From: Oikopleura dioica | Taxonomy: Eukaryota; Animalia; Chordata | Assembly: GCA_907165135.1 (NCBI GenBank) | Contig: OU015568.1 | Location: forward strand, 7,192,001-7,256,000 | Direction: 5' to 3' | Length of the DNA stretch: 64,000 nucleotides | Shown here: positions 1-64,000 of the stretch, piece after piece | How the letters are laid out: each line of letters opens with the position of its first letter | Position numbering within the stretch: position 1 is the first letter of the stretch | Notes under the pieces: model-generated | Told to the model about the DNA's origin: nothing | What the model saw: the letters and a program-made list of their open reading frames with translations, nothing else | Database searches by the model: none | Made by a program: the position numbers and the translations under genes

Positions 1-138
1 AAGGGCCATCTCAGCTCATCTCAGCTCAATCTTGACCTCAGCTCTGCTGGCTCAGCTCAGAAAAAATTTTCAAAAATCTGCAACTCTGCGTGAAACTGAT
101 TTTCTTTTCTTCTCTTTCTTTTTGTTGAACAGGTTTGA

Positions 139-792
139 TTCACGTTCGGCGATGCGCGAACATGTCGCGGAACTTGTCCATCTTTTCGTTTTGATCTTCG
201 AATTTGAGCTTGAGCTCTTCATATTCGAACTCCATCTGTTCAAATTGCTTGTTCGAGCTGCTTCCCCTAAGAATCTCCTCGTTAGTTGCCGACATATGCT
301 TCAGACATTCAATTTCTTCTTGGCATTTTTGAAGAGATACAGATTCGGCGAGAGTTCAGACTGGACCGATTGTTTTTCCTTGGTAACCGAGCCCATCTTC
401 ATTTTCAGCTGTTTGAGCATTGACATTTGTTTTCGTAAGAACGCACGGAGGTCTTCCAGCGTGTCAATCTTCGACTGAGAGTCGATCACATTTCGACACA
501 ACGAGTTCCTTCATCGTCCTCGACCGCAAAAAGAATTCGGAAAGAATCTTTGGCGCAATTTCTCGTTTCTGCGCGCAGTTTTTGCCTCGCCGATTCCACA
601 ACAGAAAAGAACTTCAAAGATGCGCTTTTATCTCTTGCTGATTCCTTGAGAGAACAGTTTTCGAGAAATAGCAAGCAAAAGTTACGCTTCTTTCACCTCT
701 TGGACAGATGCTTCCCGACGAAAAAGGCTCGTAATGGCCAGAGTTGACTTTACATACAACCTTCAGAAACTCTCTACAGCGTCATCTTCCAT
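139..792 (-). CDS. Small spliced coiled-coil protein of unknown function; exon structure only partly resolved
   Basis: Minus-strand segments read MEDDA..., SKIDTLEDLRAFLRKQMSMLKQLKMKMG... and KQFEQMEFEYEELKLKFEDQNEKMDKFRDMFAHRRT*. They are heptad-like and separated by AT-rich 30-50 nt gaps ending in AG. The joins need GA/GG-type donors and are tentative. Confidence 0.45.
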
Positions 793-1289
793 AATTTTTG
801 AATAAATGGTAAATAGAGTGGTCTTCAAGGATTATTTTGGTCCAAGAATCATGGAATTTTAACGCTCCAGTCCCGAGAAATCATCATTTTAGTAATGCTC
901 ACCGACCCTTTTTGTGAACAAGGCTTTCAGGAGCGTCAACCAATCAGCGCGCAGCTGAAAACAGAAAAGCGCCACAAGCGTCGAGAGAGAAAAAAACAAC
1001 TCCCGGAAGTTCATTTCTAGCGATTGGAAGATGCGTCAGTGAAAATTTTTGCAGATTTGGAATTCTGGTTCAAATTAATGTTAGTCTAGCATTTAAAAAA
1101 TCAAAGATCTTGAAAGCTTCACCAAGATCGAAAAAATCACACTTTGACACGTCATTTTTACGATAATGACTAATAATTATGAAAAGATTTTTGCACCTCT
1201 AGAATCGCCGTCCAAAGTTCTACTAGTTCATCAATTTGAAAATTGATCTGGACCCTTTTTTCGGGTACCTGAAAATTTGTGCGATATCC

Positions 1290-2840
1290 CTAAATATCTC
1301 CCTTTCGGCAAATGTAATCTCCGGGCGAGAAAATTTGCGGCTTGAGACGGAGGACCAGCTCAACGAGAAATCCCTTTTCGCAATCGCGAAAGAGAGCTAC
1401 TCTTCTGAGTGTTTCTGAAAGACGGATTAGCCTCCCAGATGATCGTTTATTTGCGGCTTACCGAGATGAACATTGATAGCGATCTCGGCCCTGAGCTTGT
1501 CCGGCAGGTGGCTCAGCACGCCAACTTCATCTACTCCTTTCTTTGAGCCCCAAAGATAGCTGAACCAGTTCACGATTTTCGATTGCAAGTCGCTATCAAC
1601 AGATCTCAGTTCCATGTACTAAGCAAACGGTGAAAACCAAACTCAAAATCAACAACTTTCAAACCTGTTTGAGCGCATCCATTCGTCCCTGAAACTCGGT
1701 TTTCGTCGCTTTCATGTTCGAAATCATAGTTCCGACTTCTCCAACAATCGTGGCAAAAATGAAGATTCCGATGAGGAAGTTTGATATTTGGAAAATGTAC
1801 TCAAAGTTGGTCTCTGGCTTTTCATGGCTCAACAAATGCTCAAAAAAGGGGAAAATATGGTTAGCGCGTAGGAACCATTTGGGAGCCAACATTTTGGAGT
1901 TTCGCCGATTGTCGCGAGGGTTAAGGTTGACCAGTACATTGAGTAGATATACTAGAACAAATTTGATGAGAAAAATGAGCAGAAAAAAGTACCCTTCTTC
2001 CGAGATACGCGAATTCTTGTCCAGCCGTCGTCACATTTGGAAATACCCACCGATCTTCTCCGAAGCCGATAATTCCGGAAATCAAGTACCAAAGGCATCC
2101 GTTCCAATGAATTATCACAAGAATAGAGGTGCACATGATAGAGATGCGGAAGAAATTCGGAAAATTGGTGCGCGTCTCAGTTTTGTTGATGAATTCGCTG
2201 ACTCGGTACTTGCGCTGGCATTTGATAAATCTCAAGGAGACCAGCCATTTGTTGTCGAAGCAGTACTGGAGGTAGTCGATTGGGCACATGGACATCATGT
2301 CAGTTTTGAACTGCGCTGATTTCTTGTAGTTTTCTCGTATGCTCTTGTGGTCTAAAAATGCTACAAAAGAGGGAATTGATAATGATTTTTACCTGTTATC
2401 ATCAATCCCTTGTCCAAGTACCCGGTGTAGAACTTGGTGAGAATGTCCATCCAGTACATAAAGTCGTTGAAGACGTCCACTCCGAGGAAGATCATTTTGT
2501 AGTCACCAAGCTGGTCGAAAGCCAGTCGACAAATGATGAACAACATGTTGTACATTACCGAAGCAGCGATGAGGCAAACCCAGTAGTAGTAAAGATCACC
2601 CGACGGGTCTAAATAAAATTCTGACCAGACGAATTTCTTCTTCTCCTCAGCTCTATCGCCTCCGATTCCGGCAAGAAAGCTGTCCGACTTTTTCAGCTCT
2701 TTCTCTTTCTTTTCTTTTTGCTGCTTCGATCTCTTCAGCAATTTCATTAGGCCAAAGATCCAGACAAACGGATTTGCTTGCGTTTTGACCTCAACCTCTC
2801 CATCCTTCAAAATCGGGTTCACTCTCATCGTTGGCTTCTA
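1290..2840 (-). CDS. CNGA: Cyclic nucleotide-gated cation channel alpha subunit (CNGA-like), apparently truncated early in the CNBD; further 5' exon(s) likely at ~2950-3110
   Basis: Spliced translation gives [10 protein letters not shown] (pre-S1), [14 protein letters not shown] (S4-S5 linker), IHWNGC, pore [20 protein letters not shown]6 [18 protein letters not shown]-linker [21 protein letters not shown] and CNBD start [13 protein letters not shown], followed by TAG at 1290-1292. Confidence 0.9.
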
Positions 2841-3209
2841 AAAATAAATAAAAATTGTATTGAAGAGTTGAAATAAGTCTACTTTTGATTCATCCGCCAT
2901 TTCTGGGGCAAAAAAGATTGGGATCTGAAAATGAGACAGATGAAAGTGCTCACCTGTGCCCAAAAGCGTCGCTGGTGATCGATGGGATTAGTCCAACGGA
3001 ACAAGGATTACGACGAGTAACCGCTTTATCCAGCTCTTCCTTTCAACCATCTTCAATAACTTCAAATTTGTTCCAAGAAACGATGGTCGTCTCTAGAACG
3101 CGAAAATTGTTTTGAACCTCAGAATTTTAAAATAGCAGATCTTCAGTTACGAACGCGCGCCGCGTACCAAAAACGCGTGAAAATAAGTGAGTAGAAGTAT
3201 CCAACAACG

Positions 3210-6200
3210 ATGAGTATCAAGGACCCATGGGAGGCCTGTGCGTTTGCGGAGTCAAAAAATGCCACTAATCCGCACAAATCGATGGTGAGCTGGCTCTATA
3301 ATGGAATCGCTTTTTCGGGAGAGGGAGTTATGCATAGACGTGCTTTTTTTAAGGTTCCTGTATTTAAAAAACCCACTTCGACCTTTTAATACCCGGAACA
3401 TCATACATATTTGGAATCAGCAGAAAAAATCTATAAACTTGACCCTTTTAGTTTTTCGAAATTCACTTCCGGTTACGATTCTAGAGCCGGAAGTTCGCGA
3501 AATTTCTAAGAATTACATACATATGAACTATCAAATTTAAGCTTACTACAAATCCAGTCATAAATTATCGGAACCGAGTCCAACCACGGTCAAAAACCGC
3601 CGCTAAACGACCGGTAAAAATTTAATAATTTTTCACTTTTTTCATAGATTTACCGGTAAGTTTAACCGCGTTTGGGACTTTTTCTTCAAAATATTTGATG
3701 ATGAGATGACTGAGAATTTTCTGCGCATCAATTTGATAGGTCACACTTTACCATGACTCCAAAATTTCGCCTACTTCCGGCTCTAGAATCGTAACCGGAA
3801 GTGAATTTCGAAAAACTAAAAGGGTCAAGTTTCTAGATTTTTTCTGCTGATTCCAAATATGTACGATGCTCCGGGTATTATAAGGTCGAAGTGGGTTTTT
3901 TAAATACAGGAACCTTAAAAAAAGCACGTCATAGGAACCGATTTAAATATGATATTTGGACGAAAAGGCATTTAATTTTATATTAATGAATAAATTATAT
4001 TTTATAAAAAAAAAATTTTATCGACAAAAAGTTTATATTTCTCAATTCTCTTCATCCTGGCCGCTCTTTCTCGAGCGATTTTCAAGCGAACATCCATGCT
4101 TCACGGCGGAAAATTGACGAGTTCAAGTCACGTGCTCGTCCTTTTGATCGTCGGCATGATTCTCAGTGCGATAGTGGAGCTTTTCCGTTACTGGTCGACG
4201 CAGGACTGTCTCCGCGGCGTCTGGATGATCTCATCTAACGGAGCTACTGAAACTGGTAAGTTCTAATCAGCATTTTTTTTCTTAAAATTTTTCTTCCTAG
4301 GCATGGATATTTCTTACCTCTACTTTGGTTTGTTGCCTCTGCTGCTATTCAAACCCTCGTTAGAAATCGACGGGACCTTCTTCATCCGAAACGTAGACAC
4401 AATCCTCCTTCAAGGCATCTTCTCTCTATTCGCGATGACCGGACTCATGACTCTGGTAATCACGCTCTTCATCAACCCGTTCTTCGAAATCGCACAAGAT
4501 TCGACTGGCTTCCCCTCTTATGGCGAATTCAAATCCTTCGCCTTCTCCGGCTTGCTAGCTGTCATCATCGTCAATGTAGACAGCAAGTTCGTTTTGAATC
4601 TCCTCAACGAAGTCGGCGCTGGAAAACAAGCGCTTTCGCAACATATCGACAACGGAAGCTGGGTCGCTTCTGTCATGGCTACGATTCTCTTCGAAGTCTT
4701 CAGAATTTGCGGTAATGGATTTTTAATCTAAGTTTTGCATAAACTCCGATTAAGTCCAAGCAAACGAAAACTGGGACCACAATCAGTGGCTCAGCGCTCT
4801 CACCTACAAAATCGTTCTTTCTCCCTTCATCGGCCTCATTATGGGAAAAATGATGTCCGCAATAATGAACCGAATCATCAACGATGTTCTGGCTGAAGTT
4901 CTCCTTGTCATGTCCTGCATCTACTTCACTGTTGGAATCGCAGAGTTTCTCGGTTTATGTGGACCACTCGCAGTTTTCTTGCTCAACTTCGTCATGGACC
5001 ATTCCGCCATTTCAAAAGGTACAATTCTTTTTTGTCACTTTTTTCTCACGTAAATTTTAGAGGGCGAAGAAGTGCTGAAACAATTTCTCGACTCTGCCGC
5101 CTTCTTTGCCGCTGTTTATCTCGGCGGAACTTGCGGCTTCATTTGGATGGAAGAACTTATCGACGAAATTGAATTCATCAACAGAGACTACGATGATGTT
5201 CCTTTCACGTGGAAATATATCGCCAAGGATTTTTTCTGGATCTTCGTCCTTTACATCTGCTTCATTTTGTTCCGATGCCTGGTCATTTATTTCACCTCCA
5301 GGGTTTTAAATAACAAGCATATTGAGGTAATTACAATTCTTAAATCATCATTAGCTGATTCTGAGTTTACAGATGAAGCAAGCAATGTTCATGTCATGGG
5401 GAGAGTTGCCAAGCTCAATCAACATGATCTTCGCTTTAATCGCCCTGCTCGATCCTAACCTAAACTGGGTCACATGCGGCTCTTCTGCTCGATACCAGCC
5501 TACAGATCCCTTTCACAGTGGCCGAGATATTGGAAGCTGCGAAGGAGACGTGGTTAACATTACAGTCTGGGGTCGGCATCTGGGCCACGCATGAGTCCTA
5601 GTCAGAGCCGTTTTCTTAGTCAGGGTCGTAGTTGTAGTCGACGTCGTCGTTGACCCGACCTACTACCACGACTTCTACTACAACTACGACAACGACTCCG
5701 ACTACGACTAATGAGTGGCCCACATGTCAACCCCAGATTACAGTAAATTATCTCTGGTCTCCTGTAATACAAGAAGACCTGAGCCACCTGTACCATATTG
5801 CGCAGCAAAAGACCTTTTCTACGGCATTGGCGTTCTGATCCTTTGCCAGTTCATCAACGCTCTTTCACTCGACCGTGTCGTGACCAAACTTGGCATTTAC
5901 AGAATCTCCTCTGTCCAGCGATCCACGATGAACAAAGCCATGGGCAGAATTCGTGAAGATGTGCATGAAGCTCTTAAAACGATGCGCTACGACTCTTTTC
6001 TCGCCGATGCTGATTGGGAAGCCGTCATGAAAAACGTACTCATTCATTTTTATCCACTGTTTTAGTTATTTTGAGGCGCACCTTTCGAACCCATACACAG
6101 AATACGAAGTTCCCTTGGAACATGCTCATACGATGAACAGGGATCGCTTCAGGAGTCGAAAACTCAGGTAAAATTTGAGATTTCTCGATCGATTTTTAAA

Positions 6201-8541
6201 CCCTTTTTAGTTTAGAGCTTACTCAAGATTTGAGAATTGTCAATCCTGAGTACACGATGATGCTCGAAGAAGAAAAATTCGACTATCACGAAGCGAGACA
6301 AAGGGCAATGAATGCGCTGAAAACAGGCTTCGTAAAACAGGTACGAAGTTTTAAGACGATGATTTTTTCTAAATATTTCTAGCGTAATAAAGGTCATTTG
6401 ACTGACGAAGCCGTCATCGTCCTGAAACAAGCTATCGACTCAGTCCAGAGCGATCATAAATCCAGTCAACTCGTCTCCACCACCATGCTCAAGCGAAACT
6501 GGAAACTCTACGGAATCTGGCCAAAGCTAAAGAGCCTCATCGAGCGACAATTATACGGCGACAAGAAGAAAGACGTCCGAAATCCTCACAACCGAAAGAT
6601 CATGCGAAAATTGTTCAGATTCTCGTTTTCTCCTACGTTTGAAACGATCATGCAAGTCGTCATTCTTTTGAACGTCATCCAAATGGTTGTTGAACAATAC
6701 TACCAGAACTTAGGTAAAAGTTCTTCTTTTAGAAACAAGGAAAAATTTGATTTTTAGGTGACCAAATAACGAATGCTTCTGATATTGCTGTAACCGAGCA
6801 CATCATCAACATGCCGTCTGAAGACAGCGTGGCAGGAACATCAATGACAATGAGCGATCAGTTCGAAATCTACACTGAGTACAACAATCAGTGTAATGCC
6901 AATATCTTTTGTCTGAGAACGATCATGGAGGGATTGAACTACACTTTCATCATTATTTACATCTTTGAAGTTCTCCTGAAAGTGTCCGTCCAAGGTATTT
7001 CAACTGTTTTTCATTCGACTCTTTTTTTATTGAAATTTAGGTGTCAAGCTCTATCTGAAATATGCATGGCATATTTTTGATTTGATCATTGTAATCATTT
7101 CTGTCGTCGAGACCATTGCTGTTGCTGTTTTGGAAGCAACTGCAACAGATTCGAACGCCTCAGAAAATCAAGGAAACGCTGGATCAATTTTGAAGGCCAT
7201 CAAATTCGCGAAAATGATCAAATCCGTTCGAATCTTCCGACTGGCGCGACTTCTCCGATTCGCAAAGACGCTCGTCCCAGTTGTGCTGCAATATCTCAAC
7301 AACCGGCTCTCGTTCAAAATCAGATCTGGCTACGACATTGGCCAGGGCTTTGTTCGGGCATCAGAAGAATTGGAACTTTCGCTGGATCTTATCGCAGGCG
7401 AAAAAGGAGAAAGCAAGGAGCAAATGAGACGTATTTTGAACAAGACGAAATCGACGATTATTCGAGATCTTGGTCTGCTTCAACGAGATTATCCAGAGAT
7501 CGCCGTTGCTGTTAAAACAAAAAGTAAGCAGACGTCCCTTTTTCTTCCTTGATATCAATCATGTTTAGCCGCGATTCGAAATCTCATCAACGTTATGGAC
7601 GATAGTATCCGACGCTTGCAAGACTCTGGAATTCTCGACGACTTCGAAGTGCGAATTCTCCACGATCAAGTCAACAACCTCATCAAGCAACTGTGGCTTT
7701 TACCGATCGAGATGGAGACGCCAGATCCTGAGAATCTGTTCCGAAACATTCACTGGGTCGGCGATGATAAGAAACTGGCAGCGTGGTTGATGGAGCACTC
7801 GAATATCTGCCACTTTGACTTGAATGAGATTATTATACAGGATGATGAGGAGCCCGACTCGATTTATTTAATTACCAAAGGATTGGTTAAGATTGTCCAT
7901 GGCCGCTACAGGAACAGTTTGATACCAGATTGGAATTGTCATTTTTCCAACCTTTTTTTCAAATTTTCAAAAGACATCATAAAATAACTGACGACTCGGA
8001 ATCTGAAGACGAAGGCGGTGATGATCTGGACGTCGACATCGACTACGCTTCAACGGGAATTGTGGTTGGAGAAATGGGCGTCCTCCTCGGCGAGAACTCG
8101 CGCACATCGGTTGTCTGCGAGACAGCGGTGGAGACGTACCAAATCCCCGTGGACATCATCCACGAAGCCTATGAAAAGTTTCCAAAGCTGTTGGACACTC
8201 TTTGGAGCGTCGTGGGCATGAAGGTGGCGATGCCGCTGATGCTCAAGGAGCCGCGATACCAAGGCTCGACGGCGGAGGATTTGCGCCGCGCGCTCGCTTC
8301 GTCTTACATCACCAACTTCAGCGCGCGAAGCACATTCGAAGTGACCAAAGACATCAGCGAAGTGATCCTTTTGAATGGCTTAATCACAGTTGGCGGCGAA
8401 TACATCGACGCGCCTGCACTTATCAGAAAACCCGAAGAGGAAGTCGACTCAGAAACAATTTACTTCCAAGAAAATTCAGTCATATTAATAGTCAAAAAGT
8501 CAGCACAAGGAGTCGGCAAAACAGGAAACAGCCTCAAATAA
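3210..8541 (+). CDS. SLC9C1: SLC9C/sperm-specific Na+/H+ exchanger-like protein (NHE domain + voltage sensor + CNBD), multi-exon
   Basis: CPA1-like TM region (4303-6065), then the SLC9C hallmark MRYDSFLADADWEAV, a VSD with S4 KAIKFAKMIKSVRIFRLARLLRFAK, the post-S4 motif GYDIGQGFVRASEE and a CNBD with GEMGVL...VVCET. Candidate first exon 3210-3284 (MSIKDPW...KSM|gtgagc). The exact 5' join and the final exon are uncertain. Confidence 0.85.
3337..3930. mobile_element. Non-autonomous DNA transposon (MITE), 594 bp, with 169-bp terminal inverted repeats
   Basis: 3337-3505 is the reverse complement of 3762-3930 with 6 mismatches by manual alignment. Flanks are ATA|GACGTGC...GCACGTC|ATA, a candidate 3-bp TSD. 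The 256-bp interior encodes no transposase. Confidence 0.85.
5625..5690. repeat. Perfect 14-bp inverted repeat (hairpin) in a Thr-codon/Val-codon low-complexity tract inside SLC9C
   Basis: gtcgtagttgtagt (5625-5638) is the exact reverse complement of actacaactacgac (5677-5690). It extends to 21 bp with 3 mismatches. Confidence 0.7.
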
Positions 8542-9471
8542 GTCAAGTAAGTCTTCTGAACCTTCCCGTATAAATACTTTTTAGATATGACCATGATGGA
8601 CAAAATACCACCATCAAATTCTTCAAAGACAGAAATGGAACCTTTGAACTGTATCTTTTTTTGAGCTGCAAATGTTTAAAACGAGCGTAAGTCAATATAA
8701 TTGTTCATCATTTGGCAGTAGCCCGTTTTCTGCATTATTATTTTATTATCTGTATTTAGCCATATTTTATTTAATAAAATTATTTATATATTTTCACAAA
8801 CAAATGTCATTTTTCATGAAATTTGGAGAAAGCTGCTTTCTCGTTTAATTTCCTGCTAATGAAAATGTTTGCATATCCGTGAATGCAATCCTTAATCAAG
8901 ATCTAATCCATCTGTGATCCCGGACATGATAACCGGGATCTAACTTCCAGGTACCGCGGTGACTTCTATCGAGGCAACAGCTGATGAAGTTGCTGTCGCG
9001 AGCGAGTTTCCACCATCAGCTGACAGTTTGTACTTCAGCTTAGATTTATGACAAAGAGAGAGAGTCATACCGTTACAATACCTTATTCTTTCTATCCAAG
9101 ATAAAACTCGTCTTCGAAGAGCTAGTGGCAAGAGATTAGCACAGAAGCTTCGAAGAACAAGTAACAACCCTGCGCCGGCTCAAGAATAGCTGTTAGGTGA
9201 GTCAGGACTGTGCGTTATGCAAGGAGGTATCAGAAATAGAAATTTCTGGTCCCGCTAAAGGTGCTAAGTGTTAACTTGCTACCCGCGTCTTAGTACATCT
9301 ATCTGCACACAATGAAGTACTCTTTTTTACAGATCGCATTGCGCTTTTTTTATCGATTTTTAGTTTCTTAGAGATTTTTTTCTACTGACTGATTAGCTTA
9401 GAGAAAGACGCTAAAAGACTGTTTTTTAGACAATACGATATCGACACTGCCCCACAACGGTAAAAAACCAA

Positions 9472-12400
9472 ATGCATAACTCCCCATCCAAGGAGGGAAA
9501 ATGCTACGCTTCTGACGAGCAGCAAGTTGCGCTTGTCGAAGCTACCAACACTGTTTTTGTTGAAGCCGATTCTGCTGCTGCTTTCTCCACTGGGTACGAG
9601 ATGAGCGCGCGATCTGCCAACTCTAACAACAACAATAATGAGGTAATATAAATCCTAATCTGTTCATTTCTGAAAGTTTTTCTAAGGATTCCGAAGACGC
9701 TAAAGCGCCGGAAGCCGCTAAGGTCCCAGCCCCTGTTCCAGAGGCCAAGACCAACACCCTCGCAGAAAAGGCTAAGGCCAAGAAAGCCGGAGCCTCGAGC
9801 GAGACCTCATGGAAAGTCGTCGACAAGGTCATCAAAGAAACCAAATGCACCGTCGACAACCTCAATGTCGGTAAAGACTACATGATCCGAGTCCGGGCTA
9901 TCAACCAGAACGGCGAGGGTATTCCTCGAGAAATTTCCGAACCAGTCAATGCCAAGGCTGTCCTCATCGCTCCCGATGTTGATAAGCGTGGCGTTAGTTC
10001 TTTGGTCTTCTACGGCGAAAAAGATACCGACATTGTCTGCAAATGCTCCGTCACTGGCAAGCCCTTCCCCAACATCAAGTGGTTCAAGGATGATGAGCCA
10101 CTCAGGGAAACCAGCCGAGTCAACTCAGAAGTCCAGAACGGCGTTGCTGTCCTTTCTCTCCGAGAATCCATCGTCGAAGATGCCGGCTCCTACACCCTCA
10201 AACTTACCAACAAAGCTGGCGAAAAGAACGTTCCTGTCAGCGTTGTTGTTTTCGACAAGCCCGGCGACGTCAAAAACTTGACTTACGACAACGTCACCCA
10301 CTCCTCAGTTACCTTGAAATGGGACCCTCCAGCATACACTGGCGGTGTTGCCATCTCCAACTTCATTGTCGAAAAGCGAGATGCTACTTCTACCGTTTGG
10401 TCGACTGTCTCCTCGACTCTTGCTCGACCATCCGTCAATGTCACCAAGCTCTCAACCAATACTGAATATGTTTTCCGCGTTCGCGCTGAGAACAAATTCG
10501 GTAAATCTGGCTGGTGCAACGGCGAAGCCATCATCATCCGATACCCATTCAAGGTAAAAATAATTGCCCAAATTTCCAAAACTAACTGATTTCAAGGCTC
10601 CTTATCCACCAGCAGATGTTTTCACCAAATACATCTCCAAAGAATCCGTCGTCATCGGCTGGAGCGAGCCCGCCAACGATGGTGGTAGCAAAATCACCGG
10701 CTATCACGTCGAATTCAAGTCCCGAAACGCTCTCTTGTGGTCGAAGGCGAACAAAGTTACCTGCGTCGACAAGGAGTTCCGAATCACTGGTCTTGACCAG
10801 GGAATCATCTACGAATTCCGAGTCTGCGCTCAAAATAAAGCTGGAAAGTCCCGAATGTCTCGACCTCTCGAAAACGTCTGCTGCCGAGATCCAGTTGATC
10901 CACCAACTCAAGTCGAAGTTACCTCTGTGACCAAGTCTTCCGTCTCCATCCGATGGAAGAAGCCCGCTTACGATGGTGGATCCAAACTCACTGGATACAA
11001 TGTTGAAAAATCTGACTCCGCTAATGGTCGATTTGTGCGATGCAACTTTGGCAACATCTCCGAGTGCTACTACAAGATCGACGGCCTCAAGGAAGGTGAC
11101 GAAGTTGTCTTCCGAGTTGTTGCCAAAAACGCGATCAACACACTCTCGCGACCATCAGATCCTTCTGCTCCTGTAGTCTGCAAGGATCTTCTCGAATCGC
11201 CTGATATTGAGCACGATGACAGCCTTCGAGACATTCAGGTCATTCGAGCTGGCGAGCCAATTGTCATCAAGGCCGACGCTTATGGCAAGCCCCCACCAAA
11301 GATCCAGTGGAAATGCAACAAGAGCGACATCTTTGCTTCCAACCGCATGTCAATGACTCACGAGAACACCATGTGCATGCTCAAGGTTGAAAACACCACC
11401 CGATCCGACTCTGGAATCTACACTCTTCTCGCCACCAACGATGCTGGCCAGCGAGTCCTCAACGTCGAATACAAAGTTCTCGACAAGCCCGGACCAGTTC
11501 GAAACCTTGAACACAAGATCAAGGATGCCACTCGACTTGAATTGAGCTGGCAGAAGCCTTCTGAAGACGGAAACGGTGACATTAACGGCTACCTCATCGA
11601 AAAGCGAGAAACTTCTCGAGTCACTTGGTCTCAGGTCGCCAGCGGTGTTACTTCTTACTACATCAAGTGCGATCACTTGATCAAGGGCAACGAGTACGTC
11701 TTCCGAGTTCGAGCTGAAAACCGATTCGGTCTTGGCGATCCTCAAGAAACTGTTCCCATTGTCATGAAAAATCCCTACACTATTCCCGGCCCATGCACCA
11801 AGGCTGAAGTTACCCAAATCACAAAGAACTCCGCTGTTCTCGTTTGGGGTCGACCTCAATCTGACGGTGGAAATGCCATCTCCAACTACCAGGTTGAAAA
11901 GCGAGAGAAGCAATCTACTCGATGGTACAAAGCTCACACCAAGAGCTGCAGCGAAACCCGACTCAAGATCACTGGGCTTATTGAGGGCAACCAGTACGAA
12001 TTCCGAGTTTCAGCTGCCAATCTTGAAGGTTTTGGTCCAGCTGGTCCATCCTCTGATATGACTACGATTCGAGATCCTGTCTATCCTCCTGGTGAAGTTC
12101 GATCGCTCAAGGCTATCGATTTCACTAAAGCCTCGGTCACTGTTGGCTGGACTTCTCCAATCTACGACGGCGGCGATGACATCAGCGGCTATCACGTTGA
12201 CATTCTCCCCGTTGGGGCTGAAGACGATGTCTGGCTTACTTGCACTCCCGCTAACGGCGTTCAGGCTACTACTTACCAAATCACTGGCCTCGATGGTGCC
12301 AAAGAGTACAAAGTCCGCGTGCGAGCGATTAACTCTACTGGACCTGGTGAGCCATGCTTGCTCTCTGACTGGGTACAGCCTCATGAGGTGTTGATTGTTC

Positions 12401-15400
12401 CAGAGATCAACGTCGACCCTGAAATTGGACAGTACGTTACTGTCAAGGCGGGATACGCAATCAACCTCAAGGCCTCCGTCAAAGGACGACCTGAACCAAC
12501 TATCAAGTGGACTAAAGAAGGCGCTGTTCCAGAAATCAATGAGCTCGCTTCTCAGGACTTCATCAAGAACGTTGCTTCTCTTTCCATCGCCAACTCCGCT
12601 CGAGAAGACAGTGGCCGATACATTCTTACCGCTGAAAATGCTGGCGGCGAGAAAACTCTTTCCATCACTGTCCGAGTTCAGGATACTCCCGGTGCTCCCG
12701 CTGAATTGAAGGTCAACGAAGTCCGAAAAGAATACGCAAGCTTGAGCTGGGATCTTCCTCTTGTCGATGGAGGCTCCGCGATTTCTGGCTATTTAATCGA
12801 AAAGCGAGAAGCCACTCAAAAAGCTTGGCACACCGTTGCTGACAACTACGAAGGAACCAATATCAAGGTGACCGGTCTCCGAGAAGGTGTCAGCTATTTC
12901 TTCAACGTTCGAGCTATCAACGAATTCGGCCCTGGTCTCGGTTGCGAGACTAAATCTGCTGTCAAGGCATCTGAAGTTCCCGGTATGATTGACTACATCA
13001 ATATTACAGATGTCACCGACAATTCTGTCCGACTCAGCTGGACCAAGCCAATGTACGATGGCGGCTCAAACATCACAGCTTACATCATTGAAGAAAAGAA
13101 GAAGGGCTTCGACACTTGGAGTTTGAGCAAGGAAGTCAAGGGCAACGTTTTGAGCTACAACTTGACTGACATGAACCACAATCAAACTTTCTTCTTCCGA
13201 ATCCGAGCCAAAAACGACGTTGGTGTTGGTGATCCACGAGAGACTAACTCCGTCCTCATCAAGCTCGTCACCAAAGAACCAGACCTAGATACTCGAAAAT
13301 ACTACCGAAACCAAGTATACGTCAAACTCGAGGAAGATGTTGTCATCCGTATTCCAGTCTTTGGTGTTCCAGACCCAGAACTCCAATGGTTCGATGATGA
13401 AGGCAAGCCACTTGCTGAATCTACCAAGATCAACTCTGTCGTCGAGAAGAAAGATGGCCAGATCACTTCTGTCCTGACCATTCTCGAAGCCCAACGAGCT
13501 TACGCTGGCAACTACACGCTCAAGGCTACTAACAGCGCCGGCACCAAATCTGCTCGAATGAGCCTTGTTGTCATGGATCGGCCATCTGAGCCTCTTGGCC
13601 GTGACGATTGCTTTATGGATGTCGAGGCTGAATCTCTCACTCTTGATTGGTCCCCACCAAAGGAAGATGGCGGCGCTCAAGTCACTCACTACGTCGTCAA
13701 CAAGCTTGACAAGACTATGGGTGTCTGGTCCGAAGTCTCTTCTTTCGTGATCCGATCGGGAATTAAGGTCACTCGGCTCCAAGCTGGTCACGAATACAGA
13801 TTCAAGATCCAAGCTGTCAACAAGTACGGTGTTTCTGATCCTATGATCACTCCTGACATCGTTGCCGAGCATCCTTTCTCTAAGCCAATGAAACCAGAGC
13901 AGCCCACTGTTGTCAATGTCACCAACGAGACCTGCACTATCAAGTGGACTAAGCCGAAGGATGGCGGATCTCCTCTTCTCGGTTATCATGTCGAAAAGAA
14001 GGACCGAAATGCTCTCCAGTGGTCTAAGGCCAACAACACAATCATCAAGGAGACTAACTTCAAGAGCGGCAATCTCACTGCTGGACTTTCTTACCAGTTC
14101 CGAGTTTGCGCTGTCAACGCTGCTGGTTCCTCTAAATGGTCCAAAGAAACCGCTGAAGTCATCTGCCGAGATCCAGTTGAAGCGCCAAGAAATCTTGAAG
14201 CCATCCGAACTCGAGCGAAATTCATCAAACTCGCATGGAAACGACCCGAATACGACGGTGGTTCTAAAATTACTGGCTACACTGTTGAGTACAGAAACTG
14301 CAATGAAGAAGGATCTCGATTCACCAAGGCCAATTTCAACAAAGTTATCGAAACCGACTTTGTCATCGATACTTTGAACCCCGGTGACAGCTACGAATAC
14401 CGAGTTTGCGCTCTCAATGCTGCCGGTTCAGTTTCTGGCTGGTCCCAAGTTCTCGGCCCTGTTCTTGCTCACGATGAAATGGAAGCACCAGAAATCGAAA
14501 TCGATCCTTTGGCTCTCGCTGGTGTCAAGGGCAAAGCCAACGACACAATCAAAATTTACGCTGGAATCACTGGCAAGCCAAGACCATCCGTCCAGTGGTT
14601 CAAGAATGGAGAAGAAATGGTTTCTACTCTCAAGACTGAGATTAAAACTGACGATTATGGCTCCACTCTCATCATTTCTGATGCAAACCGATACGACACT
14701 GCTGATTACGAAGTCAAGGCTACTTCTATTGCTGGTCACCGATCTCAATACGTCAGTGTTCACATCAAGGACTCTCCTGGCCCCGTCGAGGGAAATATCG
14801 CAGTCTCTGGTGTTACCTCCACCAAGTGTCTTTTGAGCTACACCCCTCCCAAGAACACTGGTGGCGCTAAAATCACTGGATTCCGAGTTGAAAAGCGAGA
14901 AACTTCTCGACTCAGCTGGCTCGTTGTTCATGACTGCGCTCCTGAGACCTGCGTCAAGATTGCATCCCTTTCTAAGGGCAACGAATACATGTTCCGAGTC
15001 GCCGCTTGCAACCAGCACGGAATTGGTCCTTATGTTGAGTCTGAGACCGTGATTGCCAAGGATCCATTCACCAAGCCTTCCGAGCCTGGAATTCCATCCG
15101 TCGACAACATTCTTTCCGACTCTTGCACTTTGAGCTGGTGCCGACCCGTTCAGAGTGGTGGCGCTGACATTCAGGGCTACATTCTTGAGCGAAGAAAGAA
15201 GGGTGCTACTCGATGGATGCGAGTTCGAAGATCTAACCGACGTGATCGAAAACAATCTCGAGTCTCTCTTGCTGATGATTCTATCATCGAAGATCTTCGA
15301 CTTCGAGTCACCGTTGAGGCTGACTCCGAGCAAGAATTCCGAGTTTACGCTGTCAACAAGGCTGGTGTTTCTGAACCTTCTAGCACTACTGGCTTGATTC

Positions 15401-18400
15401 GATTCCAGGATCCCCTTTACGTTCCAGATGCTTGTGGCCAGGCCCGCATGATCGACCAAACTGCTACGTCCGTCACTCTCAAATGGACCAAGCCACTTCA
15501 CGATGGCGGCGCTGATGTTAACGGCTATGCTGTTGAATTCATGGAATACGACGCCGACGATGCCGCAGCTGAAGGCTACGACGAAGAGGAACTTTGGAAG
15601 ACCGCCATTGATGCTAAACGACTTCGAAACACCGAAGCTACTGTCACTGGTCTTGAGCGAGTTCCTTACAAATTCCGAATCCGAGCTTCCAACATTGTCG
15701 GTTTGAGCAAGCCTACCATGGTTACTGATGATATTATGAACACTCTTATCGTCACTCCTACTGATATTCCCGAAGAGCCATCTTTCGGCGAATGCGCTGA
15801 AGTCGGACGAACTCTGATTCTCCGATCAATGATGCCTGTCCGAGTTCGACTTCCATTTTTCGGTCGACCCGCTCCTTCTGTTAAATGGCAAGTCAAGGGT
15901 GTCTCTGATGAAGAATTTTCTCCATTGGAAGACTCTCGAATCATGGTCGACAGCACTGAAACCACCTCCACCATCGTCATTGAAAAACTCGACCTCGATA
16001 TGACCGGCCGATATCAAGCTGTCATTGAAAACAGCAGCGGCACTGCATCTGCTGGTTTCATGATCAAGGTTCTTGACGCTCCTTCCGAGCCAGCTGATCT
16101 TATGGTCGCTGGCGTTGGCCGCGACTGGGTCAAGATTGCCTGGAAATCTCCTCTCAACGAAGGTGGATCCCGAATCCTCGGCTACACTGTTGAAAAGCGA
16201 GATGCCACAAAGAAAGCCTGGACTACCATGGCTACCAAGCTCCAGAAGAACGACTACAAATTCGAGAATCTTGTTGAAGGCTCTCGATACTTCTTCCGAG
16301 TCTTGGCAGAAAACGAATACGGAAATGGTCGACCCGCTGCTACCGATGCACCAGTCATCACTGCTGAAGGCCCTACTGCTCCAGCCTACATTTCTACTGG
16401 CAAAGTTACTGCTGCTTCTGTCCAGATCACCTGGGGCAAGCCCGACTTTAACGGAGGTTCTGACATTACCAGCTATGTCATCTCTGTCCAGAAGAAAGGA
16501 AGCGACAAATACGTGGAATGTGGCAAGACCAAGGGCAACCAGCTCGAGTTCACCTACAAAGAAGTCAGTGAAGGCCACAGCTACCGATTCCGCGTTCACG
16601 CCACCAACGATGTTGGACCTGGTGACTACGCCGAGTCTAAGGGTATTGTCGCTGCTGATCAGACTATGGCTCCAACTGCTCAGCTTGACGGTATGCGATC
16701 CAAACTCCTCGTCGGAAAGGCCGAATCTACCATTGTTGGTAACATTCCAATTGCTGGTATGCCTCTTCCAGTCATTTCCTGGCAGAAGGATGGCGAGAAA
16801 TTCGCTGAAACTTCTCGATGCAACACTGAATACCACAACGGCGTCGCTACGATCACAATTCGAGATGCTGTCCTCGCTGACTCTGGCGATTACAAGATGA
16901 CTCTTCAAAATAAGGTCGGAACTATCCACGTTCCTGTCCTTGTGCGAGTTCAGGACCGACCTTCACCAATCCGAGGCCCAATTCAGTTCCTCGATATTAC
17001 CCACGATTCTCTTGCTATGAAGTGGGAAGTCCCAGAGTACGATGGTGGCTCTGCTGTCAACAACTACATCGTTGACATGCGCGAACTTGAGGAGAAAGCT
17101 GAGTGGGTCACTCTTTCTCAGAACAATGCTCGATGCATGTTCAAGGTGAACAAGCTCAAGCGAGGTGCTGAATACCAATTCCGAGTTACTGCTGAAAACA
17201 GATTCGGACGATCTGAACCCGTCATTTCCGCAGCTGTCGTTGCTGAATACGACTTCCGAGTTCCTGGTACTCCCGGTCAGCCCACTATTGCTGCCTGCGC
17301 TGGTGAATTCATGACTCTTCGATGGACCGCTCCCGCTTCCGACGGAGGATCGCCAATCACTGGCTACTTCGTCGAACGAAAAGATCGAAACTCGCTCCTC
17401 TGGCAGCGATGCAACTACGGCAACCTTTCCGCCAATGCTCACGAGTACAAGTGTGGTGGTCTTGAACGAGGACTTCAGTATCAGTTCCGAGTTACTGCTT
17501 TGAACAAAGCCGGCGTCGGTCGACCATCAAAGCCTTCCGATTCCGAATACGCTCGAGATATCATCGATCCTCCAACCAATCTTGAAGTCACTTCTGTTGG
17601 CCGAGACTACGCTACCCTCAAGTGGAACAAGCCAGAATACGACGGTGGTGCCAAGATTACTGGCTACATTGTCGAGCGAAAGGACCGCGAAAAGGGATCT
17701 GCCTGGCTCCGATGCAATTTTAGCAACGTTAGTGAGTGTTTCTACACCGTTTCCGGTTTGATTGAATCACACGAATATCTCTTCCGAGTCTACGTCAAGA
17801 ATGCTGCTAACTCTGTCTCGGCTCATTGCGAGATCCGAGACTTCGTCACCTGCGAAGACAGCTCTGTTCCTCCAAACGTCGACATGGACGCTAAATTCGC
17901 TGCCGAGCAAATCATCCGTGCTGGTGATGATCTTTACGTCGAAGGTATCATCAGAGGATCGCCTGCTCCAGTCATCGAATGGATGTTCAATAAGGAGCGA
18001 ATCACCAGCAACCAGCGAATCACCATTACTACTGATGACTTGAAGACTTCGATCAAAATTCTCGGCGCTAACAAGTTCGACACTGGTACCTTCAGCGTCA
18101 AATGCCAGAACTTCGTCGGCCAGAGAATTGTCGATGTTAAGGTTCGAGTCCTTGATACTCCTGGTCCTTGCAAGAAAGTCTCCGTCAGCAACGTCTACGC
18201 CGACCGAGCTCTTGTCTCTTGGGAGAAACCAGAACAGGATGGCAACCAAAACGTAACTTCTTACACTCTTGAGAAGCGCGAAACTAGCCATCTTTCCTGG
18301 GTTATGGTTGCTTCTGGAATCGACTGCCTTTCGTACAAGGCTACTCATCTCCTCGAAGGCAACGAATATGTCTTCCGAGTTCGAGCTGAAAACAAGTCAG

Positions 18401-21400
18401 GCCTAGGTGATGCTTGCGAATCCGAAGAAGTCCTCGCTGTCAACCCATTCGTTAAGCCCGAAAAACCAGGTCGACCAGAAATCCGAGCTGTTACCAAACA
18501 GTCCGTTTCTCTTGGCTGGGCTCGACCAGTTAGCGATGGTGGTTCCCCAATCACTGGCTTCTGGATCGAAAAGAAACAGCGCCAGTCGGTCCGATGGGTC
18601 AAGGCAACCAAGAAGCCATCCAACGATCTTTGCGACAAGGCTGCTAATCTGACTGAAGGTCAGCAGTATGAGTTCCGAATTGTTGCAATCAACGCCGCTG
18701 GTATGTCTGAGCCCGGTGACGCTTGCGCTCCAGTTCTGATTGAAGATCCTCGATATGCGCCTGAAGCTTCCAAGAAGCTCAAGTGCATCGATTCTTCTGA
18801 GTCGTCTATCACTTTGAAGTGGAGCGAGCCTATCTTTGATGGCGGCGCTTTGATTGAAGGCTACGTCATTGAATATCTCATCTGCAAGGAAGAAGATCCA
18901 GTCTGGGTGAAATGCTCTGGCTCTTCTCTCGTTCAGGAAACCACTTACACCGTCGGTGGTCTTGAAGCCAATGCCATGTACAAATTCCGAGTCGCTGCCG
19001 TCAATCGAATCGGCACTGGTGATTTCAAGGAAGGCGAAGAGGCTTACCAAGCTCTTGAGCGACTCGAAAAGCCAACCATCGAAGTTGCTGATGAGCTTTG
19101 CAAGACAATCAATGTCCGAAAGGGAGGTTCTTTTACTCTTTCCGCAACATTCACTGGCCGACCTTCTCCTGATATTGAGTGGAACTTTGCCGAGCAGACT
19201 TCCAACACTCACTGCAAGGATCGAGGTCTTTTGACCATCCAAGGCAAGAAAACTTCTCTTCTGATTGAAGATGCTACTCGTGACGATTCTGGCCGATATG
19301 AGCTCGTCGCTACCAATGGTTCTGGCAAAACTATCCAAGGCTTCAAAATTCGAGTTATGGACACTCCCGGCCCTGTTGAAGATCTTATCGTTCTTGAATG
19401 CACCAAGGAATTCGTCCTCCTCGATTGGGAAGCTCCCAAAAATGAAGGTGGCTCTTTCGTCACTGAATACATTGTCCAGAAGAAGGAAGTTTCCCGAAAA
19501 TCTTGGACCACTGTTCCAAGTGAAGGCGACCGAACCTCTTGCAAGATCACCAACCTTGTTCAAGGCGAGACCTACTCTTTCCGAGTTATTCCCGTCAACT
19601 GCTACGGTGACGGTGTTGCTCGAGAGTACAATGGCATTGTTCGACTTTCCGAACGACCTGGTCCAGTTGGCCGAATCGAAGTTACTGACACTACCAAGGA
19701 TTCCATCTCCATTAGCTGGCCCAAACCAGACTTCAACGGTGGCGCCGACATTCTCGGATACAACATTGAGTACTCTCTTGCCGGTTTTGACAAATGGGTC
19801 AAACACGATCAGAATGTTACTCAATGCCAGGTTACTTTGAAGAAACTCGAAACTGGACGAAAGTACCTTATCCGAGTCTCTGCCCGAAATGAAAAGGGTA
19901 ACTCCGACCCAGTTCAGACTCGATTCCCAGTTGAAGCTAATGACATTGTCATTGAGCCAACTGTTGATATGAAGTCTTTCTCTGCCGGTGGACTTATGCG
20001 ACGAGAAGGTGAAATCATCACCATCAAGGTTCCAGTCGCTGGAAAGCCATTCCCAAAAGTCAAGTGGATGAAGGACGACGAGCCAGTCGAAATCACTAGC
20101 CGAGTTCAGCCAACTCTTGAGGGAGGTGTTGCTACTTTGAAAATCGAAGAGTCCAAGCGGGCTGATACCGCCAAATACTCGATCGTCGCAACTAACGACG
20201 GTGGAAGCGCTACTGGTCACGTTCGACTCAACGTGGTTACTAAGCCAACCAAAATTGAGAAGATCGAAGTCGTCGACGTCAATGAGTCCAGTGTTTCACT
20301 CAAGTGGACTGTTCCAGAAGACGATGGCGGAGCAACTGTGAACAACTATGTTCTTCAGATGCTCGAGCCTGATGCGGATGGTTACGTTGAGTGCGCTTCA
20401 ACAATTGTCCGACCTCACTACAAGGTCAAGAAACTCAAACTCAACAAGGACTACCGATTCCGAGTTGCTGCTGAAAACCGAATGGGTCTCTCCGAATGGT
20501 TGAACTCTGAGCTTGTTACCGTCAAGTTCCAGTTCCGAGTTCCACGACCACCAGAGGATGTTCGAATTCGACAAATCAACATCGACACTGCTTTTGTTGA
20601 GTGGGATGCTCCTTCTACTGATGGCGGAAGCCCAATTTTGGGATATCATGTTGAGGTCAAGGACCGAAACTCGCTCCAATACCGCGTTGCCAACCGTGGC
20701 ATCTGCAGAGAGCGAAAGCTCAAGGTCACTGGTCTCCAGGCCGGACTTGAGTACACTTTCCGCGTCGCTGCCGAAAACTTGGCTGGTCGATCACCAATGT
20801 CGAAGGAATGCGAGCCTAAGGTCGCCCGAGATCAATGCACTCCACCACTCAACATTCGACCTCTTCGAACTGACCGATCTTCAGTCACCATTCAGTGGGA
20901 CCGACCCGAGTACGATGGTGGTTCTAAGATTGCTGGATACACTGTCGAGCGAAGAGAGCTCCCAGAAGGCCGATGGATGAAGTGCAACTTTGCCAACGTC
21001 ACCGATTTCGTTTACACCATCACTGGACTCACTGAAGATTTGGCTTACGAATTCCGAGTTATTGCTCGAAACGCAGCTGGATCAATTTCTGAACCATCTG
21101 AGCCATCTGTGGGTATCCTCGTTGTCGAATCCCTTGTTGCTCCTTCTATCGATCTTGATCGATCTTTGAAGGACACCATGGTCGTCCGACAGGGTGACAC
21201 TATCAAGATTGGTGCTGATATCCAGGGTAAGCCTTGGCCATCCATTGACTGGAAATATGAAGGCCAGGTTATTGAATCTGGAAAGAAATACGCCATTGAA
21301 AATGTCAACAACCGAACTATCCTCATCGTCAAAGACCTTGACCGAGACGATACTGGTCTCTACGAGCTTGAACTTGGAAATTGTGTCGGCAACAAGTACG

Positions 21401-24400
21401 CTTCGATCAAGCTTCGAGTTCAGGACACTCCCGGCCCTCCTGTTGGTCCTCTCAACATTAGCTCTGTCTACGCTGATCGAGTCACTCTTACATGGAACCA
21501 GCCATCAAATGATGGTAACTCCTTGGTCAACAACTACATCGTTGAACGACGAGAAACTTCCAAGATCAGCTGGACTGTTATTGGCCCTGCTGTCAAGACT
21601 CTTGCTTTCCGAGCTACTGGTTTGAGCAGCGAAGCTGAGTACATCTTCCGAGTCCGAGCTGAAAACCGATTCGGTATTGGTCAGCCTCTCGAGTCTGCTG
21701 CAGTTGAGCCTAAGAACCCCTTCACTGTTCCTGGCCAATCTGGTCGACCAACCGTCTCCAACATCACAAAGTCTGGATGTATGCTCACCTGGAATGGTCC
21801 AAAGAGTGACGGTGGCCGAGAAATCAAGGGCTACCACGTCGAGAAGAAATTCCGAGAATCCACCAAATGGTTCCGAGTTACTCGAAAACTTTGCCAGACC
21901 AAGGGCTACCGAGTCCAAAATCTCATCGAAGGCCGAGAGTACGAGTTCCGAGTCATTGCTGAGAACCCTGCTGGTCTTGGTCAGGCTTCTGAAGGCTCAC
22001 AGGCTGCTTTGATCTGCGATCCTACTTACCCACCTGGAATTGTCACATTGCCCAAGGTTACCGATACCACCAAGAACAGCATCTCCATCAACTGGCAGAA
22101 GGTCAGCTACGATGGCGGCGCTCAGGTCAGTGCTTACCACGTTGAGTACTGCGAAGTTCCCGAAGATGAAGGAGCTGAAGAGGTTTGGATGCCAGCTACT
22201 CCACCAAAGGGTATTACTGAACAAGCTACTGTCATCACCGAGCTCGAATCTACCAAAAAGTACAAAATTCGAGTTTGTGCTGCAAACATCAACGGCTGCT
22301 CTGATTGGAAGGAGCTTCCAGCTTCTTGCCAGCCAACTGACCGACACAGTGCTCCTGAACTTCACCCTGACTCTGACTGGAAGAACTCCTTGATTGTCAA
22401 GGCTGGTCAGCGATTTGTCCTTTTCGCTAAGGCTAAAGGTCGACCAACTCCATACATGAGAGTTACTCGTGGAGAAGAGTCTGTTCCCGAAGGAATCAGT
22501 ATTGAAGAAAAGGATGATCGACTTACTATGTTGACTGCTGAGGCTACTCGATGGCACTCTGGAAACTACACTCTCCATCTTGAGAACCAGGTCAAATCTG
22601 TGAAGATTCCATTCCAGATTCGAGTCATGGATACTCCCGGCCCTATTCAAGATCTCAAGGTGACTGAAGTCACCAAAGACGCGATCACTCTTGCTTGGGA
22701 GAAGCCCACTAATGATGGCTCTTCTCACATCACCAACTACGTCGTTGAAAAGCGAGAGACTGATCGAAAGGCCTGGACAACTGTTACCGACAACCAAGGT
22801 CGATGCACCATCAAGATCGATACTTTTGCTGGCGTTCGATACAATTTCCGAATCTGTGCTGAAAACGATCAGGGTCGCGGTGTTATGGTCGAAACGCCCA
22901 AGGCTATCCTTGCCACTGAAGTTCCTCAGCAGCCCGAGCCAATTCACCTTCTCGATGTCACTCGAGATTCTATCACTATCCGATGGGCTCGACCTCTTTG
23001 CGACGGTGGAAGCAAAATCACTGGATATGATGTTGAAACTCGAGACAAGGATAAGTCCGCTTGGGTTAAGCGAGTTCACACTCGAGAGCTCGAAGCTCGA
23101 GTTCCAGGTCTTACTGAAAACGTCCAAGTCGCCGTTCGTGTCGTCGCTCTAAACCACGCTGGTCGATCTGCTCCACGAGAATATTACCAGATGATTTTGG
23201 TCAAGGATACCCAGGAAGCTCCTTCTGCTGATCTCCGAAACTTGGCTGGAAACACAGTCAGCATCAAGGCCGGAAACAACCTTAAACTTTCTGTTCCGAT
23301 GTCTGGCCGACCAGTTCCCAAATACACCTGGTACAAGGGACGAGATGCCACCAACATCATGAAGCCATCTCAGCGAGTTACCGTCAACCACGACGATAAC
23401 AAGATCGCTTACCTTGGAATCAACAATGTCTACCAAGAAGACGCTGATACTTACGTTCTTCATATGAAATCTGCTGCCGGTGAGACTAAGGTCAACGTTA
23501 ACATCAACGTTTTGGACGTTCCAGCCATGATCCGAGATCTCAAGACCCGAGAAGTCAGCAGCAACTACGTTGTTCTTGCTTGGACTCCACCAGCTTTCGA
23601 CGGTGGCTCTTCCATCGCCGGCTACCATGTTCACTACCGAACAACTGGCTCATCTGAATGGATCGAGTTCTCAACAACTGTTGTCCGAACTGTTCTCAAG
23701 ATTGGTGGTCTCAAGAACGGCGAAGAGTACACTTTCCGAATCAAGGCTGCCAATCGATTCGGTCCTGGTCCATCTGTTATGACCACTCCTGTGACTTGCC
23801 GACTTGGCTTCGTTGCTCCTGGCGCACCAGCTGCTCCAGAAGTTGTCAGCGTTTCCAAAGAATGCATCACAATCAAGTGGGCTTACCCAACCAAGGACGG
23901 TGGACACACTGTTGACGGTTACGACGTCGAAGTCAAGGACAAGAACTCGATCATGTGGCGAAAGCAAAACATGACTGTCATCCGAAAGCGTGAATTCCGA
24001 TGTGCTAATCTTACTGCTGCCTTGGAATATGAGTTCCGAGTTATTGCTATCAACCCTGCTGGCAAATCTCGACCATCTGCTGCTTCTGATCCAGTTGCTG
24101 CTCTTGATCCCGTTGATCCACCAGAGAAGGTTCTCGTCACTGATATCACCAAATCTACTGTCAGCCTTATGTGGGCTCCTCCACGATACGATGGTGGCGC
24201 TCGAATCATTGGTTACCTCGCTGAAAAGCAGGAAATCTCCGCTGACGGCGTTGAAGGCCGATGGACAAAGGCTTGCTTCACTCTCATTGCCGAGAACAAC
24301 TACACTATCCAGGGTCTTGAAGAGGACACTCTTTATCGATTCCGAATCATCGCTAAGAACTCCGCTGGTGTTTTCTCTGACGCTTCCATCCCATGTGAAG

Positions 24401-27400
24401 AAGTCAAGACTCAGGATCTTTACACTCCTCCTCTTCTTACTCCAGACCAGCATCTCTTCAAGGAAGTCCGCGTCGCTGCTGGCACTGAACTTCGACTTCA
24501 CATTGGCGTGAGCGGCAAGCCCGAGCCAAGCATGGACTGGGAAGTTAACGAAAAAGACATCGTTTCTGAGCCAGATCGAATTATTGAGCGAAACGCAACT
24601 GGAACTACCATTGTCATCAAGGACACTTCTCGACTTCACACTGGTCGATACCGATTCAGCGCTCGAAATGCGCTCGGTGAACGACATCACGATTTCCGAG
24701 TTCACATTATGGATCGACCCGACAAGCCAACTGGTCCAATTAAATTCTTGAAGATTTCGGCTTCCAAGATTCAGTTCCGATGGGCTGGACCAAAGAATGA
24801 CGGCGGTGCTCGACTTATGGGTTACGCTGTCTTCAAGCGAGAAACTACTCGAGTTTGCTGGACTCCACTTACTCAGTGCTCTGAGACTCTTACTTGGACT
24901 GCTGACAAGCTTCTCCCTGGAAATGAGTACCAGTTCCGAGTTCAGGCCGTGAACAAGTTTGGCGTCGGTGAAGGACTTGATTCAATTCCATGCGTTGCCG
25001 AGAACAAATTTACTGTTCCAATGAAGCCCGGCCGACCTGGCATTCAAAATGTCACTGCAACCTCGTGCTCTCTTGCTTGGGCGCGACCAGAATATGATGG
25101 AGGATCTGAAATCTCCGGCTACTGGGTTGAGAAGAAGGATTACCGATCCACTCACTGGTTCAAGTGCCACAAGCGAATCTGCCGAGATATGCGATTTGCT
25201 GTCAAGAACTTGATCAAGGGCAAACAATACGAGTTCCGAGTCCTTGCTGAAAACGCTGCCGGTTTCTCTGAGTATTCTGCTCTTTCTGAAATCATCACCG
25301 CCGTTGATGCCGTCAACCCACCAGGACCAGTCATGAACCCCAAGGTTCGAGACACTACTGCTTCTACCATCACTGTTGGCTGGAACAAGCCAAACTACGA
25401 TTCTGGATCAGAAATCACCGGATACGTTGTTGAAGCGCTCGAAGAATGCACTGACGATTGGGTTGTCATTGCCGAAACCGCCGAAACCAAGGCTAAATTC
25501 GAGGTCAAGCGAGACACTGCTTACATGATCCGAGTTTACGCTGAAAACGACGGTGGTCTCTCCAAGCCCGTTCAGCTTCCCAACATTGTTCGACCAATGG
25601 AAAAGCTTGAGAAGCCAGAATACGATCTTGACGCTGCTCTCCGAAAGACTGTCATTGTCAAGGCTGGCTCTCACGTTGGACTCAACATTCCAATCAAGGG
25701 CCGACCATTGCCCAACGTGCGATGGGAATACAATGGCGTTGACGCTAACGCTTACGATCGATGCCTCGTTGAGGTCGTTGAGGGCGAGATGAACAGCTAC
25801 ACCAAGCTCACAATCTCCGATGTTAACCGAGACGATACTGGCAAGTGGCACCTTCACCTTGAAAATGCTGCTGGCAAGGCCGCTACTTTCGTCAATCTCA
25901 AGGTTCTTGACACTCCCGGCCCCATCGGAAACCTCCAGGTCCGACGAGTCACCAAGGAGAACTGCATGATCTCTTGGGACATTCCAAAGAACGAGGGTGG
26001 CACCGAAGTCATCTCATACACTCTTGAGAAGCGAGAATCTACTCACCGAGCCTTTACTACTGTCATTGCTGACTGCCTCGACTTGAACTACAATTACAAG
26101 AATCTCCGAACTGGATCGTCTTACTACTTCCGAGTTTCTGCCAACAACGCTGAAGGTATCGGTATTTCTACTGATACTGAGCTTGTCACAATTACTGAAA
26201 CTCCCGGCGCTGTTCGAAACCTTCAGGTTGTCGACACTACCGACAGCGCAATCAAGGTCCGATGGGAGCGCCCAGAAGACGATGGCGGTACCCCAGTCAT
26301 GAGCTACAAGGTCAGCTACGCCGAGATCGTCGCTGGTAAAGAAACTTACTACGACTTTGATGTTCGACATGCTGAGGCTGAGATCAAGGATCTCGACAAG
26401 GGTCGACCATATGAAATCCTCGTCTGGGCTCGAAACGAAGCCGGTCTCGGTCTCCGAGAAAGATCGGTCCAGTTGTCTGCCAGGAACTTCTTATTCCACC
26501 AGCACTTGATCTTTCTGCTATCATTGGCCGACAGGTCAACTGCCGAGTCGGTGCTCAGATTCGACTTGACTTGCCAGTCACTGGTAAACCCAGACCAACC
26601 ATGGCGTGGACCAAGGACCGAATCCCCATCAAGCGCGATGACGGAATCAACATCGAATATGGCAAGGACCAGGTTACCCTTATGTGGGGCGAAGTAACCA
26701 AAGCACACGCTGGTCAGTACTACTGCAAGCTTGACTCAAAGGCTGGCATGGTTGAATCTTCCTTCATTTTGAACGTCTTTGGTGTTCCTGGCAAGGTTCA
26801 CGGTCCAATTGAATTCATCGACGTTGATGCTACTGAGGTTCATCTTGATTGGGAAATCCCAGAAGATACTGGTGGATCCGAAATCACTGGCTACGTCATT
26901 GAGCAGAAGATCTCTACCATGGACAAGTTCAAGATGGTTACTGCTTCTTGCTCTCGATCTCAGTTCCGAGTCAAGAAACTCGAAGAAAAGCAGGAATACG
27001 TTTTCCGAATCGCCGCCGAGAACAAGTACGGTGTTGGTCCATGGCTCGAATCCGTTCCAGTCACTCCACGATCGAAGTACCGACGACCCACTCCACCAAG
27101 CACTCCCGAGTTCTACGATGTTGCTGCTACTACCATGACTATGATCTGGAATGCACCTCAGTCTAACGGTGGAACTGAACTCCTTGGCTACTACCTTGAG
27201 AAGCGAGAACGAAACGCGATTCTCTGGACTAAGGTTAACACTCGACCAATCAAGGATCCTGAACACAAGGTCACCGGTCTTCTTGAAGGTCTTGAGTACC
27301 AGTTCCGAGTCTACGCCGAGAACAAGGTCGGCTTCTCTGCTGTCTCCGATCCATCCAAATTCCAGCGAGCCTTTGATCAGGTTTCTGAGCCTCAGGATCT

Positions 27401-30400
27401 CGAAGTTGTCGACATCAACCGAGACTCGGTCTCTCTTCGATGGAAGGAACCAAAATTCAACGGCGGTGCCAACATTACCTCCTACAACGTTGAGAAGCGA
27501 TCTGGTCTTGACAACCGATGGTACAGAGCTAACTTCGCCTCTATCACCGAGTGCGAATACACTGTTACTGCTCTTACTCCTGGAGAAGAGTACGAGTTCC
27601 GAATCACTGCTCGAAACGCTCTTGGAACCATGTCTCGACCATCTCAGCCAACTAACAAGGTTGTTCCCCACGATGAATTCATCCAGCCTCAGATTCTCTT
27701 CGATCGAGAACTTTTGGATGGTGTTTTCACTCGATCAGGCAAGACCATTGTTCTCAAGGCTCAGGTTGTTGGTAAGCCTACTCCACGAGTCTGGTGGACT
27801 AGAGACGATGCCGAGCTCATTCCTTCGCCCAACATGGATATTGAATCCGACAACAAGGGTAACCATACCTTGACCATCAAGGAAGCTCGACGACAGGACA
27901 GCGGCAAATATGAGCTCTTCGCCAAGAATCCTTGCGCTCTTCGATCTTATGATATCGATGTCCGAGTTCAGGATCGACCTGGTGCACCAAAGGGCCCCAT
28001 TAAATTCACTTCCGTCTCTGGCGAAAAGATGACTCTCTGGTGGGAAATGCCACAGGATGATGGAGGAGCAGCAGTTGAGAAGTTCCTTGTTGAACGACGT
28101 GAGACTTCTCGAACTACCTGGAACATCGTTGATGCCAATGTTAGCTGCTGCAATTTGACCGTCATTCGATTGCTCAAGAACCACGAATATCAGTTCCGAG
28201 TCTTCGGTATCAACAAGTTTGGCATTGGTACTCCACTTCACTCCGATCCAATCATCGCCCGCTACCAGTTCAACGTTCCTGGCAAATCTGGTGCTCCTAC
28301 TCGAGCTAACTCGTCTAAGGACTCAATCACCATTATGTGGGCTCGACCTCAGTCTGATGGTGGCAATGACATCAAGGGTTACCACGTTGAACGACGAGAA
28401 AAGCGATCTCTCCGATGGGTCCGATGCTCTAAAGACCTTGTTTCTGAGCTCAGATACAAAATCACCAACCTCACTGAAGGTAACTGGTATGAGTTCCGAG
28501 TTACTGCTGAAAACAACGCTGGTCCTGGTGAGTCTTCTGATGCCGGTCCATTGATCGAGTGCCGAGAGCCAGTCAACACTCCTGGCGTTCCTGGCGTTGT
28601 CCGAGTCATCGATACTACTCGAACAACCGTCGCTATTGCCTGGTCCCCACCAACTTTCGATGGCGGTTCTGCTGTTACTGGATACAATGTCTACACCAAG
28701 CAGCTCCAGCCACCATCAATTGACAAGGAGCAGCAGGCTGAGGCTGAAGAAGCAGAAGAAGAAGTTGAATTTGCCCGAATGAACATTGAAGCCGTCAAGG
28801 CTTGCAACTGGATCATTCCTGGTCTCACTCCTGGTCAGGAGTACCTTGTCCGTGTTGCTGCTGTCAACGTCGCTGGCGAAGGCCACCATGTCCAAATGAC
28901 CGGCCGCGTTACTGCTGTTGATCGACTAGAGAAGCCCGATTTCGTCATTGGCGCCGACTTCAGATCCAACTACATCGTTCGAGCTGGCAAGCCTCTTCAT
29001 GTTTCTCTCCAGTACTACGGTCGACCTCTTCCTACAGTCACTTGGTCCAAGCCTAACTGTGATCTTGAAGACCGAGCTGAGATCCGAACTACTGACTGGA
29101 ACTCTGAATTGACTATTCCATCAACTGAGCGAAACGACTCTGGAAAATACACCATCACTCTCGAATCTGGTGCTGGTATGAAGGAGCTCAACTTGAACAT
29201 CAAGATTCTCGACACCCCAGGCGCTTGCTCAGAGATTCAGGTGACCAAGGTCACTCGAGAATCCTGCTCTCTTCAGTGGCTTCCACCAACCATCGACGGC
29301 GGTGCTTTCGTCAAGTCTTATGTTGTCCAGAAGCGAGAAGTTTCTCGACGATCTTGGCAGACTGTTACTAGAAACTGCCAGCGACCTGCTTACACCGTCA
29401 GTGACCTCGAGCCAGGAAGCAACTGGTGCTTCCGAGTTCTCGCCGAAAACGAATTCGGTATTGGTGAGCCACACGAGCTTTCTCGATCTGTCATTATGAC
29501 CGAACTTCCATCTTCTCCAGACAAAGCGTCTGTTACCAACGTCACTTCCAGCTCTATCAGCATTCGATGGACTGCTCCAATGTCCAACGGAGGTTCTCGA
29601 ATCTCTTATTACCTCATCGAATCGCACAAGAAGGGTGAAAAGAAGCCTGACGGCCTTGACTTCTGGGTTGAAGTCGCCAAGGTCCGAGGATCCATCTACG
29701 AGTACACTGTCTCTGGTCTCACTAAGGGCTGCGAGTACCTTGTTCGAGTTCGAGCTATCAACGAATCTGGTGTTGGTCCAGAGCGAGACGCTTTCCCATC
29801 GGTTGTCTGTGAAGATGAAGCCATTGCTCCCGAAGCTGATCTCAAGCGACTGTACAACAAGACTCTCACAATCCGAGCTGAACAGAACGCAATCATCGAA
29901 ATTCCATTCATTGGCTCTCCTAAGCCAAAGATCACCTTCTTCAAGGGCGAGAATAAGGAGCGAAAGCTCTTCTCTGAAGGCAAATATCTTATTACTATCA
30001 CTGATAAGGTTGCTACTCTTCGAATCAGCTCTACTGAGAAGAAGGATTCTGACACTTATTACATCCGACTTGAAAATTGCAATGGAATCGTTGAGAACAA
30101 GTTCTACGTTAACATCTTCGACGTTCCTGGACCAGTTTCTGGACCAATCACTTTCACTGATGTCTCTGCTGATGGTATGACCGTCAACTGGGGACTTCCT
30201 GAAGAGAAGGGCGGTGCTGAAATCAACGGTTACTCGATTGAATACCGCGAGTACGGCCGAACTACTTGGACTCAACTTACAAGCTGCACAACCCGAAGCT
30301 ACTTCAAGGTCCGAAAGCTTGTCCGATACACTGAGTACCAGTTCCGAGTTCGAGCTGAAAACCGATTCGGCTTTGGTGACGCTATTGTTTCTGATCCATG

Positions 30401-33400
30401 CCGAGCCGAATACGCATTCGTTGCTCCTCACAACCCATCTACTCCTGAGGTCCTCCAGATCACCAAGGATTCCGTCAAGATCGAGTGGAACCAGCCGGTC
30501 AACGATGGCGGAAAGAAAATCACTGGCTACTGGGTTGAAAAGAAAGAAATCAACTCTATCGTCTGGCAGAAGGAAAACACCCAGTCTTCCATCAAGGCAA
30601 CTGAAGCTTGGTGCCACAACCTTATCGAAGGTCTTGAGTACCAGTTCCGAGTTCGAGCTGAAAACGATGCCGGTATTGGTCGACCATCTGAGCCTTCTCG
30701 CGCATGCACTGTTCGAGCTGAAGTTAGCGCTCCTAACAATCTCAGCATTGTTGACATGATGAGCAACTCTGTTATCCTTGCTTGGCAACCACCAACTATG
30801 GATGGCGGCTCAAAGATCTCCCAGTACGTTGTTGAGCGACGACATATTCCAGATGGCCGATGGCTCCGATGTAACTACAACAACATCACCACCTGCGAGT
30901 ACACCGTTTCTGGTCTTACTCCTTCTGATACTTACGTCTTCCGAGTTATTGCGAAGAACACAATGGGCACTGTTGGCCATCCAACTGAGCCAACTGAGCC
31001 TGTCAAGTGCGAAGAAAAGATGGAACCACCAACCATTCAGCTCGATGCTGCTCTTCTCACTGATTGCTTCACCGTCCGAGCTGGCAACAACGTCAGCCTC
31101 GAATGCCAAGTCCTTGGTCGACCACGACCAAAGGTCTTCTGGTACAGAAACGGCCAAGAAATCGAAGCTGGTGACCGAGCTGTTATGGAACGAGATCACA
31201 AGAACGCTACTCTCAATATCAAGGACTGCTCCAAGGAAGACACCGCCAAGTACGAGATCGTTTGCCGAAACCAGTGCGGCGAAGTCCGAGAATATGTCAA
31301 TCTCAAGTGCCTCGATCGACCAGACAAGCCAAAGGGCCCAATCAACTTCAGCCGAGTTATGGGTACCAAGTTCGTCATCAACTGGGGTCTCCCTGCCAAC
31401 GATGGTGGCTCCAAGGTCACTCACTACATCGTCGAGCGACGTGAAACTTCTCGAATCAGCTGGGTTCCTACCGATGATCACTGCGAGCTCATGACTACTA
31501 CAGTTAAGAAGCTCATCAAGGGCTCAGAGTACATTGTCCGAGTCTTTGCTGTCAACGAGTACGGCATCTCTCCACCATTGGAGTCTTCTCCAATTGTTAC
31601 CAAGGATACTTTCACTGTTCCTGGTATGCCTGGAAAGCCTGCTGTTCTCACCACGACGAAGGATTCCGTCACTATTCAGTGGACTCGACCAGAAGAAGAT
31701 GGTGGATCTGATATCTTCAACTACGCTGTCGAGCGACGAGAAAAGGGTGGACAAAAGTGGATTCGAGTGAACAAGCGAGTTCAGATTACTGAACTTCACT
31801 ATCGAGTCACTGGTCTCTCAAAGGGATCTGAGCACCAGTTCCGAATTTCCGCTGAAAACTCTGCCGGTCTTTCATACTTCTCTGATGAGTCTCAGTTCGC
31901 CAAGGTTTTGGACCCAACTTTCTCTCCAGCTGCTCCATCCAACCCACGAGTCGTCGATATGACCAAGACCTCTCTTATGTGCCGATGGAACACTCCACTT
32001 TACGATGGCGGAAGCCCGATCCTTGGCTACGTCGTTGAAGTTGCTCAGATGCCTGATAAAGAGAAGGCTATCATTGCTGAAGGCGATGACCGACTTCCTG
32101 ATGAGTCTGAGGATGAAGTCGAACTCGAATGGGACCGAACTCACATTTCCAAGTACATTGTTGGAAATTCCCATAACATCACTGGTCTTGAAGCAAATAA
32201 GGAACATCAAATCCGAGTTTTTGCTGTCAACGCTGTTGGTGTCTCCGACAAGTTTGCTCAGCTCAGCTCTCCAATCCGATGCCGAGATATCATCGAAGCG
32301 CCCGAGTTCGAAGTTGATGCTTCTATTCAGAAGAACATGCTCATCCGAGCTGGTCGACCAATCGTCCTCAAGGTTCTTGCCAAGGGCCGACCTACTCCAT
32401 TTATGATGTGGAAGAAGGAACCTGCTGGTGAGAACTTGGCCACTCGAGCTTACATCGACTGCAACGATGGAAAGGCTTACCTTGAAATCGAACGAGCTGA
32501 TCGATACGATTCTGGTCGATACACTGTCATTGCTGAGAATCCTGCTGCTACTCGTGAGTACAACATCAACGTCAAGGTCCAAGATACTCCTGGTCCAGTT
32601 GGACCACTTGTGATTAAGGATGTGAACCGAGACTCCTGCGTTATCAGCTGGGAACCTCCACAGCTTGATGGATGCTCAAAGATCCGAAACTACATCATCG
32701 AAAAGCGAGAAGCTGGCCGAAGATCCTGGCAAACTGCTATTTCTAAGTGCGAGCGACTTTATGCCCGAGTTACTGGCCTTGAAGAGGGAACTCTTTACCA
32801 GTTCCGAGTTGTTGCTGTCAACGAATTCGGCAATGGCGAAGGACGAGAATCCGAAGAAACTGTTCTTGCTGCTGAAGTGCCAACTCCACCAATGAACATC
32901 CAGGTTGTCCAAGTCACCGACGATTCCATTTCTCTCAAATGGCAAGCTCCAGAGCAATCTGGTGGATCTCGAGTCAAGGGTTACGTTGTTGAAGCCCAAG
33001 AAAAGGGAACTGAGCGACGTGAATACTCTGTCATGTGCAAGACAAAGCACTGCAAGGGACAAGTTGTCGGTCTCAACACTGGCAGCGACTACTACTTCCG
33101 AGTTCGAGCTCTTAACGACTGCGGCTTCTCTGATCCTCGAGACCTTGTCTCCTCTGTTTGCATCAAGGAACCACGAGAAGAACCATCCGTCGATCTTTCT
33201 GAATGCCCACAGAAGATTCTCCACGTTGTCCAGGGCCGACCAATTGAGATCGCTATTCCAATCTTCGGTAAACCTTTGCCAAAGATCACCTGGATGAACG
33301 AGATGGACCAGAAGATCATGGAAATCGCCGACAAGCGACTCGTGCAGAACACCAAGACTCATGCTGTTCTTGAGATCCGAGATTCTAACTATGGCGATGT

Positions 33401-36400
33401 CGGTGTTTACAAGCTTTTACTCGAAAACGAGTCTGGAACTTGCACTACCAAGCTTCAGCTTCTTGTTCTTGCTCCACCAACTGAGCCAACTGACCTTGTT
33501 GTTTCCGATGTTGAAGCCACTTCTTGCGTCCTCACTTGGCAACTGCCCGCTTACGATGGTGGCGCTGCCCTTAGCAACTATGTTGTCGAGCGACGAGAAG
33601 TTCACCGGCCAATTTGGGGACTTGTTTCTGGCACTCAGACCCGAAATACCATCAAGGTCAACAACTTGACTGAAAACACTGAATACATGTTCCGAGTTTG
33701 CGCTCAGAACAGATTCGGCGTTGGCAAGGGTGTCATGTCGGAGGAAGTTCTTATCAAATCTCGATTCCAGCTACCTGGTCCACCATCTACTCCAGAAGTT
33801 TTGTCTGTCAACAAGGACTCCATCACTCTTACCTGGAACCAGCCCATCAATGACGGTGGAACTGACATCATCGGTTACATTGTTGAACGAAAGCAAGCTC
33901 AGGGACAGCGATGGATCCGAGCTACTCCTCAGATGATCCAGGCCACCAAGTTTGTCTCCACCAACTTGATCGAAGGTATGGAATACTTCCACCGAGTCCG
34001 AGCCGTCAACAGCAAGGGCGAATCTAAGCCTGGTAAGCAGACCGATGCTATCAAGTGCCAGGATCCAATCAGCCCACCTGGACCTTGCCTCGACTTCTCT
34101 GTCACTGACATGACCTCCACTTCTTGCAGCTTTGCCTGGGTTGAACCATCCTTCCACGGCGGTGCCAAGGTCACTGGATACTTCATCGAATTCCGAACTG
34201 GTGATGATTGGTGGCGAAAGGTCAACAGCCGACCTATTCGAATCTGCGAATATGTTTGCATGAACTTGCCAGAAGGTGATGAGTTCCGTGCTCGAATCGT
34301 TCCAGTCAACGCTGGCGGTGAAGGTGAACCTCTTGAGATTGAAGTTCCAATCAAGATCATGGATCTTACTGGTCCACCAATCATTCTCAACCACGACCAC
34401 TTCGACGAGACCTATGTCACCAAGAAGGGCGGTATGATCTCCCTCTGCGTCTGGTTCAAGTCTAAGCCTCTTCCTAACATTCAATGGAGCAAGGAAGGAT
34501 GCAAGGATATTGAGAAGCGAGCTATGATTGCTAAGCACAGCGATCATACTGAACTCGTTATCCGAGACGTTGAACGACTTGCTGACAGTGGCACTTACAA
34601 GTGTACTCTTTCCAACAACTACGGCGAAGACGATGTTGTCATCCCAGTCAATGTTATTGGCCGACCCGATGCTCCTGAAGGTCCACTCCAGTTTGGTGAC
34701 AAGACTCAGAACTCTGTCAAGCTTATCTGGAAGCCAACTCTCAACGATGGAGGAAGCCCAATCAGCAACTACGTCATCGAATACAGATGCATTGGTCGAC
34801 AGCGAACTATCACTTGTGATAAGAAGCTCCGATCAACCAGCCACACCGTCACTGGTCTCCAAGAAGGAGTTGAATATTCCTTCAAGGTCTACGCCGAGAA
34901 CTTTTTCGGACTTTCTCTTCCTCTTGAATCTGAAGACCCAGTTATTCCAAAGAATCCTCTCTTCCCACCAACTGAGCCTCATCATATTGAAATTAATGAG
35001 GTTACTCGACACTCTATTGGTCTTAGCTGGGCTAAGTCAATGGACGACGGTGGAAGCCGAATCCTTGGTTATCACGTTGAGCGACGAGAAGCTGGATCCG
35101 ATCACTGGTTCAGATGCAACAAGGTGCACACTCCAAACCTCAACTTTGTCGTCAGCGGTTTGGTTGAGAATGCCAGCTACCAGTTCAGAATCTGCGCTGT
35201 CAACGCCGTCGGCGAGTCTGACGTTTCTGAGCCAACCGAAGAGATCTGCTGCAAGCTTCCATTCGAAGTTCCTTCTTCTCCTGAAGAGATTGAAGTCCAG
35301 CACCGAACTAAGGACTCCATCACTATCGCCTTCAACAAGCCCGAAAGTGATGGTGGCAAGCCAATTGAAGGATACACTGTTGAGTACCGAATGTATGGCT
35401 ACCACACCTGGAAACAGACTTGCGAAGAGCCTCAGCCCGACAAGATCGTCCAAGTTGGCGGTCTTGATGAAGGTACTGACTACGAATTCCGAGTCTGCGC
35501 TGTCAACTCTGTCGGCAAATCTCGACCAAAGATCATGGAGGGTATTGCCTCGACTAAGAAGGCTGTTGGTGATCCTCCAGAAGTCCTTGAAGCAATGGCT
35601 GACCAGGCTGTTGTCTTTGGCAACGATGCTGTCTTCGAGTGCAAGATTTCCGCAAAGCCTGCTGCTGACATTGAATGGTACAAGTTCAATGAAAAGCTTG
35701 CTTCCGGCAAGAAGTACAAGTTCGATACTGATGGCGAGAAACAGATTATGATCGTCAAGAACGCCCAGTACGAGGATGAAGGAAACTTCTACTGCGCCGC
35801 TCGAAACCAGTTTGGCCGAGAAGAAATCTGCGCCAAACTTTCTGTCGAGTCTGAGCCAAAGATCGATCCTACCTACAAGTTCCGAGAGAACGTTCAGTTC
35901 CGACAGGGTACATCAATCAACATTACTCTTCCATATGTTGGTCGACCTGAACCTCAGGTTCTCTGGATGCGAAATGGTGAGCGATTCAACTTCAAGAACA
36001 TGGCTGTTGAGTCCACTGACAAGTACACTTACTTGTTGATCCCCGACTGTGATCGACAGGCTCATCAGGGACGATACACTGTTGAGCTCAGCAACAAGCA
36101 CGGCAAGAACAAATACGCTGTCAATGTTGAAATCCAGAAGGGCCCAACTGCACCCAAGAAGCTCGAATTTGTTTCTTCCAATTACACCACTATCAAGGTT
36201 GGTTGGGAAGCTCCCGCTGACAATGGTGGAAGCGCCATTACCAACTACATCCTTGAGAAGAAGGACATCACTGCCGCTAAGGCCGAAGCTGAAGCTAAGA
36301 AACCTGAACCAGTTGCGGCTCCAGAGCCAGTTGAAGGCGAAGAAGCTGCTGAGCCAGTCGAACCAGCCAAGCCAGCTGAACCACAGGGAGTCTGGCAGCT

Positions 36401-39400
36401 TGTCACTTCCTCCACTCTCAACACTGAGTACATTGTTGAAGGTCTTACTGAAGGACACGCTTACCGATTCCGAGTTTGTGCTCGCAACTTGATTGGTGTT
36501 TCTGGTTACACTGAGATTGAAGAACCAGTCATTGCTTCTCCACCATTCAATAAGCCTGATCCACCAACTTCTGTCGTCTGCAGCAATGCCAAGGGCGAAG
36601 TTGCCATGATCAGCTGGAAGGCGCCCAAGAACGATGGCGGTAACAAGGTCAAATACTACCACATTGAGCGACGAGAACGACGACGAGGACAGTGGGTCCG
36701 ATGCTCCAACGAAACTGACTTCATCAAATACACAACTCACAAGGTCAGCGGCCTCGTTGAAGGACAGTTCTACGAATTCCGAGTTTTGGCTGAAAACGAA
36801 GCTGGCTTCTCTAAACCTTCTGAGCCATCTCAGCCAGTCAAGGTCGACTCTGCCGTTACTCCAATGGCACCAAAGATCGTCGAGCCTCTCCGTGACTACG
36901 TTGCCAAGCCTGGTCAGAACTTGACCATCCAGACTAAGATTTCTGGTACTCCAAAGCCAATCATCAAGTGGTACAGAAGTGGCAAGGAAATCACTCCTTC
37001 TTACAAGTACGACATTCGAGAAGGACGAGGCAACTACTTCAGCTTGACTATCATGGACTGTGATAACGACGACGAGACTGAATACTCTGTCCGAGGTGTT
37101 AACCCACACGGCGCTGTTCACATGCACGCCAAGGTTTCTGTCCAGGTTCCTGCCAAGCTCAAGGTCCCACGACACATGATGTACGAAGCTACTCGATGTC
37201 GACGACACGAAGTTGTGCAGATCAAGATCCCTGTCGAAGGCTTCCCTCTTCCAGACATCACATGGTCTATCCAGGGCAACCTCATCTTCAACGACACTCG
37301 ACACAACATCCACACTACTCCTTCTTTCACCACTTTGACCATCAACGATGCTGATCGAAAGGACTCTGGATTCTACGTTGTCCAGGCCAAGAACCGATTC
37401 GCCAACGACTCCGTTTCCGTCGAACTCCTTGTTGTCGATGTTCCTCAGCCACCAACTAACATGAAGGTTTCTGAGATCACTCGAGATTCTTGCTACCTCA
37501 GCTGGGACGAACCACGAGACAATGGCGGCCTTATGCTTCAGAAATACTCGATCGAGATGTGCCCTGCTTCTTCCAACAGATGGACTCAGGTCTCTTCTAC
37601 TCGAGCTCAGCATTACACCGTCATCAACCTTTCTGGCCGAACTCGATACACCTTCCGAGTTATTGCTCTCAACGAAATTGGCGCTTCCAAGCCTTCTGAG
37701 CAGTCTGAGACGATCACAACTAAAGAAGACCGAATCATCGCCAGCAACTACGACGACTGGGTTGATCCTCTCGACAAGTTCAAGCCATACGTTGCCAGCA
37801 TCACTTCTGATAGCATCCATGATAGCTTCCACATTTGCGAAGAGATCGGCCGAGGTACTTTCGGTGTCTGCCACCGAGCCAAGGAGATTCTCACCGATAA
37901 GGCTTTCGTCGCTAAGTTCATGAAGGTCGATGGTGCTGACCGAGTTCACGTCCGACGTGAAATTGATATCATGCGAAAACTTCAGCATCCCAAGATCCTC
38001 CAGCTTCACCAAGTCTGCGACATGCGAAACGAAATCGTCATGCTTACCGAGTTCCTTTCTGGACCAAACCTCTTCGAGAAGCTTTCTGATACTCGATTCG
38101 ATCTCAACGAACAGAAGTGCATTGGTATCGTCAAACAGATGTGCGAAGCATTGGCCTTCATCCACTCTCTCAAGATCGCTTACCTCGACTTGAAGCCAAC
38201 TAATGTTATCTTCTGCACTCGAAAGGTCAACCAGCTCAAATTGATGGACTTTGGTCAGTCTCGAATCTGCCAGCCAGGCGAGACCGTTCGACTTGCTTAC
38301 AAGACCCCCGACTTTGTCGCCCCTGAAGTTGTCACCAACGAAACTGTCCACTTTGGAACTGATATCTGGTCCCTTGGTGCTATTGTTTACTTCATGGTTT
38401 CTGGCAAGCTTCCATTCGGCGGTGAAAACGGTGAAGTTGTTCGAAACAACGTCATTGAAGGTTCTTTCGACTTGAACTGCAACGAGTTCACTCAGATCAC
38501 CGATGACTGCCTCGACTTCATCGACCGATGTCTTCAGCGAGACCGAAAGGCTCGAATGACCGCAGTCGATGCTATTCAGCATCCATTCTTGCAGCCACTT
38601 CACCGCGAGTTGAGCCGAGATCTTATCATCCAGCGACAGAAGCCAATCAACACCATTCCTCATCGAGCTGTTTACGGTGCTACGCGAAAGGGTGACGAGA
38701 CCGAGTCTCTTATCGGCATTGCTCGATGGGCAAATGGAGGTGCTCTCAAGTCACACCGAGGCCACACCATTTCCAAGGTCCGAATCGCACCATGGGAAAT
38801 GTCTCCAAAACTCAGAGCTATGCACCATGTCATGGCCAAGGAAGGTTCCACTCCCAAGCTTATCTGCCGAATCGAAAACGCAACTGGCAACGAGAAGATC
38901 ACCTGGTACCACAACAACATCGCCCTCGATACTGGCTTCACCGTCGACGATGAAGGCAACGAGATCAAGAACAACGACAAGTACGAGGCGGAATTCTCTG
39001 CTGCTAAGGGTGCTTCTCTTTACATTATCGGCGTCAAGGAGCGAGATGAGGGAACGTACAAGGTCCGTGTTGAGAACGGCTTTGGTGCTACCTTCAATCA
39101 GCTTGAAGTCTGCGTTGAGCGACGATCTGACCGCACTTGGACTCGAACTCGTCGATCCTTGTACATGAAGCACAAGAAGAGCAAGGGACTCGGTGGCCGA
39201 GAAGTCAAGGCTCTCCGACGACCCCCAGAGTTCACTCTTCCTCTCTACAACAGGACGATTACCGAGGGAGAAAATGTCACTTTCTCTGTCACTTGCACCG
39301 TCCACCCCGATCCAGCCATTACTTGGTTCAAGGATGGCCAGAAACTCAGCTTCGGCGAGGATGATACTCAATACGATTGCACTTCTGATAAGGGTCTCTA

Positions 39401-42400
39401 CTCGATGACTCTCAAGCGATGCGATGCCGACTTTACTGGCGAGTACAGCGTTCAAGCTGTCAATCCATATGGCGAAGATTGGTCTAAGGCTACTTTGACC
39501 GTCAAACCTAAGGCTGCCAAGGCAGACATCACCGTCCGACCTATGTTCCGACGACTTCTTTCCAACATGGAAGTCGAAGAGAACCAATCTGCTCGATTCG
39601 ACGTTCGAGTCACTGGATTCCCTCGACCAACTCTTGTCTGGGAGAAGGACGGCAAGGAAATCACTCCTACTCAACACCACCAGATCGTCTGGGAAAGCAA
39701 CCACGACTGCTACCTCATCTGCTACAACACCTTCAGCGATGATACCGGTCTCTACAAGGTCACTGCTACCAACTCTGCTGGTACCTCTTCTTGCCAGGCT
39801 CAGCTCACTGTCAAGCCTATCAAATACGAGCGAAAAAAGGCTCCACGAGAGAACGCTGACCTCATTGCTGAGTCCAAGCGAGCTAAACTTGCTCGACTCA
39901 TTGCTGGCGATGCTACTCCAGTTCCAATGAACGAACGAGCTAAGCTTGCTCTTGCTGATGCTGAGGCTGCCGCCCGATCTTTGAAGATGGAAGGTGTCGA
40001 TGAGGAAGTTGATCCACTTGAAGATGTCAAACTCCAGAAGGTCCGAGCTCCACCAATGAAGATGCCATACAAGATTCCAGAATCTCGAGAAGTCGATCCT
40101 ACTGTCGCTCGAATTGACAAGAACATCACTCAGTACGAGCCACTTTCTGACATGAAATGGTACAGATCTTCTAAGAAGGCTAACGAGCTCATCGATCCCG
40201 CTCTCCAGGGCACCAAGGTCGAGCCACGACGACAGAAACACATCAAGCAAGTTCTTCTGCCCGACACTGAGGGACTTGTTCCCGTCAAGCGAGTCAAGGC
40301 TGACTTGAACACATCTTCTGATCGATACCGAACTCTTGAGACTATTCTTGGCGACTCTGATAGCAAGGCCATCAAGGATGCTAAGATTGATCCAAACCAG
40401 ACTTACATCACCTACTACCGACCAGAACTTGATGACGAGCTCGTTCTCAAGCCATGCGACGAGTACATGAACGAAGTCAGAGCCAAGGAGATCCTCCACG
40501 ACGAAGAAGTTGAGCGAGAAGAACTCCGACGCAAGAAGTTCAAGAACCGATCTCAGATCCGAAAGGAACTCTACGGCGAAGATGATGAAGAGTTTGAGCT
40601 CAAATCTGTCAAGGTTCCTAAGAAACAGATGGATATGGGAACTCCTCTCTCTGAACTCGAAGCACGACGAAAGGTTCTTATTCCAGATCGAGCTGAGCGA
40701 AAGAAGATTCACATTGGATCTGATTCTGAGGATGAAGCCCTCGCTAACATCAAATCTGGCTCCTGGAAATACGCTGGAATGCGAGAACAGATGGAATTCG
40801 ACGCTAAGAAGGGTCGCGGCCGAGCTCAACCTGCTGAAGTCGCCCCTCGACCAAGATACGTTCCAACTGCTGATGCTGATGAAGCTTATCTCGAGACTCT
40901 TCGACCCCCAGCAAGAAAGACCCGAGCTGCTGAATACTTGATCAACAAGAAACCTCTTGGTCAAGCGGATTTCGAGACTCACGAGCTTCTCCAGCCACAG
41001 CGACGACTTTACCAGGATTATGAAGATTCTGATGAAGAAGAAGCTAGACCAGTTCGACGACGACGCCGACGAGACTCTGGCTCCTCCATCTTCACTGCTC
41101 CTGGCCGACATGGTCACTTCGAAGAAGACGTTGGAGAAGAAACCCTCGAATTCACATCTTCAAAGTACAAGAAGCAAGCAAAATCATCCGCCGCTTCCTC
41201 TTTTGATGTTCCCACAATCGAGACTGCTCCTACTTTCCAAATCCGATTGAAGAGCCACGTCGTTCCCGCTGGATCTAAGACCAAATTCATGTGCTCCGTT
41301 GTTGGCAAGCCCCGACCTCAGATCACCTGGTCTCACAACGGAACTACTCTCACCAACGGTGGCAAGTACCAGATCGAAGATCTCGCCGGTGTTCTCACCC
41401 TCACCATCCACAACTGCAATGCTGATGATGCCGGAACTTACCAAGCCCGAGCTTTCAACACTGCTGGCGAGTCTTCTGACTACGCCACCCTTGAGATCGG
41501 AGAATACGGATCTACCAAGAGCCAGCGAGGATTGAGCGATGGCACCAAAATGAGCTCGATGAAGATGGACGAATGGTCAATGCGAGAGCCTTACCGAAAG
41601 TCCACTCAGGCCGTCGCCGGTGCTCGAAAACTCCCTGGTGAGCCATATTTCCTCTCTGCTCCACGAGACCAGACTGTTGCTGATGGAGAGACTGCTCGAT
41701 TCACCGCCAACGTTGATGGCAGCCCAATGCCAAGAACAATGTGGCAGCGAATGGGCGCCAATCTTCGAGATTCTGACAAGTTCAACATCCGATCTATCAG
41801 AAACCAGCAAGTCCTTGAGATCCGAAATGCTTCGGTCATCGATGCCGGAGAATACGCCGTCACCATCCAATCCCTCAAGGGAGAAGAAACCGCCTACTTC
41901 CAGTTGAACGTCCAAGGCCGAGCCCGATCCCGAGCTGCTGTTGCTTCCCCAACTCCTTCTACTGGTTCCCGAACTAGCCGATCGAGCCGAAAAGGCAAGC
42001 CAATGGTCATCTCCGAACTGCACGGACAGATTCAGCTGAACGGCTCCGTCAAACTCGACTGCTCTGTCATGGATGAACACGCTGTCAAGTCTGTTGTCTG
42101 GTACAAGAACGACCGGCAACTTTCTTCTGCAAACGCTACCGCCTCTGCTGGACAGTACACTTACACCATCGATGGAGTCACTGCTGCTGATGCTGGACAC
42201 TACGCCTGCCACTTGGTTGGACTTTCCGGATCTACTACAACTTCCTATGAGCTTCTCGAGGACCGAATCGCCGACTACGCCGCCAACGCTGCCAAGGTCC
42301 AGCGAGTTACCTCCCCCGTGAAGATTGCCAACGAAGTCACTTTGGAATCCCTCCCTGCTCAGCTCGAAGTCGCCGCTGATACCGTTCTCAGTCTTTCTAC

Positions 42401-42605
42401 CACTTTCACTGGCTCTCCCGGTAAAATCGAATGGACCCGAAACGGACAGCCTCTTGCCGATGGAGACGAAGGTGGACGAGTTACTGTAGAAACCACTCTT
42501 TCTTCTACCACCCTTACTGTCTTGGCCGTCTCTACTGATGACGCTGGACGATACAGACTTACTGTCGGTGATGAAGGATCCACCGCTGTCGTAAGCATTG
42601 TTTAA
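9472..42605 (+). CDS. TTN: Titin (A-band C-zone, P-zone, kinase, M-band), ~11,000 aa; 5' end uncertain; one -1 frameshift near 26455-26461
   Basis: Exons ~9472(9601)-9642, 9687-10553 and 10597-42605, with GT-AG introns of 44 and 43 nt. Contains 7 full Ig-Fn-Fn-Ig-Fn-Fn-Fn-Ig-Fn-Fn-Fn super-repeats, a P-zone Ig-Ig-Fn-Fn-Ig-Ig-Fn, a titin-type kinase, an M-is2-like PLSDMKWY motif and a terminal M10-like Ig. Confidence 0.97.
37825..38592 (+). other. Titin kinase domain
   Basis: IGRGTFGV glycine loop, FVAK, YLDLKPTN catalytic loop, LMDFGQ, TPDFVAPE, TDIWSLG and HPFL. Confidence 0.95.
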
Positions 42606-43044
42606 AAAAATACCTTTTTTAGCTGTGCAGTTTATTAACTGTGTTTTCTTTTACCTATTTAATTGATCGTGAAAGCCAAAAAAAACTTCGAAAAACAAAA
42701 AAAAAAATATCACGAAAAGACCAATCCCTTGGCCGGGAAAAGGTCCAATTTATCAAATCATTGATAATTTTCACAGCAAGGTAACAAATTCGATGCTCTT
42801 GATTAAACCCGTTCTAGCTGCTTCAAGCGCTGAGGGTTAATAAAATTGAGGTGCTCGAGCCTTGCTTTGATTAATTATCACCGGGACAGCACTCCCACAA
42901 TTAAGAAAAAAAAATACTCTTTCACGATCATACTTTTTCCTTTTACTCTTCCTTGACTTCAATTCTGTGTGCTTCAAATTGTGCTGTACTTTCTTCTGTT
43001 CAAATTATTCAACTGCAACCCAACTTTTGAACCATTTTGAATCG

Positions 43045-43050
43045 AATAAA
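43045..43050 (+). terminator. Candidate poly(A) signal of titin
   Basis: AATAAA about 440 nt after the titin stop, followed by T-rich sequence. Another AATAAA lies near 42839. Confidence 0.4.
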
Positions 43051-43159
43051 AAATTCGGAATTTAAAATCAACAAGTCTCATTTTTCCAATTCACAATTGT
43101 CCAAACAAAGCATTCGCATCAAACAGGAAAGAAAAGCTAAAACTGGGAAAGTGGTAAAG

Positions 43160-43165
43160 TTTATT
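43160..43165 (-). terminator. Candidate poly(A) signal of tropomyosin
   Basis: AATAAA on the minus strand, about 20 nt after the TGA at 43186. Confidence 0.45.
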
Positions 43166-43185
43166 TGACTATTTAAAAAGGTTAT

Positions 43186-44380
43186 TCATGCAATCTCTCC
43201 GAGCTCCTTCATCGTTTGTTCAAGATTACGCTCGGCTTCGTCTCGTTCAGCTTTGAGCTTTTCAATTGTGTCTTCGGAGTCATCAAGTTGTCGCTAGAAA
43301 AAAGTCGTTGTTGAAAAAAAAAATTTTGAAAAAGGAATTCGCACCTGAAGTCCGTTTACTTTGGCGACAAGCTCTTCAATTGTACGCTCGTTTTCTTTAT
43401 TCACAGAGGAGAATTTCGCGACTTGGTCTTCCAATTGAGCTTCTTTTTCAGCAGCTTGATCATCAGCCGCCTGGAACGCTTTCAAAGCTGAAAACGGCAA
43501 TCAATCATCATTCAGAGCACCCGAAACTTACAAGAAGTGAGTTGCGTATTTTCCGATTCGGCGTTTTTAAACTGCTGGCAGAAGGTATCAGCTCGATCTT
43601 CAGCTTGCTCAAGCTCGGCTTCCAGGACTTTGACGCGTCTTTCGAGATCTTCTCGTTCACGGACCGCGTTTTCTGCCTCCAAGACTGCTCTTTTCAGCGA
43701 GATTTCCTGGGAAATTTAATAAGGAAAGTAATAAAAAATGGATGATTCACCTGATCGTCGCATTTTTCAGCAGTAAGGGCTTCTGCGTTCTCGAGCGATG
43801 TAAGTCTTCGTGTAGCTTCATCCCTCTCAGTTTCGGTTCTCTCCAAGTCGGCAGTTAGCCGAGCGCAGTTCTCCTCAAGTCGATCAAGATTGTCCTCGAG
43901 GAGTTGAACCTTAATTTGCTTGTCAGAATAAACTCGCTAATACAACCGATAAATAGCGATGCCTGGCTGGCATTTTAAATCCATCCTCGTTAAATCTTTA
44001 CAAAGTGCGGCGAATAAATCACTTTTTTCAAAGGAAGAATCTTACCCTAGGCTCGGCAACCTGAATAGAAAACCTGAGTCAGGTTCTAAAGAGCCAAAAT
44101 GAAAAGCCGCGTTGCGGCTTTTTATAAACGAAGCCATTTTAATCAATTTTTTTATACTAGCAAAGCCGCTTTGGTCAGGCTCTTTAGAACCTGACTCAGG
44201 TTTTTCACACAGGTTACCGAGCTCAGATCTTACCCGTCTGTTTTGGCTGGCAGCTTCGTTTTCTGCCTTTTCTGTCTCAATATTCGCCTTGTCTAGTTGT
44301 GCTCTGAGAGTAACGATTTCATCCTCCTTGATTTCGAGTTCGTCTTTCAGCGCTGTGATTTTTCTCTTGATAACTTCCAT
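43186..44380 (-). CDS. TPM: Short (cytoskeletal-type) tropomyosin, 5 exons, 243 aa
   Basis: MEVIKRKITALK...EAASQNRR|VQLLEDNLDRLEE...KCDDQ|EISLKRA...ERRVKVLEAELEQAEDRA|SLKAFQA...|RQLDDSE...TMKELGEIA*. This is colinear with 248-aa-type tropomyosins (ASLNRRIQLVEEELDR equivalent). All four introns are GT-AG. Confidence 0.9.
44047..44226. mobile_element. 180-bp MITE with 49-bp imperfect TIRs and an 8-bp TSD (ATCTTACC), in tropomyosin intron 1
   Basis: 44047-44095 and 44178-44226 are inverted copies with a perfect inner 27 bp. ATCTTACC is directly repeated at 44039-44046 and 44227-44234. There is an internal hairpin aaaagccgc-gtt-gcggctttt. Confidence 0.8.
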
Positions 44381-45514
44381 TTTTTACTTCAGCTCTGAAT
44401 ATAAGATCCTTTTTTTCTGTTCAATTTCAATTTTGGACTTTCTGAAACTCTGGACCGGGTTTTATCTCTGGCACACGGCGGGGAATATCACACGTTAGAG
44501 TCAAAAATCACTAACACAGCATTCAGATAGTCACAAACACGTGATAAAATCAAGATACAAGCTCTTTTGAAAAAGAAAAAATAGTGAATTGAGGGTACAC
44601 TCCTCTTGAAAGTGTAGTTGTGTGGCGAAATGGTAGCTGGTTTCTCTCGATTTTGGTAAAGTAGTGGTTGAAATAAAGGAACAAAGCGTGTCTCAACTCG
44701 TTGTCTTTGAGCTCGACAAAGGCATTGACGAGTTGGAGCACCACAAGATGGCGCTTGTTGCCGGAAATCGGCACGTCTCCTACTTGGGGACAACAAAGGA
44801 ACACGCTCGTGCTCGTTCAACTGTGCATCTCTGGAAATAAAATCAAAAGAAAACAAAGAGGAGGACAATTTGAATGTTGAATGTTGTAAATCACAAATTT
44901 CATTTGTTTGTTAGACTTTTCAAAATTCTCGATTTTATTTTAAGAAATTTGATTTTTTTGTAAAACACTCAATTAAAAACGCTCTCTCTAACAAAAGCCA
45001 AAATGTTATTGAATTTCAAGAGTCGCCATTCAAGATTGTCGCTAATAAAGAATTCAATAATATCTCTGTCGAGCTTTTATTTCAACTCTCTCATTGCCAG
45101 ATTGAATCTGGGCGCTTTTGAAGAATTCAGAATTGAAGAGGCGAATAAATGCGGCGGATATCTCCTGGCCCGCGGTCTCTCTCTCTCTGCTGGGAACAGA
45201 GCTGGTTTGATGACGCTGGCCTTTCGATGGGCTTGAATCAACGAACCTTTCACAATCACGAATCGTAAAAAAATCTTCAAACAGCGCCAGTCATCAAGCT
45301 CACGATGTCAACATCCGATTTCCTCTTTCTGTCCAGCGTCCGATCCATCCACGCAATCACCGCCGCACCGCCGCCGCACCCCGGCTGTTCACCAAAAAAA
45401 ATAAAACACTCATCATCCTAATTACTTTACAGCCCCTTTGTCGACCACCCAGCAAGATTTTATTTCATTAAACTTTTTTCTAAAATCACTTTTTTACGTT
45501 TTCAATTTTTTTAT

Positions 45515-45727
45515 TTATTTCAATGCAGCAAATTTTGGGTTGATCTCTACCAATTCTTTTTCAATTTGCTCCTGCTCGGGCAGCATGAACTGGCTAGTAA
45601 GAGGATCAGTAGGATTGCAGTTCCTACTATCCAGCAACCAACCGATTCCAAGGCCAATCGTCGTCACTAGGAAGAAAATTGCAGCGATTCGCCAAAAATG
45701 CTTTTTGATCACATCACGGAGACACAT
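45515..45727 (-). CDS. Small single-pass membrane protein, paralog A (70 aa)
   Basis: Intronless ORF MCLRDVIKKHFWRIAAIFFLVTTIGLGIGW...INPKFAALK*. It shares 20 of the first 30 residues with paralog B, with many silent codon differences. Confidence 0.7.
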   Translation of the reverse strand: MCLRDVIKKHFWRIAAIFFLVTTIGLGIGWLLDSRNCNPTDPLTSQFMLPEQEQIEKELVEINPKFAALK

Positions 45728-45945
45728 TTTCACTCTTTTTTTCTATCACTTTTCCAATGAGAAAATGATCGACACTACCACTACCACTAACACTTGCATG
45801 CTACTCCTGCTCATGCTCGAACTTGCTAAGAATAAATAACTGAGGTCGGATCATTTGAGTTGGTTACAGTATATTATCAGAATAATCATCGTCATACTAC
45901 TAGTAAGAAATCAAAGCTTACAGAAATATCCTCTTTTGTCGATTT

Positions 45946-46179
45946 TTAGTTCATTTGTTCGCTTGGAGGGATGATTTTGGGATTTACGACGTAGTCTTCG
46001 AGATTTTCAATCTGTGCGACGGATCTTTGAGCTCTTCCTCCGCCTTGGGGAGGAGCTTGGGTTGTTGTTGTGCAGGGGTCAGAGACCCCCCATCCGATGG
46101 ACAAGGCGATGGTGCTGCACATGAAGATGATCGCTAGAATTCTCCAGATATGCTTTTTGATGCAGTCTCCCAGGCACAT
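45946..46179 (-). CDS. Small single-pass membrane protein, paralog B (77 aa)
   Basis: Intronless ORF MCLGDCIKKHIWRILAIIFMCSTIALSIGW...VNPKIIPPSEQMN*. It is a tandem paralog of 45515-45727 with the same aaaagagNNaaaATGTG start context. Confidence 0.7.
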   Translation of the reverse strand: MCLGDCIKKHIWRILAIIFMCSTIALSIGWGVSDPCTTTTQAPPQGGGRAQRSVAQIENLEDYVVNPKIIPPSEQMN

Positions 46180-47056
46180 TTTGTCTCTTTTTGTCAAATT
46201 CAAATTTTATGATAATTTACAGATACGCTCCCATTTTTACGTGTGCTTACGGGTTAATAATTAATGGCTTGGGAATTTTACGAGAGTTCTGTGTACTCAA
46301 GATGTTGGTCCAAAAAGTCATGGTCAGCTGAGTCCGACTCATAGGGAAATAAAAGACAAGATGATTTGTTTCGATATTGTCGATGGTTATTCACACGCAG
46401 TTGACTTTAGTAGGCAAGGAATCGATCCTTGAGGACTCCAAGCTCGCCTAGACTCGCATTCCTTTCAATTTCAAATTGTTTAGACAATGGTCAGCGTCTT
46501 TTCAAAACTTACGATAATTCCCGCGCCCCCCAAGCCAGACTAAACATTGCTCGCGGGCACATTCCTTTTGCCGCCGCTACGAGATGACTTTCTCCTATTT
46601 CCTTTTTTTTTGAACTCGACGATAGGGCAAATATAGGGTACATTTTATTTTCAACACAGCTACTTTATGGCATTGAAAGCCCCCGCATCAGAACAGGCGA
46701 TCACTCTCAAACCGTAAAAGCAGAAAGAAAGTGCTTAGGCAAGATTTGAAGCCTAATTTACCACATAAATAACGCCATCGACTCTTTAATAAGGTCAAAG
46801 TAATAATAGTCATTTTATTTTTATCTGGCTCCGGTCTGCTTTTGCCGAAGTTCGAATCGTTCTGAACTGTCTGGCGCGATTCCACCGAGGTTTCGGATAG
46901 AACAAACTTTGTCAAAAGAACCACGTCTTTCTTAAAAAAAACTTATGATTAAAAACTTTTGCAGAGCAGTTTTCATAATAATGATCAAATCTGGCCATAA
47001 GATATTTGTATTTGCTATGGCGGCGGCCCCGTTTGCCAACAAAAACAAGTACCAAA

Positions 47057-49540
47057 ATGGAAGAGAATTCTGAGAGAGCAGTTCCCTTTCGTTCAAAATG
47101 GACGCGACTTATCGCTGCTGGTTCTGCTGTTGTCGCAATAAGTACTCTCATCAGCGTTTCCATTTTCGTTCCGAACAAGGTTTGGTTTTCAAATTTTTCA
47201 ATTGGTTTTATAACCGCGTCTTTCAGACTGAAAATGATGCCCCTTCTACCGACGTCCAGGAAGCAGTGGAAACAGTTATCTCTATGGAAAAGCTTCAGCG
47301 AGGTCTAGAATCGCCCTATAGATATGATTGTGATTCGCACAAATGCTCAAACTTGGATGATTACGTATGGGCGCACAACGAAGGATACTCTTGGGAGATT
47401 TTGGAAACGAACAAATCCGCCCTTGGTGGAACTACTTATATCGTCAACATGACTAGCCAGTACTGGCTAACGGAGGCTGAAGTAAATCGGAATCTCTGGT
47501 GGCATGAACTGGTCGTGGCGATTCCAGACAAGAGTTAGAAATATTCCTCCTAAAAACAGACTAGACGGCAGGGAAAAATTGTCCGGATCCGGCCAAGAAT
47601 CTATCTACAACTATTATCAAATCTTGCATAATCTTTTACGAAAACGAAGAATCTAACTCTAAAGAAAGACGAATACGACCCAGACCTTCATGGCTCTGGA
47701 TTTCTGTACGTTCACTGGGCCTCAAACAAGAAAAACGGCGCAATCACTTCAGAGGCGTACAAAATGGCTGATCAAATGATGCACCGAGCGCGAACAACGA
47801 AGACGATCGTCGCATGCGTCCGACAAGTTCCGAACCAGCCACTGTTTTTTGAAGATGATCCACGAAGCGAAGAATTCCCCAAGGGACGAACTGAAGATGA
47901 TATAATTGCATTCGGCTGGCGGAAATTCGTTGAAGAGCCAGAACATAATCCAGAATGGCTGGTTCACATTCCGATGACCAAAGCAGCTCGATTGGCGATG
48001 GATGCTGTCGATGAAATTTATGAAGAAGTCAAGGCTGATTTCGCACACGGCGAGAGTGTTGGAAAAATTGATAAATTCTGCGTTGGTGGCGGTTCTAAGC
48101 GAGGATGGACGACTTGGTTGATTGCATCCGTCGACAAGCGAGTTAAATGTGCGACTCCGGCGGTGCTCGATTGCTTAAATATGCAGCAGCAGTTTATTAA
48201 TTGGTATAAGAATCTTGGGGCGTGGAGTTTCGCACTCGAGCCTTATTGGTCTGAGAATCTAACAGGTACTATTTCGAAGTCTATCTATAATCCATCGTTT
48301 ATTTTTTATCTGATCATCAAACTTCTTTCTTTAAGATTATATATACGATCCTGCCTTCGCAATGCTACAAGATGACATCGACCCTATCTCCTACGCTGAC
48401 CGTCTTACGATGCCGATTTTGGTCATTACTGCGACCGGAGATGAATTTTTTGCACCAGACGATTCTTACGAATACTTTGACAAGCTGGTGGTAAGTTAAT
48501 TTATTGACGATTTGATATCGTTAATATTCTCTTAGGGTGACAATAAATATCTGCGCCTTTTACCAAATACAGAACATACCACACGCCAGGGTCTTCTTCA
48601 AGTTATGTCAAGCCCGGATAGGTAAGTAACGGCTTGAGATGAATTTTACTGTATATAGCTCGGACAGGTTGAAAGAAAAGCAAATTGCTTTGTTATGTTA
48701 TGAAACATGTTAGATTTTAAATTATCCTTGTAAATTGTAATTATTTATCAAATTATAAGCAGTTGAATTACTAACAATTATTTTCAGTACACAAGCGATA
48801 AGAGCCCTTTATCTTCAAACAATGAAGAATTACAGACAGCCGAAGGTGACCTGGGAACGCTTTGTACGAGAAAATGGAAATTCCGTTGTCAAACTCACCA
48901 CGGATGTGACTCCAACTTCTGTTGTTGGATTCTACGCAGAATCAAAAAATGCTACAAGGAAAATTTCACCATAAAAAGTTCGAATATATGATAAAGAATA
49001 AAGATTTCTGAAGTCCTTAAAGACGGGATTTCCGAATGATATCTTTGGACCCTGATTTTGTGGACTGGGAACAGCAAAACGACTCTCAGGAAAAGCAAAA
49101 ACTGATTCATGAGAGCCTTCTCAAAGACGAATCGAACCCGATTTACCCGTTCATGTTCTCAGGTGCCAAATGGAAAACATCAATGGTGCGACACGCGGGT
49201 AACAACGAGTACATTCTGGAAATTCCGCGAGCTTCTGAAGGATACAGAGCTGCAATGATTCAAGGTACTAAGACATCTCCGTATTAGGAACCAGCAGATG
49301 CGGAATAGATAATATTGAGAATGGCTTCTCCTCGTTATAGGCATTGTCACGTAGATTGCGCAAGAAAATTACTAGCAGACGAATTAATTACTTCATTGCC
49401 TGCCTGTTTAAAATTCAGTCTCGTTTCCCGGCCCCGACAACAGAAGCGACTTCACTGTTACATCCGAAGTTATGATCACTCCCGACTCTCGTCCATTCAA
49501 AATGTGCACAGATCCCAATTGTCGATCATTCCTTGTTTGA
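47057..49540 (+). CDS. PhoPQ-activated pathogenicity-related (PqaA)/AprA-like alpha/beta-hydrolase with an N-terminal TM anchor, multi-exon
   Basis: NMTSQYWL, WWHELVVAIPD, QVPNQP, RTEDDIIAFGW, PMTKAA, nucleophile elbow GGSKRGWTTWL, TGDEFFAPDD, LPNTEH and C-terminal TSEVMITPDSRPFKMC...LV*. Confidence 0.85.
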
Positions 49541-49651
49541 AAAACTTGCGAAGATACTATTGATTATATCATGGTTTATTTTTTTAACTGTGAGTAATAA
49601 ATTATACGGTAGATATACAGACAACAAGTAAAATAGCCAGTGAATGAAATA

Positions 49652-49873
49652 TTATTGCAGTAGAGAGAAGTGTCGCGTGACTCGGCGTCTTTGATTGAAC
49701 CTTTGAGCATCTTCCGTGTTGAGTTTTGCGATTGAAGAGGTTTTCTTGCCAGAAATTGCCATTTTCCTGATGGAATTGACACGCATTTGATTCCTTTTTT
49801 CTGACCTTCGTTGGCGCCATGATCCAAAAGCAGTGCAGCAGCTTACCATGAGAAAGAACTTGACCAGATTCAT
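49652..49873 (-). CDS. Possible small secreted cationic peptide precursor (73 aa)
   Basis: MNLVKFFLMVSCCTAFG looks like a signal peptide, followed by an Arg/Lys-rich tail. A GTAAG after codon 9 allows a different spliced product. No family recognised. Confidence 0.25.
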   Translation of the reverse strand: MNLVKFFLMVSCCTAFGSWRQRRSEKRNQMRVNSIRKMAISGKKTSSIAKLNTEDAQRFNQRRRVTRHFSLLQ

Positions 49874-50229
49874 TTTGAAGATTGTTTGAACTCTAGACTC
49901 GGAGGCATGAATTTATAGCGCACGCGAGCCCTGCTACGCCATCAGTTCGAAGCATCCTTACTCGAAAGACTGTAACCGTAAAGGGCGAGAGCATCGACTC
50001 GTATCGAAATAAAAGATAGTAATTAAGTCTTCCTAATTAAAAAAAAATCATAATTCAAATATCATCAAATTAACGCATTACGCGATTCTCATTGCAAATT
50101 ACGAAATGATCTGAAATTACTCCCGCGAAACTTCTCGCTAAGCTTCAGGCAAGTCAGTGCTTCTCTTTTTGCAGCATAAAATCTCGATCGGATGACGCTT
50201 AAATTATCCCCTGCTTCGAAGAAAGCAAA

Positions 50230-50739
50230 ATGAAATACTCAACTTTTTTGTGTCTCCTCTCCCAAGCTGCGATAGCAAGAACAACGACTGAGCTTACTTT
50301 TGATGGTGAGCCTTCGCAGGCAATTTTAGATGAAATTTTCGCCGAGCACGATATTCTTGTTTCTGGATTTTCAGGATGGTAAGCTAACTTCGAACATATT
50401 TGAAAGATAATTTGAATGTTATCTAATCGCGCATTGACGCAGATAGATGTATTATCAATATAGTATTGTGCATCTATTATAGAAATTTATCGATTGTTAA
50501 GCTATTATGGCCGTAAAACCCGAGAAAGGATGGAAGACCTCGATTTCTCCTTTGCAATGCTTTACTTGGACGAACAAGGAAGCGCATGGCGCCCTTGGTG
50601 GAACTTCATGAACAAAAAAACAGGAAGTGGAACAATCTCAGTCATGGTTAAAGACGAGACAGCGTTTACGTCGCAAATTGCGAAGAATAAAGTAACTGAT
50701 GAAGAAATCATTGCCAAGATTTTCGATATGCTGCAATAA
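50230..50739 (+). CDS. Secreted glutaredoxin-like protein (128 aa) with a CYYG site
   Basis: Two exons (50230-50378, 50502-50739; GT-AG). Signal-like MKYSTFLCLLSQAAIA, then AEHDILVSGFSGCYYGRKTRERMEDLDFSFAMLYLDE, which aligns by eye with the glutaredoxin pattern AENPVVVFSKSYCPYCxKAKxLLxxLGVxFxVIELDE. Confidence 0.6.
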
Positions 50740-50901
50740 ATATCATTTATAAATATTTTTCCGGAGAATGAAGCGCCCTAAAAAGTGCAGGACTAACGAA
50801 GTCGTGCTTCCTGTCAGATCTTTCAAATATTTGCATGCAATAAATACTTGTCAATAAATTGGAATAGGGGACCGGGCCATCCAACACATCGTAAAACAGA
50901 G

Positions 50902-53893
50902 ATGAAGCTTCTCGCAAGTTCCTTGGCTTCGGTCGGGCTTGGATCCCTTGTTCGGGATGGACCTTGGAGTTGTGGCCAAGGTATGGAACGCCATTATGGC
51001 AATGTGTTAATAGGGGTTCTTTTAGAAAAATTTATTCCCCTTATCGCCACATTTTATTCATTTTCAATTGACGACAATTTTACTTGAAGAAGCTCTAATT
51101 GAAAAGAAATTATGCTCTATTTAATACCAATGAAAGGTGCGGCATCTTTGATGCCTCTTAAATAACGAATATAAAATAATGCTGAAGATAAATAAACAAT
51201 TGTTCTTAGAGGCCATTAACTGGCTCAACGACTGGCATGAAGCCGCGCAGCCTTTCTATTTGGATGCCATTGAAACCGAATGGCAGTATAACATCAACAT
51301 CACAAGCCAAAATGAAGAAGCTTACCAAGCCGCTGACAAGCGGTTCAAAAACTTTGTGAAGGAGTGGTCTGACAGATCAAAAACTGAGCTTCCACCATAT
51401 GACATGGATAGGACAGAGTTAGAAAAATGCCTTGTTGAGGAGAAGTTTGACACTACTCCAGGACTTCATGATCAACAACCGTGGACGATTGATCGCCAGC
51501 AGCGAGCTATCATGAGGATCCAGACTTTTAAAGTCTACCATGAAAAGGACATGGATGCATCGGCACTCGATGACAGTCGACTAGATGAGTATCAGGAATG
51601 GATATATAAATACACCTACTTTCTACAAATTTATGTAACGATTTCCATTCCGTCATCAAGGCTCTTATGGGATCGATGGTCACTCAATACTCAACCATGA
51701 AAGTTCGATCGATGGACGGACTTAGCGATCTCGAGCTTGATCCTGATCTTGACGAGATCATGGCTCACTCAGCTGCGAACCCGTCTCAGGAGTCCTATGA
51801 TGAACTTAAATATTACTGGACCATTTGGCATAGCAAAGTCGGCCAGGCTACTCGTGATGATTATGCTAAGTTCGTCGACGTTAGCAACGAGGCCGCGGAC
51901 AAAAATGGTTATCATGACACAGGCGCAAGCTGGAGAGGATGGTACGACATGGACATTGATGTTCTTGTAAAGTCTATTTGGGAAGGAGACGCTCATAATC
52001 GAGGACTGAAGGAAAGGGACATTTTTTCATTAGGGAATTGATCGAAAGATACGCATAAATGAATCTGGATAATACGATCCTTTGTTAAAAAATGATGTCC
52101 TGAAAATAGGAACTTTACGAAAAACTTCATGGTCATATTCGATATGTTCTCAGCCAGAAATACGGTTCCGAATTCGTGAAAGACGGAGAGCCCATTCCTG
52201 CACATATTCTCGGAAATATGTGGGCTCAGTCCTGGGGCAATCTCTACGATCTTGTTGAGCCCTTTCCTTACGCTGGCGCTACTCCAGATGCGACTCCGGC
52301 TCTTCAAGATTTGTCCATTCAGGTGTTTTCAAAGTATGCGTCCTATCGTAAATTCGACTATTTTTAGGAGATGTATGAAATGGCTGATGATTTTTTCACC
52401 GGTTTGGGTCTCATGCCAATGACTGATCAGTTTTGGGATAAATCTGTTCTTGAGAAGACGACCGATACTGAGATGGTTTGCCATGCATCAGCCTGGGATT
52501 TCCAAAGTGCGCCTGGAATCTCCACTGACGGAACAACTGGTGATTTCCGAATAAAGCAATGTACCAAGAAAACTCAATCAAACTTCGTCACTTTGCATCA
52601 CGAAATGGGACATATTGAGTATTTCCAACTTTACGCTCATCAACCGATCGTTTTCCGCGCCGGAGCAAATCCTGGATTCCACGAGGCTGTCGGCGATACC
52701 ATCGCTCTTTCAGTCAGTACTCCAGCTCATCTGGCGAAAGTCGACCTTCTCCCAGACTGGAAACCAGAGGACCAGACAGACGCGGCGGAAATCAACTACT
52801 TGATGATGACAGGAGAGAGTTTTATTTGAAAAAAGTCTACTTTCACATCGAGTGGAAAGTTCCATCATACTGGGAGGCACAGTCGAGTCTAGCTGACAAA
52901 AAGTTTACTAAGGAGCAGCTGGGCTGTCTACAAAAATACTCGAATTAAAAACTCTCCGAAAAAGCCCTCTCTAAAATCGCCTTCCTTCCGTTTGGTCTCA
53001 TCATGGATTTATTCCGATGGGAAGTCTTCGAAAAGTCTGCGGACAATGATATCACTCCTGATGAATACCAAGCTCTCTGGGACGAGTACCGACTAAATTA
53101 CCAAGGAGTTGTTTCTCCTGTGAAGAGAACATCTGCTGATTTCGACCCTGCCGCAAAGTTCCACACCTCCAACAATGTCCCATATGTCCGATATTTCGTC
53201 TCGTTTGTCGTTCAGTTCCAGTTCTACGAGAGGCTCTGCGTCCTAGCTGGACAACCAGGGGATAATCAATGCGACTTTGCTGGAAACAAAGCTGCTGGAG
53301 AAGCACTTGAAAAGCTCCTTTCTCCTGGTGGTGCTGAGCACTGGGAAGATGTCTTAGGATCGGGTTTTATGGCTTTGCTTCTTGATCATTCTAGTTTGAG
53401 CCTGTTTGATGAAGAATATTTATGATTCTATTATGAAATTTTGTATAATAAAAGTAGGAGGTTCTTCCCCTGACAATATCTGTGCCCTTTCATCTTCGAA
53501 TGGGTAAGTTTGAGTTCAAGCGTTTGAAGTGCGTCAGATAATAAAATCAATCAACCCACAAAAAGAGGAGTTCCTTTGCACTGGGGATCACGTGCCACAA
53601 AATTGTGATGGCTCCCTTAACGCGGAGGCCTTCCTTACTTACTTCAAGCCATTGGAAGATTGGCTTGATCAGCAGAAGGCTCTTTACGGCTACCAAGTTG
53701 GATGGAATAAGGATGGAAAATGGAAGCCCGAAGGTAAAAGTCATTCAACTGCAGATAATTCATCTTTTAAGGATACGATGATGTTCCGGAAGAATCTCCA
53801 GTTGTGACGACCACCACGACTACTACAACTTCCACGAGTAATGCAACTCTCATTGGCTTCACTTTTGCTTTCTTATCTTTGCTCCTGCTCTAA
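50902..53893 (+). CDS. ACE: Angiotensin-converting enzyme-like peptidase M2, single catalytic domain, C-terminal hydrophobic (GPI-like) tail
   Basis: IPAHILGNMWAQSW, VCHASAWDF, HHEMGHIEY (52596-52622), GANPGFHEAVGD, ALSKIAFLPFG, DFDPAAKFH, PYVRYF and YFKPLEDWL. Ends TTTTTTTTTSTSNATLIGFTFAFLSLLLL*. Confidence 0.95.
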
Positions 53894-53951
53894 TGTCTAA
53901 TGAAATAAACAAAACACTGATTTGGCTTTAATTATATTGCTTTCAATTTAT

Positions 53952-54603
53952 CTAAGCTCGGGCCCAGGTGTTGACAAGAGTAGCACCAGATTCGTTGTGC
54001 TTGACGTTCTCGACCATCTTGTCGCCGTCGACCTTAACAGTGACGGTAGCCCAGCCGGAAACAGATTCCAAGACAACGTCGCCATCCTTTCCGGTAATTT
54101 TCACTTTCATGTCGTGTCCGAGGAAGTTGTAGTCGCTCTCAACATTGAAAACGCCCTTGTTGGTAATGGACTTTGCGCCGCCGTAGGTTCGAGTAGATTC
54201 GATGTTGTCGCCTTCGACTTTGTAGCTAGAAATAAATATTTAAACAATCTTCCAAGGGGTAACTTATGTTTTATTGTTCTTCATAAGTTTACATAAATTT
54301 TACATGTTATTTGTGATAAGATTTTATCAAGCAAACAAAAATAGATACTTAGAAAAATTAAACGTTATCTCATTTTAGAAATTTTATCATCATGATAAAC
54401 TATTACTTCATGAATTAAGCCTTTATAAATTTCTTATAAAAGGATATTTAGAAAAATTAATCCTGCACAAAGTACCTGACTTCGACAGCGACGGCACACT
54501 GAGCCTTCCATTCCTCCTCAGACGCGCCGCCCCATCCGATAGCCTTGCCAAACTCAACTTCTCCTTCGGTAGAAGTCTTTTTCCAGTTTCCGTTCAAGCT
54601 CAT
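53952..54603 (-). CDS. FABP: Fatty-acid-binding protein / intracellular lipid-binding protein (133 aa)
   Basis: Two exons (54603-54476, 54225-53952; GT-AG): MSLNGNWKKTSTEGEVEFGKAIG...VKVDGDKMVENVKHNESGATLVNTWARA*. The GxW motif, size and beta-strand pattern match FABPs. Confidence 0.8.
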
Positions 54604-54911
54604 GTTAAAATCCGTCTCGTTCTTTTTATCGAAAAGAATGAAATTCAGTCAGCAGCGAACCGCGTTTATAGTGATGCCTTGCGGTAAGAGATTTGCACTA
54701 GGGGAGATTTGATTTCCTTTCAGTATATTCTGCAGTGAAAGCACACCCATTTTGGGCGTGATGGGATTTTTCCCGAACGCGAAACTAAGTGATCATCAAC
54801 TTTGAAACTGATGAGTCAATTTTCTACTTGTCGAATTGCATTAACCTTTATTATTAAACTAATAACCGTGTCAGAAAGAAATCATCAGAATAAGTTGAGA
54901 AGTAGGTTGAA

Positions 54912-56889
54912 TTAGAATTTGAATCGGACTTCGAACATGAAAGAATCGTCGTCCAGCGCCTGTCGGAAGAGCTGAGCGTGTTGCCAGAAGTTTGGAGCAG
55001 TCAAGGACGCTTTGATGCTCAAAATCGAGTCCGGAGAGGGGTCATTAAAAACGAACTGCTCAGAAGGGTTGAATTTTGTACAAGAATCGCCAGAGCAAAA
55101 CTTCTATGTAATGTTTGTTTAGCACCCATCATCAAATAAGGTACTTACCCAAAAGACTTTTCCATTTTCATAAGTCGCCGAGTGAGCTGTGACAGAAATC
55201 GAAGAAATTCGCTTCTTTGGGAGTTTGAATTTGAACTCAACCTCTGCGTCGCCCGTAGAATCCTCCAACATAGCAAGGTAGCACATCTTCCAGTCCTTTT
55301 CTTCTTTCCTGAAGATTTTCCCGTTGTGATGCGCGAAAGAAGCCCAATTGGTAAAAGTCTCTCCGTCAATTGAGTAGTTGTCTTTCGCGCAATTATAACG
55401 AACGACGAATTCGGGCGAGTCTTCCTTCACTTCAATTACCTAGAAAATCCATGTAAAATGGAATTATAAAAGCATAGTATACCGTTGCTTCGACATTTTT
55501 GAGCGTCTCACCCCTAGAGGTTCTCCACTGCAAACTACCAGTAGTTCTTCCCGAGAACTTTTGATCCGTCACCGGCTTTGGGGAAAGGAATTCGACAGCT
55601 TCTTTTATCCAATCTTCTTCCTGCATCTTTTTCTCCCAATTGACCACCTTTGCCTTTTTCTCTTCATATTCTTTGATAAACGACGTCATCCAAGACTCAA
55701 TAACAAGTTGCTTTCGAGCTTCGCGAACTTCGTCGAGTTTATTATTATACCTCCACGTGGTATCCCTAAAGAACGAATATAAATATAAAATATCTGCCGA
55801 TTCCATACCTAACTCCCTCCGCCACGGAAAAAGAAAGACATAGATGACAGTTCCTCTTCCAGCCGTATTTGTACATCAAAGGCTTGTCGATCGCGTCCTC
55901 GCAAGGATCCACGTGAGTCCATCGACCGGGAGTCCGGACTTCTACCCACACGTGGTCTTCCAGAACGTTGTAGGTCTCTCGAACATGAAAGGCAAAGCTC
56001 CGAAGAATTGCACCAAAACAATTTGCCCACTCGCCACAGCGTCCTTTTTACCAGTTACAGAATAGTTCTTATTAGAGAATTCTGAAAGTCAATGTTTTGT
56101 AACTTTCCTTCTCTCGTTTCCAGTAGTTTCTCCGGGTTATTATATCTAACGATATTCCCATCCGTCCACTTGAAAAACTCATTTTTGAACCAATCCGTCA
56201 GAGTAACCAGCAGCGAGTGCTTCAGGAGTTCCCCCCGTTCGAAACCTTCCGTGTCTGCATTTTGCTCGAGCAGTTCCGAAGCTCTTTTGAACAAATCAGT
56301 GACGGGGATGGTCTCGCGAACTTTCTTCTGAGTTTCTGGATCTTCCCACTGTCGCACGTGACTCATGGCGCTGCTGCGAAGACGGAGAATCCGCTCTTGG
56401 ACGTCGAGAAAGGATCCATTGAACTTATGAAGATTTCTATTTCGATTTTGAGAAGTTGGCGAAGGTTGAACAGGAGTAGGCGTTGGCGGTGTGGGGGATT
56501 CCGCTGTACCTAGTAAAACGCTGATTTTTTGTTGATCGCTTGAACTTACCTTGAAGAGGAGCGCTGGATGGGCCAGATTGGTTAGTTTTCAGCAGAAACA
56601 CGGCATGAACAAACATCGTTTTCGTGTCCGAATTCAGCTCGTCAACTTGCAGCCAAGCTCCATCTTCCGACTCGGTGAAGCCCAACGAGTACAAGAAATC
56701 ACACGCTCCATCAACAGGTAAAAGAGTTTCTGTAAAGACCTTCCCAGCTACCTTTAACTTTCTATATTTCGCCTCCGAAGGATGAGTGAGGATGTTCTTC
56801 AAGATCTTTTCCAGCGTGTCGATTGCCTTTTTATTGTCAGGTGCAGCTTTGATCGCGGCAATAGCGATTTTAACCTCGTTAATGCCCAT
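54912..56889 (-). CDS. NGLY1: Cytosolic peptide:N-glycanase (PUB + transglutaminase-like core + PAW domain)
   Basis: PUB domain (LEKILKNILTHPSEAKYRKLK...LYSLGF), [77 protein letters not shown] and WQHAQLFRQ. Confidence 0.95.
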
Positions 56890-57244
56890 TTATTAATATC
56901 AAGCTTAAAAATTAATTTGAAGTGGATTTATTTATCTGTATAATATATGCATTCGTTACAGAATATTATCGGCACGGTAACTTGAACTTGAAGACATTAA
57001 AATTGAAAGCTGAATTTGAATCAAAAATCGATATACAGTAGACGGGATAAAGGTTGATGAAGCTTAGCTTTGAGATACACCACCGATCATTTAAACACAA
57101 GAAAGCATTGAGCACACTGAAAATGCTCCGAGAAAAATGAAAACAAACAAAAATCGGAAAACATAGGAACTGGAAGAAATGCGAAGAAATAGAGTAATTG
57201 AGCTTCTTTTTTAGTTTCGGCAAAAGCAAATTATAAGCGTCGGG

Positions 57245-60200
57245 TTAACTGTTTGGGTTTAAAAGGGGTTTGATGACGTCTTGGGTTTCGGTGACGGTGG
57301 TGGACTCGGTTTCGCAATCGCTGTCAACGCTGTAGGACTCATCTTGACGGCCTTTGTAGAAAAAGTATCTAGGAGAGCTTAAATCAAACTGGAAACAATT
57401 CGAAACTTACTCTTCTTGGAAGTCCTGCAGGCCATTCAGTTGATCGAACTGCGCGATCATCTCCAGCAAGTCACGGAAGGTCGGACGTTTCGTCGGTTCG
57501 TAATGACAACAAATTTTTATCATTTTGGTTATGTTATTGTAAGCGTCGTCAGCTTCTTTCGCAGGAATGCCTACAGCCAGTAGGCTCTTCGAAATCTAAA
57601 GACCAAATATTTTCTGAAATCAAGGAAGAGTACGAACCATATCGCGCCAGCACTTTTTGCTCAAAACGTTGAATTCGTGTGTTTTGAGCTCGATATCTCT
57701 CATGATTTCCGCTTTGACTTCTGCATTCGAAATGTCAACATACGGCATGCATCCGAGAGTGACAACTTCGAAAAGGAGCACTCCGTAGCTCCAAATGTCA
57801 CCCAGGGACATAAATTTTCCTCCTAGAAAAGGATGATTATTAATTTCAATTAGTAAGTTGAAAGACTGACCCTCAATGGACTCCGGTGGCCACCAGCGAA
57901 TAGGAATGTCGTTGATGTCCAGGCAGTAGTAATCCTTGTTCTCGTCGTTGATCATCGAACGCGTCAGGCCGAAATCAGAGATTTTAACCGTTTCGTACAC
58001 TTCTCCATTCACAGTCTCGTGACGGGCCACAAGACAATTTCGCGCTGCCAAGTCACGATGAATAACTATAAGTTCATAAGAAAATATACAAATGAATTAT
58101 CTACATTTGAGTTCCTCGTTTAGGAAGAACATTCCATCAGCCACATCGGCGCACATCTTCAAAAGACGCTTGACCGTAATTGATTCATCCGCTCTCCTGC
58201 CAGAAGTGTTTTTCTCTGGATTGTAAGTTCGCAGGTAGTGGCTTTGATACATAATTAAAAGGGAAATGAAATAATAGAGTTACTTCAAACTTTTGCAGTC
58301 CATATATTCCATCACCAAGCAAGTGGACATCATCGGGATCGAAGGATGAGAGATGTAGCTCCATCCGAAGTAATAAGTGATATGAAAGAAGCCGCCAGTT
58401 CTCCCGAGCGTCTGGAATGCTTCCCGCTCTTTGTGGATCTTTTTCGTATCTTGAACGTCTTTGAAGAACTAAAACGAATCAACAACCGCGAATCACGTGT
58501 AAAGACAACCTTGACAGCAACTTTATGGATGCGTCCTTCTTCTTCAGGCTCTTTATACTCAGCTAAATAGATGTCACCGTAGTTGCCAGTTCCGATGTAA
58601 GTCATGTCTTCAGCTGGTGTAAGGAAGTCGACATTGATGTAAAATTCTGCCTTTGTTTGAGCGGCACCACCTGCGGCATAGTATGCATCCTGAATTCGAT
58701 TTTAATATTTGATAACTTTCAAAGTTAACTTACTCTCTGGGCTAGATCAGGCTCGAAACAGTCCGGATTGACGGTCCACTCCATCGTCATGTACGGTTTC
58801 TTGTGCCTTGATCTGTAGAGAGCCACACCGCCAATAAAGCATAAGGTAAGCAAGGAAGAGACCAAGACTATCTCCACACTTTTATCTGCCATATTCACGA
58901 TAATCTTGTTAGAATCCGAAAAGGTCGTTATTTGAAAATGCGAATTGAAATTTTTCTCATCGATGCCTTTTGTGTAAAAATCTTCGTTGCGCTGGAAGAG
59001 GGTTGAAGTTGTGTAAATGCGAATTTGGAACTCGAACTCGCCCCGATCGAGGATGCTACTTTTTTCTTCGCCTCCCAGATTCAATAAACGGAAACCACAA
59101 AGGTCAGGGTCGCACCAGGGCCACTCTTCTCTAGGTTCTTGGCATAGATAGCAGCGTGATTCACCACGAATCACTTGGAAGGCGAAATCAAGCAACTCAT
59201 CTGTCCGATTCAAAGTGTACCACTTTTTAGGCGGTTTAGATGGATCATTCAAGCACTCGAAATTCAAGATGGTTTCCATGTCGTTCTTTTTAGACGCGGC
59301 GTAGAATAAATCCCAAAACTTCGTTTCGTTGATTTTCTCCGCAAAGTTTTTTCTCGCGGCATGATCTTGAATCGTTAGTGCTTTGGGTTCTCCGCCTTCC
59401 TTCGTAAATTCGAACTCGTAAAGAATCACGTAACCGTTTTGCTTTCGCCAATCTGGGGCTTGAAAGACCAGCTCGAGTTTTTTTGTCGACGACGTTGTTG
59501 CACTCCCACTCGCTTTTCTCCGTCAAACAGCCAGGAACCCATGATTTATTTTCCTGGCAGCCGGCACGAGGACAATCATTGATCTTGAATGGCTTCGTGT
59601 TGAACTTTGTCTTTGCAGAGGCGCGGTTTATTTCGGATTGGTCGTTTAGATCAACCCAGTTGAAGGATTCCTTGGCGAAAGTTTCGTTCAACAAGTTCAG
59701 TGTGACATCTTCACGCTTGTCCTCACAGCTGGCTCTCACAGCAGGATCGTTTTCTGAGCATTTATCGAGAGCTTTGAGAAAGTCGCTCGCTCCACAATCA
59801 GTGCCTTCGTTACAAGCGTACACTTTTAGTAGAACAGTTTTTCCAGTTGACAGATCATCGAGAGGCGTTGTCCAGGCACGTTCGCTTTCCTCCAGAACTT
59901 TTTCGATCTTCACATTATCGAAGATATCTCTCAATATATTTAGATCAAGCGTACGGTTGAGAAGACGCGGAGCTTCGACCTTCAAAGGAGTTCAAATAAA
60001 TTATATTTTTGAATCGAACGATCTTTTGCTAATCATGCTACATCATATTGTGAACTTTTTCCTGATCATAATCTACTGAGGCAAAGGAGGGATCATCGGA
60101 ATATGATTCCGAAAGGCTTGAACTTGAGTAATCTGCTTGCCTTTTCCTTCGCGTCCTCTGATCTTTTAGCGAGTAGAAACTACTATCATCGCTATCACGC

Positions 60201-63200
60201 GAGGAAGAATTCTCGCCAGACGAGACAGATACACCCTCTGAAGACTGACTGGATGCATCAATAGGTTGTCCTGATGTTTCTGTTGTTGGCGTTTCAACAC
60301 TTGTCGTTGTTGTCGCCTCTGTTGGTTTCACTCTTGTCGTGATATTTTGTGTCAGCCCGACATCTAACATCGCCTGTTCAATTTTTAAGAAGCATTCCGC
60401 GCATCCGATCAGGAAAAGACGCTTTTGTAAATTCAACCGAAACTCATAATTTTTCGATGTTGTCTCAGATACTTTTTCGATTGACCCCTTCGGTTGATCT
60501 TGATTTTCTTCGATTTTTGAGTTTGGGTAGAGACTTCTAGTATAATTGACTATTTGATCGATACGATCCAGAATTGAAACGTTTGAGAAAGAGGTTGTGT
60601 TTTCCACTGCGTAATATGGGAAAAACTTTCCACAGCTAAGTTCGTTGTCCCTTTTAAGAGGGTCAAGATTGTTTCTCTTGACTCTTGACTCCAGAGACTC
60701 TCTTGTCAGATCATCGCAAATAAAATCGGAAAGACGTTTGAAAATGCACGTCTCGTTACATTTTTCTTGCTTCTCAGAGAGGGATTCGTCTGATGTTCCC
60801 ATCATGTCTTCCCAGAGAGCATCGAACTCTTCACTTGAGTCATAGTCTTTGACAACGTCATCTCTTTCTTCAACTTCCTCAACTTCTTCAGGTTTAACAG
60901 TATCATTCGGCATTAAATTAGTATTCAACATTTCTACATGGTCGAATTTTTCAGGAACTGATTTAGGATCGCACCATCCGTCCGAGTTTCCTTCAAAGTT
61001 CATACTGATATCTTTTTCATTCAGTCGACAGAAAAATCCAGCCTCGGTAAAAGATTTCTTCGTTTTGGGCACGGTCTTTTCAAACTCCCCGTCGTTGCTC
61101 TTCTGGTCAAAAGTCGAGTAGTCTTTCTTTTTCTGAGGTGGTCGCGCACATTTCTGATGCACTTCTTTCAGAAAGTTCATTTTGAATTGTTCGTCGATAG
61201 TTCCCTTCTCGTATTTTTTCAATAAGAAGTCAAGGTCTTCAAAGTCTTCGCAATAGCCGACGTTGTTAGTCCAACGCGTGTAAGCAATCACGAATTCTTT
61301 GAGCTTCCCGGTCACTACCTCCATTTTATAATTGACTGACAACGAAGTTGTATTTCTATCAGGAGTGCGTTCGCTCGAAATAAGCCGTGTCGGAAAAGTA
61401 ACAGAGTTTGCAATATCGACATCTGTCTTGAAGTTTTTGTGGTCGCTGCGGAGGATGATCTTTTTATTTGTATCTAGTCGATCGTCTTCACCAAAGTTGA
61501 TGACTGCCTCCAAGTAGGCAGTGTAATGAGTATTCGCTTCAAGATGGAGATCATCGAGACCTTTCATCACTGCATGGCCACACTTTTCATAAGGTGTTCC
61601 CTCAGACTTATCTTCCTTGCCAGAAGCTGTTAACAGTCGAGTAGTGAACTCGTCGTTGCAGTGGTACTCCGCTGAAAATGGGTCCCAGTTTTTGCCGCTA
61701 TAACATGGCGATAAAGGGATATTTCCATTGCCAATTCTATTGTAAGTATTGGAGGAAATGCAGCTAGATGCTGAAAGTCGAGTTTCAGCTCGATAGTTGC
61801 GCTTATCCTTGTCTTTTGTAAAATACAAATTCGGCCCGTCATCCATCACAACATCATTGAATTTATATTTCCAAGGCTCTTCAGGACTGTTTGGCTCATC
61901 AGGACACGACGCTGGAGGGTTCTTACTGCACATGGGAGTGTCATTTGAATCCATACTTCCGGTTGAATTGTCCCAGCAGAGCTTATTAAACGGTTCTGGT
62001 TTCAGGAACTTGACTACTTCGTTTATTGTCATTCCCATTGAGCTGGTTAAAACAGGATTGTTCATCGGATGGATATATTTTGCATAAAAGGTTTGCTTGT
62101 TTGAATCAGTTACTGCCTGCGTCGAATCATCAGATGTCTTGTTTCGCGTTGAAACGACTGCGACATCCAAAAGAGGGAAGACATCACAAATTGCTTGATG
62201 ACCATTGTCGTGTCTTGATTTGAAAGTTTCGTGAAGCCAGTATCGAGTTCTCAGAAAAATCTTGTGCAAAAGTTGTGACTTGTTTCCATATCTTTTCTTT
62301 ACAGCCGGCGGCTGACTTTCATACAACTCTTCAAATGTCGTCGCCGTCATTTGCGGATGTCTAGTTCGCATATCATCGAGATAAAGCTTCTTCAAATCGC
62401 TCTCCGTGATAAGAAATAAAACGAGGGTCTTGTTCGCCTCTGGTTTTCGCTCGTACTCGCGAATAAGATTGTTCCACTCAGAAATATGCTTGCCGTTGGG
62501 AATCTTCTTAGTCATGTGCAGATCAAGATATTCGTTCGGACACAGGAAGTCATTTTCGCTTATTCCAGACACACGGGTGGAGATATCCGTCTCCTCTCCA
62601 GTCGTCCGATTCAACATGTACAAATTACTGGACTTGATGCCAAGCGAGAATTTGATCGTCTGTCCATTATTGTCTTCTTTGATGCGAATGTAAACCCTGG
62701 CGCTCCGTGTGAATTCCATGTTTTTCGCAAAAAGAGTTTGAAGAGACTGGTTCTGCTGAATTTTAACAGGGTAGGACGGCTTTTGAATTTTACTTCCGCC
62801 GTTTTCTTGAGGCCTTTTCTTCGTGCTCGAAAAATGGCAAGGTGTAAAAGAAAAAATAGCTTTACTTTCATTTGCATCCTGCTGTATCTCAATATTCCAC
62901 GTCGTTCCAGCAACTGATGTCAGGTTTAAGAAGGACAGCGAAGTCAGCGCATCAGAGCCCTTGATGGTCAAACAATCAATTTCTCGTAAAGATTTGAAAG
63001 CTTTGTCCACCTTGCTCATTCCGCCATCTACCGACTCAATCAGCTTTTCATCCTTTATCGAAATCACCATTCCTCCATTCGTTCGAATCTTTTCGCAGCC
63101 AACGATCGCTTTCAACCCAACATCGTCAAATATCTCGAGTCCGAGACTCTGAGTCGCCGACTGAACTTGATATCCGAGATCCACGTCCCATTTACCACAA

Positions 63201-64000
63201 AAGTCACAAACGTAGGTTTCGCACTTGTCGTAGCATTTCGTACAAATAAAGTCGGTTGCGTTGCTCAATTTCTTGCTGAATCCTTTGTTGCATCTGTAGG
63301 TTTCTAAATCTGGCGTTTCATCGCCTTGGCTTGGCATGACACTATCACTAATCATATTCTGGACATCGGTTTCAAGCTCATTGCATCGATAAACTCGATA
63401 AGTTCCGAGAGAAGTGATTGAAGGGCCTTGACAGGAGCCAGAGACGCAGCTTTCATCGTCACAATGAAAAATTGTCTTTGAGTTTTCGTCGACTTTGTCT
63501 GTGTATAAATCGTAGCACTCCTGCTTTGTGACGCATCTCCACCCATGAATTCCTTCTGGATACAACTCGTCTAAATCTGACACAAGTTCTCCCGCTCGCC
63601 ATGGAAACTCTGCCGGACAACCATGATAGAACGTCACAGGCTCTTCTCCGTTCTTTACGCATTTTTCCAAATTCGGCTTCTCCAAATCAGCATCGCAATA
63701 CTTTCCGTGGAGCTTTCTTGAAAAGCAGACAGAGGCGAATTCGTCACGCCAGCTCTCATGAATGAACGAGACGGAATTCGCCCAATTACAACCGGCGCAA
63801 TCGAGAGCCAAGGGCGCATCTTCTGGGGCAGTTGTCAATGCATTATCGATAAATCTTTGAAGAGGAGTTAGAGAAGGCAACGCGTTATTCGAAGACTCAA
63901 ATCGAAAGCGATCAATGGGGACTGGCTTCACGAAATTGTACTTGCATCCGCCTAGACAGAGCGAGTTGCATTCAGCTTCTACAATCACACGCTCTACGTC
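57245..64000 (-). CDS. Divergent insulin/IGF-receptor-family receptor tyrosine kinase; 5' end outside the window; apparent +1 frameshift at 59478-59484
   Basis: Furin-like Cys-rich region, L2-like domain (LREIDCLTIKGSDALTSLSFLNL), Fn3-like segments, RTRRKR cleavage site (60140-60157), TM VEIVLVSSLLTLCFIGGVALY, and kinase motifs GTGNYG, VAVK, HRDLAARN, DFGLTR, PIRWWPPE and DIWSYGV. Confidence 0.85.

What the first reader, a model, noticed from the sequence alone, without database searches (positions are those of the whole stretch)
8900..9960. Headless titin: the gene seems to begin with unique sequence fused to half an Fn3 domain, with no Z-disc, I-band or D-zone
The first titin-like sequence (exon 9687-10553) starts DSEDAKAPEAAKVPAPVPEAK...ASSETSWKVVDKVIKETKCTVDNLNVGKDYMIRVRAINQNGEG. 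That is only the C'-G half of the Fn3 at position 3 of a C-zone super-repeat; strands A-C are missing. It is joined by a clean 44-nt GT-AG intron to an open frame of non-Ig, non-Fn sequence (9430-9642, ...GYEMSARSANSNNNNNE; ATGs at 9472 and 9601). Only ~1 kb separates this from the SLC9C stop, and no Ig/Fn exon is visible there or further left. Three readings are possible: (a) an autonomous ~1.2 MDa A/M-band-only titin, analogous to the vertebrate internal-promoter Cronos isoform; (b) a titin split into two loci by rearrangement; (c) a long intron that nests the SLC9C and CNG genes. Options (a) and (b) would mean a striated muscle whose titin does not span Z-disc to M-line in one chain.
Basis: partly seen in the sequence, partly recalled or inferred. 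Interest (0 to 1): 0.8.

Follow-up and report, generated by a model that had tools for sequence, protein, structure and literature searches.

The report
Split titin's tail gene starts mid-domain
In the tunicate Oikopleura dioica the last 11,000 residues of the giant muscle protein titin come from a separate gene that starts halfway through a protein domain, and its start cassette is shared with a second titin piece, so this animal's titin is probably several chains, not one.

Summary
A 33-kb, almost intron-free gene (9430-42605, + strand) encodes about 11,015 residues:
- a 57-residue unique leader and a 41-residue charged linker;
- only the C'-G half of an Fn3 domain;
- 87 Ig/Fn3 domains in unbroken C-zone register;
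- a kinase and M-band Ig domains.

RNA covers exon 1, and reads confirm removal of the 44-nt intron. No RNA and no Ig/Fn3 coding lies upstream. Independent wild contigs rule out misassembly.

Related lineages (dS about 1) keep the same start, and the half domain is invariant in them.

New here: a second titin gene also starts with a C'-G half Fn3 and carries the same 5' cassette. The cassette has paired CAGCTG boxes, a 200-nt ultra-conserved block, an invariant 5' leader and a homologous first exon.

Reading (b), a titin split into separate loci, is supported. Reading (a) is right about the autonomous start only. Reading (c) is not supported.

The scan had already noted a split titin piece 1.45 Mb away (s1-322892).

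Still open: whether the half domains dock, whether the mRNAs are trans-spliced, and whether the 5' end is a transcription start or a spliced-leader acceptor.

The parts
8978..9022 (.). Pair of CAGCTG E-boxes (8978-8983 and 9017-9022), a candidate muscle-type (MyoD-class) promoter or enhancer element
   Evidence: One search gives the positions. One search shows both boxes, 37-45 bp apart, at -147 to -199 from the block in every gene-C lineage (L001-L009) and upstream of the paralogous gene (L014). The function is inferred, not tested.
9117..9329 (+). Ultra-conserved non-coding block. It holds CCGGCTCAAGAAT (9175-9187), a 5' splice-site-like AG|GTGAGT (boundary 9196|9197), an Sm-site-like AAATTTCTGG (9240-9249), a hairpin (9260-9283) and a T-run (9322-9328)
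   Evidence: The block is 92-96% identical to L001 with no gaps, while flanks and introns are near-unalignable and coding dS is about 1. Its core is shared with the paralogue L014. There is no Rfam match, a fold z-score of +0.2 and no RNA reads on it. Its nature is unresolved.
9330..9429 (+). Unconserved spacer ending in a T-rich tract and YAG
   Evidence: The sequence is not conserved, but T-rich plus (T/C)AG immediately before 9430 is present in all lineages and in the paralogue.
9430..9642 (+). Exon 1: 5' leader (9430-9471, starting with an invariant 22-mer), ATG at 9472 and 57 codons of unique, probably disordered peptide. It holds a conserved RNA hairpin at 9508-9542
   Evidence: RNA contigs cover 9433-9638. 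Conservation starts exactly at 9430. dS is 0.13 against about 1 elsewhere, and dN/dS is 0.46. All indels between lineages and paralogues are multiples of 3. Fold z-scores are -1.8 and -3.2. AF2 gives mean pLDDT 54 and no secondary structure. There is no Pfam match.
9643..9686 (+). Intron 1, 44 nt, GT-AG
   Evidence: Three RNA reads in X23 run from 9642/9643 into a sequence identical to the L001-type start of exon 2. The intron is not conserved between lineages.
9687..9809 (+). Start of exon 2: 41-residue Lys/Ala/Pro/Glu-rich linker
   Evidence: It is 86% identical between lineages, with dN/dS 0.2. AF2 gives pLDDT below 50 for residues 1-22. It shows no detectable similarity to Fn3 strands A-C.
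9795..9941 (+). C'-G half of an Fn3 domain, at super-repeat position 3 by register
   Evidence: Profile positions 36-76 of 77 match at E 7e-11. It is 46/46 residues identical to L001 with pS 0.5 and invariant in all lineages. AF2 pLDDT is 68-83, against 90-95 for the complete domains that follow.
9942..10553 (+). Rest of exon 2: one complete Ig (I-set) domain and one complete Fn3 domain
   Evidence: Pfam gives I-set at 1.2e-16 and fn3 at 3.1e-23.
10554..10596 (+). Intron 2, 43 nt, GT-AG
   Evidence: Read from the sequence. The frame continues, and the same structure is present in L001.
10597..42605 (+). Body of the gene: the rest of about 8 C-zone super-repeats, then Ig-Ig-Fn-Fn-Ig-Ig-Fn, a protein kinase (about 37827-38591), M-band Ig domains and stop TAA at 42603-42605. 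There is a one-base frame change near 26479-26484
   Evidence: Pkinase scores 5.5e-61. The best relatives are Ciona savignyi titin fragments at 42% identity.

Best explanation
This is the C-terminal piece ('gene C') of an Oikopleura dioica titin that is encoded by separate genes.

It is a self-contained transcription unit.
- A conserved upstream region holds paired CAGCTG boxes and a 200-nt ultra-conserved block.
- It is followed by a first exon (9430-9642) that supplies the 5' leader, the ATG at 9472 and a 57-residue disordered peptide.
- After a 44-nt intron come a 41-residue charged linker and the C'-G half of the Fn3 at super-repeat position 3.
- Then follow about 8 C-zone super-repeats, the kinase and the M-band region.
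- The product is about 11,015 residues, roughly 1.2 MDa.

The same 5' cassette heads a second titin gene ('gene B'), which likewise begins with a C'-G half Fn3. So the cassette is what turned internal titin exons into independent genes, and it probably keeps them co-expressed in muscle.

Shown here:
- the gene structure and transcription of exon 1;
- the exon 1-exon 2 splice;
- conservation of the start across lineages;
- the shared cassette;
- strong purifying selection on the half domain.

Inferred:
- The pieces stay separate polypeptides lined up on the thick filament.
- The invariant half Fn3 is completed non-covalently by the A-B-C half that the scan's notes place at the C-terminus of gene B. 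I put this docking at about 40%.
- The unusual nucleotide-level conservation of the leader reflects an RNA-level role.
For: Gene model and domains.

RNA:
- Contigs cover exon 1 from 9433.
- Three reads join exon 1 to exon 2.
- No run shows RNA on 7600-9432.

Assembly is sound:
- Contigs of another individual tile the region.
- Tara Oceans contigs L028 and L029 span 8716-10282 at 98% identity.
- L001-L010 are collinear from the upstream gene into titin.

Conservation:
- It starts exactly at 9430.
- The half Fn3 is 46/46 identical with pS 0.5 and invariant in all lineages.

Paralogous start cassette:
- Second leader type: P0132-P0134.
- L014 and L016 carry leader, linker, C'-G half Fn3 (E 1e-8), then Fn3-Fn3-Fn3-Ig-Fn3-Fn3.
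- The second form is seen in DNA of the window's own species and in 11 RNA reads.
- The block core and the paired E-boxes are shared.

Other points:
- No Ig/Fn3 lies upstream in the window.
- Other titin pieces are noted 1.18-1.48 Mb away.
Against: - The complementary A-B-C half and the identity of gene B with the noted A-band fragment rest on unchecked scan notes. I could not fetch that locus.
- No read reaches the true 5' end, so a transcription start and a spliced-leader acceptor at 9430 are not distinguished.
- The two same-species RNA runs gave only 25 reads, all from other lineages or the paralogue. Exon 2 onward had no raw reads, so chimeric B-C mRNAs could not have been seen.
- A frame change near 26480 is unexplained. 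If it is real, the protein would be cut in two.
- The half Fn3 is not significantly more conserved than full domains: 6% of 46-residue windows are also invariant.
Confidence: 0.68

Rival explanations
1. The pieces are separate genes, but one continuous titin mRNA is rebuilt by trans-splicing. The donor after the A-B-C half exon of gene B would join the acceptor at 9687 (or 9430). The nucleotide-conserved cassette (U1-site-like GTGAGT, Sm-like site, invariant leader) would act as the pairing or recruiting element.
For: - The halves are said to be complementary (notes).
- Exon 2 starts in phase 0.
- Exon 1 and the block are conserved at nucleotide rather than protein level: dS 0.13 and 92-96% identity.
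- O. dioica has an active trans-splicing machinery (PMC6883708).
- A conserved intronic U1-binding motif promotes genic trans-splicing in Drosophila mod(mdg4) (PMC4387717, abstract).
Against: - Exon 1 is cis-spliced to exon 2, and its frame is kept by in-frame indels only.
- A joined domain would carry a 41-residue insert in gene C, and about 50 residues in gene B, in the C-C' loop.
- No chimeric read was seen, though depth was too low to count as a test.
- In mod(mdg4) the element lies on the donor RNA, not on the acceptor RNA.
Confidence: 0.12
2. The first domain is complete in cis. Exon 1 and/or the 41-residue linker would be degenerate strands A-C, so nothing is missing and no partner is needed.
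For: - The linker has the same length (41 residues) as the missing half.
- AF2, given paralogous full domains as its alignment, draws a strand at linker residues 26-33.
- The leader has three hydrophobic stretches and a TGYEM motif that recalls strand C.
Against: - hhalign of the leaders against the Fn3 profile gives probability 0.3%.
- A profile of the Fn3 N-terminal half gives no score for the leaders.
- A position-3-specific N-half profile scores the linker at -3.3 bits, and 47% of shuffles do as well.
- AF2 predicts the leader as disordered, pLDDT 54.
- The AF2 strand may simply reflect the alignment it was given.
Confidence: 0.06
3. The real first exons lie left of the window, and a long intron nests the two ion-channel-type genes.
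For: 9430 is preceded by a conserved T-rich tract and YAG, like a 3' splice site.
Against: - No RNA lies on 7600-9432.
- No Ig/Fn3 lies in window 1-9690.
- The same YAG-plus-22-mer start sits at the head of the paralogue, with a different upstream region.
- Promoter-like conserved elements lie just upstream.
- The other titin pieces are noted beyond the opposite end of the window.
Confidence: 0.03
4. The apparent start is an assembly error or a strain-specific rearrangement.
For: A frame change near 26480 shows that the assembly may carry small errors.
Against: - Contigs of another individual tile 7600-11600.
- Two Tara Oceans contigs span 8716-10282 at 98% identity.
- At least three further lineages keep the same order and structure.
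Confidence: 0.02

Closest known systems
Vertebrate and ascidian titin (connectin): A-band C-zone, titin kinase and M-band region
   Same: - The 11-domain Ig/Fn3 super-repeat is in unbroken register.
- An Ig-Ig-Fn-Fn-Ig-Ig-Fn run precedes a protein kinase.
- M-band Ig domains with inserts follow.
- The best sequence matches are Ciona savignyi and vertebrate titin at 38-42% identity.
   Different: - The gene holds no Z-disc, I-band or D-zone part.
- It has about 8 rather than 11 C-zone super-repeats.
- It starts inside an Fn3 domain behind a unique leader.
- It has only two small introns in the first 17 kb.
Cronos, the internal-promoter isoform of vertebrate titin (PMC4720518)
   Same: A unique first exon is spliced onto internal titin exons, giving an A-band-to-M-band protein that is made independently of the Z-disc end.
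   Different: - Cronos starts inside one continuous TTN gene that also makes full-length titin.
- Here the upstream DNA is two unrelated genes.
- The start cuts a domain in half.
- The start cassette is duplicated at a second titin gene.
Invertebrate division of titin functions between separate genes (sallimus/kettin with projectin; TTN-1 with twitchin)
   Same: I-band and A-band functions are carried by separate giant Ig/Fn3 polypeptides.
   Different: Those are old paralogues with whole domains at their ends (from general knowledge, not tested here). Here a chordate-type titin appears cut secondarily, within its C-zone and within domains.
Donor-strand complementation in chaperone-usher pili; split-domain reconstitution
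   Same: A subunit with an incomplete beta-sandwich could be completed by strands from the next subunit. That would give a non-covalent end-to-end joint.
   Different: This is analogy only. The partner half was not examined here, and no such joint is known in sarcomeric proteins.
Spliced-leader RNA and Sm-class snRNA genes
   Same: The block combines a 5' splice-site-like GTGAGT that can pair with an upstream GGCTCA, an Sm-site-like AAATTTCTGG, a 3' hairpin and a T-run.
   Different: - It has no Rfam match.
- It does not resemble the known 40-nt O. dioica leader (PMC6883708).
- Its folding energy is not unusual.
- It shows only one compensatory pair.
- No RNA was seen on it.

Membership tests
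Titin / connectin (chordate type) | A-band C-zone built of 11-domain super-repeats Ig-Fn-Fn-Ig-Fn-Fn-Fn-Ig-Fn-Fn-Fn | tested here: met
   87 consecutive domains are in register. There are 7 full repeats plus one that starts at half of position 3.
Titin / connectin (chordate type) | Ser/Thr kinase domain near the C-terminus, preceded by Ig-Ig-Fn3 and followed by M-band Ig domains | tested here: met
   Pkinase scores E 5.5e-61 at 37827-38591.
Titin / connectin (chordate type) | One polypeptide spanning Z-disc to M-line (Z-repeats, I-band tandem Ig/PEVK and D-zone in the same gene) | tested here: not met
   No Ig/Fn3 lies upstream in the window. The gene starts at 9430-9472. Whether the mRNAs are joined in trans was not testable.
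Titin / connectin (chordate type) | Closest sequence relatives are titins | tested here: met
   The top hits are Ciona savignyi titin fragments and vertebrate giant-exon products at 38-42% identity. Twitchin and projectin score lower, at 29-33%.
Cronos-type internal-promoter titin isoform | Unique first exon spliced to internal titin exons | tested here: met
   Exon 1 has no Pfam match and only lineage or paralogue relatives. The splice to exon 2 is seen in reads.
Cronos-type internal-promoter titin isoform | The promoter lies inside a continuous titin gene that also yields the full-length protein | tested here: not met
   The upstream neighbours are a + strand gene with a weak cNMP-binding match and a - strand ion-transport gene. 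No titin exons are there.
SL trans-spliced mRNA of O. dioica | mRNA 5' end at a YAG acceptor, carrying the 40-nt leader ACTCATCCC...TCTAACAG | tested here: inconclusive
   A conserved T-rich tract plus YAG precedes 9430. No read carried leader letters, but only about 5 reads reached the end. Muscle genes are under-represented among trans-spliced genes (PMC6883708).
Sm-class snRNA / SL RNA gene (for the block 9117-9329) | Match to a curated RNA family, or covariation-supported structure plus expression as a small RNA | tested here: inconclusive
   There is no Rfam hit at E up to 1. One compensatory pair out of 28. The fold z-score is +0.2. No reads were seen, but the libraries were poly(A)-primed or low-depth.
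Split-domain (strand-complementation) joint | An incomplete fold on one chain kept under purifying selection | tested here: met
   The half Fn3 is invariant across lineages with pS 0.5.
Split-domain (strand-complementation) joint | Matching complementary strands on the partner chain, and physical association | not testable with these tools
   The partner C-terminus is known only from scan notes s1-322892 and s1-322977. Its sequence could not be fetched.

The most novel reading that the evidence does not exclude
Oikopleura builds its thick-filament titin from separate polypeptides that are clasped end to end. One Fn3 domain would be reconstituted from an A-B-C half on one chain and a C'-G half on the next. 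Each downstream gene would have been made independent by a duplicated, nucleotide-conserved start cassette. The cassette's U1-site/Sm-like block and structured leader may also coordinate the pieces at the RNA level.
Probability: 0.3. Interest if true: 0.9.

Novelty: new variant of a known kind. Interest (0 to 1): 0.72.

Why it matters
Titin is the textbook single-molecule ruler and spring that spans half a sarcomere. A chordate whose titin is cut inside the C-zone, through a domain, bears on three open questions.
- Does the A-band ruler need covalent continuity?
- How do giant genes break up in a genome known for extreme scrambling?
- Can a beta-sandwich domain work as a natural inter-chain clasp?

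The shared start cassette gives a concrete mechanism for turning internal exons into genes: first a reusable promoter-plus-leader module, then physical separation. It also gives a handle for experiments in a tractable animal. It is a natural counterpart to the vertebrate Cronos isoform, which matters for reading titin truncation disease.

Tried and rejected
- **Protein word searches.** The giant exon found only distant titins, with no Oikopleura entries. Exon 2 found nothing. Orthologues came from metagenome contigs instead.
- **phmmer of exon 1.** It also hit two bacterial repeat proteins with a VYVDxDSxKAMSTGFAVSGRRAAKDG motif. I judged this chance or low-complexity similarity.
- **Leader exon as degenerate Fn3 strands A-C.** Rejected.
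- **41-residue linker as decayed strands A-C.** Rejected.
- **Split intein or other protein splicing.** Considered from the sequence only. No intein motifs are present and the leader is not conserved at HN|S, so I dropped it.
- **Block as a known RNA family.** No Rfam hit.
- **Block as an unusually stable structure.** No.
- **Copies of the block or exon 1 elsewhere in the window.** None.
- **Long complementarity between the block and downstream sequence.** Nothing beyond chance.
- **Viral-contig scans.** The spliced leader gave nothing. The block core gave only chance hits in phage genes.
- **Contig L011.** It seemed to show a different upstream neighbour (Sybindin). It has coverage of about 1 and shares only 55 nt upstream with L012.
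- **Chimeric contigs.** I treat L011, L012 and L015 as chimeric assemblies across stretches shared by the two paralogues.
- **Ganot et al. 2004.** The paper could not be read.
Full report
**What is there.**
The window behaves like the compact genome of Oikopleura dioica. Earlier notes of this scan name the Okinawa genome.

On the + strand, a gene runs from 9430 to the stop at 42603-42605.
- Exon 1 is 9430-9642.
- A 44-nt GT-AG intron follows (9643-9686).
- Exon 2 is 9687-10553.
- A 43-nt intron follows (10554-10596).
- Then come two huge open frames, which meet at a one-base frame change near 26479-26484.

Joined, they give about 11,015 residues. I built Fn3 and Ig profiles from the gene itself. 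The parse is as follows.
- 93 unique residues.
- A partial Fn3: residues 94-134 match profile positions 36-76 of 77, E 7e-11.
- Ig-Fn-Fn-Fn-Ig-Fn-Fn-Fn.
- Seven full Ig-Fn-Fn-Ig-Fn-Fn-Fn-Ig-Fn-Fn-Fn super-repeats.
- Ig-Ig-Fn-Fn-Ig-Ig-Fn.
- A 420-residue gap that holds a protein kinase (Pkinase E 5.5e-61).
- M-band-like Ig domains.

Eighty-seven domains are in unbroken register, which puts the partial domain at super-repeat position 3. The best relatives in a 5.8-billion-protein search are Ciona savignyi and vertebrate titin at 38-42% identity.

**Is the start real?**
No Fn3 or Ig is detectable in any frame of window 1-9690 (best E 0.24 among 1,278 frames).

- Contigs of a marine metatranscriptome, 99% identical to the window, cover 9433-9535 and 9506-9638, plus three stretches further into the gene.
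- Two RNA runs labelled with the same species gave only 25 reads, all 90-99% alike. That means they come from other lineages or from a paralogue.
- Three of those reads run from the end of exon 1 into a sequence identical to the exon 2 start of contig L001. So the 44-nt intron is removed.
- No RNA run put anything on 7600-9432.
- DNA contigs of another individual tile 7600-11600.

Two Tara Oceans contigs of the window's own lineage span 8716-10282 at 98% identity. A further set of wild contigs (L001-L010) is collinear from the upstream gene into titin. Misassembly is excluded.

**Comparison across lineages.**
L001 differs from the window by dS of about 1.0-1.5 in the titin body, with dN/dS about 0.04. 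It keeps the same exon 1, intron, exon 2, intron, exon 3 structure. Conservation along the alignment is very uneven.
- The intergenic DNA after the upstream stop is poorly alignable.
- An island at 8842-9100 is moderately conserved.
- A block at 9117-9316 is 92-96% identical without a gap.
- 9317-9429 is not conserved.
- Identity then jumps exactly at 9430 and stays at 88-100% through exon 1.
- The intron is not conserved.

The half Fn3 is 46 of 46 residues identical with half of its synonymous sites changed. It is invariant in every lineage recovered. It is thus at least as constrained as complete domains: 6% of 46-residue windows are equally invariant. It is not a decaying remnant.

Exon 1 behaves differently. 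Its dS is only 0.13 and its dN/dS is 0.46, so it is held at the nucleotide level. Yet all indels seen (33, 9 and 6 nt) keep the frame. AF2 predicts the peptide as disordered (pLDDT 54). The RNA has conserved hairpins (z -1.8 and -3.2).

**A second gene with the same start.**
A search with the exon 1 peptide found the same leader in several wild lineages, and also a second leader type: MHYSPSKEGKCYASDEQQVALVEAS...NSNQQ.

Contigs L014 and L016 carry this second leader. In them the order is:
- the same YAG, followed by the invariant 22-mer ACAATACGATATCGACACTGCC;
- the leader exon;
- a small intron;
- an acidic linker;
- another C'-G half Fn3 (profile positions 47-77, E 1e-8);
- then Fn3-Fn3-Fn3-Ig-Fn3-Fn3.

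The end of this second leader (TCCAACCAACAG|GT) and its DGSRLTARD segment explain two oddities.
- A second DNA form appeared at diploid-level depth in an individual of the window's species.
- Eleven RNA reads ran on unlike the window after 9551.

So the paralogue exists in this species and is expressed. Upstream of it lie the same block core and the same pair of CAGCTG boxes at the same distance.

Two titin genes that both begin in the C-C' region of an Fn3 therefore share one 5' cassette. The scan's earlier notes describe an A-band titin fragment 1.45 Mb away that starts and ends with half Fn3 domains, with a C-terminus of strands A-B-C only. They also describe I-band-like pieces at 1.18-1.20 Mb. 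Gene B of my contigs is most simply the head of that fragment. I could not fetch that locus, so this link and the complementarity of the halves are leads, not results.

**What the 5' end is.**
Three models remain.
1. A transcription start at about 9428-9433. The sequence TYAGACA resembles an initiator, the RNA contig starts at 9433, and muscle genes are rarely trans-spliced in this animal (PMC6883708).
2. A spliced-leader acceptor. A T-rich tract plus YAG is kept in all lineages and in the paralogue, although the sequence around it is free to vary.
3. A short non-coding exon ending at the GTGAGT of the block (boundary 9196|9197).

The third model is disfavoured, because no RNA lies on the block although it would map in all lineages. 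With about five reads reaching the end, the first two cannot be separated.

**The block.**
It is the strangest element here.
- A GTGAGT can pair with an upstream GGCTCA.
- It has an Sm-site-like AAATTTCTGG, a hairpin and a T-run.
- All of these are shared by both paralogues, while the parts between them differ.

That is the layout of a spliced-leader or Sm-class RNA. However, it has no Rfam match, no unusual stability, one compensatory pair and no reads. It may equally be a densely packed promoter. The paired CAGCTG boxes and a TATA-like CAAGATAAA would fit a start near 9125.

**How it most likely works.**
A-band titin is laid along the thick filament and bears little stretch, so it can plausibly be made in pieces.
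- The cassette supplies a promoter, a leader and a start codon to what were internal exons.
- Its duplication at two genes would give matched expression.
- The invariant half Fn3 argues that the cut domain still has a job.
- The simplest job is to be completed by the missing strands on the preceding chain.

I tested the alternative that the missing strands are supplied in cis by the leader or by the 41-residue linker, and found no support. One caveat: AF2, fed with paralogous full domains, drew a strand in the linker. Rebuilding one mRNA by trans-splicing remains possible and was not testable with the reads available.

**Verdict.**
Option (c) and misassembly are not supported.

No paper in the held library describes a split titin in Oikopleura. 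PMC5888912 simply counts one titin orthologue.

Noticed in passing
window 26479-26484: The titin frame shifts by one base (frame 1 to frame 3) between an Fn3 and the next Ig, with no room for an intron. The linker length matches the other repeats only if one base is added or removed. It is either an indel error of the assembly or a real frameshift that would cut the protein in two.
   Followed up: partly
window 9117-9329; also L001 3660-3875 and L014 about 500-714: A 200-nt non-coding block is more conserved than the neighbouring coding sequence. It has a 5' splice-site-like GTGAGT, an Sm-site-like AAATTTCTGG, a hairpin and a T-run. Exactly two copies are present in the genome of run X2, one per titin piece. 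There is no Rfam match and no RNA was seen.
   Followed up: partly
window 9545-9551: The window's lineage lacks 33 nt (11 codons, ..DGSGFTARDAVP..) of exon 1 that all other lineages and the paralogue have. The deletion is confirmed in two independent Tara Oceans contigs (L028, L029).
   Followed up: yes
L011, L012, L015: Short, low-coverage metagenome contigs switch between the two paralogous titin heads, or to an unrelated Sybindin gene, at stretches that the paralogues share. They are probably assembly chimeras, and a caution for anyone using such contigs for synteny.
   Followed up: partly
L014 1482-3358: The paralogous titin piece starts half-Fn3, Fn3, Fn3, Fn3, Ig, Fn3, Fn3. This Fn3-rich pattern differs from the C-zone and would fit the beginning of the A-band.
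   Followed up: partly
window 9687-9809: The charged linker before the half Fn3 is 41 residues long, the same length as the missing strands A-C in the seven sister domains. It ends in AKKAG where they have KKKG. No statistical similarity was found.
   Followed up: yes
window 9508-9542: A 35-nt hairpin inside the first 25 codons of exon 1 is invariant at every base in all lineages and in the paralogue. It may be an RNA control element near the start codon.
   Followed up: partly
P0122, P0123 (not in the window): Two bacterial surface-type proteins carry 6-7 repeats of a motif that resembles part of the titin leader (42% identity over 26 residues). Probably coincidence.
   Followed up: no

What the first reader, a model, noticed from the sequence alone, without database searches (positions are those of the whole stretch)
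37825..38592. Titin kinase carries the active-kinase residues that vertebrate titin pseudokinase lacks
Seen in sequence: FVAK (37905-37916), YLDLKPTN (38181-38204), DFG (38247-38255) and TPDFVAPE (38304-38327). Established: vertebrate titin kinase has M instead of V in the theta-x-K motif and EFG instead of DFG, plus an autoinhibitory Tyr in the P+1 loop (PEYYAPE), and has been described as an inactive pseudokinase. All three positions are canonical here (V, D, and Val in place of the Tyr), in a protein with full vertebrate-type P-zone/M-band context. Inference: a catalytically competent chordate titin kinase, implying that the pseudokinase state arose on the vertebrate line.
Basis: partly seen in the sequence, partly recalled or inferred. 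Interest (0 to 1): 0.7.

Follow-up and report, generated by a model that had tools for sequence, protein, structure and literature searches.

The report
Active-type titin kinase in a larvacean
A planktonic tunicate's titin gene carries a kinase domain that is the true counterpart of the vertebrate titin pseudokinase but keeps the residues of a working enzyme. This places the loss of those residues on the vertebrate stem, although whether the tunicate kinase is active has not been tested.

Summary
All four motifs lie at the stated coordinates in one open frame, inside a kinase whose best solved relative is human titin kinase (E 6e-79, flanking tails included).

The gene is a real titin. It has seven 11-domain C-zone-type super-repeats, then Ig-Ig-Fn3-Fn3-Ig-Ig-Fn3, the kinase, and seven Ig domains with inserts. 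On a tree, tunicate kinases are sister to vertebrate titin kinases (98/96).

- **DFG, the catalytic-loop Lys and a large residue at CRD position -2** are all of the active twitchin type.
- **Val in VAK is not canonical.** Ala is. Val is a published non-inactivating variant: ceTwcK A34V stays active.
- **The P+1 Tyr is mainly mammalian**, so it does not discriminate.
- **Timing.** Two other appendicularian sequences share VAK/DFG/DLKPTN. Ciona-type ascidians and hemichordates have AxK/DFG. Hagfish already has LAK/EFG/DIRPEN. The pseudokinase signature therefore arose on the vertebrate stem.

The general split between active invertebrate kinases and vertebrate pseudokinases was proposed in 2014. 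I found no paper treating tunicate titin kinases. Catalysis is untested.

Verdict: a new member of a known kind, of moderate interest.

The parts
10564..42605 (+). Titin (connectin) gene body, seen as two giant ORFs (10564..26697 and 26571..42605) separated by one frame break near 26452-26456. Order of parts: [Ig]-Fn3-Fn3-Ig-Fn3-Fn3-Fn3, then seven 11-domain super-repeats (Ig-Fn3-Fn3-Ig-Fn3-Fn3-Fn3-Ig-Fn3-Fn3-Fn3), a P-zone-type block, the kinase, seven Ig domains, and the stop codon at 42603-42605.
   Evidence: ORF list; domain map from HMMs built on the window's own Ig and Fn3 domains; Pfam I-set, fn3 and Pkinase matches; orthologue P0274 reads straight through the frame break.
35586..37715 (+). 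P-zone-type block Ig-Ig-Fn3-Fn3-Ig-Ig-Fn3 directly before the kinase. Domains: Ig 35586-35783, Ig 35868-36056, Fn3 36171-36530 (carries an insert), Fn3 36579-36839, Ig 36870-37043, Ig 37197-37364, Fn3 37467-37715.
   Evidence: Pfam finds 3 fn3 and 11 I-set stretches in 35700-42602.
37740..37829 (+). N-terminal linker (NL) carrying the NYD anchor motif at 37746-37754.
   Evidence: Aligns to the NL of human 6YGN (AMNYDEEVD against ASNYDDWVD). The YD motif is described in PMC12862963. Model pLDDT is 89-95 here.
37830..38591 (+). Protein kinase catalytic domain. Motifs: Gly loop GRGTFG 37848-37865; VAK 37908-37916 (Val57, Lys59); alphaC Glu74 37959-37961; catalytic loop YLDLKPTN 38181-38204 (Asp150, Lys152, Asn155); DFG 38247-38255; P+1/APE TPDFVAPE 38304-38327; DIWSLG 38361-38378; Arg272 within RKARMT 38544-38561.
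   Evidence: Pfam PF00069 at E 5.5e-59; PDB alignment; motif coordinates. All of these residues are invariant in four tunicate sequences.
38601..38780 (+). C-terminal regulatory domain (CRD, the autoinhibitory tail). Helix R1 carries PHRAVY (38658-38675). The R2 segment IGIARWANGGALK (38712-38750) has Ile327 at position -2, Arg329 and Lys337, giving R-7x-K.
   Evidence: Aligns to the human TK CRD. The AlphaFold2 model has helices at 306-318 and 326-332 with block-mean pLDDT 81-96. Fold matches to autoinhibited TK and TwcK cover 318-351 columns at TM 0.84-0.91.
38805..42605 (+). M-band-type tail of seven Ig domains: 38805-38996, 39231-39410, 39540-39743, 41235-41414, 41658-41837, 42024-42185, 42369-42521. 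They are separated by inserts of about 79, 498, 82, 63 and 62 residues. The protein ends at the stop codon 42603-42605.

Best explanation
This is the kinase domain of the titin gene of a larvacean tunicate. Other agents of this scan name the genome Oikopleura dioica. The domain is the orthologue of the vertebrate titin pseudokinase and sits in the same place: after an Ig-Ig-Fn3-Fn3-Ig-Ig-Fn3 block and before the M-band Ig domains.

Shown here: it keeps the twitchin/titin autoinhibited build, with an N-terminal linker carrying the YD anchor and a C-terminal tail whose R2 segment is predicted to plug the ATP site. It also keeps every invariant catalytic residue of an active Ser/Thr kinase: GxGxxG, the beta3 Lys, the alphaC Glu, D-x-K-x-x-N, DFG, APE, and the alphaF Asp and Arg.

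The one deviation is Val instead of Ala two residues before the beta3 Lys. That variant leaves twitchin kinase active in published assays.

Inferred: the domain works like twitchin kinase. It would be a phosphotransferase kept off by its tails and switched on when the tails are displaced, probably by mechanical strain at the M-band.

Also inferred: the vertebrate signature (bulky residue at AxK, EFG, Arg in the catalytic loop, small residue at CRD -2) arose after the tunicate-vertebrate split and before the hagfish-gnathostome split.
For: **Identity and build**
- The best solved relatives are human titin kinase structures, at E 6e-79, with the tails included.
- The AlphaFold2 model has mean pLDDT 91.9 and pTM 0.91. 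It superposes on medaka and human TK and on C. elegans and Aplysia twitchin kinase at TM 0.84-0.91 and rmsd about 2 A over 318-351 columns.

**Orthology**
- Tunicate kinases form one clade (99/95) that is sister to vertebrate TK (100/100). Together they have 98/96 support, apart from the twitchin/hemichordate and MLCK groups.
- The gene has 11-domain super-repeats, a P-zone-type block and an M-band-type tail.

**Active-type residues**
- The motifs are listed with coordinates.
- All catalytic residues are invariant in the query, a 68%-identical appendicularian sequence and two Ciona-type sequences. They are also present in a 79%-identical sequence from a metatranscriptome.
- ceTwcK A34V retains catalysis, whereas A34M and D147E abolish it (PMC4042850).
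- Val also occurs at this position in flatworm twitchin-like kinases that are otherwise canonical.
- CRD position -2 is Ile here, as in active TwcK, TTN-1 and projectin. It is small in 452 vertebrate TKs (PMC12862963).

**Timing**
- Hagfish titin has LAK, HFDIRPEN, EFG and Ala at -2.

**The gene is under constraint and probably expressed**
- 35 of the 40 differences listed between the window and a DNA run fall on third codon positions.
- Marine metatranscriptome contigs cover parts of the kinase at 95-99% identity.
Against: - No activity measurement exists for any tunicate titin kinase. Residue patterns predict activity imperfectly.
- Human TK E147D was still inactive in vitro (PMC4042850), so DFG alone does not guarantee catalysis.
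- The appendicularian sequences have unusual features of unknown effect: Thr in place of Glu in KPEN (DLKPTN), Lys instead of the second Arg of R-7x-R, and a degenerate R1 motif (PHRAVY against [RK]H[RK]RYY).
- Val57 and Ile327 together are bulkier than the Ala+Leu/Ile pair of the active kinases.
- The AU test does not formally reject placing tunicates with the twitchin/hemichordate group (p 0.067). Orthology therefore rests on the tree together with the domain architecture.
- The gene has an unexplained frame break near 26.45 kb.
- RNA evidence consists of short metatranscriptome contigs only. A single-cell RNA run gave no reads, with only about 4% of it read.
Confidence: 0.62

Rival explanations
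1. The domain is a scaffold like vertebrate titin kinase, with negligible phosphotransfer in vivo. On this view the catalytic residues persist because they also stabilise the fold and the docked tails.
For: - The tails and their anchors (NYD, and the first Arg of R-7x-R in the query) are conserved, and the predicted state is fully autoinhibited.
- Human TK E147D stayed inactive.
- The Val57 and Ile327 pair could crowd the adenine pocket.
- The R1 motif and KPEN are altered.
Against: - Titin-like kinases inferred or reported to be inactive show decay or substitution at catalytic positions. Amphioxus has Lys to Thr, Asp to His and Asn to Ser. The tunicate-clade sequence P0053 has lost the catalytic-loop Lys. 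Vertebrates have Glu, Met and Arg.
- Here every catalytic residue is invariant across appendicularians and ascidians.
- A34V is experimentally non-inactivating.
Confidence: 0.3
2. The gene is not titin's orthologue. It would be a twitchin/projectin-type protein, so its active-type kinase would say nothing about titin's history.
For: - The AU test does not reject a tunicate plus twitchin/hemichordate grouping at the 0.05 level (p 0.067).
- The catalytic-loop form YLDLKP is shared with hemichordate 'twitchin-like' proteins.
- Twitchin also has Ig-Ig-Fn3-kinase-Ig around its kinase (3UTO title).
Against: - The maximum-likelihood tree puts tunicates with vertebrate TK at 98/96.
- The best domain scores are to vertebrate TKs.
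- The CRD segment GGAL(K/R)S is the vertebrate form, not the twitchin form.
- 11-domain super-repeats and an M-band-like tail with a roughly 500-residue insert after the third Ig are titin features (that they are titin features is my own knowledge).
- The closest named relative is annotated Titin in Ciona savignyi.
Confidence: 0.04
3. The locus is a decaying pseudogene, so the kinase motifs are relics.
For: One frame break between the two giant ORFs near 26452-26456.
Against: - About 32 kb of otherwise uninterrupted reading frame.
- Differences from another DNA sample fall overwhelmingly on third codon positions.
- Metatranscriptome contigs cover the region.
- The break sits in an A-run that is one base short relative to the reading of orthologue P0274. 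That is typical of an assembly error.
Confidence: 0.03

Closest known systems
Vertebrate titin kinase (human 1TKI/4JNW/6YGN; medaka TKb 9QJ2)
   Same: It is the orthologue by tree and by position in the protein. It has the same NL-kinase-CRD autoinhibited fold (TM 0.84-0.91), the same NYD anchor, the same first Arg of R-7x-R, and a GGAL(K/R)S-type CRD segment. It is non-RD (no Arg in the HRD motif), like TK.
   Different: DFG instead of E[F/L]G. Val instead of Met/Leu/Ile/Phe before the beta3 Lys. Lys instead of Arg in the catalytic loop. Ile instead of a small residue at CRD -2. The second Arg of R-7x-R is Lys. The [RK]H[RK]RYY motif is reduced to PHRAVY. There is no P+1 Tyr.
Twitchin kinase (C. 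elegans 3UTO/1KOA, Aplysia 1KOB), TTN-1 and projectin kinases
   Same: Active-type catalytic residues. A large hydrophobic residue at CRD -2. Autoinhibition by both tails. According to PMC4042850, molluscan TwcK also has Val at the AxK position. This is the proposed working model for the larvacean kinase.
   Different: These kinases are not orthologues: they form a separate clade. Their CRD sequence differs (YSSLRK type). Their host proteins lack the 11-domain super-repeats and the titin-type M-band tail.
Ascidian titin kinase (Ciona savignyi Titin H2YFD6; UniParc UPI00005260F1 and UPI00005260F3)
   Same: Same tunicate clade, 44-48% identical. DFG, catalytic-loop Lys, R-7x-R, and Leu at CRD -2.
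   Different: Ascidians have the fully canonical Ala (AAK/AVK) and HLDIKPEN. Appendicularians have VAK, Y(L/F)DLKPTN and Ile/Val at -2.
Amphioxus titin-like kinase (Branchiostoma lanceolatum XP_066263902)
   Same: A chordate giant muscle protein kinase with DFG, the NYD anchor and R-7x-R. Grouping it with the tunicate plus vertebrate clade is not rejected (p 0.48).
   Different: Its catalytic site is degenerate: beta3 Lys to Thr, catalytic Asp to His, Asn to Ser. The Asp to His change was already noted for B. floridae by Gautel 2011 (PMC3114093).

Membership tests
Titin kinase as defined by the vertebrate 'molecular identifiers' (PMC12862963) | theta-x-K motif in strand beta3, with theta a bulky hydrophobic residue (Met, Leu, Ile or Phe in all 452 sequences) | tested here: not met
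   The query has VAK. Val was not among the residues reported for the 452 TKs.
Titin kinase as defined by the vertebrate 'molecular identifiers' (PMC12862963) | E[F/L]G in place of DFG (20 of 452 TKa sequences have DFG) | tested here: not met
   DFG at 38247-38255.
Titin kinase as defined by the vertebrate 'molecular identifiers' (PMC12862963) | Small residue at position -2 of the R-7x-R motif in CRD helix R2 | tested here: not met
   Ile327 (IGIAR) aligns with human SAAR.
Titin kinase as defined by the vertebrate 'molecular identifiers' (PMC12862963) | R-7x-R motif and [R/K]H[R/K]RYY motif in the CRD | tested here: inconclusive
   The query has R-7x-K and PHRAVY. The His, the first Arg and the last Tyr are kept; the rest are not.
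Titin kinase as defined by the vertebrate 'molecular identifiers' (PMC12862963) | [N/L]YD anchor motif in the N-terminal linker | tested here: met
   NYD at 37746-37754.
Titin kinase by descent (orthologue of vertebrate TK) | Kinase-domain phylogeny places it with vertebrate TK | tested here: met
   The tunicate clade is sister to vertebrate TK at 98/96. The AU test of the alternative gives p 0.067, so that alternative is disfavoured but not excluded.
Titin/connectin (host protein) | 11-domain A-band super-repeats, Ig-Ig-Fn3-Fn3-Ig-Ig-Fn3 before the kinase, and an M-band Ig tail with unique inserts | tested here: met
   Seven super-repeats, the P-zone pattern, and seven Ig domains with inserts. 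The copy numbers are lower than the vertebrate 11 and 10, which I cite from my own knowledge. The Z-disc and I-band parts were not examined.
Active titin-like kinases (twitchin / TTN-1 / projectin type) | Complete catalytic residue set: GxGxxG, beta3 Lys, alphaC Glu, D-x-K-x-x-N, DFG, APE | tested here: met
   The AxK Ala is replaced by Val, which is non-inactivating in ceTwcK.
Active titin-like kinases (twitchin / TTN-1 / projectin type) | Large hydrophobic residue (Leu or Ile) at CRD position -2 | tested here: met
   Ile327 in the query, Val in the two other appendicularian sequences, Leu in the ascidians.
Active titin-like kinases (twitchin / TTN-1 / projectin type) | Demonstrated phosphotransfer once the tails are removed | not testable with these tools
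   Needs recombinant protein and kinase assays.

The most novel reading that the evidence does not exclude
Tunicate titin kinases are working, tail-gated Ser/Thr kinases at the M-band. On this reading the titin of the last common ancestor of tunicates and vertebrates was an enzyme, and vertebrates converted it into a scaffold on their stem lineage. The appendicularian pair of Val at AxK and Ile/Val at CRD -2 would then be a natural intermediate on the volume-compensation axis (Ala+Leu, then Val+Ile/Val, then Met+Ala) that ends in the vertebrate pseudokinase.
Probability: 0.5. Interest if true: 0.6.

Novelty: new member of a known kind. Interest (0 to 1): 0.42.

Why it matters
Whether titin kinase transfers phosphate at all has been disputed for more than twenty years. 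No validated substrate exists, and attempts to restore the canonical residues in human TK mostly gave insoluble protein (PMC4042850).

A natural titin orthologue that still has the active-type site, in the sister group of vertebrates, offers three things. It is a tractable protein for asking what a titin kinase phosphorylates. It serves as a reference for which of the four vertebrate substitutions matter. It also dates the switch from enzyme to scaffold to the interval after the tunicate split and before the hagfish-gnathostome split.

The significance is limited. The broad split between active invertebrate kinases and the vertebrate pseudokinase is already published, and Ciona sequences showing the same residues have been in databases for years.

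Tried and rejected
I used 37740-38780 in the ORF frame instead.
- The 50%-representative library held no close relative: the best hit was 43% identical and multi-kinase proteins dominated the ranking. Tunicate relatives came only from the word-indexed search run with the whole ORF and a region restriction and from a profile search.
- I considered the twitchin-type reading and rejected it on the tree and the domain architecture.
- I considered the pseudogene reading because of the frame break near 26.45 kb.
- The single-cell RNA run X24 gave no reads on the stretch, with only 4% of the run read. That is uninformative.
- Literature searches for tunicate, Ciona, Oikopleura or amphioxus titin kinase found no treatment of tunicate kinase motifs.
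- Hanashima 2012 (Ciona connectin) is not held, and I did not try to fetch Ohtsuka 2011 (amphioxus connectin). I cannot exclude a remark in either.
Full report
**Observation.** In the frame of the giant ORF 26571..42605 (+), the window encodes FVAK (37905-37916), AYLDLKPTN (38178-38204), DFG (38247-38255) and TPDFVAPE (38304-38327). The Pfam protein-kinase match spans 37830-38591 at E 5.5e-59. The 347 residues from 37740 to 38780 match human titin kinase structures 6YGN, 4JNW and 1TKI at E 6e-79 to 2e-77, and medaka TKb (9QJ2) at 5e-72. The match runs from the N-terminal linker through the C-terminal regulatory tail without interruption. Twitchin kinases follow at about 1e-64. The printed alignment confirms the vertebrate comparison: human YMAKF, HFDIRPEN, IIEFGQA and PEYYAPE against query FVAKF, YLDLKPTN, LMDFGQS and PDFVAPE.

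**What the gene is.** I built HMMs from the window's own Fn3 and Ig domains and mapped both giant ORFs. The order is:
- a seven-domain unit, [Ig]-Fn3-Fn3-Ig-Fn3-Fn3-Fn3;
- seven copies of the 11-domain unit Ig-Fn3-Fn3-Ig-Fn3-Fn3-Fn3-Ig-Fn3-Fn3-Fn3;
- Ig-Ig-Fn3-Fn3-Ig-Ig-Fn3 (35586-37715);
- the kinase;
- seven Ig domains separated by inserts of about 79, 498, 82, 63 and 62 residues, ending at the stop codon 42603-42605.

This is the vertebrate C-zone/P-zone/kinase/M-band layout with fewer copies. Vertebrates have 11 super-repeats and 10 M-band Ig domains (own knowledge). The two ORFs are one gene. The frame changes near 26452-26456, where an A-run is one base short compared with the reading of orthologue P0274, which runs straight through. 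I take this for an assembly error but did not test it.

**The organism.** Other agents of this scan name the genome Oikopleura dioica. This fits my data. The stretch is held by marine metagenomes and metatranscriptomes, and the nearest proteins are unnamed marine sequences at 79% and 68% identity, followed by Ciona-type titins at 44-48%.

**Orthology.** I made a maximum-likelihood tree of 41 kinase domains (LG+C20+F+G4). The query groups with the two appendicularian-like sequences (100/99). These group with a long-branch marine sequence and the ascidians in a tunicate clade (99/95). That clade is sister to vertebrate titin kinases (100/100), with 98/96 support for the joint clade. The twitchin/projectin, hemichordate and amphioxus group and the MLCK group lie outside it.

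An AU test disfavours but does not formally reject tunicates grouping with twitchin and hemichordates (delta lnL 8.2, p 0.067). Amphioxus joining the tunicate plus vertebrate clade is not rejected (p 0.48). Taken with the titin-specific architecture and the vertebrate-like CRD segment GGAL(K/R)S, I regard orthology as secure.

**Fold.** An AlphaFold2 model built on a 37-sequence alignment has mean pLDDT 91.9 and pTM 0.91, with confident tails. It superposes on autoinhibited medaka and human TK and on C. elegans and Aplysia twitchin kinase at TM 0.84-0.91 and rmsd about 2 A, over 318-351 columns. The NL-kinase-CRD autoinhibited build is therefore predicted to be conserved.

**Active or pseudokinase signature.** Two papers set the criteria.

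Bogomolovas et al. 2014 (PMC4042850) reported the following:
- Met34 (in YMAK) and Glu147 (in EFG) are sufficient to inactivate: ceTwcK A34M and D147E lose activity.
- Arg129 replaces a normally conserved catalytic-loop Lys.
- ceTwcK A34V stays active. Val occurs in active molluscan twitchin kinases and in about 5% of active human kinases.

Dorendorf et al. 2026 (PMC12862963) analysed 452 fish and mammalian TKs and defined these identifiers:
- theta-x-K, with theta Met, Leu, Ile or Phe;
- E[F/L]G;
- a small residue at CRD -2 that covaries with theta;
- R-7x-R;
- [RK]H[RK]RYY;
- the NL YD motif.

They also showed that the P+1 Tyr is essentially mammalian.

Against these criteria the query has Val57 (neither canonical Ala nor bulky theta), DFG, Lys152, Ile327 at -2, R-7x-K, PHRAVY and NYD. 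All other invariant catalytic residues are present: GRGTFG, Glu74, Asp150, Asn155, APE, Asp208 and Arg272. Two details need correcting: Ala is the canonical residue, not Val, and the missing Tyr carries little weight.

**Comparative picture.**

| Lineage | beta3 motif | Catalytic loop | DFG position | CRD -2 | Other |
|---|---|---|---|---|---|
| Appendicularian-type (query, P0250 79%, P0159 68%) | VAK | Y(L/F)DLKPTN | DFG | Ile/Val | |
| Ascidian (Ciona savignyi titin H2YFD6, two old UniParc entries, a Logan fragment) | AAK/AVK | HLDIKPEN | DFG | Leu | |
| Hemichordate 'twitchin-like' (Ptychodera, Saccoglossus) | AAK | YLDLKPEN | DFG | Ile | |
| Hagfish titin | LAK | HFDIRPEN | EFG | Ala | RHRRYY |
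| Ray-finned fishes | M/L-AK | HFDI(R/K)PEN | E[L/M]G | small | peafowl: LAK, EFG |
| Amphioxus titin-like | AAT | HLHLRPES | DFG | Ile | degenerate site |

The Asp to His change in the amphioxus kinase was already noted by Gautel 2011 (PMC3114093).

The coordinated vertebrate signature therefore appeared after the tunicate split and before the hagfish-gnathostome split. Amphioxus degenerated independently. The branch leading to vertebrate TK is long (0.69).

**Constraint and expression.** Of the 40 differences listed between the window and a DNA run of the same species label, 35 are at third codon positions, and two in the kinase that I checked by hand (37889, 37892) are synonymous. Two marine metatranscriptomes hold short contigs on the stretch at 95-99% identity or better; those at 37893-38164 and 38377-38635 lie within the kinase. 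The 79% relative itself comes from a metatranscriptome catalogue. This is suggestive evidence of expression, not proof.

**Mechanism proposed.** The domain would be a Ser/Thr kinase held off by its own tails. The NL is anchored by NYD. CRD helix R2 sits in the ATP pocket, with Ile327 predicted to pack on Val57 and Arg329 bridging to the hinge. Displacing the tails would release it, as is argued for twitchin kinase.
- *Shown:* residues, predicted fold, orthology and conservation.
- *Inferred:* catalysis, gating by force, and substrates.
- *Unknown effect:* the Thr in DLKPTN, conserved in all three appendicularian sequences, lies at a position that contacts substrate in PKA (own knowledge) and may shift specificity.

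**Novelty.** The 2014 paper already proposed that invertebrate titin-like kinases are enzymes and vertebrate TK is a pseudokinase. The 2026 paper calls TK a vertebrate-specific pseudokinase but sampled no tunicate, amphioxus or cyclostome. Searches of the held library found nothing on tunicate titin kinase motifs. One subscription paper on Ciona connectin could not be read, and one on amphioxus connectin (Ohtsuka 2011) I did not try to fetch.

The finding is a new, unstudied member of a known kind. Its value is phylogenetic: it is a true titin orthologue in the vertebrate sister group.

Noticed in passing
window 26440-26470: There is a frame break inside the titin gene. ORF 10564..26697 and ORF 26571..42605 are one gene, and an A-run is one base short relative to the reading of orthologue P0274 (...GLREKIGP...). 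This is probably a homopolymer assembly error.
   Followed up: partly
window 10564-35550: The A-band part holds only seven 11-domain C-zone-type super-repeats, preceded by a single 7-domain unit. Vertebrates have eleven C-zone and six D-zone repeats (own knowledge). This would predict a shorter titin ruler for the thick filament in this animal. It ties in with the scan's 'headless titin' note at 8900-9960.
   Followed up: partly
P0053 (marine metatranscriptome protein, 359 aa): This long-branch member of the tunicate titin-kinase clade (93/88 with appendicularians) has lost the catalytic-loop Lys (DLCPQN) and the first Arg of R-7x-R. It may be an independently degenerating tunicate titin-like kinase.
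   Followed up: no
P0135 (Branchiostoma lanceolatum titin-like, residues ~5083-5431): The amphioxus titin-like kinase lacks the beta3 Lys (AAT), the catalytic Asp (HLHLRPES) and the Mg-binding Asn, while keeping DFG, NYD and R-7x-R. It is a pseudokinase reached by a different route from vertebrates. The Asp to His change was noted for B. floridae by Gautel 2011.
   Followed up: partly
window 36171-36530: The first Fn3 of the P-zone-type block carries an Ala/Glu/Pro/Lys-rich insert of roughly 40 residues (AEAEAKKPEPVAAPEP...), resembling a short PEVK-like stretch inside a domain.
   Followed up: no
window 39744-41234: An insert of about 498 residues, highly charged, lies between the third and fourth post-kinase Ig domains. 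This is the same position as the long is2 insertion of vertebrate M-band titin (own knowledge). I did not check whether it holds phosphorylation-type repeats.
   Followed up: no

Follow-up and report, generated by a model that had tools for sequence, protein, structure and literature searches.

Loss of the entire Zn-binding subdomain from the NGLY1 orthologue of Oikopleura dioica and its relatives

Introduction

NGLY1 is the cytosolic peptide:N-glycanase (PNGase, EC 3.5.1.52), which belongs to the transglutaminase-like superfamily. The NGLY1 gene of the planktonic tunicate Oikopleura dioica raises the question of what kind of protein remains when a PNGase loses its whole Zn-binding subdomain. 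The gene lies in the window, by which we mean the complete 64,000-nt stretch of genomic DNA analysed here. An earlier note on this DNA had described the loss of the subdomain in a protein with an intact catalytic triad, and had proposed either an open-cleft PNGase or a non-catalytic scaffold.

The Zn site has been reported to be structurally required. In yeast Png1, activity is lost through one change within the second CXXC, C165T (PMC2866665), and also upon treatment of the enzyme with EDTA, as reviewed in PMC9102325. Without compensation, losing the Zn site could thus have come at the price of activity. Diptera have no second CXXC, and it was on that basis that fly Pngl was once declared inactive (Funakoshi 2010, PMC2866665). 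However, Pngl proved to be active in a yeast RTL assay, and its catalytic Cys, C303, was required in vivo (Galeone 2017, PMC5599231). The Dictyostelium PNGase is without the second Cys of both CxxC motifs, and it deglycosylates denatured but not native ovalbumin (PMC3502110). Erosion of the Zn ligands was therefore already known from the fly and Dictyostelium cases and is compatible with activity. Because partial loss of the ligands was known in these groups, the deletion described here is somewhat less surprising than it would otherwise be. What is new here is the loss of the complete subdomain; what was known already is the loss of single Zn ligands.

Results

Structure of the NGLY1 gene

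The gene coordinates (Table 1) were obtained by manual reading of the window sequence and its open reading frames. Searches with the window gene used single exons, and full-length analyses of NGLY1 used two natural database proteins of related lineages, P0179 and P0180.

Table 1. Coordinates of the NGLY1 gene and its parts in the window, with the evidence for each
Feature	Position	Strand	Evidence and remarks
NGLY1 gene	54912-56889	minus	Six exons, product ~580 aa
Exon 1: start codon (ATG at 56889) and PUB (p97-binding module)	56550-56889	minus	Pfam PUB E 3.5e-20; GT donor 56549-48
Exon 2: linker rich in Pro/Thr, N-terminal core helices, deletion junction	56108-56509	minus	Single uninterrupted ORF; split phmmer match to mouse 2f4m (E 3e-11)
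Upstream anchor FFKW, closing the helix and strand that lead into the mouse and yeast Zn subdomain	56166-56177	minus	phmmer, alignment
Six-codon bridge T-D-G-N-I-V at the site of the 41-57-residue Zn-binding subdomain (two CxxC) of other PNGases	56148-56165	minus	phmmer, alignment, survey
Downstream anchor, beginning RYNNPE (56130-56147)	56112-56147	minus	phmmer, alignment
Intron 2, 64 nt, non-canonical GA..AG ends	56044-56107	minus	Reading frame; contig L019; spliced contig L021
Exon 3: catalytic core with the triad codons Cys 56036-56038, His 55952-55954 and Asp 55907-55909	55809-56043	minus	phmmer; Pfam Transglut_core
Exon 4: C-terminal core helices, linker, start of PAW	55483-55765	minus	Junctions agree with spliced P0179
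Exon 5: central PAW (mannose-binding)	55149-55439	minus	Pfam PAW E 1e-21
Exon 6: end of PAW and stop codon (54912-54914)	54912-55103	minus	Pfam PAW E 1.7e-6

The two introns flanking exon 2 are only 40 and 64 nt long, and therefore no cassette exon encoding the Zn segment can hide there. In intron 2, the GA..AG ends alone preserve the reading frame (E-G-RCGEW), while the GT-AG alternatives are out of frame. The GA donor and AG acceptor also occur in contig L019 of a related lineage, and a spliced transcript contig of another related lineage (L021) joins the position corresponding to ~56108 to that corresponding to ~56043, as predicted (E-G-R). Population variants, comprising 11 substitutions and a 1-nt indel, were concentrated between 56051 and 56100, inside this intron.

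Loss of the Zn-binding subdomain

Exon 2 reads FFKW, six residues (TDGNIV) and RYNNPE in one continuous frame, and the bridge contains no Cys. In the phmmer comparison with mouse PNGase (2f4m), exon 2 aligned to residues 4-82, up to FFKWTDGNI, and again to residues 126-139, so that the 43 residues in between (83-125) remained unmatched. The corresponding comparison with PDB chains left residues 119-166 (48 aa) of yeast Png1 (1x3w) unmatched. When the window protein was aligned with 28 other PNGases, the absent block was xPxCxxC...CxxCxxxxRF, the Zn-binding segment. The split phmmer match, the alignment and the Cys-free bridge together bear out the earlier proposal that the whole subdomain, with both CxxC motifs, is gone, and the interval given for the junction (56130-56180) was right. 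The bridge itself had been counted as four residues. The gap is the same, but six residues lie between the W and the R, and the choice of anchors differs.

Canonical PNGases carry two CxxC motifs between FFxW and RYNxP, and the window protein has none there. Because the Zn subdomain is absent, we regard the protein as an orthologue in terms of descent but as a variant in terms of structure, and do not count it among the canonical members of the family.

Retained domains and catalytic residues

The rest of the protein was found in its expected form. Pfam assigned exon 1 to PUB, exon 3 to Transglut_core (PF01841, above the cut-off) and exons 4-6 to PAW. Exon 3 starts with RCGEWANCF and contains DHVW and HVDPCE, and it aligns to the Cys-His-Asp triad of mouse and yeast PNGase. 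The phmmer E-values of these alignments, in which the triad residues were matched, were 5.9e-18 for mouse 2f4m and 4e-16 for yeast 1x3w/3esw. In the same comparison with 1x3w/3esw, the residues matching yeast R210, W220, E222 and W231 were all identical; this list of carbohydrate-site and catalytic-site residues is taken from the Dictyostelium PNGase paper (PMC3502110). The triad, PUB and PAW are thus intact, as had been claimed, according to both Pfam and the phmmer alignments. The larvacean core also carries clade-specific changes at otherwise conserved sites, where CFTLCCRA has become CFGAILRS and DWTDHVWTE has become NVLEDHVWVE.

Assembly support and copy number

Logan contigs of two DNA runs, X1 and X6, covered every bin of 54900-56900. 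X6 is a run under another organism label, with a sequence about 5% different from the window. The indels in these contigs lay only at 55139, 56071, 56433, 56524 and 56531, and the interval 56108-56432, which includes the junction, was free of them. A 623-nt contig from X6 spanned 55634-56257 with a sole gap of 1 nt, which was intronic. A check of reads across the junction had been suggested in the earlier note; in the X1 and X6 contigs the DNA matched the assembly, and there was no collapsed segment of ~130 nt. The deletion of the Zn subdomain in this NGLY1 gene is real.

Two oligo-dT RNA-seq runs under the same species label (X13 and X14) gave 1-2 reads, which came from the 3' end and were partly less than 90% alike. 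These runs probably stem from a divergent cryptic lineage. Transcription of the Zn-less NGLY1 is shown in relatives only.

In the 64.3-Mb assembly, the core exon and exon 2 had a single match each. Elsewhere in the assembly, PAW and DNA searches recovered only fragments of NGLY1. A 265-nt stretch of exon 5 recurs at two places on contig C4, and 66 nt of exon 1 were found as well. The earlier note had asked for a search for a second, complete NGLY1, and the genome has none. The gene is single, and the top PDB and database matches of its exons were PNGases, in agreement with orthology. The Zn segments of two canonical PNGases, P0009 and P0026, which are weak queries, did not find a stand-alone Zn segment in the assembly. 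Our guess, based on their long ORFs, is that the remaining Transglut_core matches in the genome are ordinary transglutaminases.

The pathway context of the gene is intact as well. PUB and PAW are kept in the protein, and both ENGase (GH85) and an XPC-binding domain of the Rad23 type are still encoded in the genome.

Relatives with the same deletion

A HMMER search with the exon-2 piece against 1.84 billion representatives returned 58 matches. The best of them (P0001, P0002, P0003, P0004 and P0029) were short ORFs on marine metagenome contigs (JGI, ENA/Tara), and all five read FFKW, six residues and R[YH]N, with no Cys in the bridge. Besides the lineage of the window, at least four further lineages, related but divergent, had the Zn-less bridge. 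Identity to the window over exon 2 was 85% for P0001 (contig L019) and 52-53% for P0002 (L016) and P0003 (L018). On contigs L016/L017, L018, L019 and L020, the last of which carries P0029, the PUB, core and PAW exons were arranged in the window's order and the triad was kept. Beyond NGLY1 itself, the Tara contig L016 showed no synteny with the window.

A profile built from single exons of the Zn-less lineages led to two long proteins. P0179 (582 aa) is encoded on the JGI contig L021 and aligned to the window exon by exon, with all five introns absent; its PAW had a Pfam E-value of 5.1e-39. P0180 (478 aa) is encoded on the Logan contigs L022/L023, and L022 was 100% identical to the L016 exons with the introns removed. 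Because L021 and L022 match the exons without the introns, they are spliced, RNA-derived contigs, and a Zn-less mRNA therefore exists in two related lineages.

In a maximum-likelihood tree of the exon-2 region, the four Zn-less rows formed one clade (100/100) on a long stem. This topology agrees with one ancient deletion event in a rapidly evolving group. The bridge read TDGNIV, TDGNII, TDDNIT, TDGNIT or RDGHFT in the different lineages, so that the pattern [TR]-D-[GD]-[NH]-[IF]-x was kept throughout, and the Cys-His-Asp triad was invariant across all Zn-less lineages. Between the window and L019, synonymous divergence was saturated (pS 0.71), while dN was 0.11 overall. The dN/dS ratio was ~0.05 or lower. 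The core exon, which is catalytic, was the most constrained exon of the gene, with a dN of 0.037. The deletion is ancient and occurs in transcripts of relatives, and the gene that carries it is under purifying selection.

Frequency of the deletion among PNGases

The survey covered 215 PNGase sequences with both anchors identifiable, drawn from the best 120 matches of each search, out of ~2,800 PNGases in the database. They came from vertebrates, lancelets, hemichordates, echinoderms, molluscs, cnidarians and arthropods, and from unnamed metagenome proteins. The segment between the anchors was 41-57 residues long (median 48) in 209 of the 215, and all but one of these 209 had at least four Cys in it. 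Only one intact CxxC was present in four of the surveyed PNGases. The six-residue bridge was seen in the remaining 6 of the 215, all of them in the window's own clade. No tunicate PNGase (ascidian or salp) was identified among the matches listed.

The earlier note had asked whether the same deletion might be widespread, and already characterised, in invertebrate PNGases. Outside the clade it was found in none of the 215, and no paper reporting it was found. In the literature searched, the loss of a whole Zn subdomain from a PNGase is not described, and no paper joins Oikopleura with NGLY1.

Predicted structure

Structure models had also been proposed as a check, and they were built for relatives of the window gene. 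A natural ORF of the L016 lineage, which runs from the helices through the junction to the Cys helix and His strand, was modelled by AlphaFold2 with a mean pLDDT of 93. The junction formed a confident 10-residue loop that led from a short strand at KW to the helix at PLILL. Foldseek matched this model to mouse PNGase 2f4o with a TM score of 0.80 and an rmsd of 2.6 Å, and to yeast 1x3w with a TM score of 0.79. In the AlphaFold model of full-length P0179, the core reached a pLDDT of ~85-98 and the junction block ~85, and low confidence was confined to two linkers. The P0179 model superposed on the mouse core (TM by target 0.70-0.71) and on the PAW structures 2g9f/2g9g (TM 0.73-0.80), and its PUB superposed on the mouse and human PNGase PUB structures 2hpl/2ccq (TM 0.83-0.84). 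After the PNGases, the next structural matches were Rad4/XPC, for which the P0179 model gave a TM by target of 0.34-0.38 at 11-18% identity. The models thus agree with the mouse structures of PUB, core and PAW. A fold without the Zn subdomain is predicted confidently, although the confidence of a model is no proof of stability or activity.

Discussion

The evidence from sequence, structure models and comparison with known systems points to a single-copy larvacean orthologue of NGLY1 that probably still encodes an active and zinc-independent PNGase. We put the probability of this reading at roughly 0.7. An in-frame excision in an ancestor of this rapidly evolving clade would have removed the Zn-binding β-subdomain completely. 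The subdomain may be regarded as a surface β-excursion that sets out from the strand following the FFxW helix and ends at the RFPRYN strand, and that would have been cut off at its base. The gap would then have been closed by the short loop whose pattern, [TR]-D-[GD]-[NH]-[IF]-x, is shared by the clade. The PUB domain for p97 docking, the helical N-terminal core, the triad, the R/W/E/W residues and the mannose-binding PAW domain would all have been kept. The protein would still deglycosylate substrates in cytosolic glycoprotein quality control, and its fold would no longer depend on a structural zinc.

Comparison with characterised PNGases places the variant more precisely. Mammalian NGLY1, represented by the mouse PNGase structures (2f4m/2f4o, 2hpl, 2g9f), has the same order of PUB, transglutaminase-like core and PAW, with the same triad and glycan-binding residues. 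The difference is that residues 83-125 of 2f4m, 43 residues with two CxxC, are represented by a six-residue loop in the window protein. Yeast Png1 (1x3w, 3esw) has a homologous core in which the catalytic and chitobiose-site residues all align. However, Png1 has and needs the Zn subdomain and is without PUB and PAW. Drosophila Pngl and the Dictyostelium PNGase likewise combine an incomplete Zn site with an intact triad, but there the ligand Cys were lost by substitution and the subdomain was kept, whereas the window gene is without the entire subdomain. Rad4/XPC is a DNA-repair protein that is not known to act as an enzyme or to have either the catalytic triad or the Zn subdomain. Its fold is related to that of the window protein, but the match is much weaker, and the window protein has the triad. 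The Pfam Rad4 match (PF03835) of canonical NGLY1 was lost in the Zn-less protein.

An alternative is that activity died with the Zn site and that the protein survives as a p97-binding and mannose-binding adaptor. The inactivity of the yeast CXXC point mutants and of the EDTA-treated enzyme (PMC2866665, PMC9102325) would be in line with this, as would the good conservation of PUB and PAW. Roles of PNGase that are independent of deglycosylation have been proposed (PMC2866665), fly Pngl was initially regarded as such an adaptor, and there is a precedent in Neurospora crassa PNG1, which is inactive, has mutated triad residues and is kept for a non-enzymatic role (PMC9102325, PMC3502110). However, inactive PNGases such as that of Neurospora have lost triad residues, whereas the triad is conserved in the window protein. 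The triad and the R/W/E/W residues have stayed invariant although synonymous sites are saturated, and no other exon has as low a dN as the catalytic one, which argues against an adaptor that has ceased to be an enzyme. Moreover, fly Pngl, once deemed inactive on the same ground, proved active (PMC5599231). The scaffold that the earlier note had offered as one of its two alternatives is disfavoured by these observations, and we regard it as unlikely.

A further proposal is that of a naturally minimised, zinc-independent larvacean PNGase which would demonstrate that the Zn subdomain is dispensable for catalysis, and in which the loss may alter substrate access, for instance by relaxing the need for unfolding, or may bring insensitivity to redox state and metals. 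Such a protein would be a compact template for the engineering of NGLY1/PNGase reagents. Taken with all its parts, this proposal seems to us rather improbable.

It has also been speculated that removal of the Zn subdomain exposes the active site, so that folded glycoproteins would be deglycosylated as well. The absence of the subdomain itself suggests such an open cleft, and in the yeast Png1-Rad23 structure the Zn subdomain reportedly adjoins the active-site cleft. In addition, an engineered yeast Png1 without helix H1 gains activity on native substrates, so deletions can relax specificity (PMC2791212). However, the cleft of PNGase has been placed in helix H8 and the six-stranded sheet (PMC3502110), and the discrimination between native and denatured substrates by the yeast enzyme has been ascribed to the N-terminal helices H1-H3 (Wang 2009, PMC2791212). 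The N-terminal helices are retained in the Zn-less protein and were modelled with high confidence. The Dictyostelium PNGase, in spite of its degenerate Zn ligands, still rejects native ovalbumin (PMC3502110), and since cytosolic substrates are mostly retrotranslocated and unfolded, there is no obvious selective reason for an open cleft. We consider this possibility unlikely, and the papers cited here lend it no support.

An artefact, either a collapsed ~130-nt segment of the assembly or a gene model that hides a Zn-coding exon, is scarcely credible: nothing was found in its favour, the X1 and X6 DNA contigs agree with the assembly, five further contigs, genomic or transcript-derived and from separate samples, carry the identical junction, exon 2 is one continuous frame between introns of 40 and 64 nt, and the Zn-segment queries (P0009, P0026) had no match elsewhere in the genome.

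The reading of an orthologue that probably remains an active, zinc-independent PNGase has consequences for the view of the Zn site. Provided that the protein is active, the Zn subdomain would be an accessory that lies outside the catalytic minimum, in spite of the dead CXXC mutants of yeast and the verdict once passed on fly Pngl. The clade-specific substitutions near the junction are candidates for the changes that compensated for its loss. If the enzyme is inactive, it would be an animal NGLY1 with an intact triad that was retained for a non-enzymatic role. The finding bears on the interpretation of NGLY1-deficiency variants in the region of the Zn subdomain. It also bears on the design of smaller or metal-independent PNGases. 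For the organism, it bears on how proteins in general have been reduced in the compact genome of larvaceans. For the family, a clade that dropped the entire Zn subdomain and kept the catalytic machinery under strong and very long selection amounts to a natural experiment on the role of this subdomain.

Splicing and intron variation

The non-canonical splice ends of NGLY1 intron 2 recur outside the window. The GA donor and AG acceptor were also found in L019, a related marine metagenome contig, and the GA..AG splice was confirmed by L021, a transcript contig from a related lineage. Within this intron of the window, a cluster of population variants was also observed.

Intron positions in NGLY1 were not constant across lineages when three further metagenome contigs were compared with the window. 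LLDTR and GRCGEW were joined without an intron in L016, the intron of L018 was canonical GT-AG and placed five codons upstream, and L020 carried an additional intron within the helix preceding WFKNEFF. The homologous intron of L019 contained gcgaagcgaagc... motifs that were repeated and partly palindromic, and its enlargement may reflect a small inserted element.

Coordinates of introns, exon copies and transcript match
Feature	Location	Strand	Remarks
NGLY1 intron 2	window 56044-56107	minus	GA..AG ends
Homologous intron	L019 590-851		~260 nt vs 64 nt in window
Copy of most of NGLY1 exon 5 (265 nt)	G000 C4:6466749-6467014		90% identical; L012/L013, L003/L004 loci
Second copy of most of exon 5 (265 nt)	G000 C4:6438498-6438763		90% identical; L012/L013, L003/L004 loci
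Copy of part of NGLY1 exon 1 (66 nt)	G000 C1:10277525-10277590 (L014)		94% identical
Transcript-type contig (single, 5 kb)	L021 1-4790	minus	matches window 54912-59988

NGLY1 exon fragments in the genome assembly

C4 is a different contig from that of the window, and the two exon 5 copies on it are separated by 28 kb; the exon 1 copy sits at another place on C1. The copies on C4 and C1 are isolated exon fragments and do not amount to a second NGLY1 gene.

Transcript structure and lineage divergence

L021 holds two genes in spliced form, NGLY1 and, upstream of it, a kinase-like gene (window ~59988-57105), with a spacer of ~370 nt retained between them. This arrangement in one contig is suggestive of either polycistronic (operon-like) transcription or an overlap between the UTRs of the two genes.

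L019 and L021 differed from the window by 20-30% of nucleotides. At 88% likeness, almost no reads of the oligo-dT RNA-seq runs X13 and X14 matched window 54900-56900. Both runs bear the same species label as the best-matching DNA run, and this label probably spans deeply divergent cryptic lineages.

Clade-specific changes in the catalytic core

Canonical NGLY1 matches Pfam Rad4 (PF03835), whereas this match is gone in the window's clade. Alignment of the clade with 28 other PNGases revealed three clade-specific changes at positions near-invariant in the others. Two lie in exon 3 (55809-56043), where CFTLxCRA became CFGAILRS and D-WTDHVWTE became NVLEDHVWVE with one additional residue; the third replaced RFPRYN with NIVRYN. 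These are candidate compensating changes for the lost Zn-binding subdomain.
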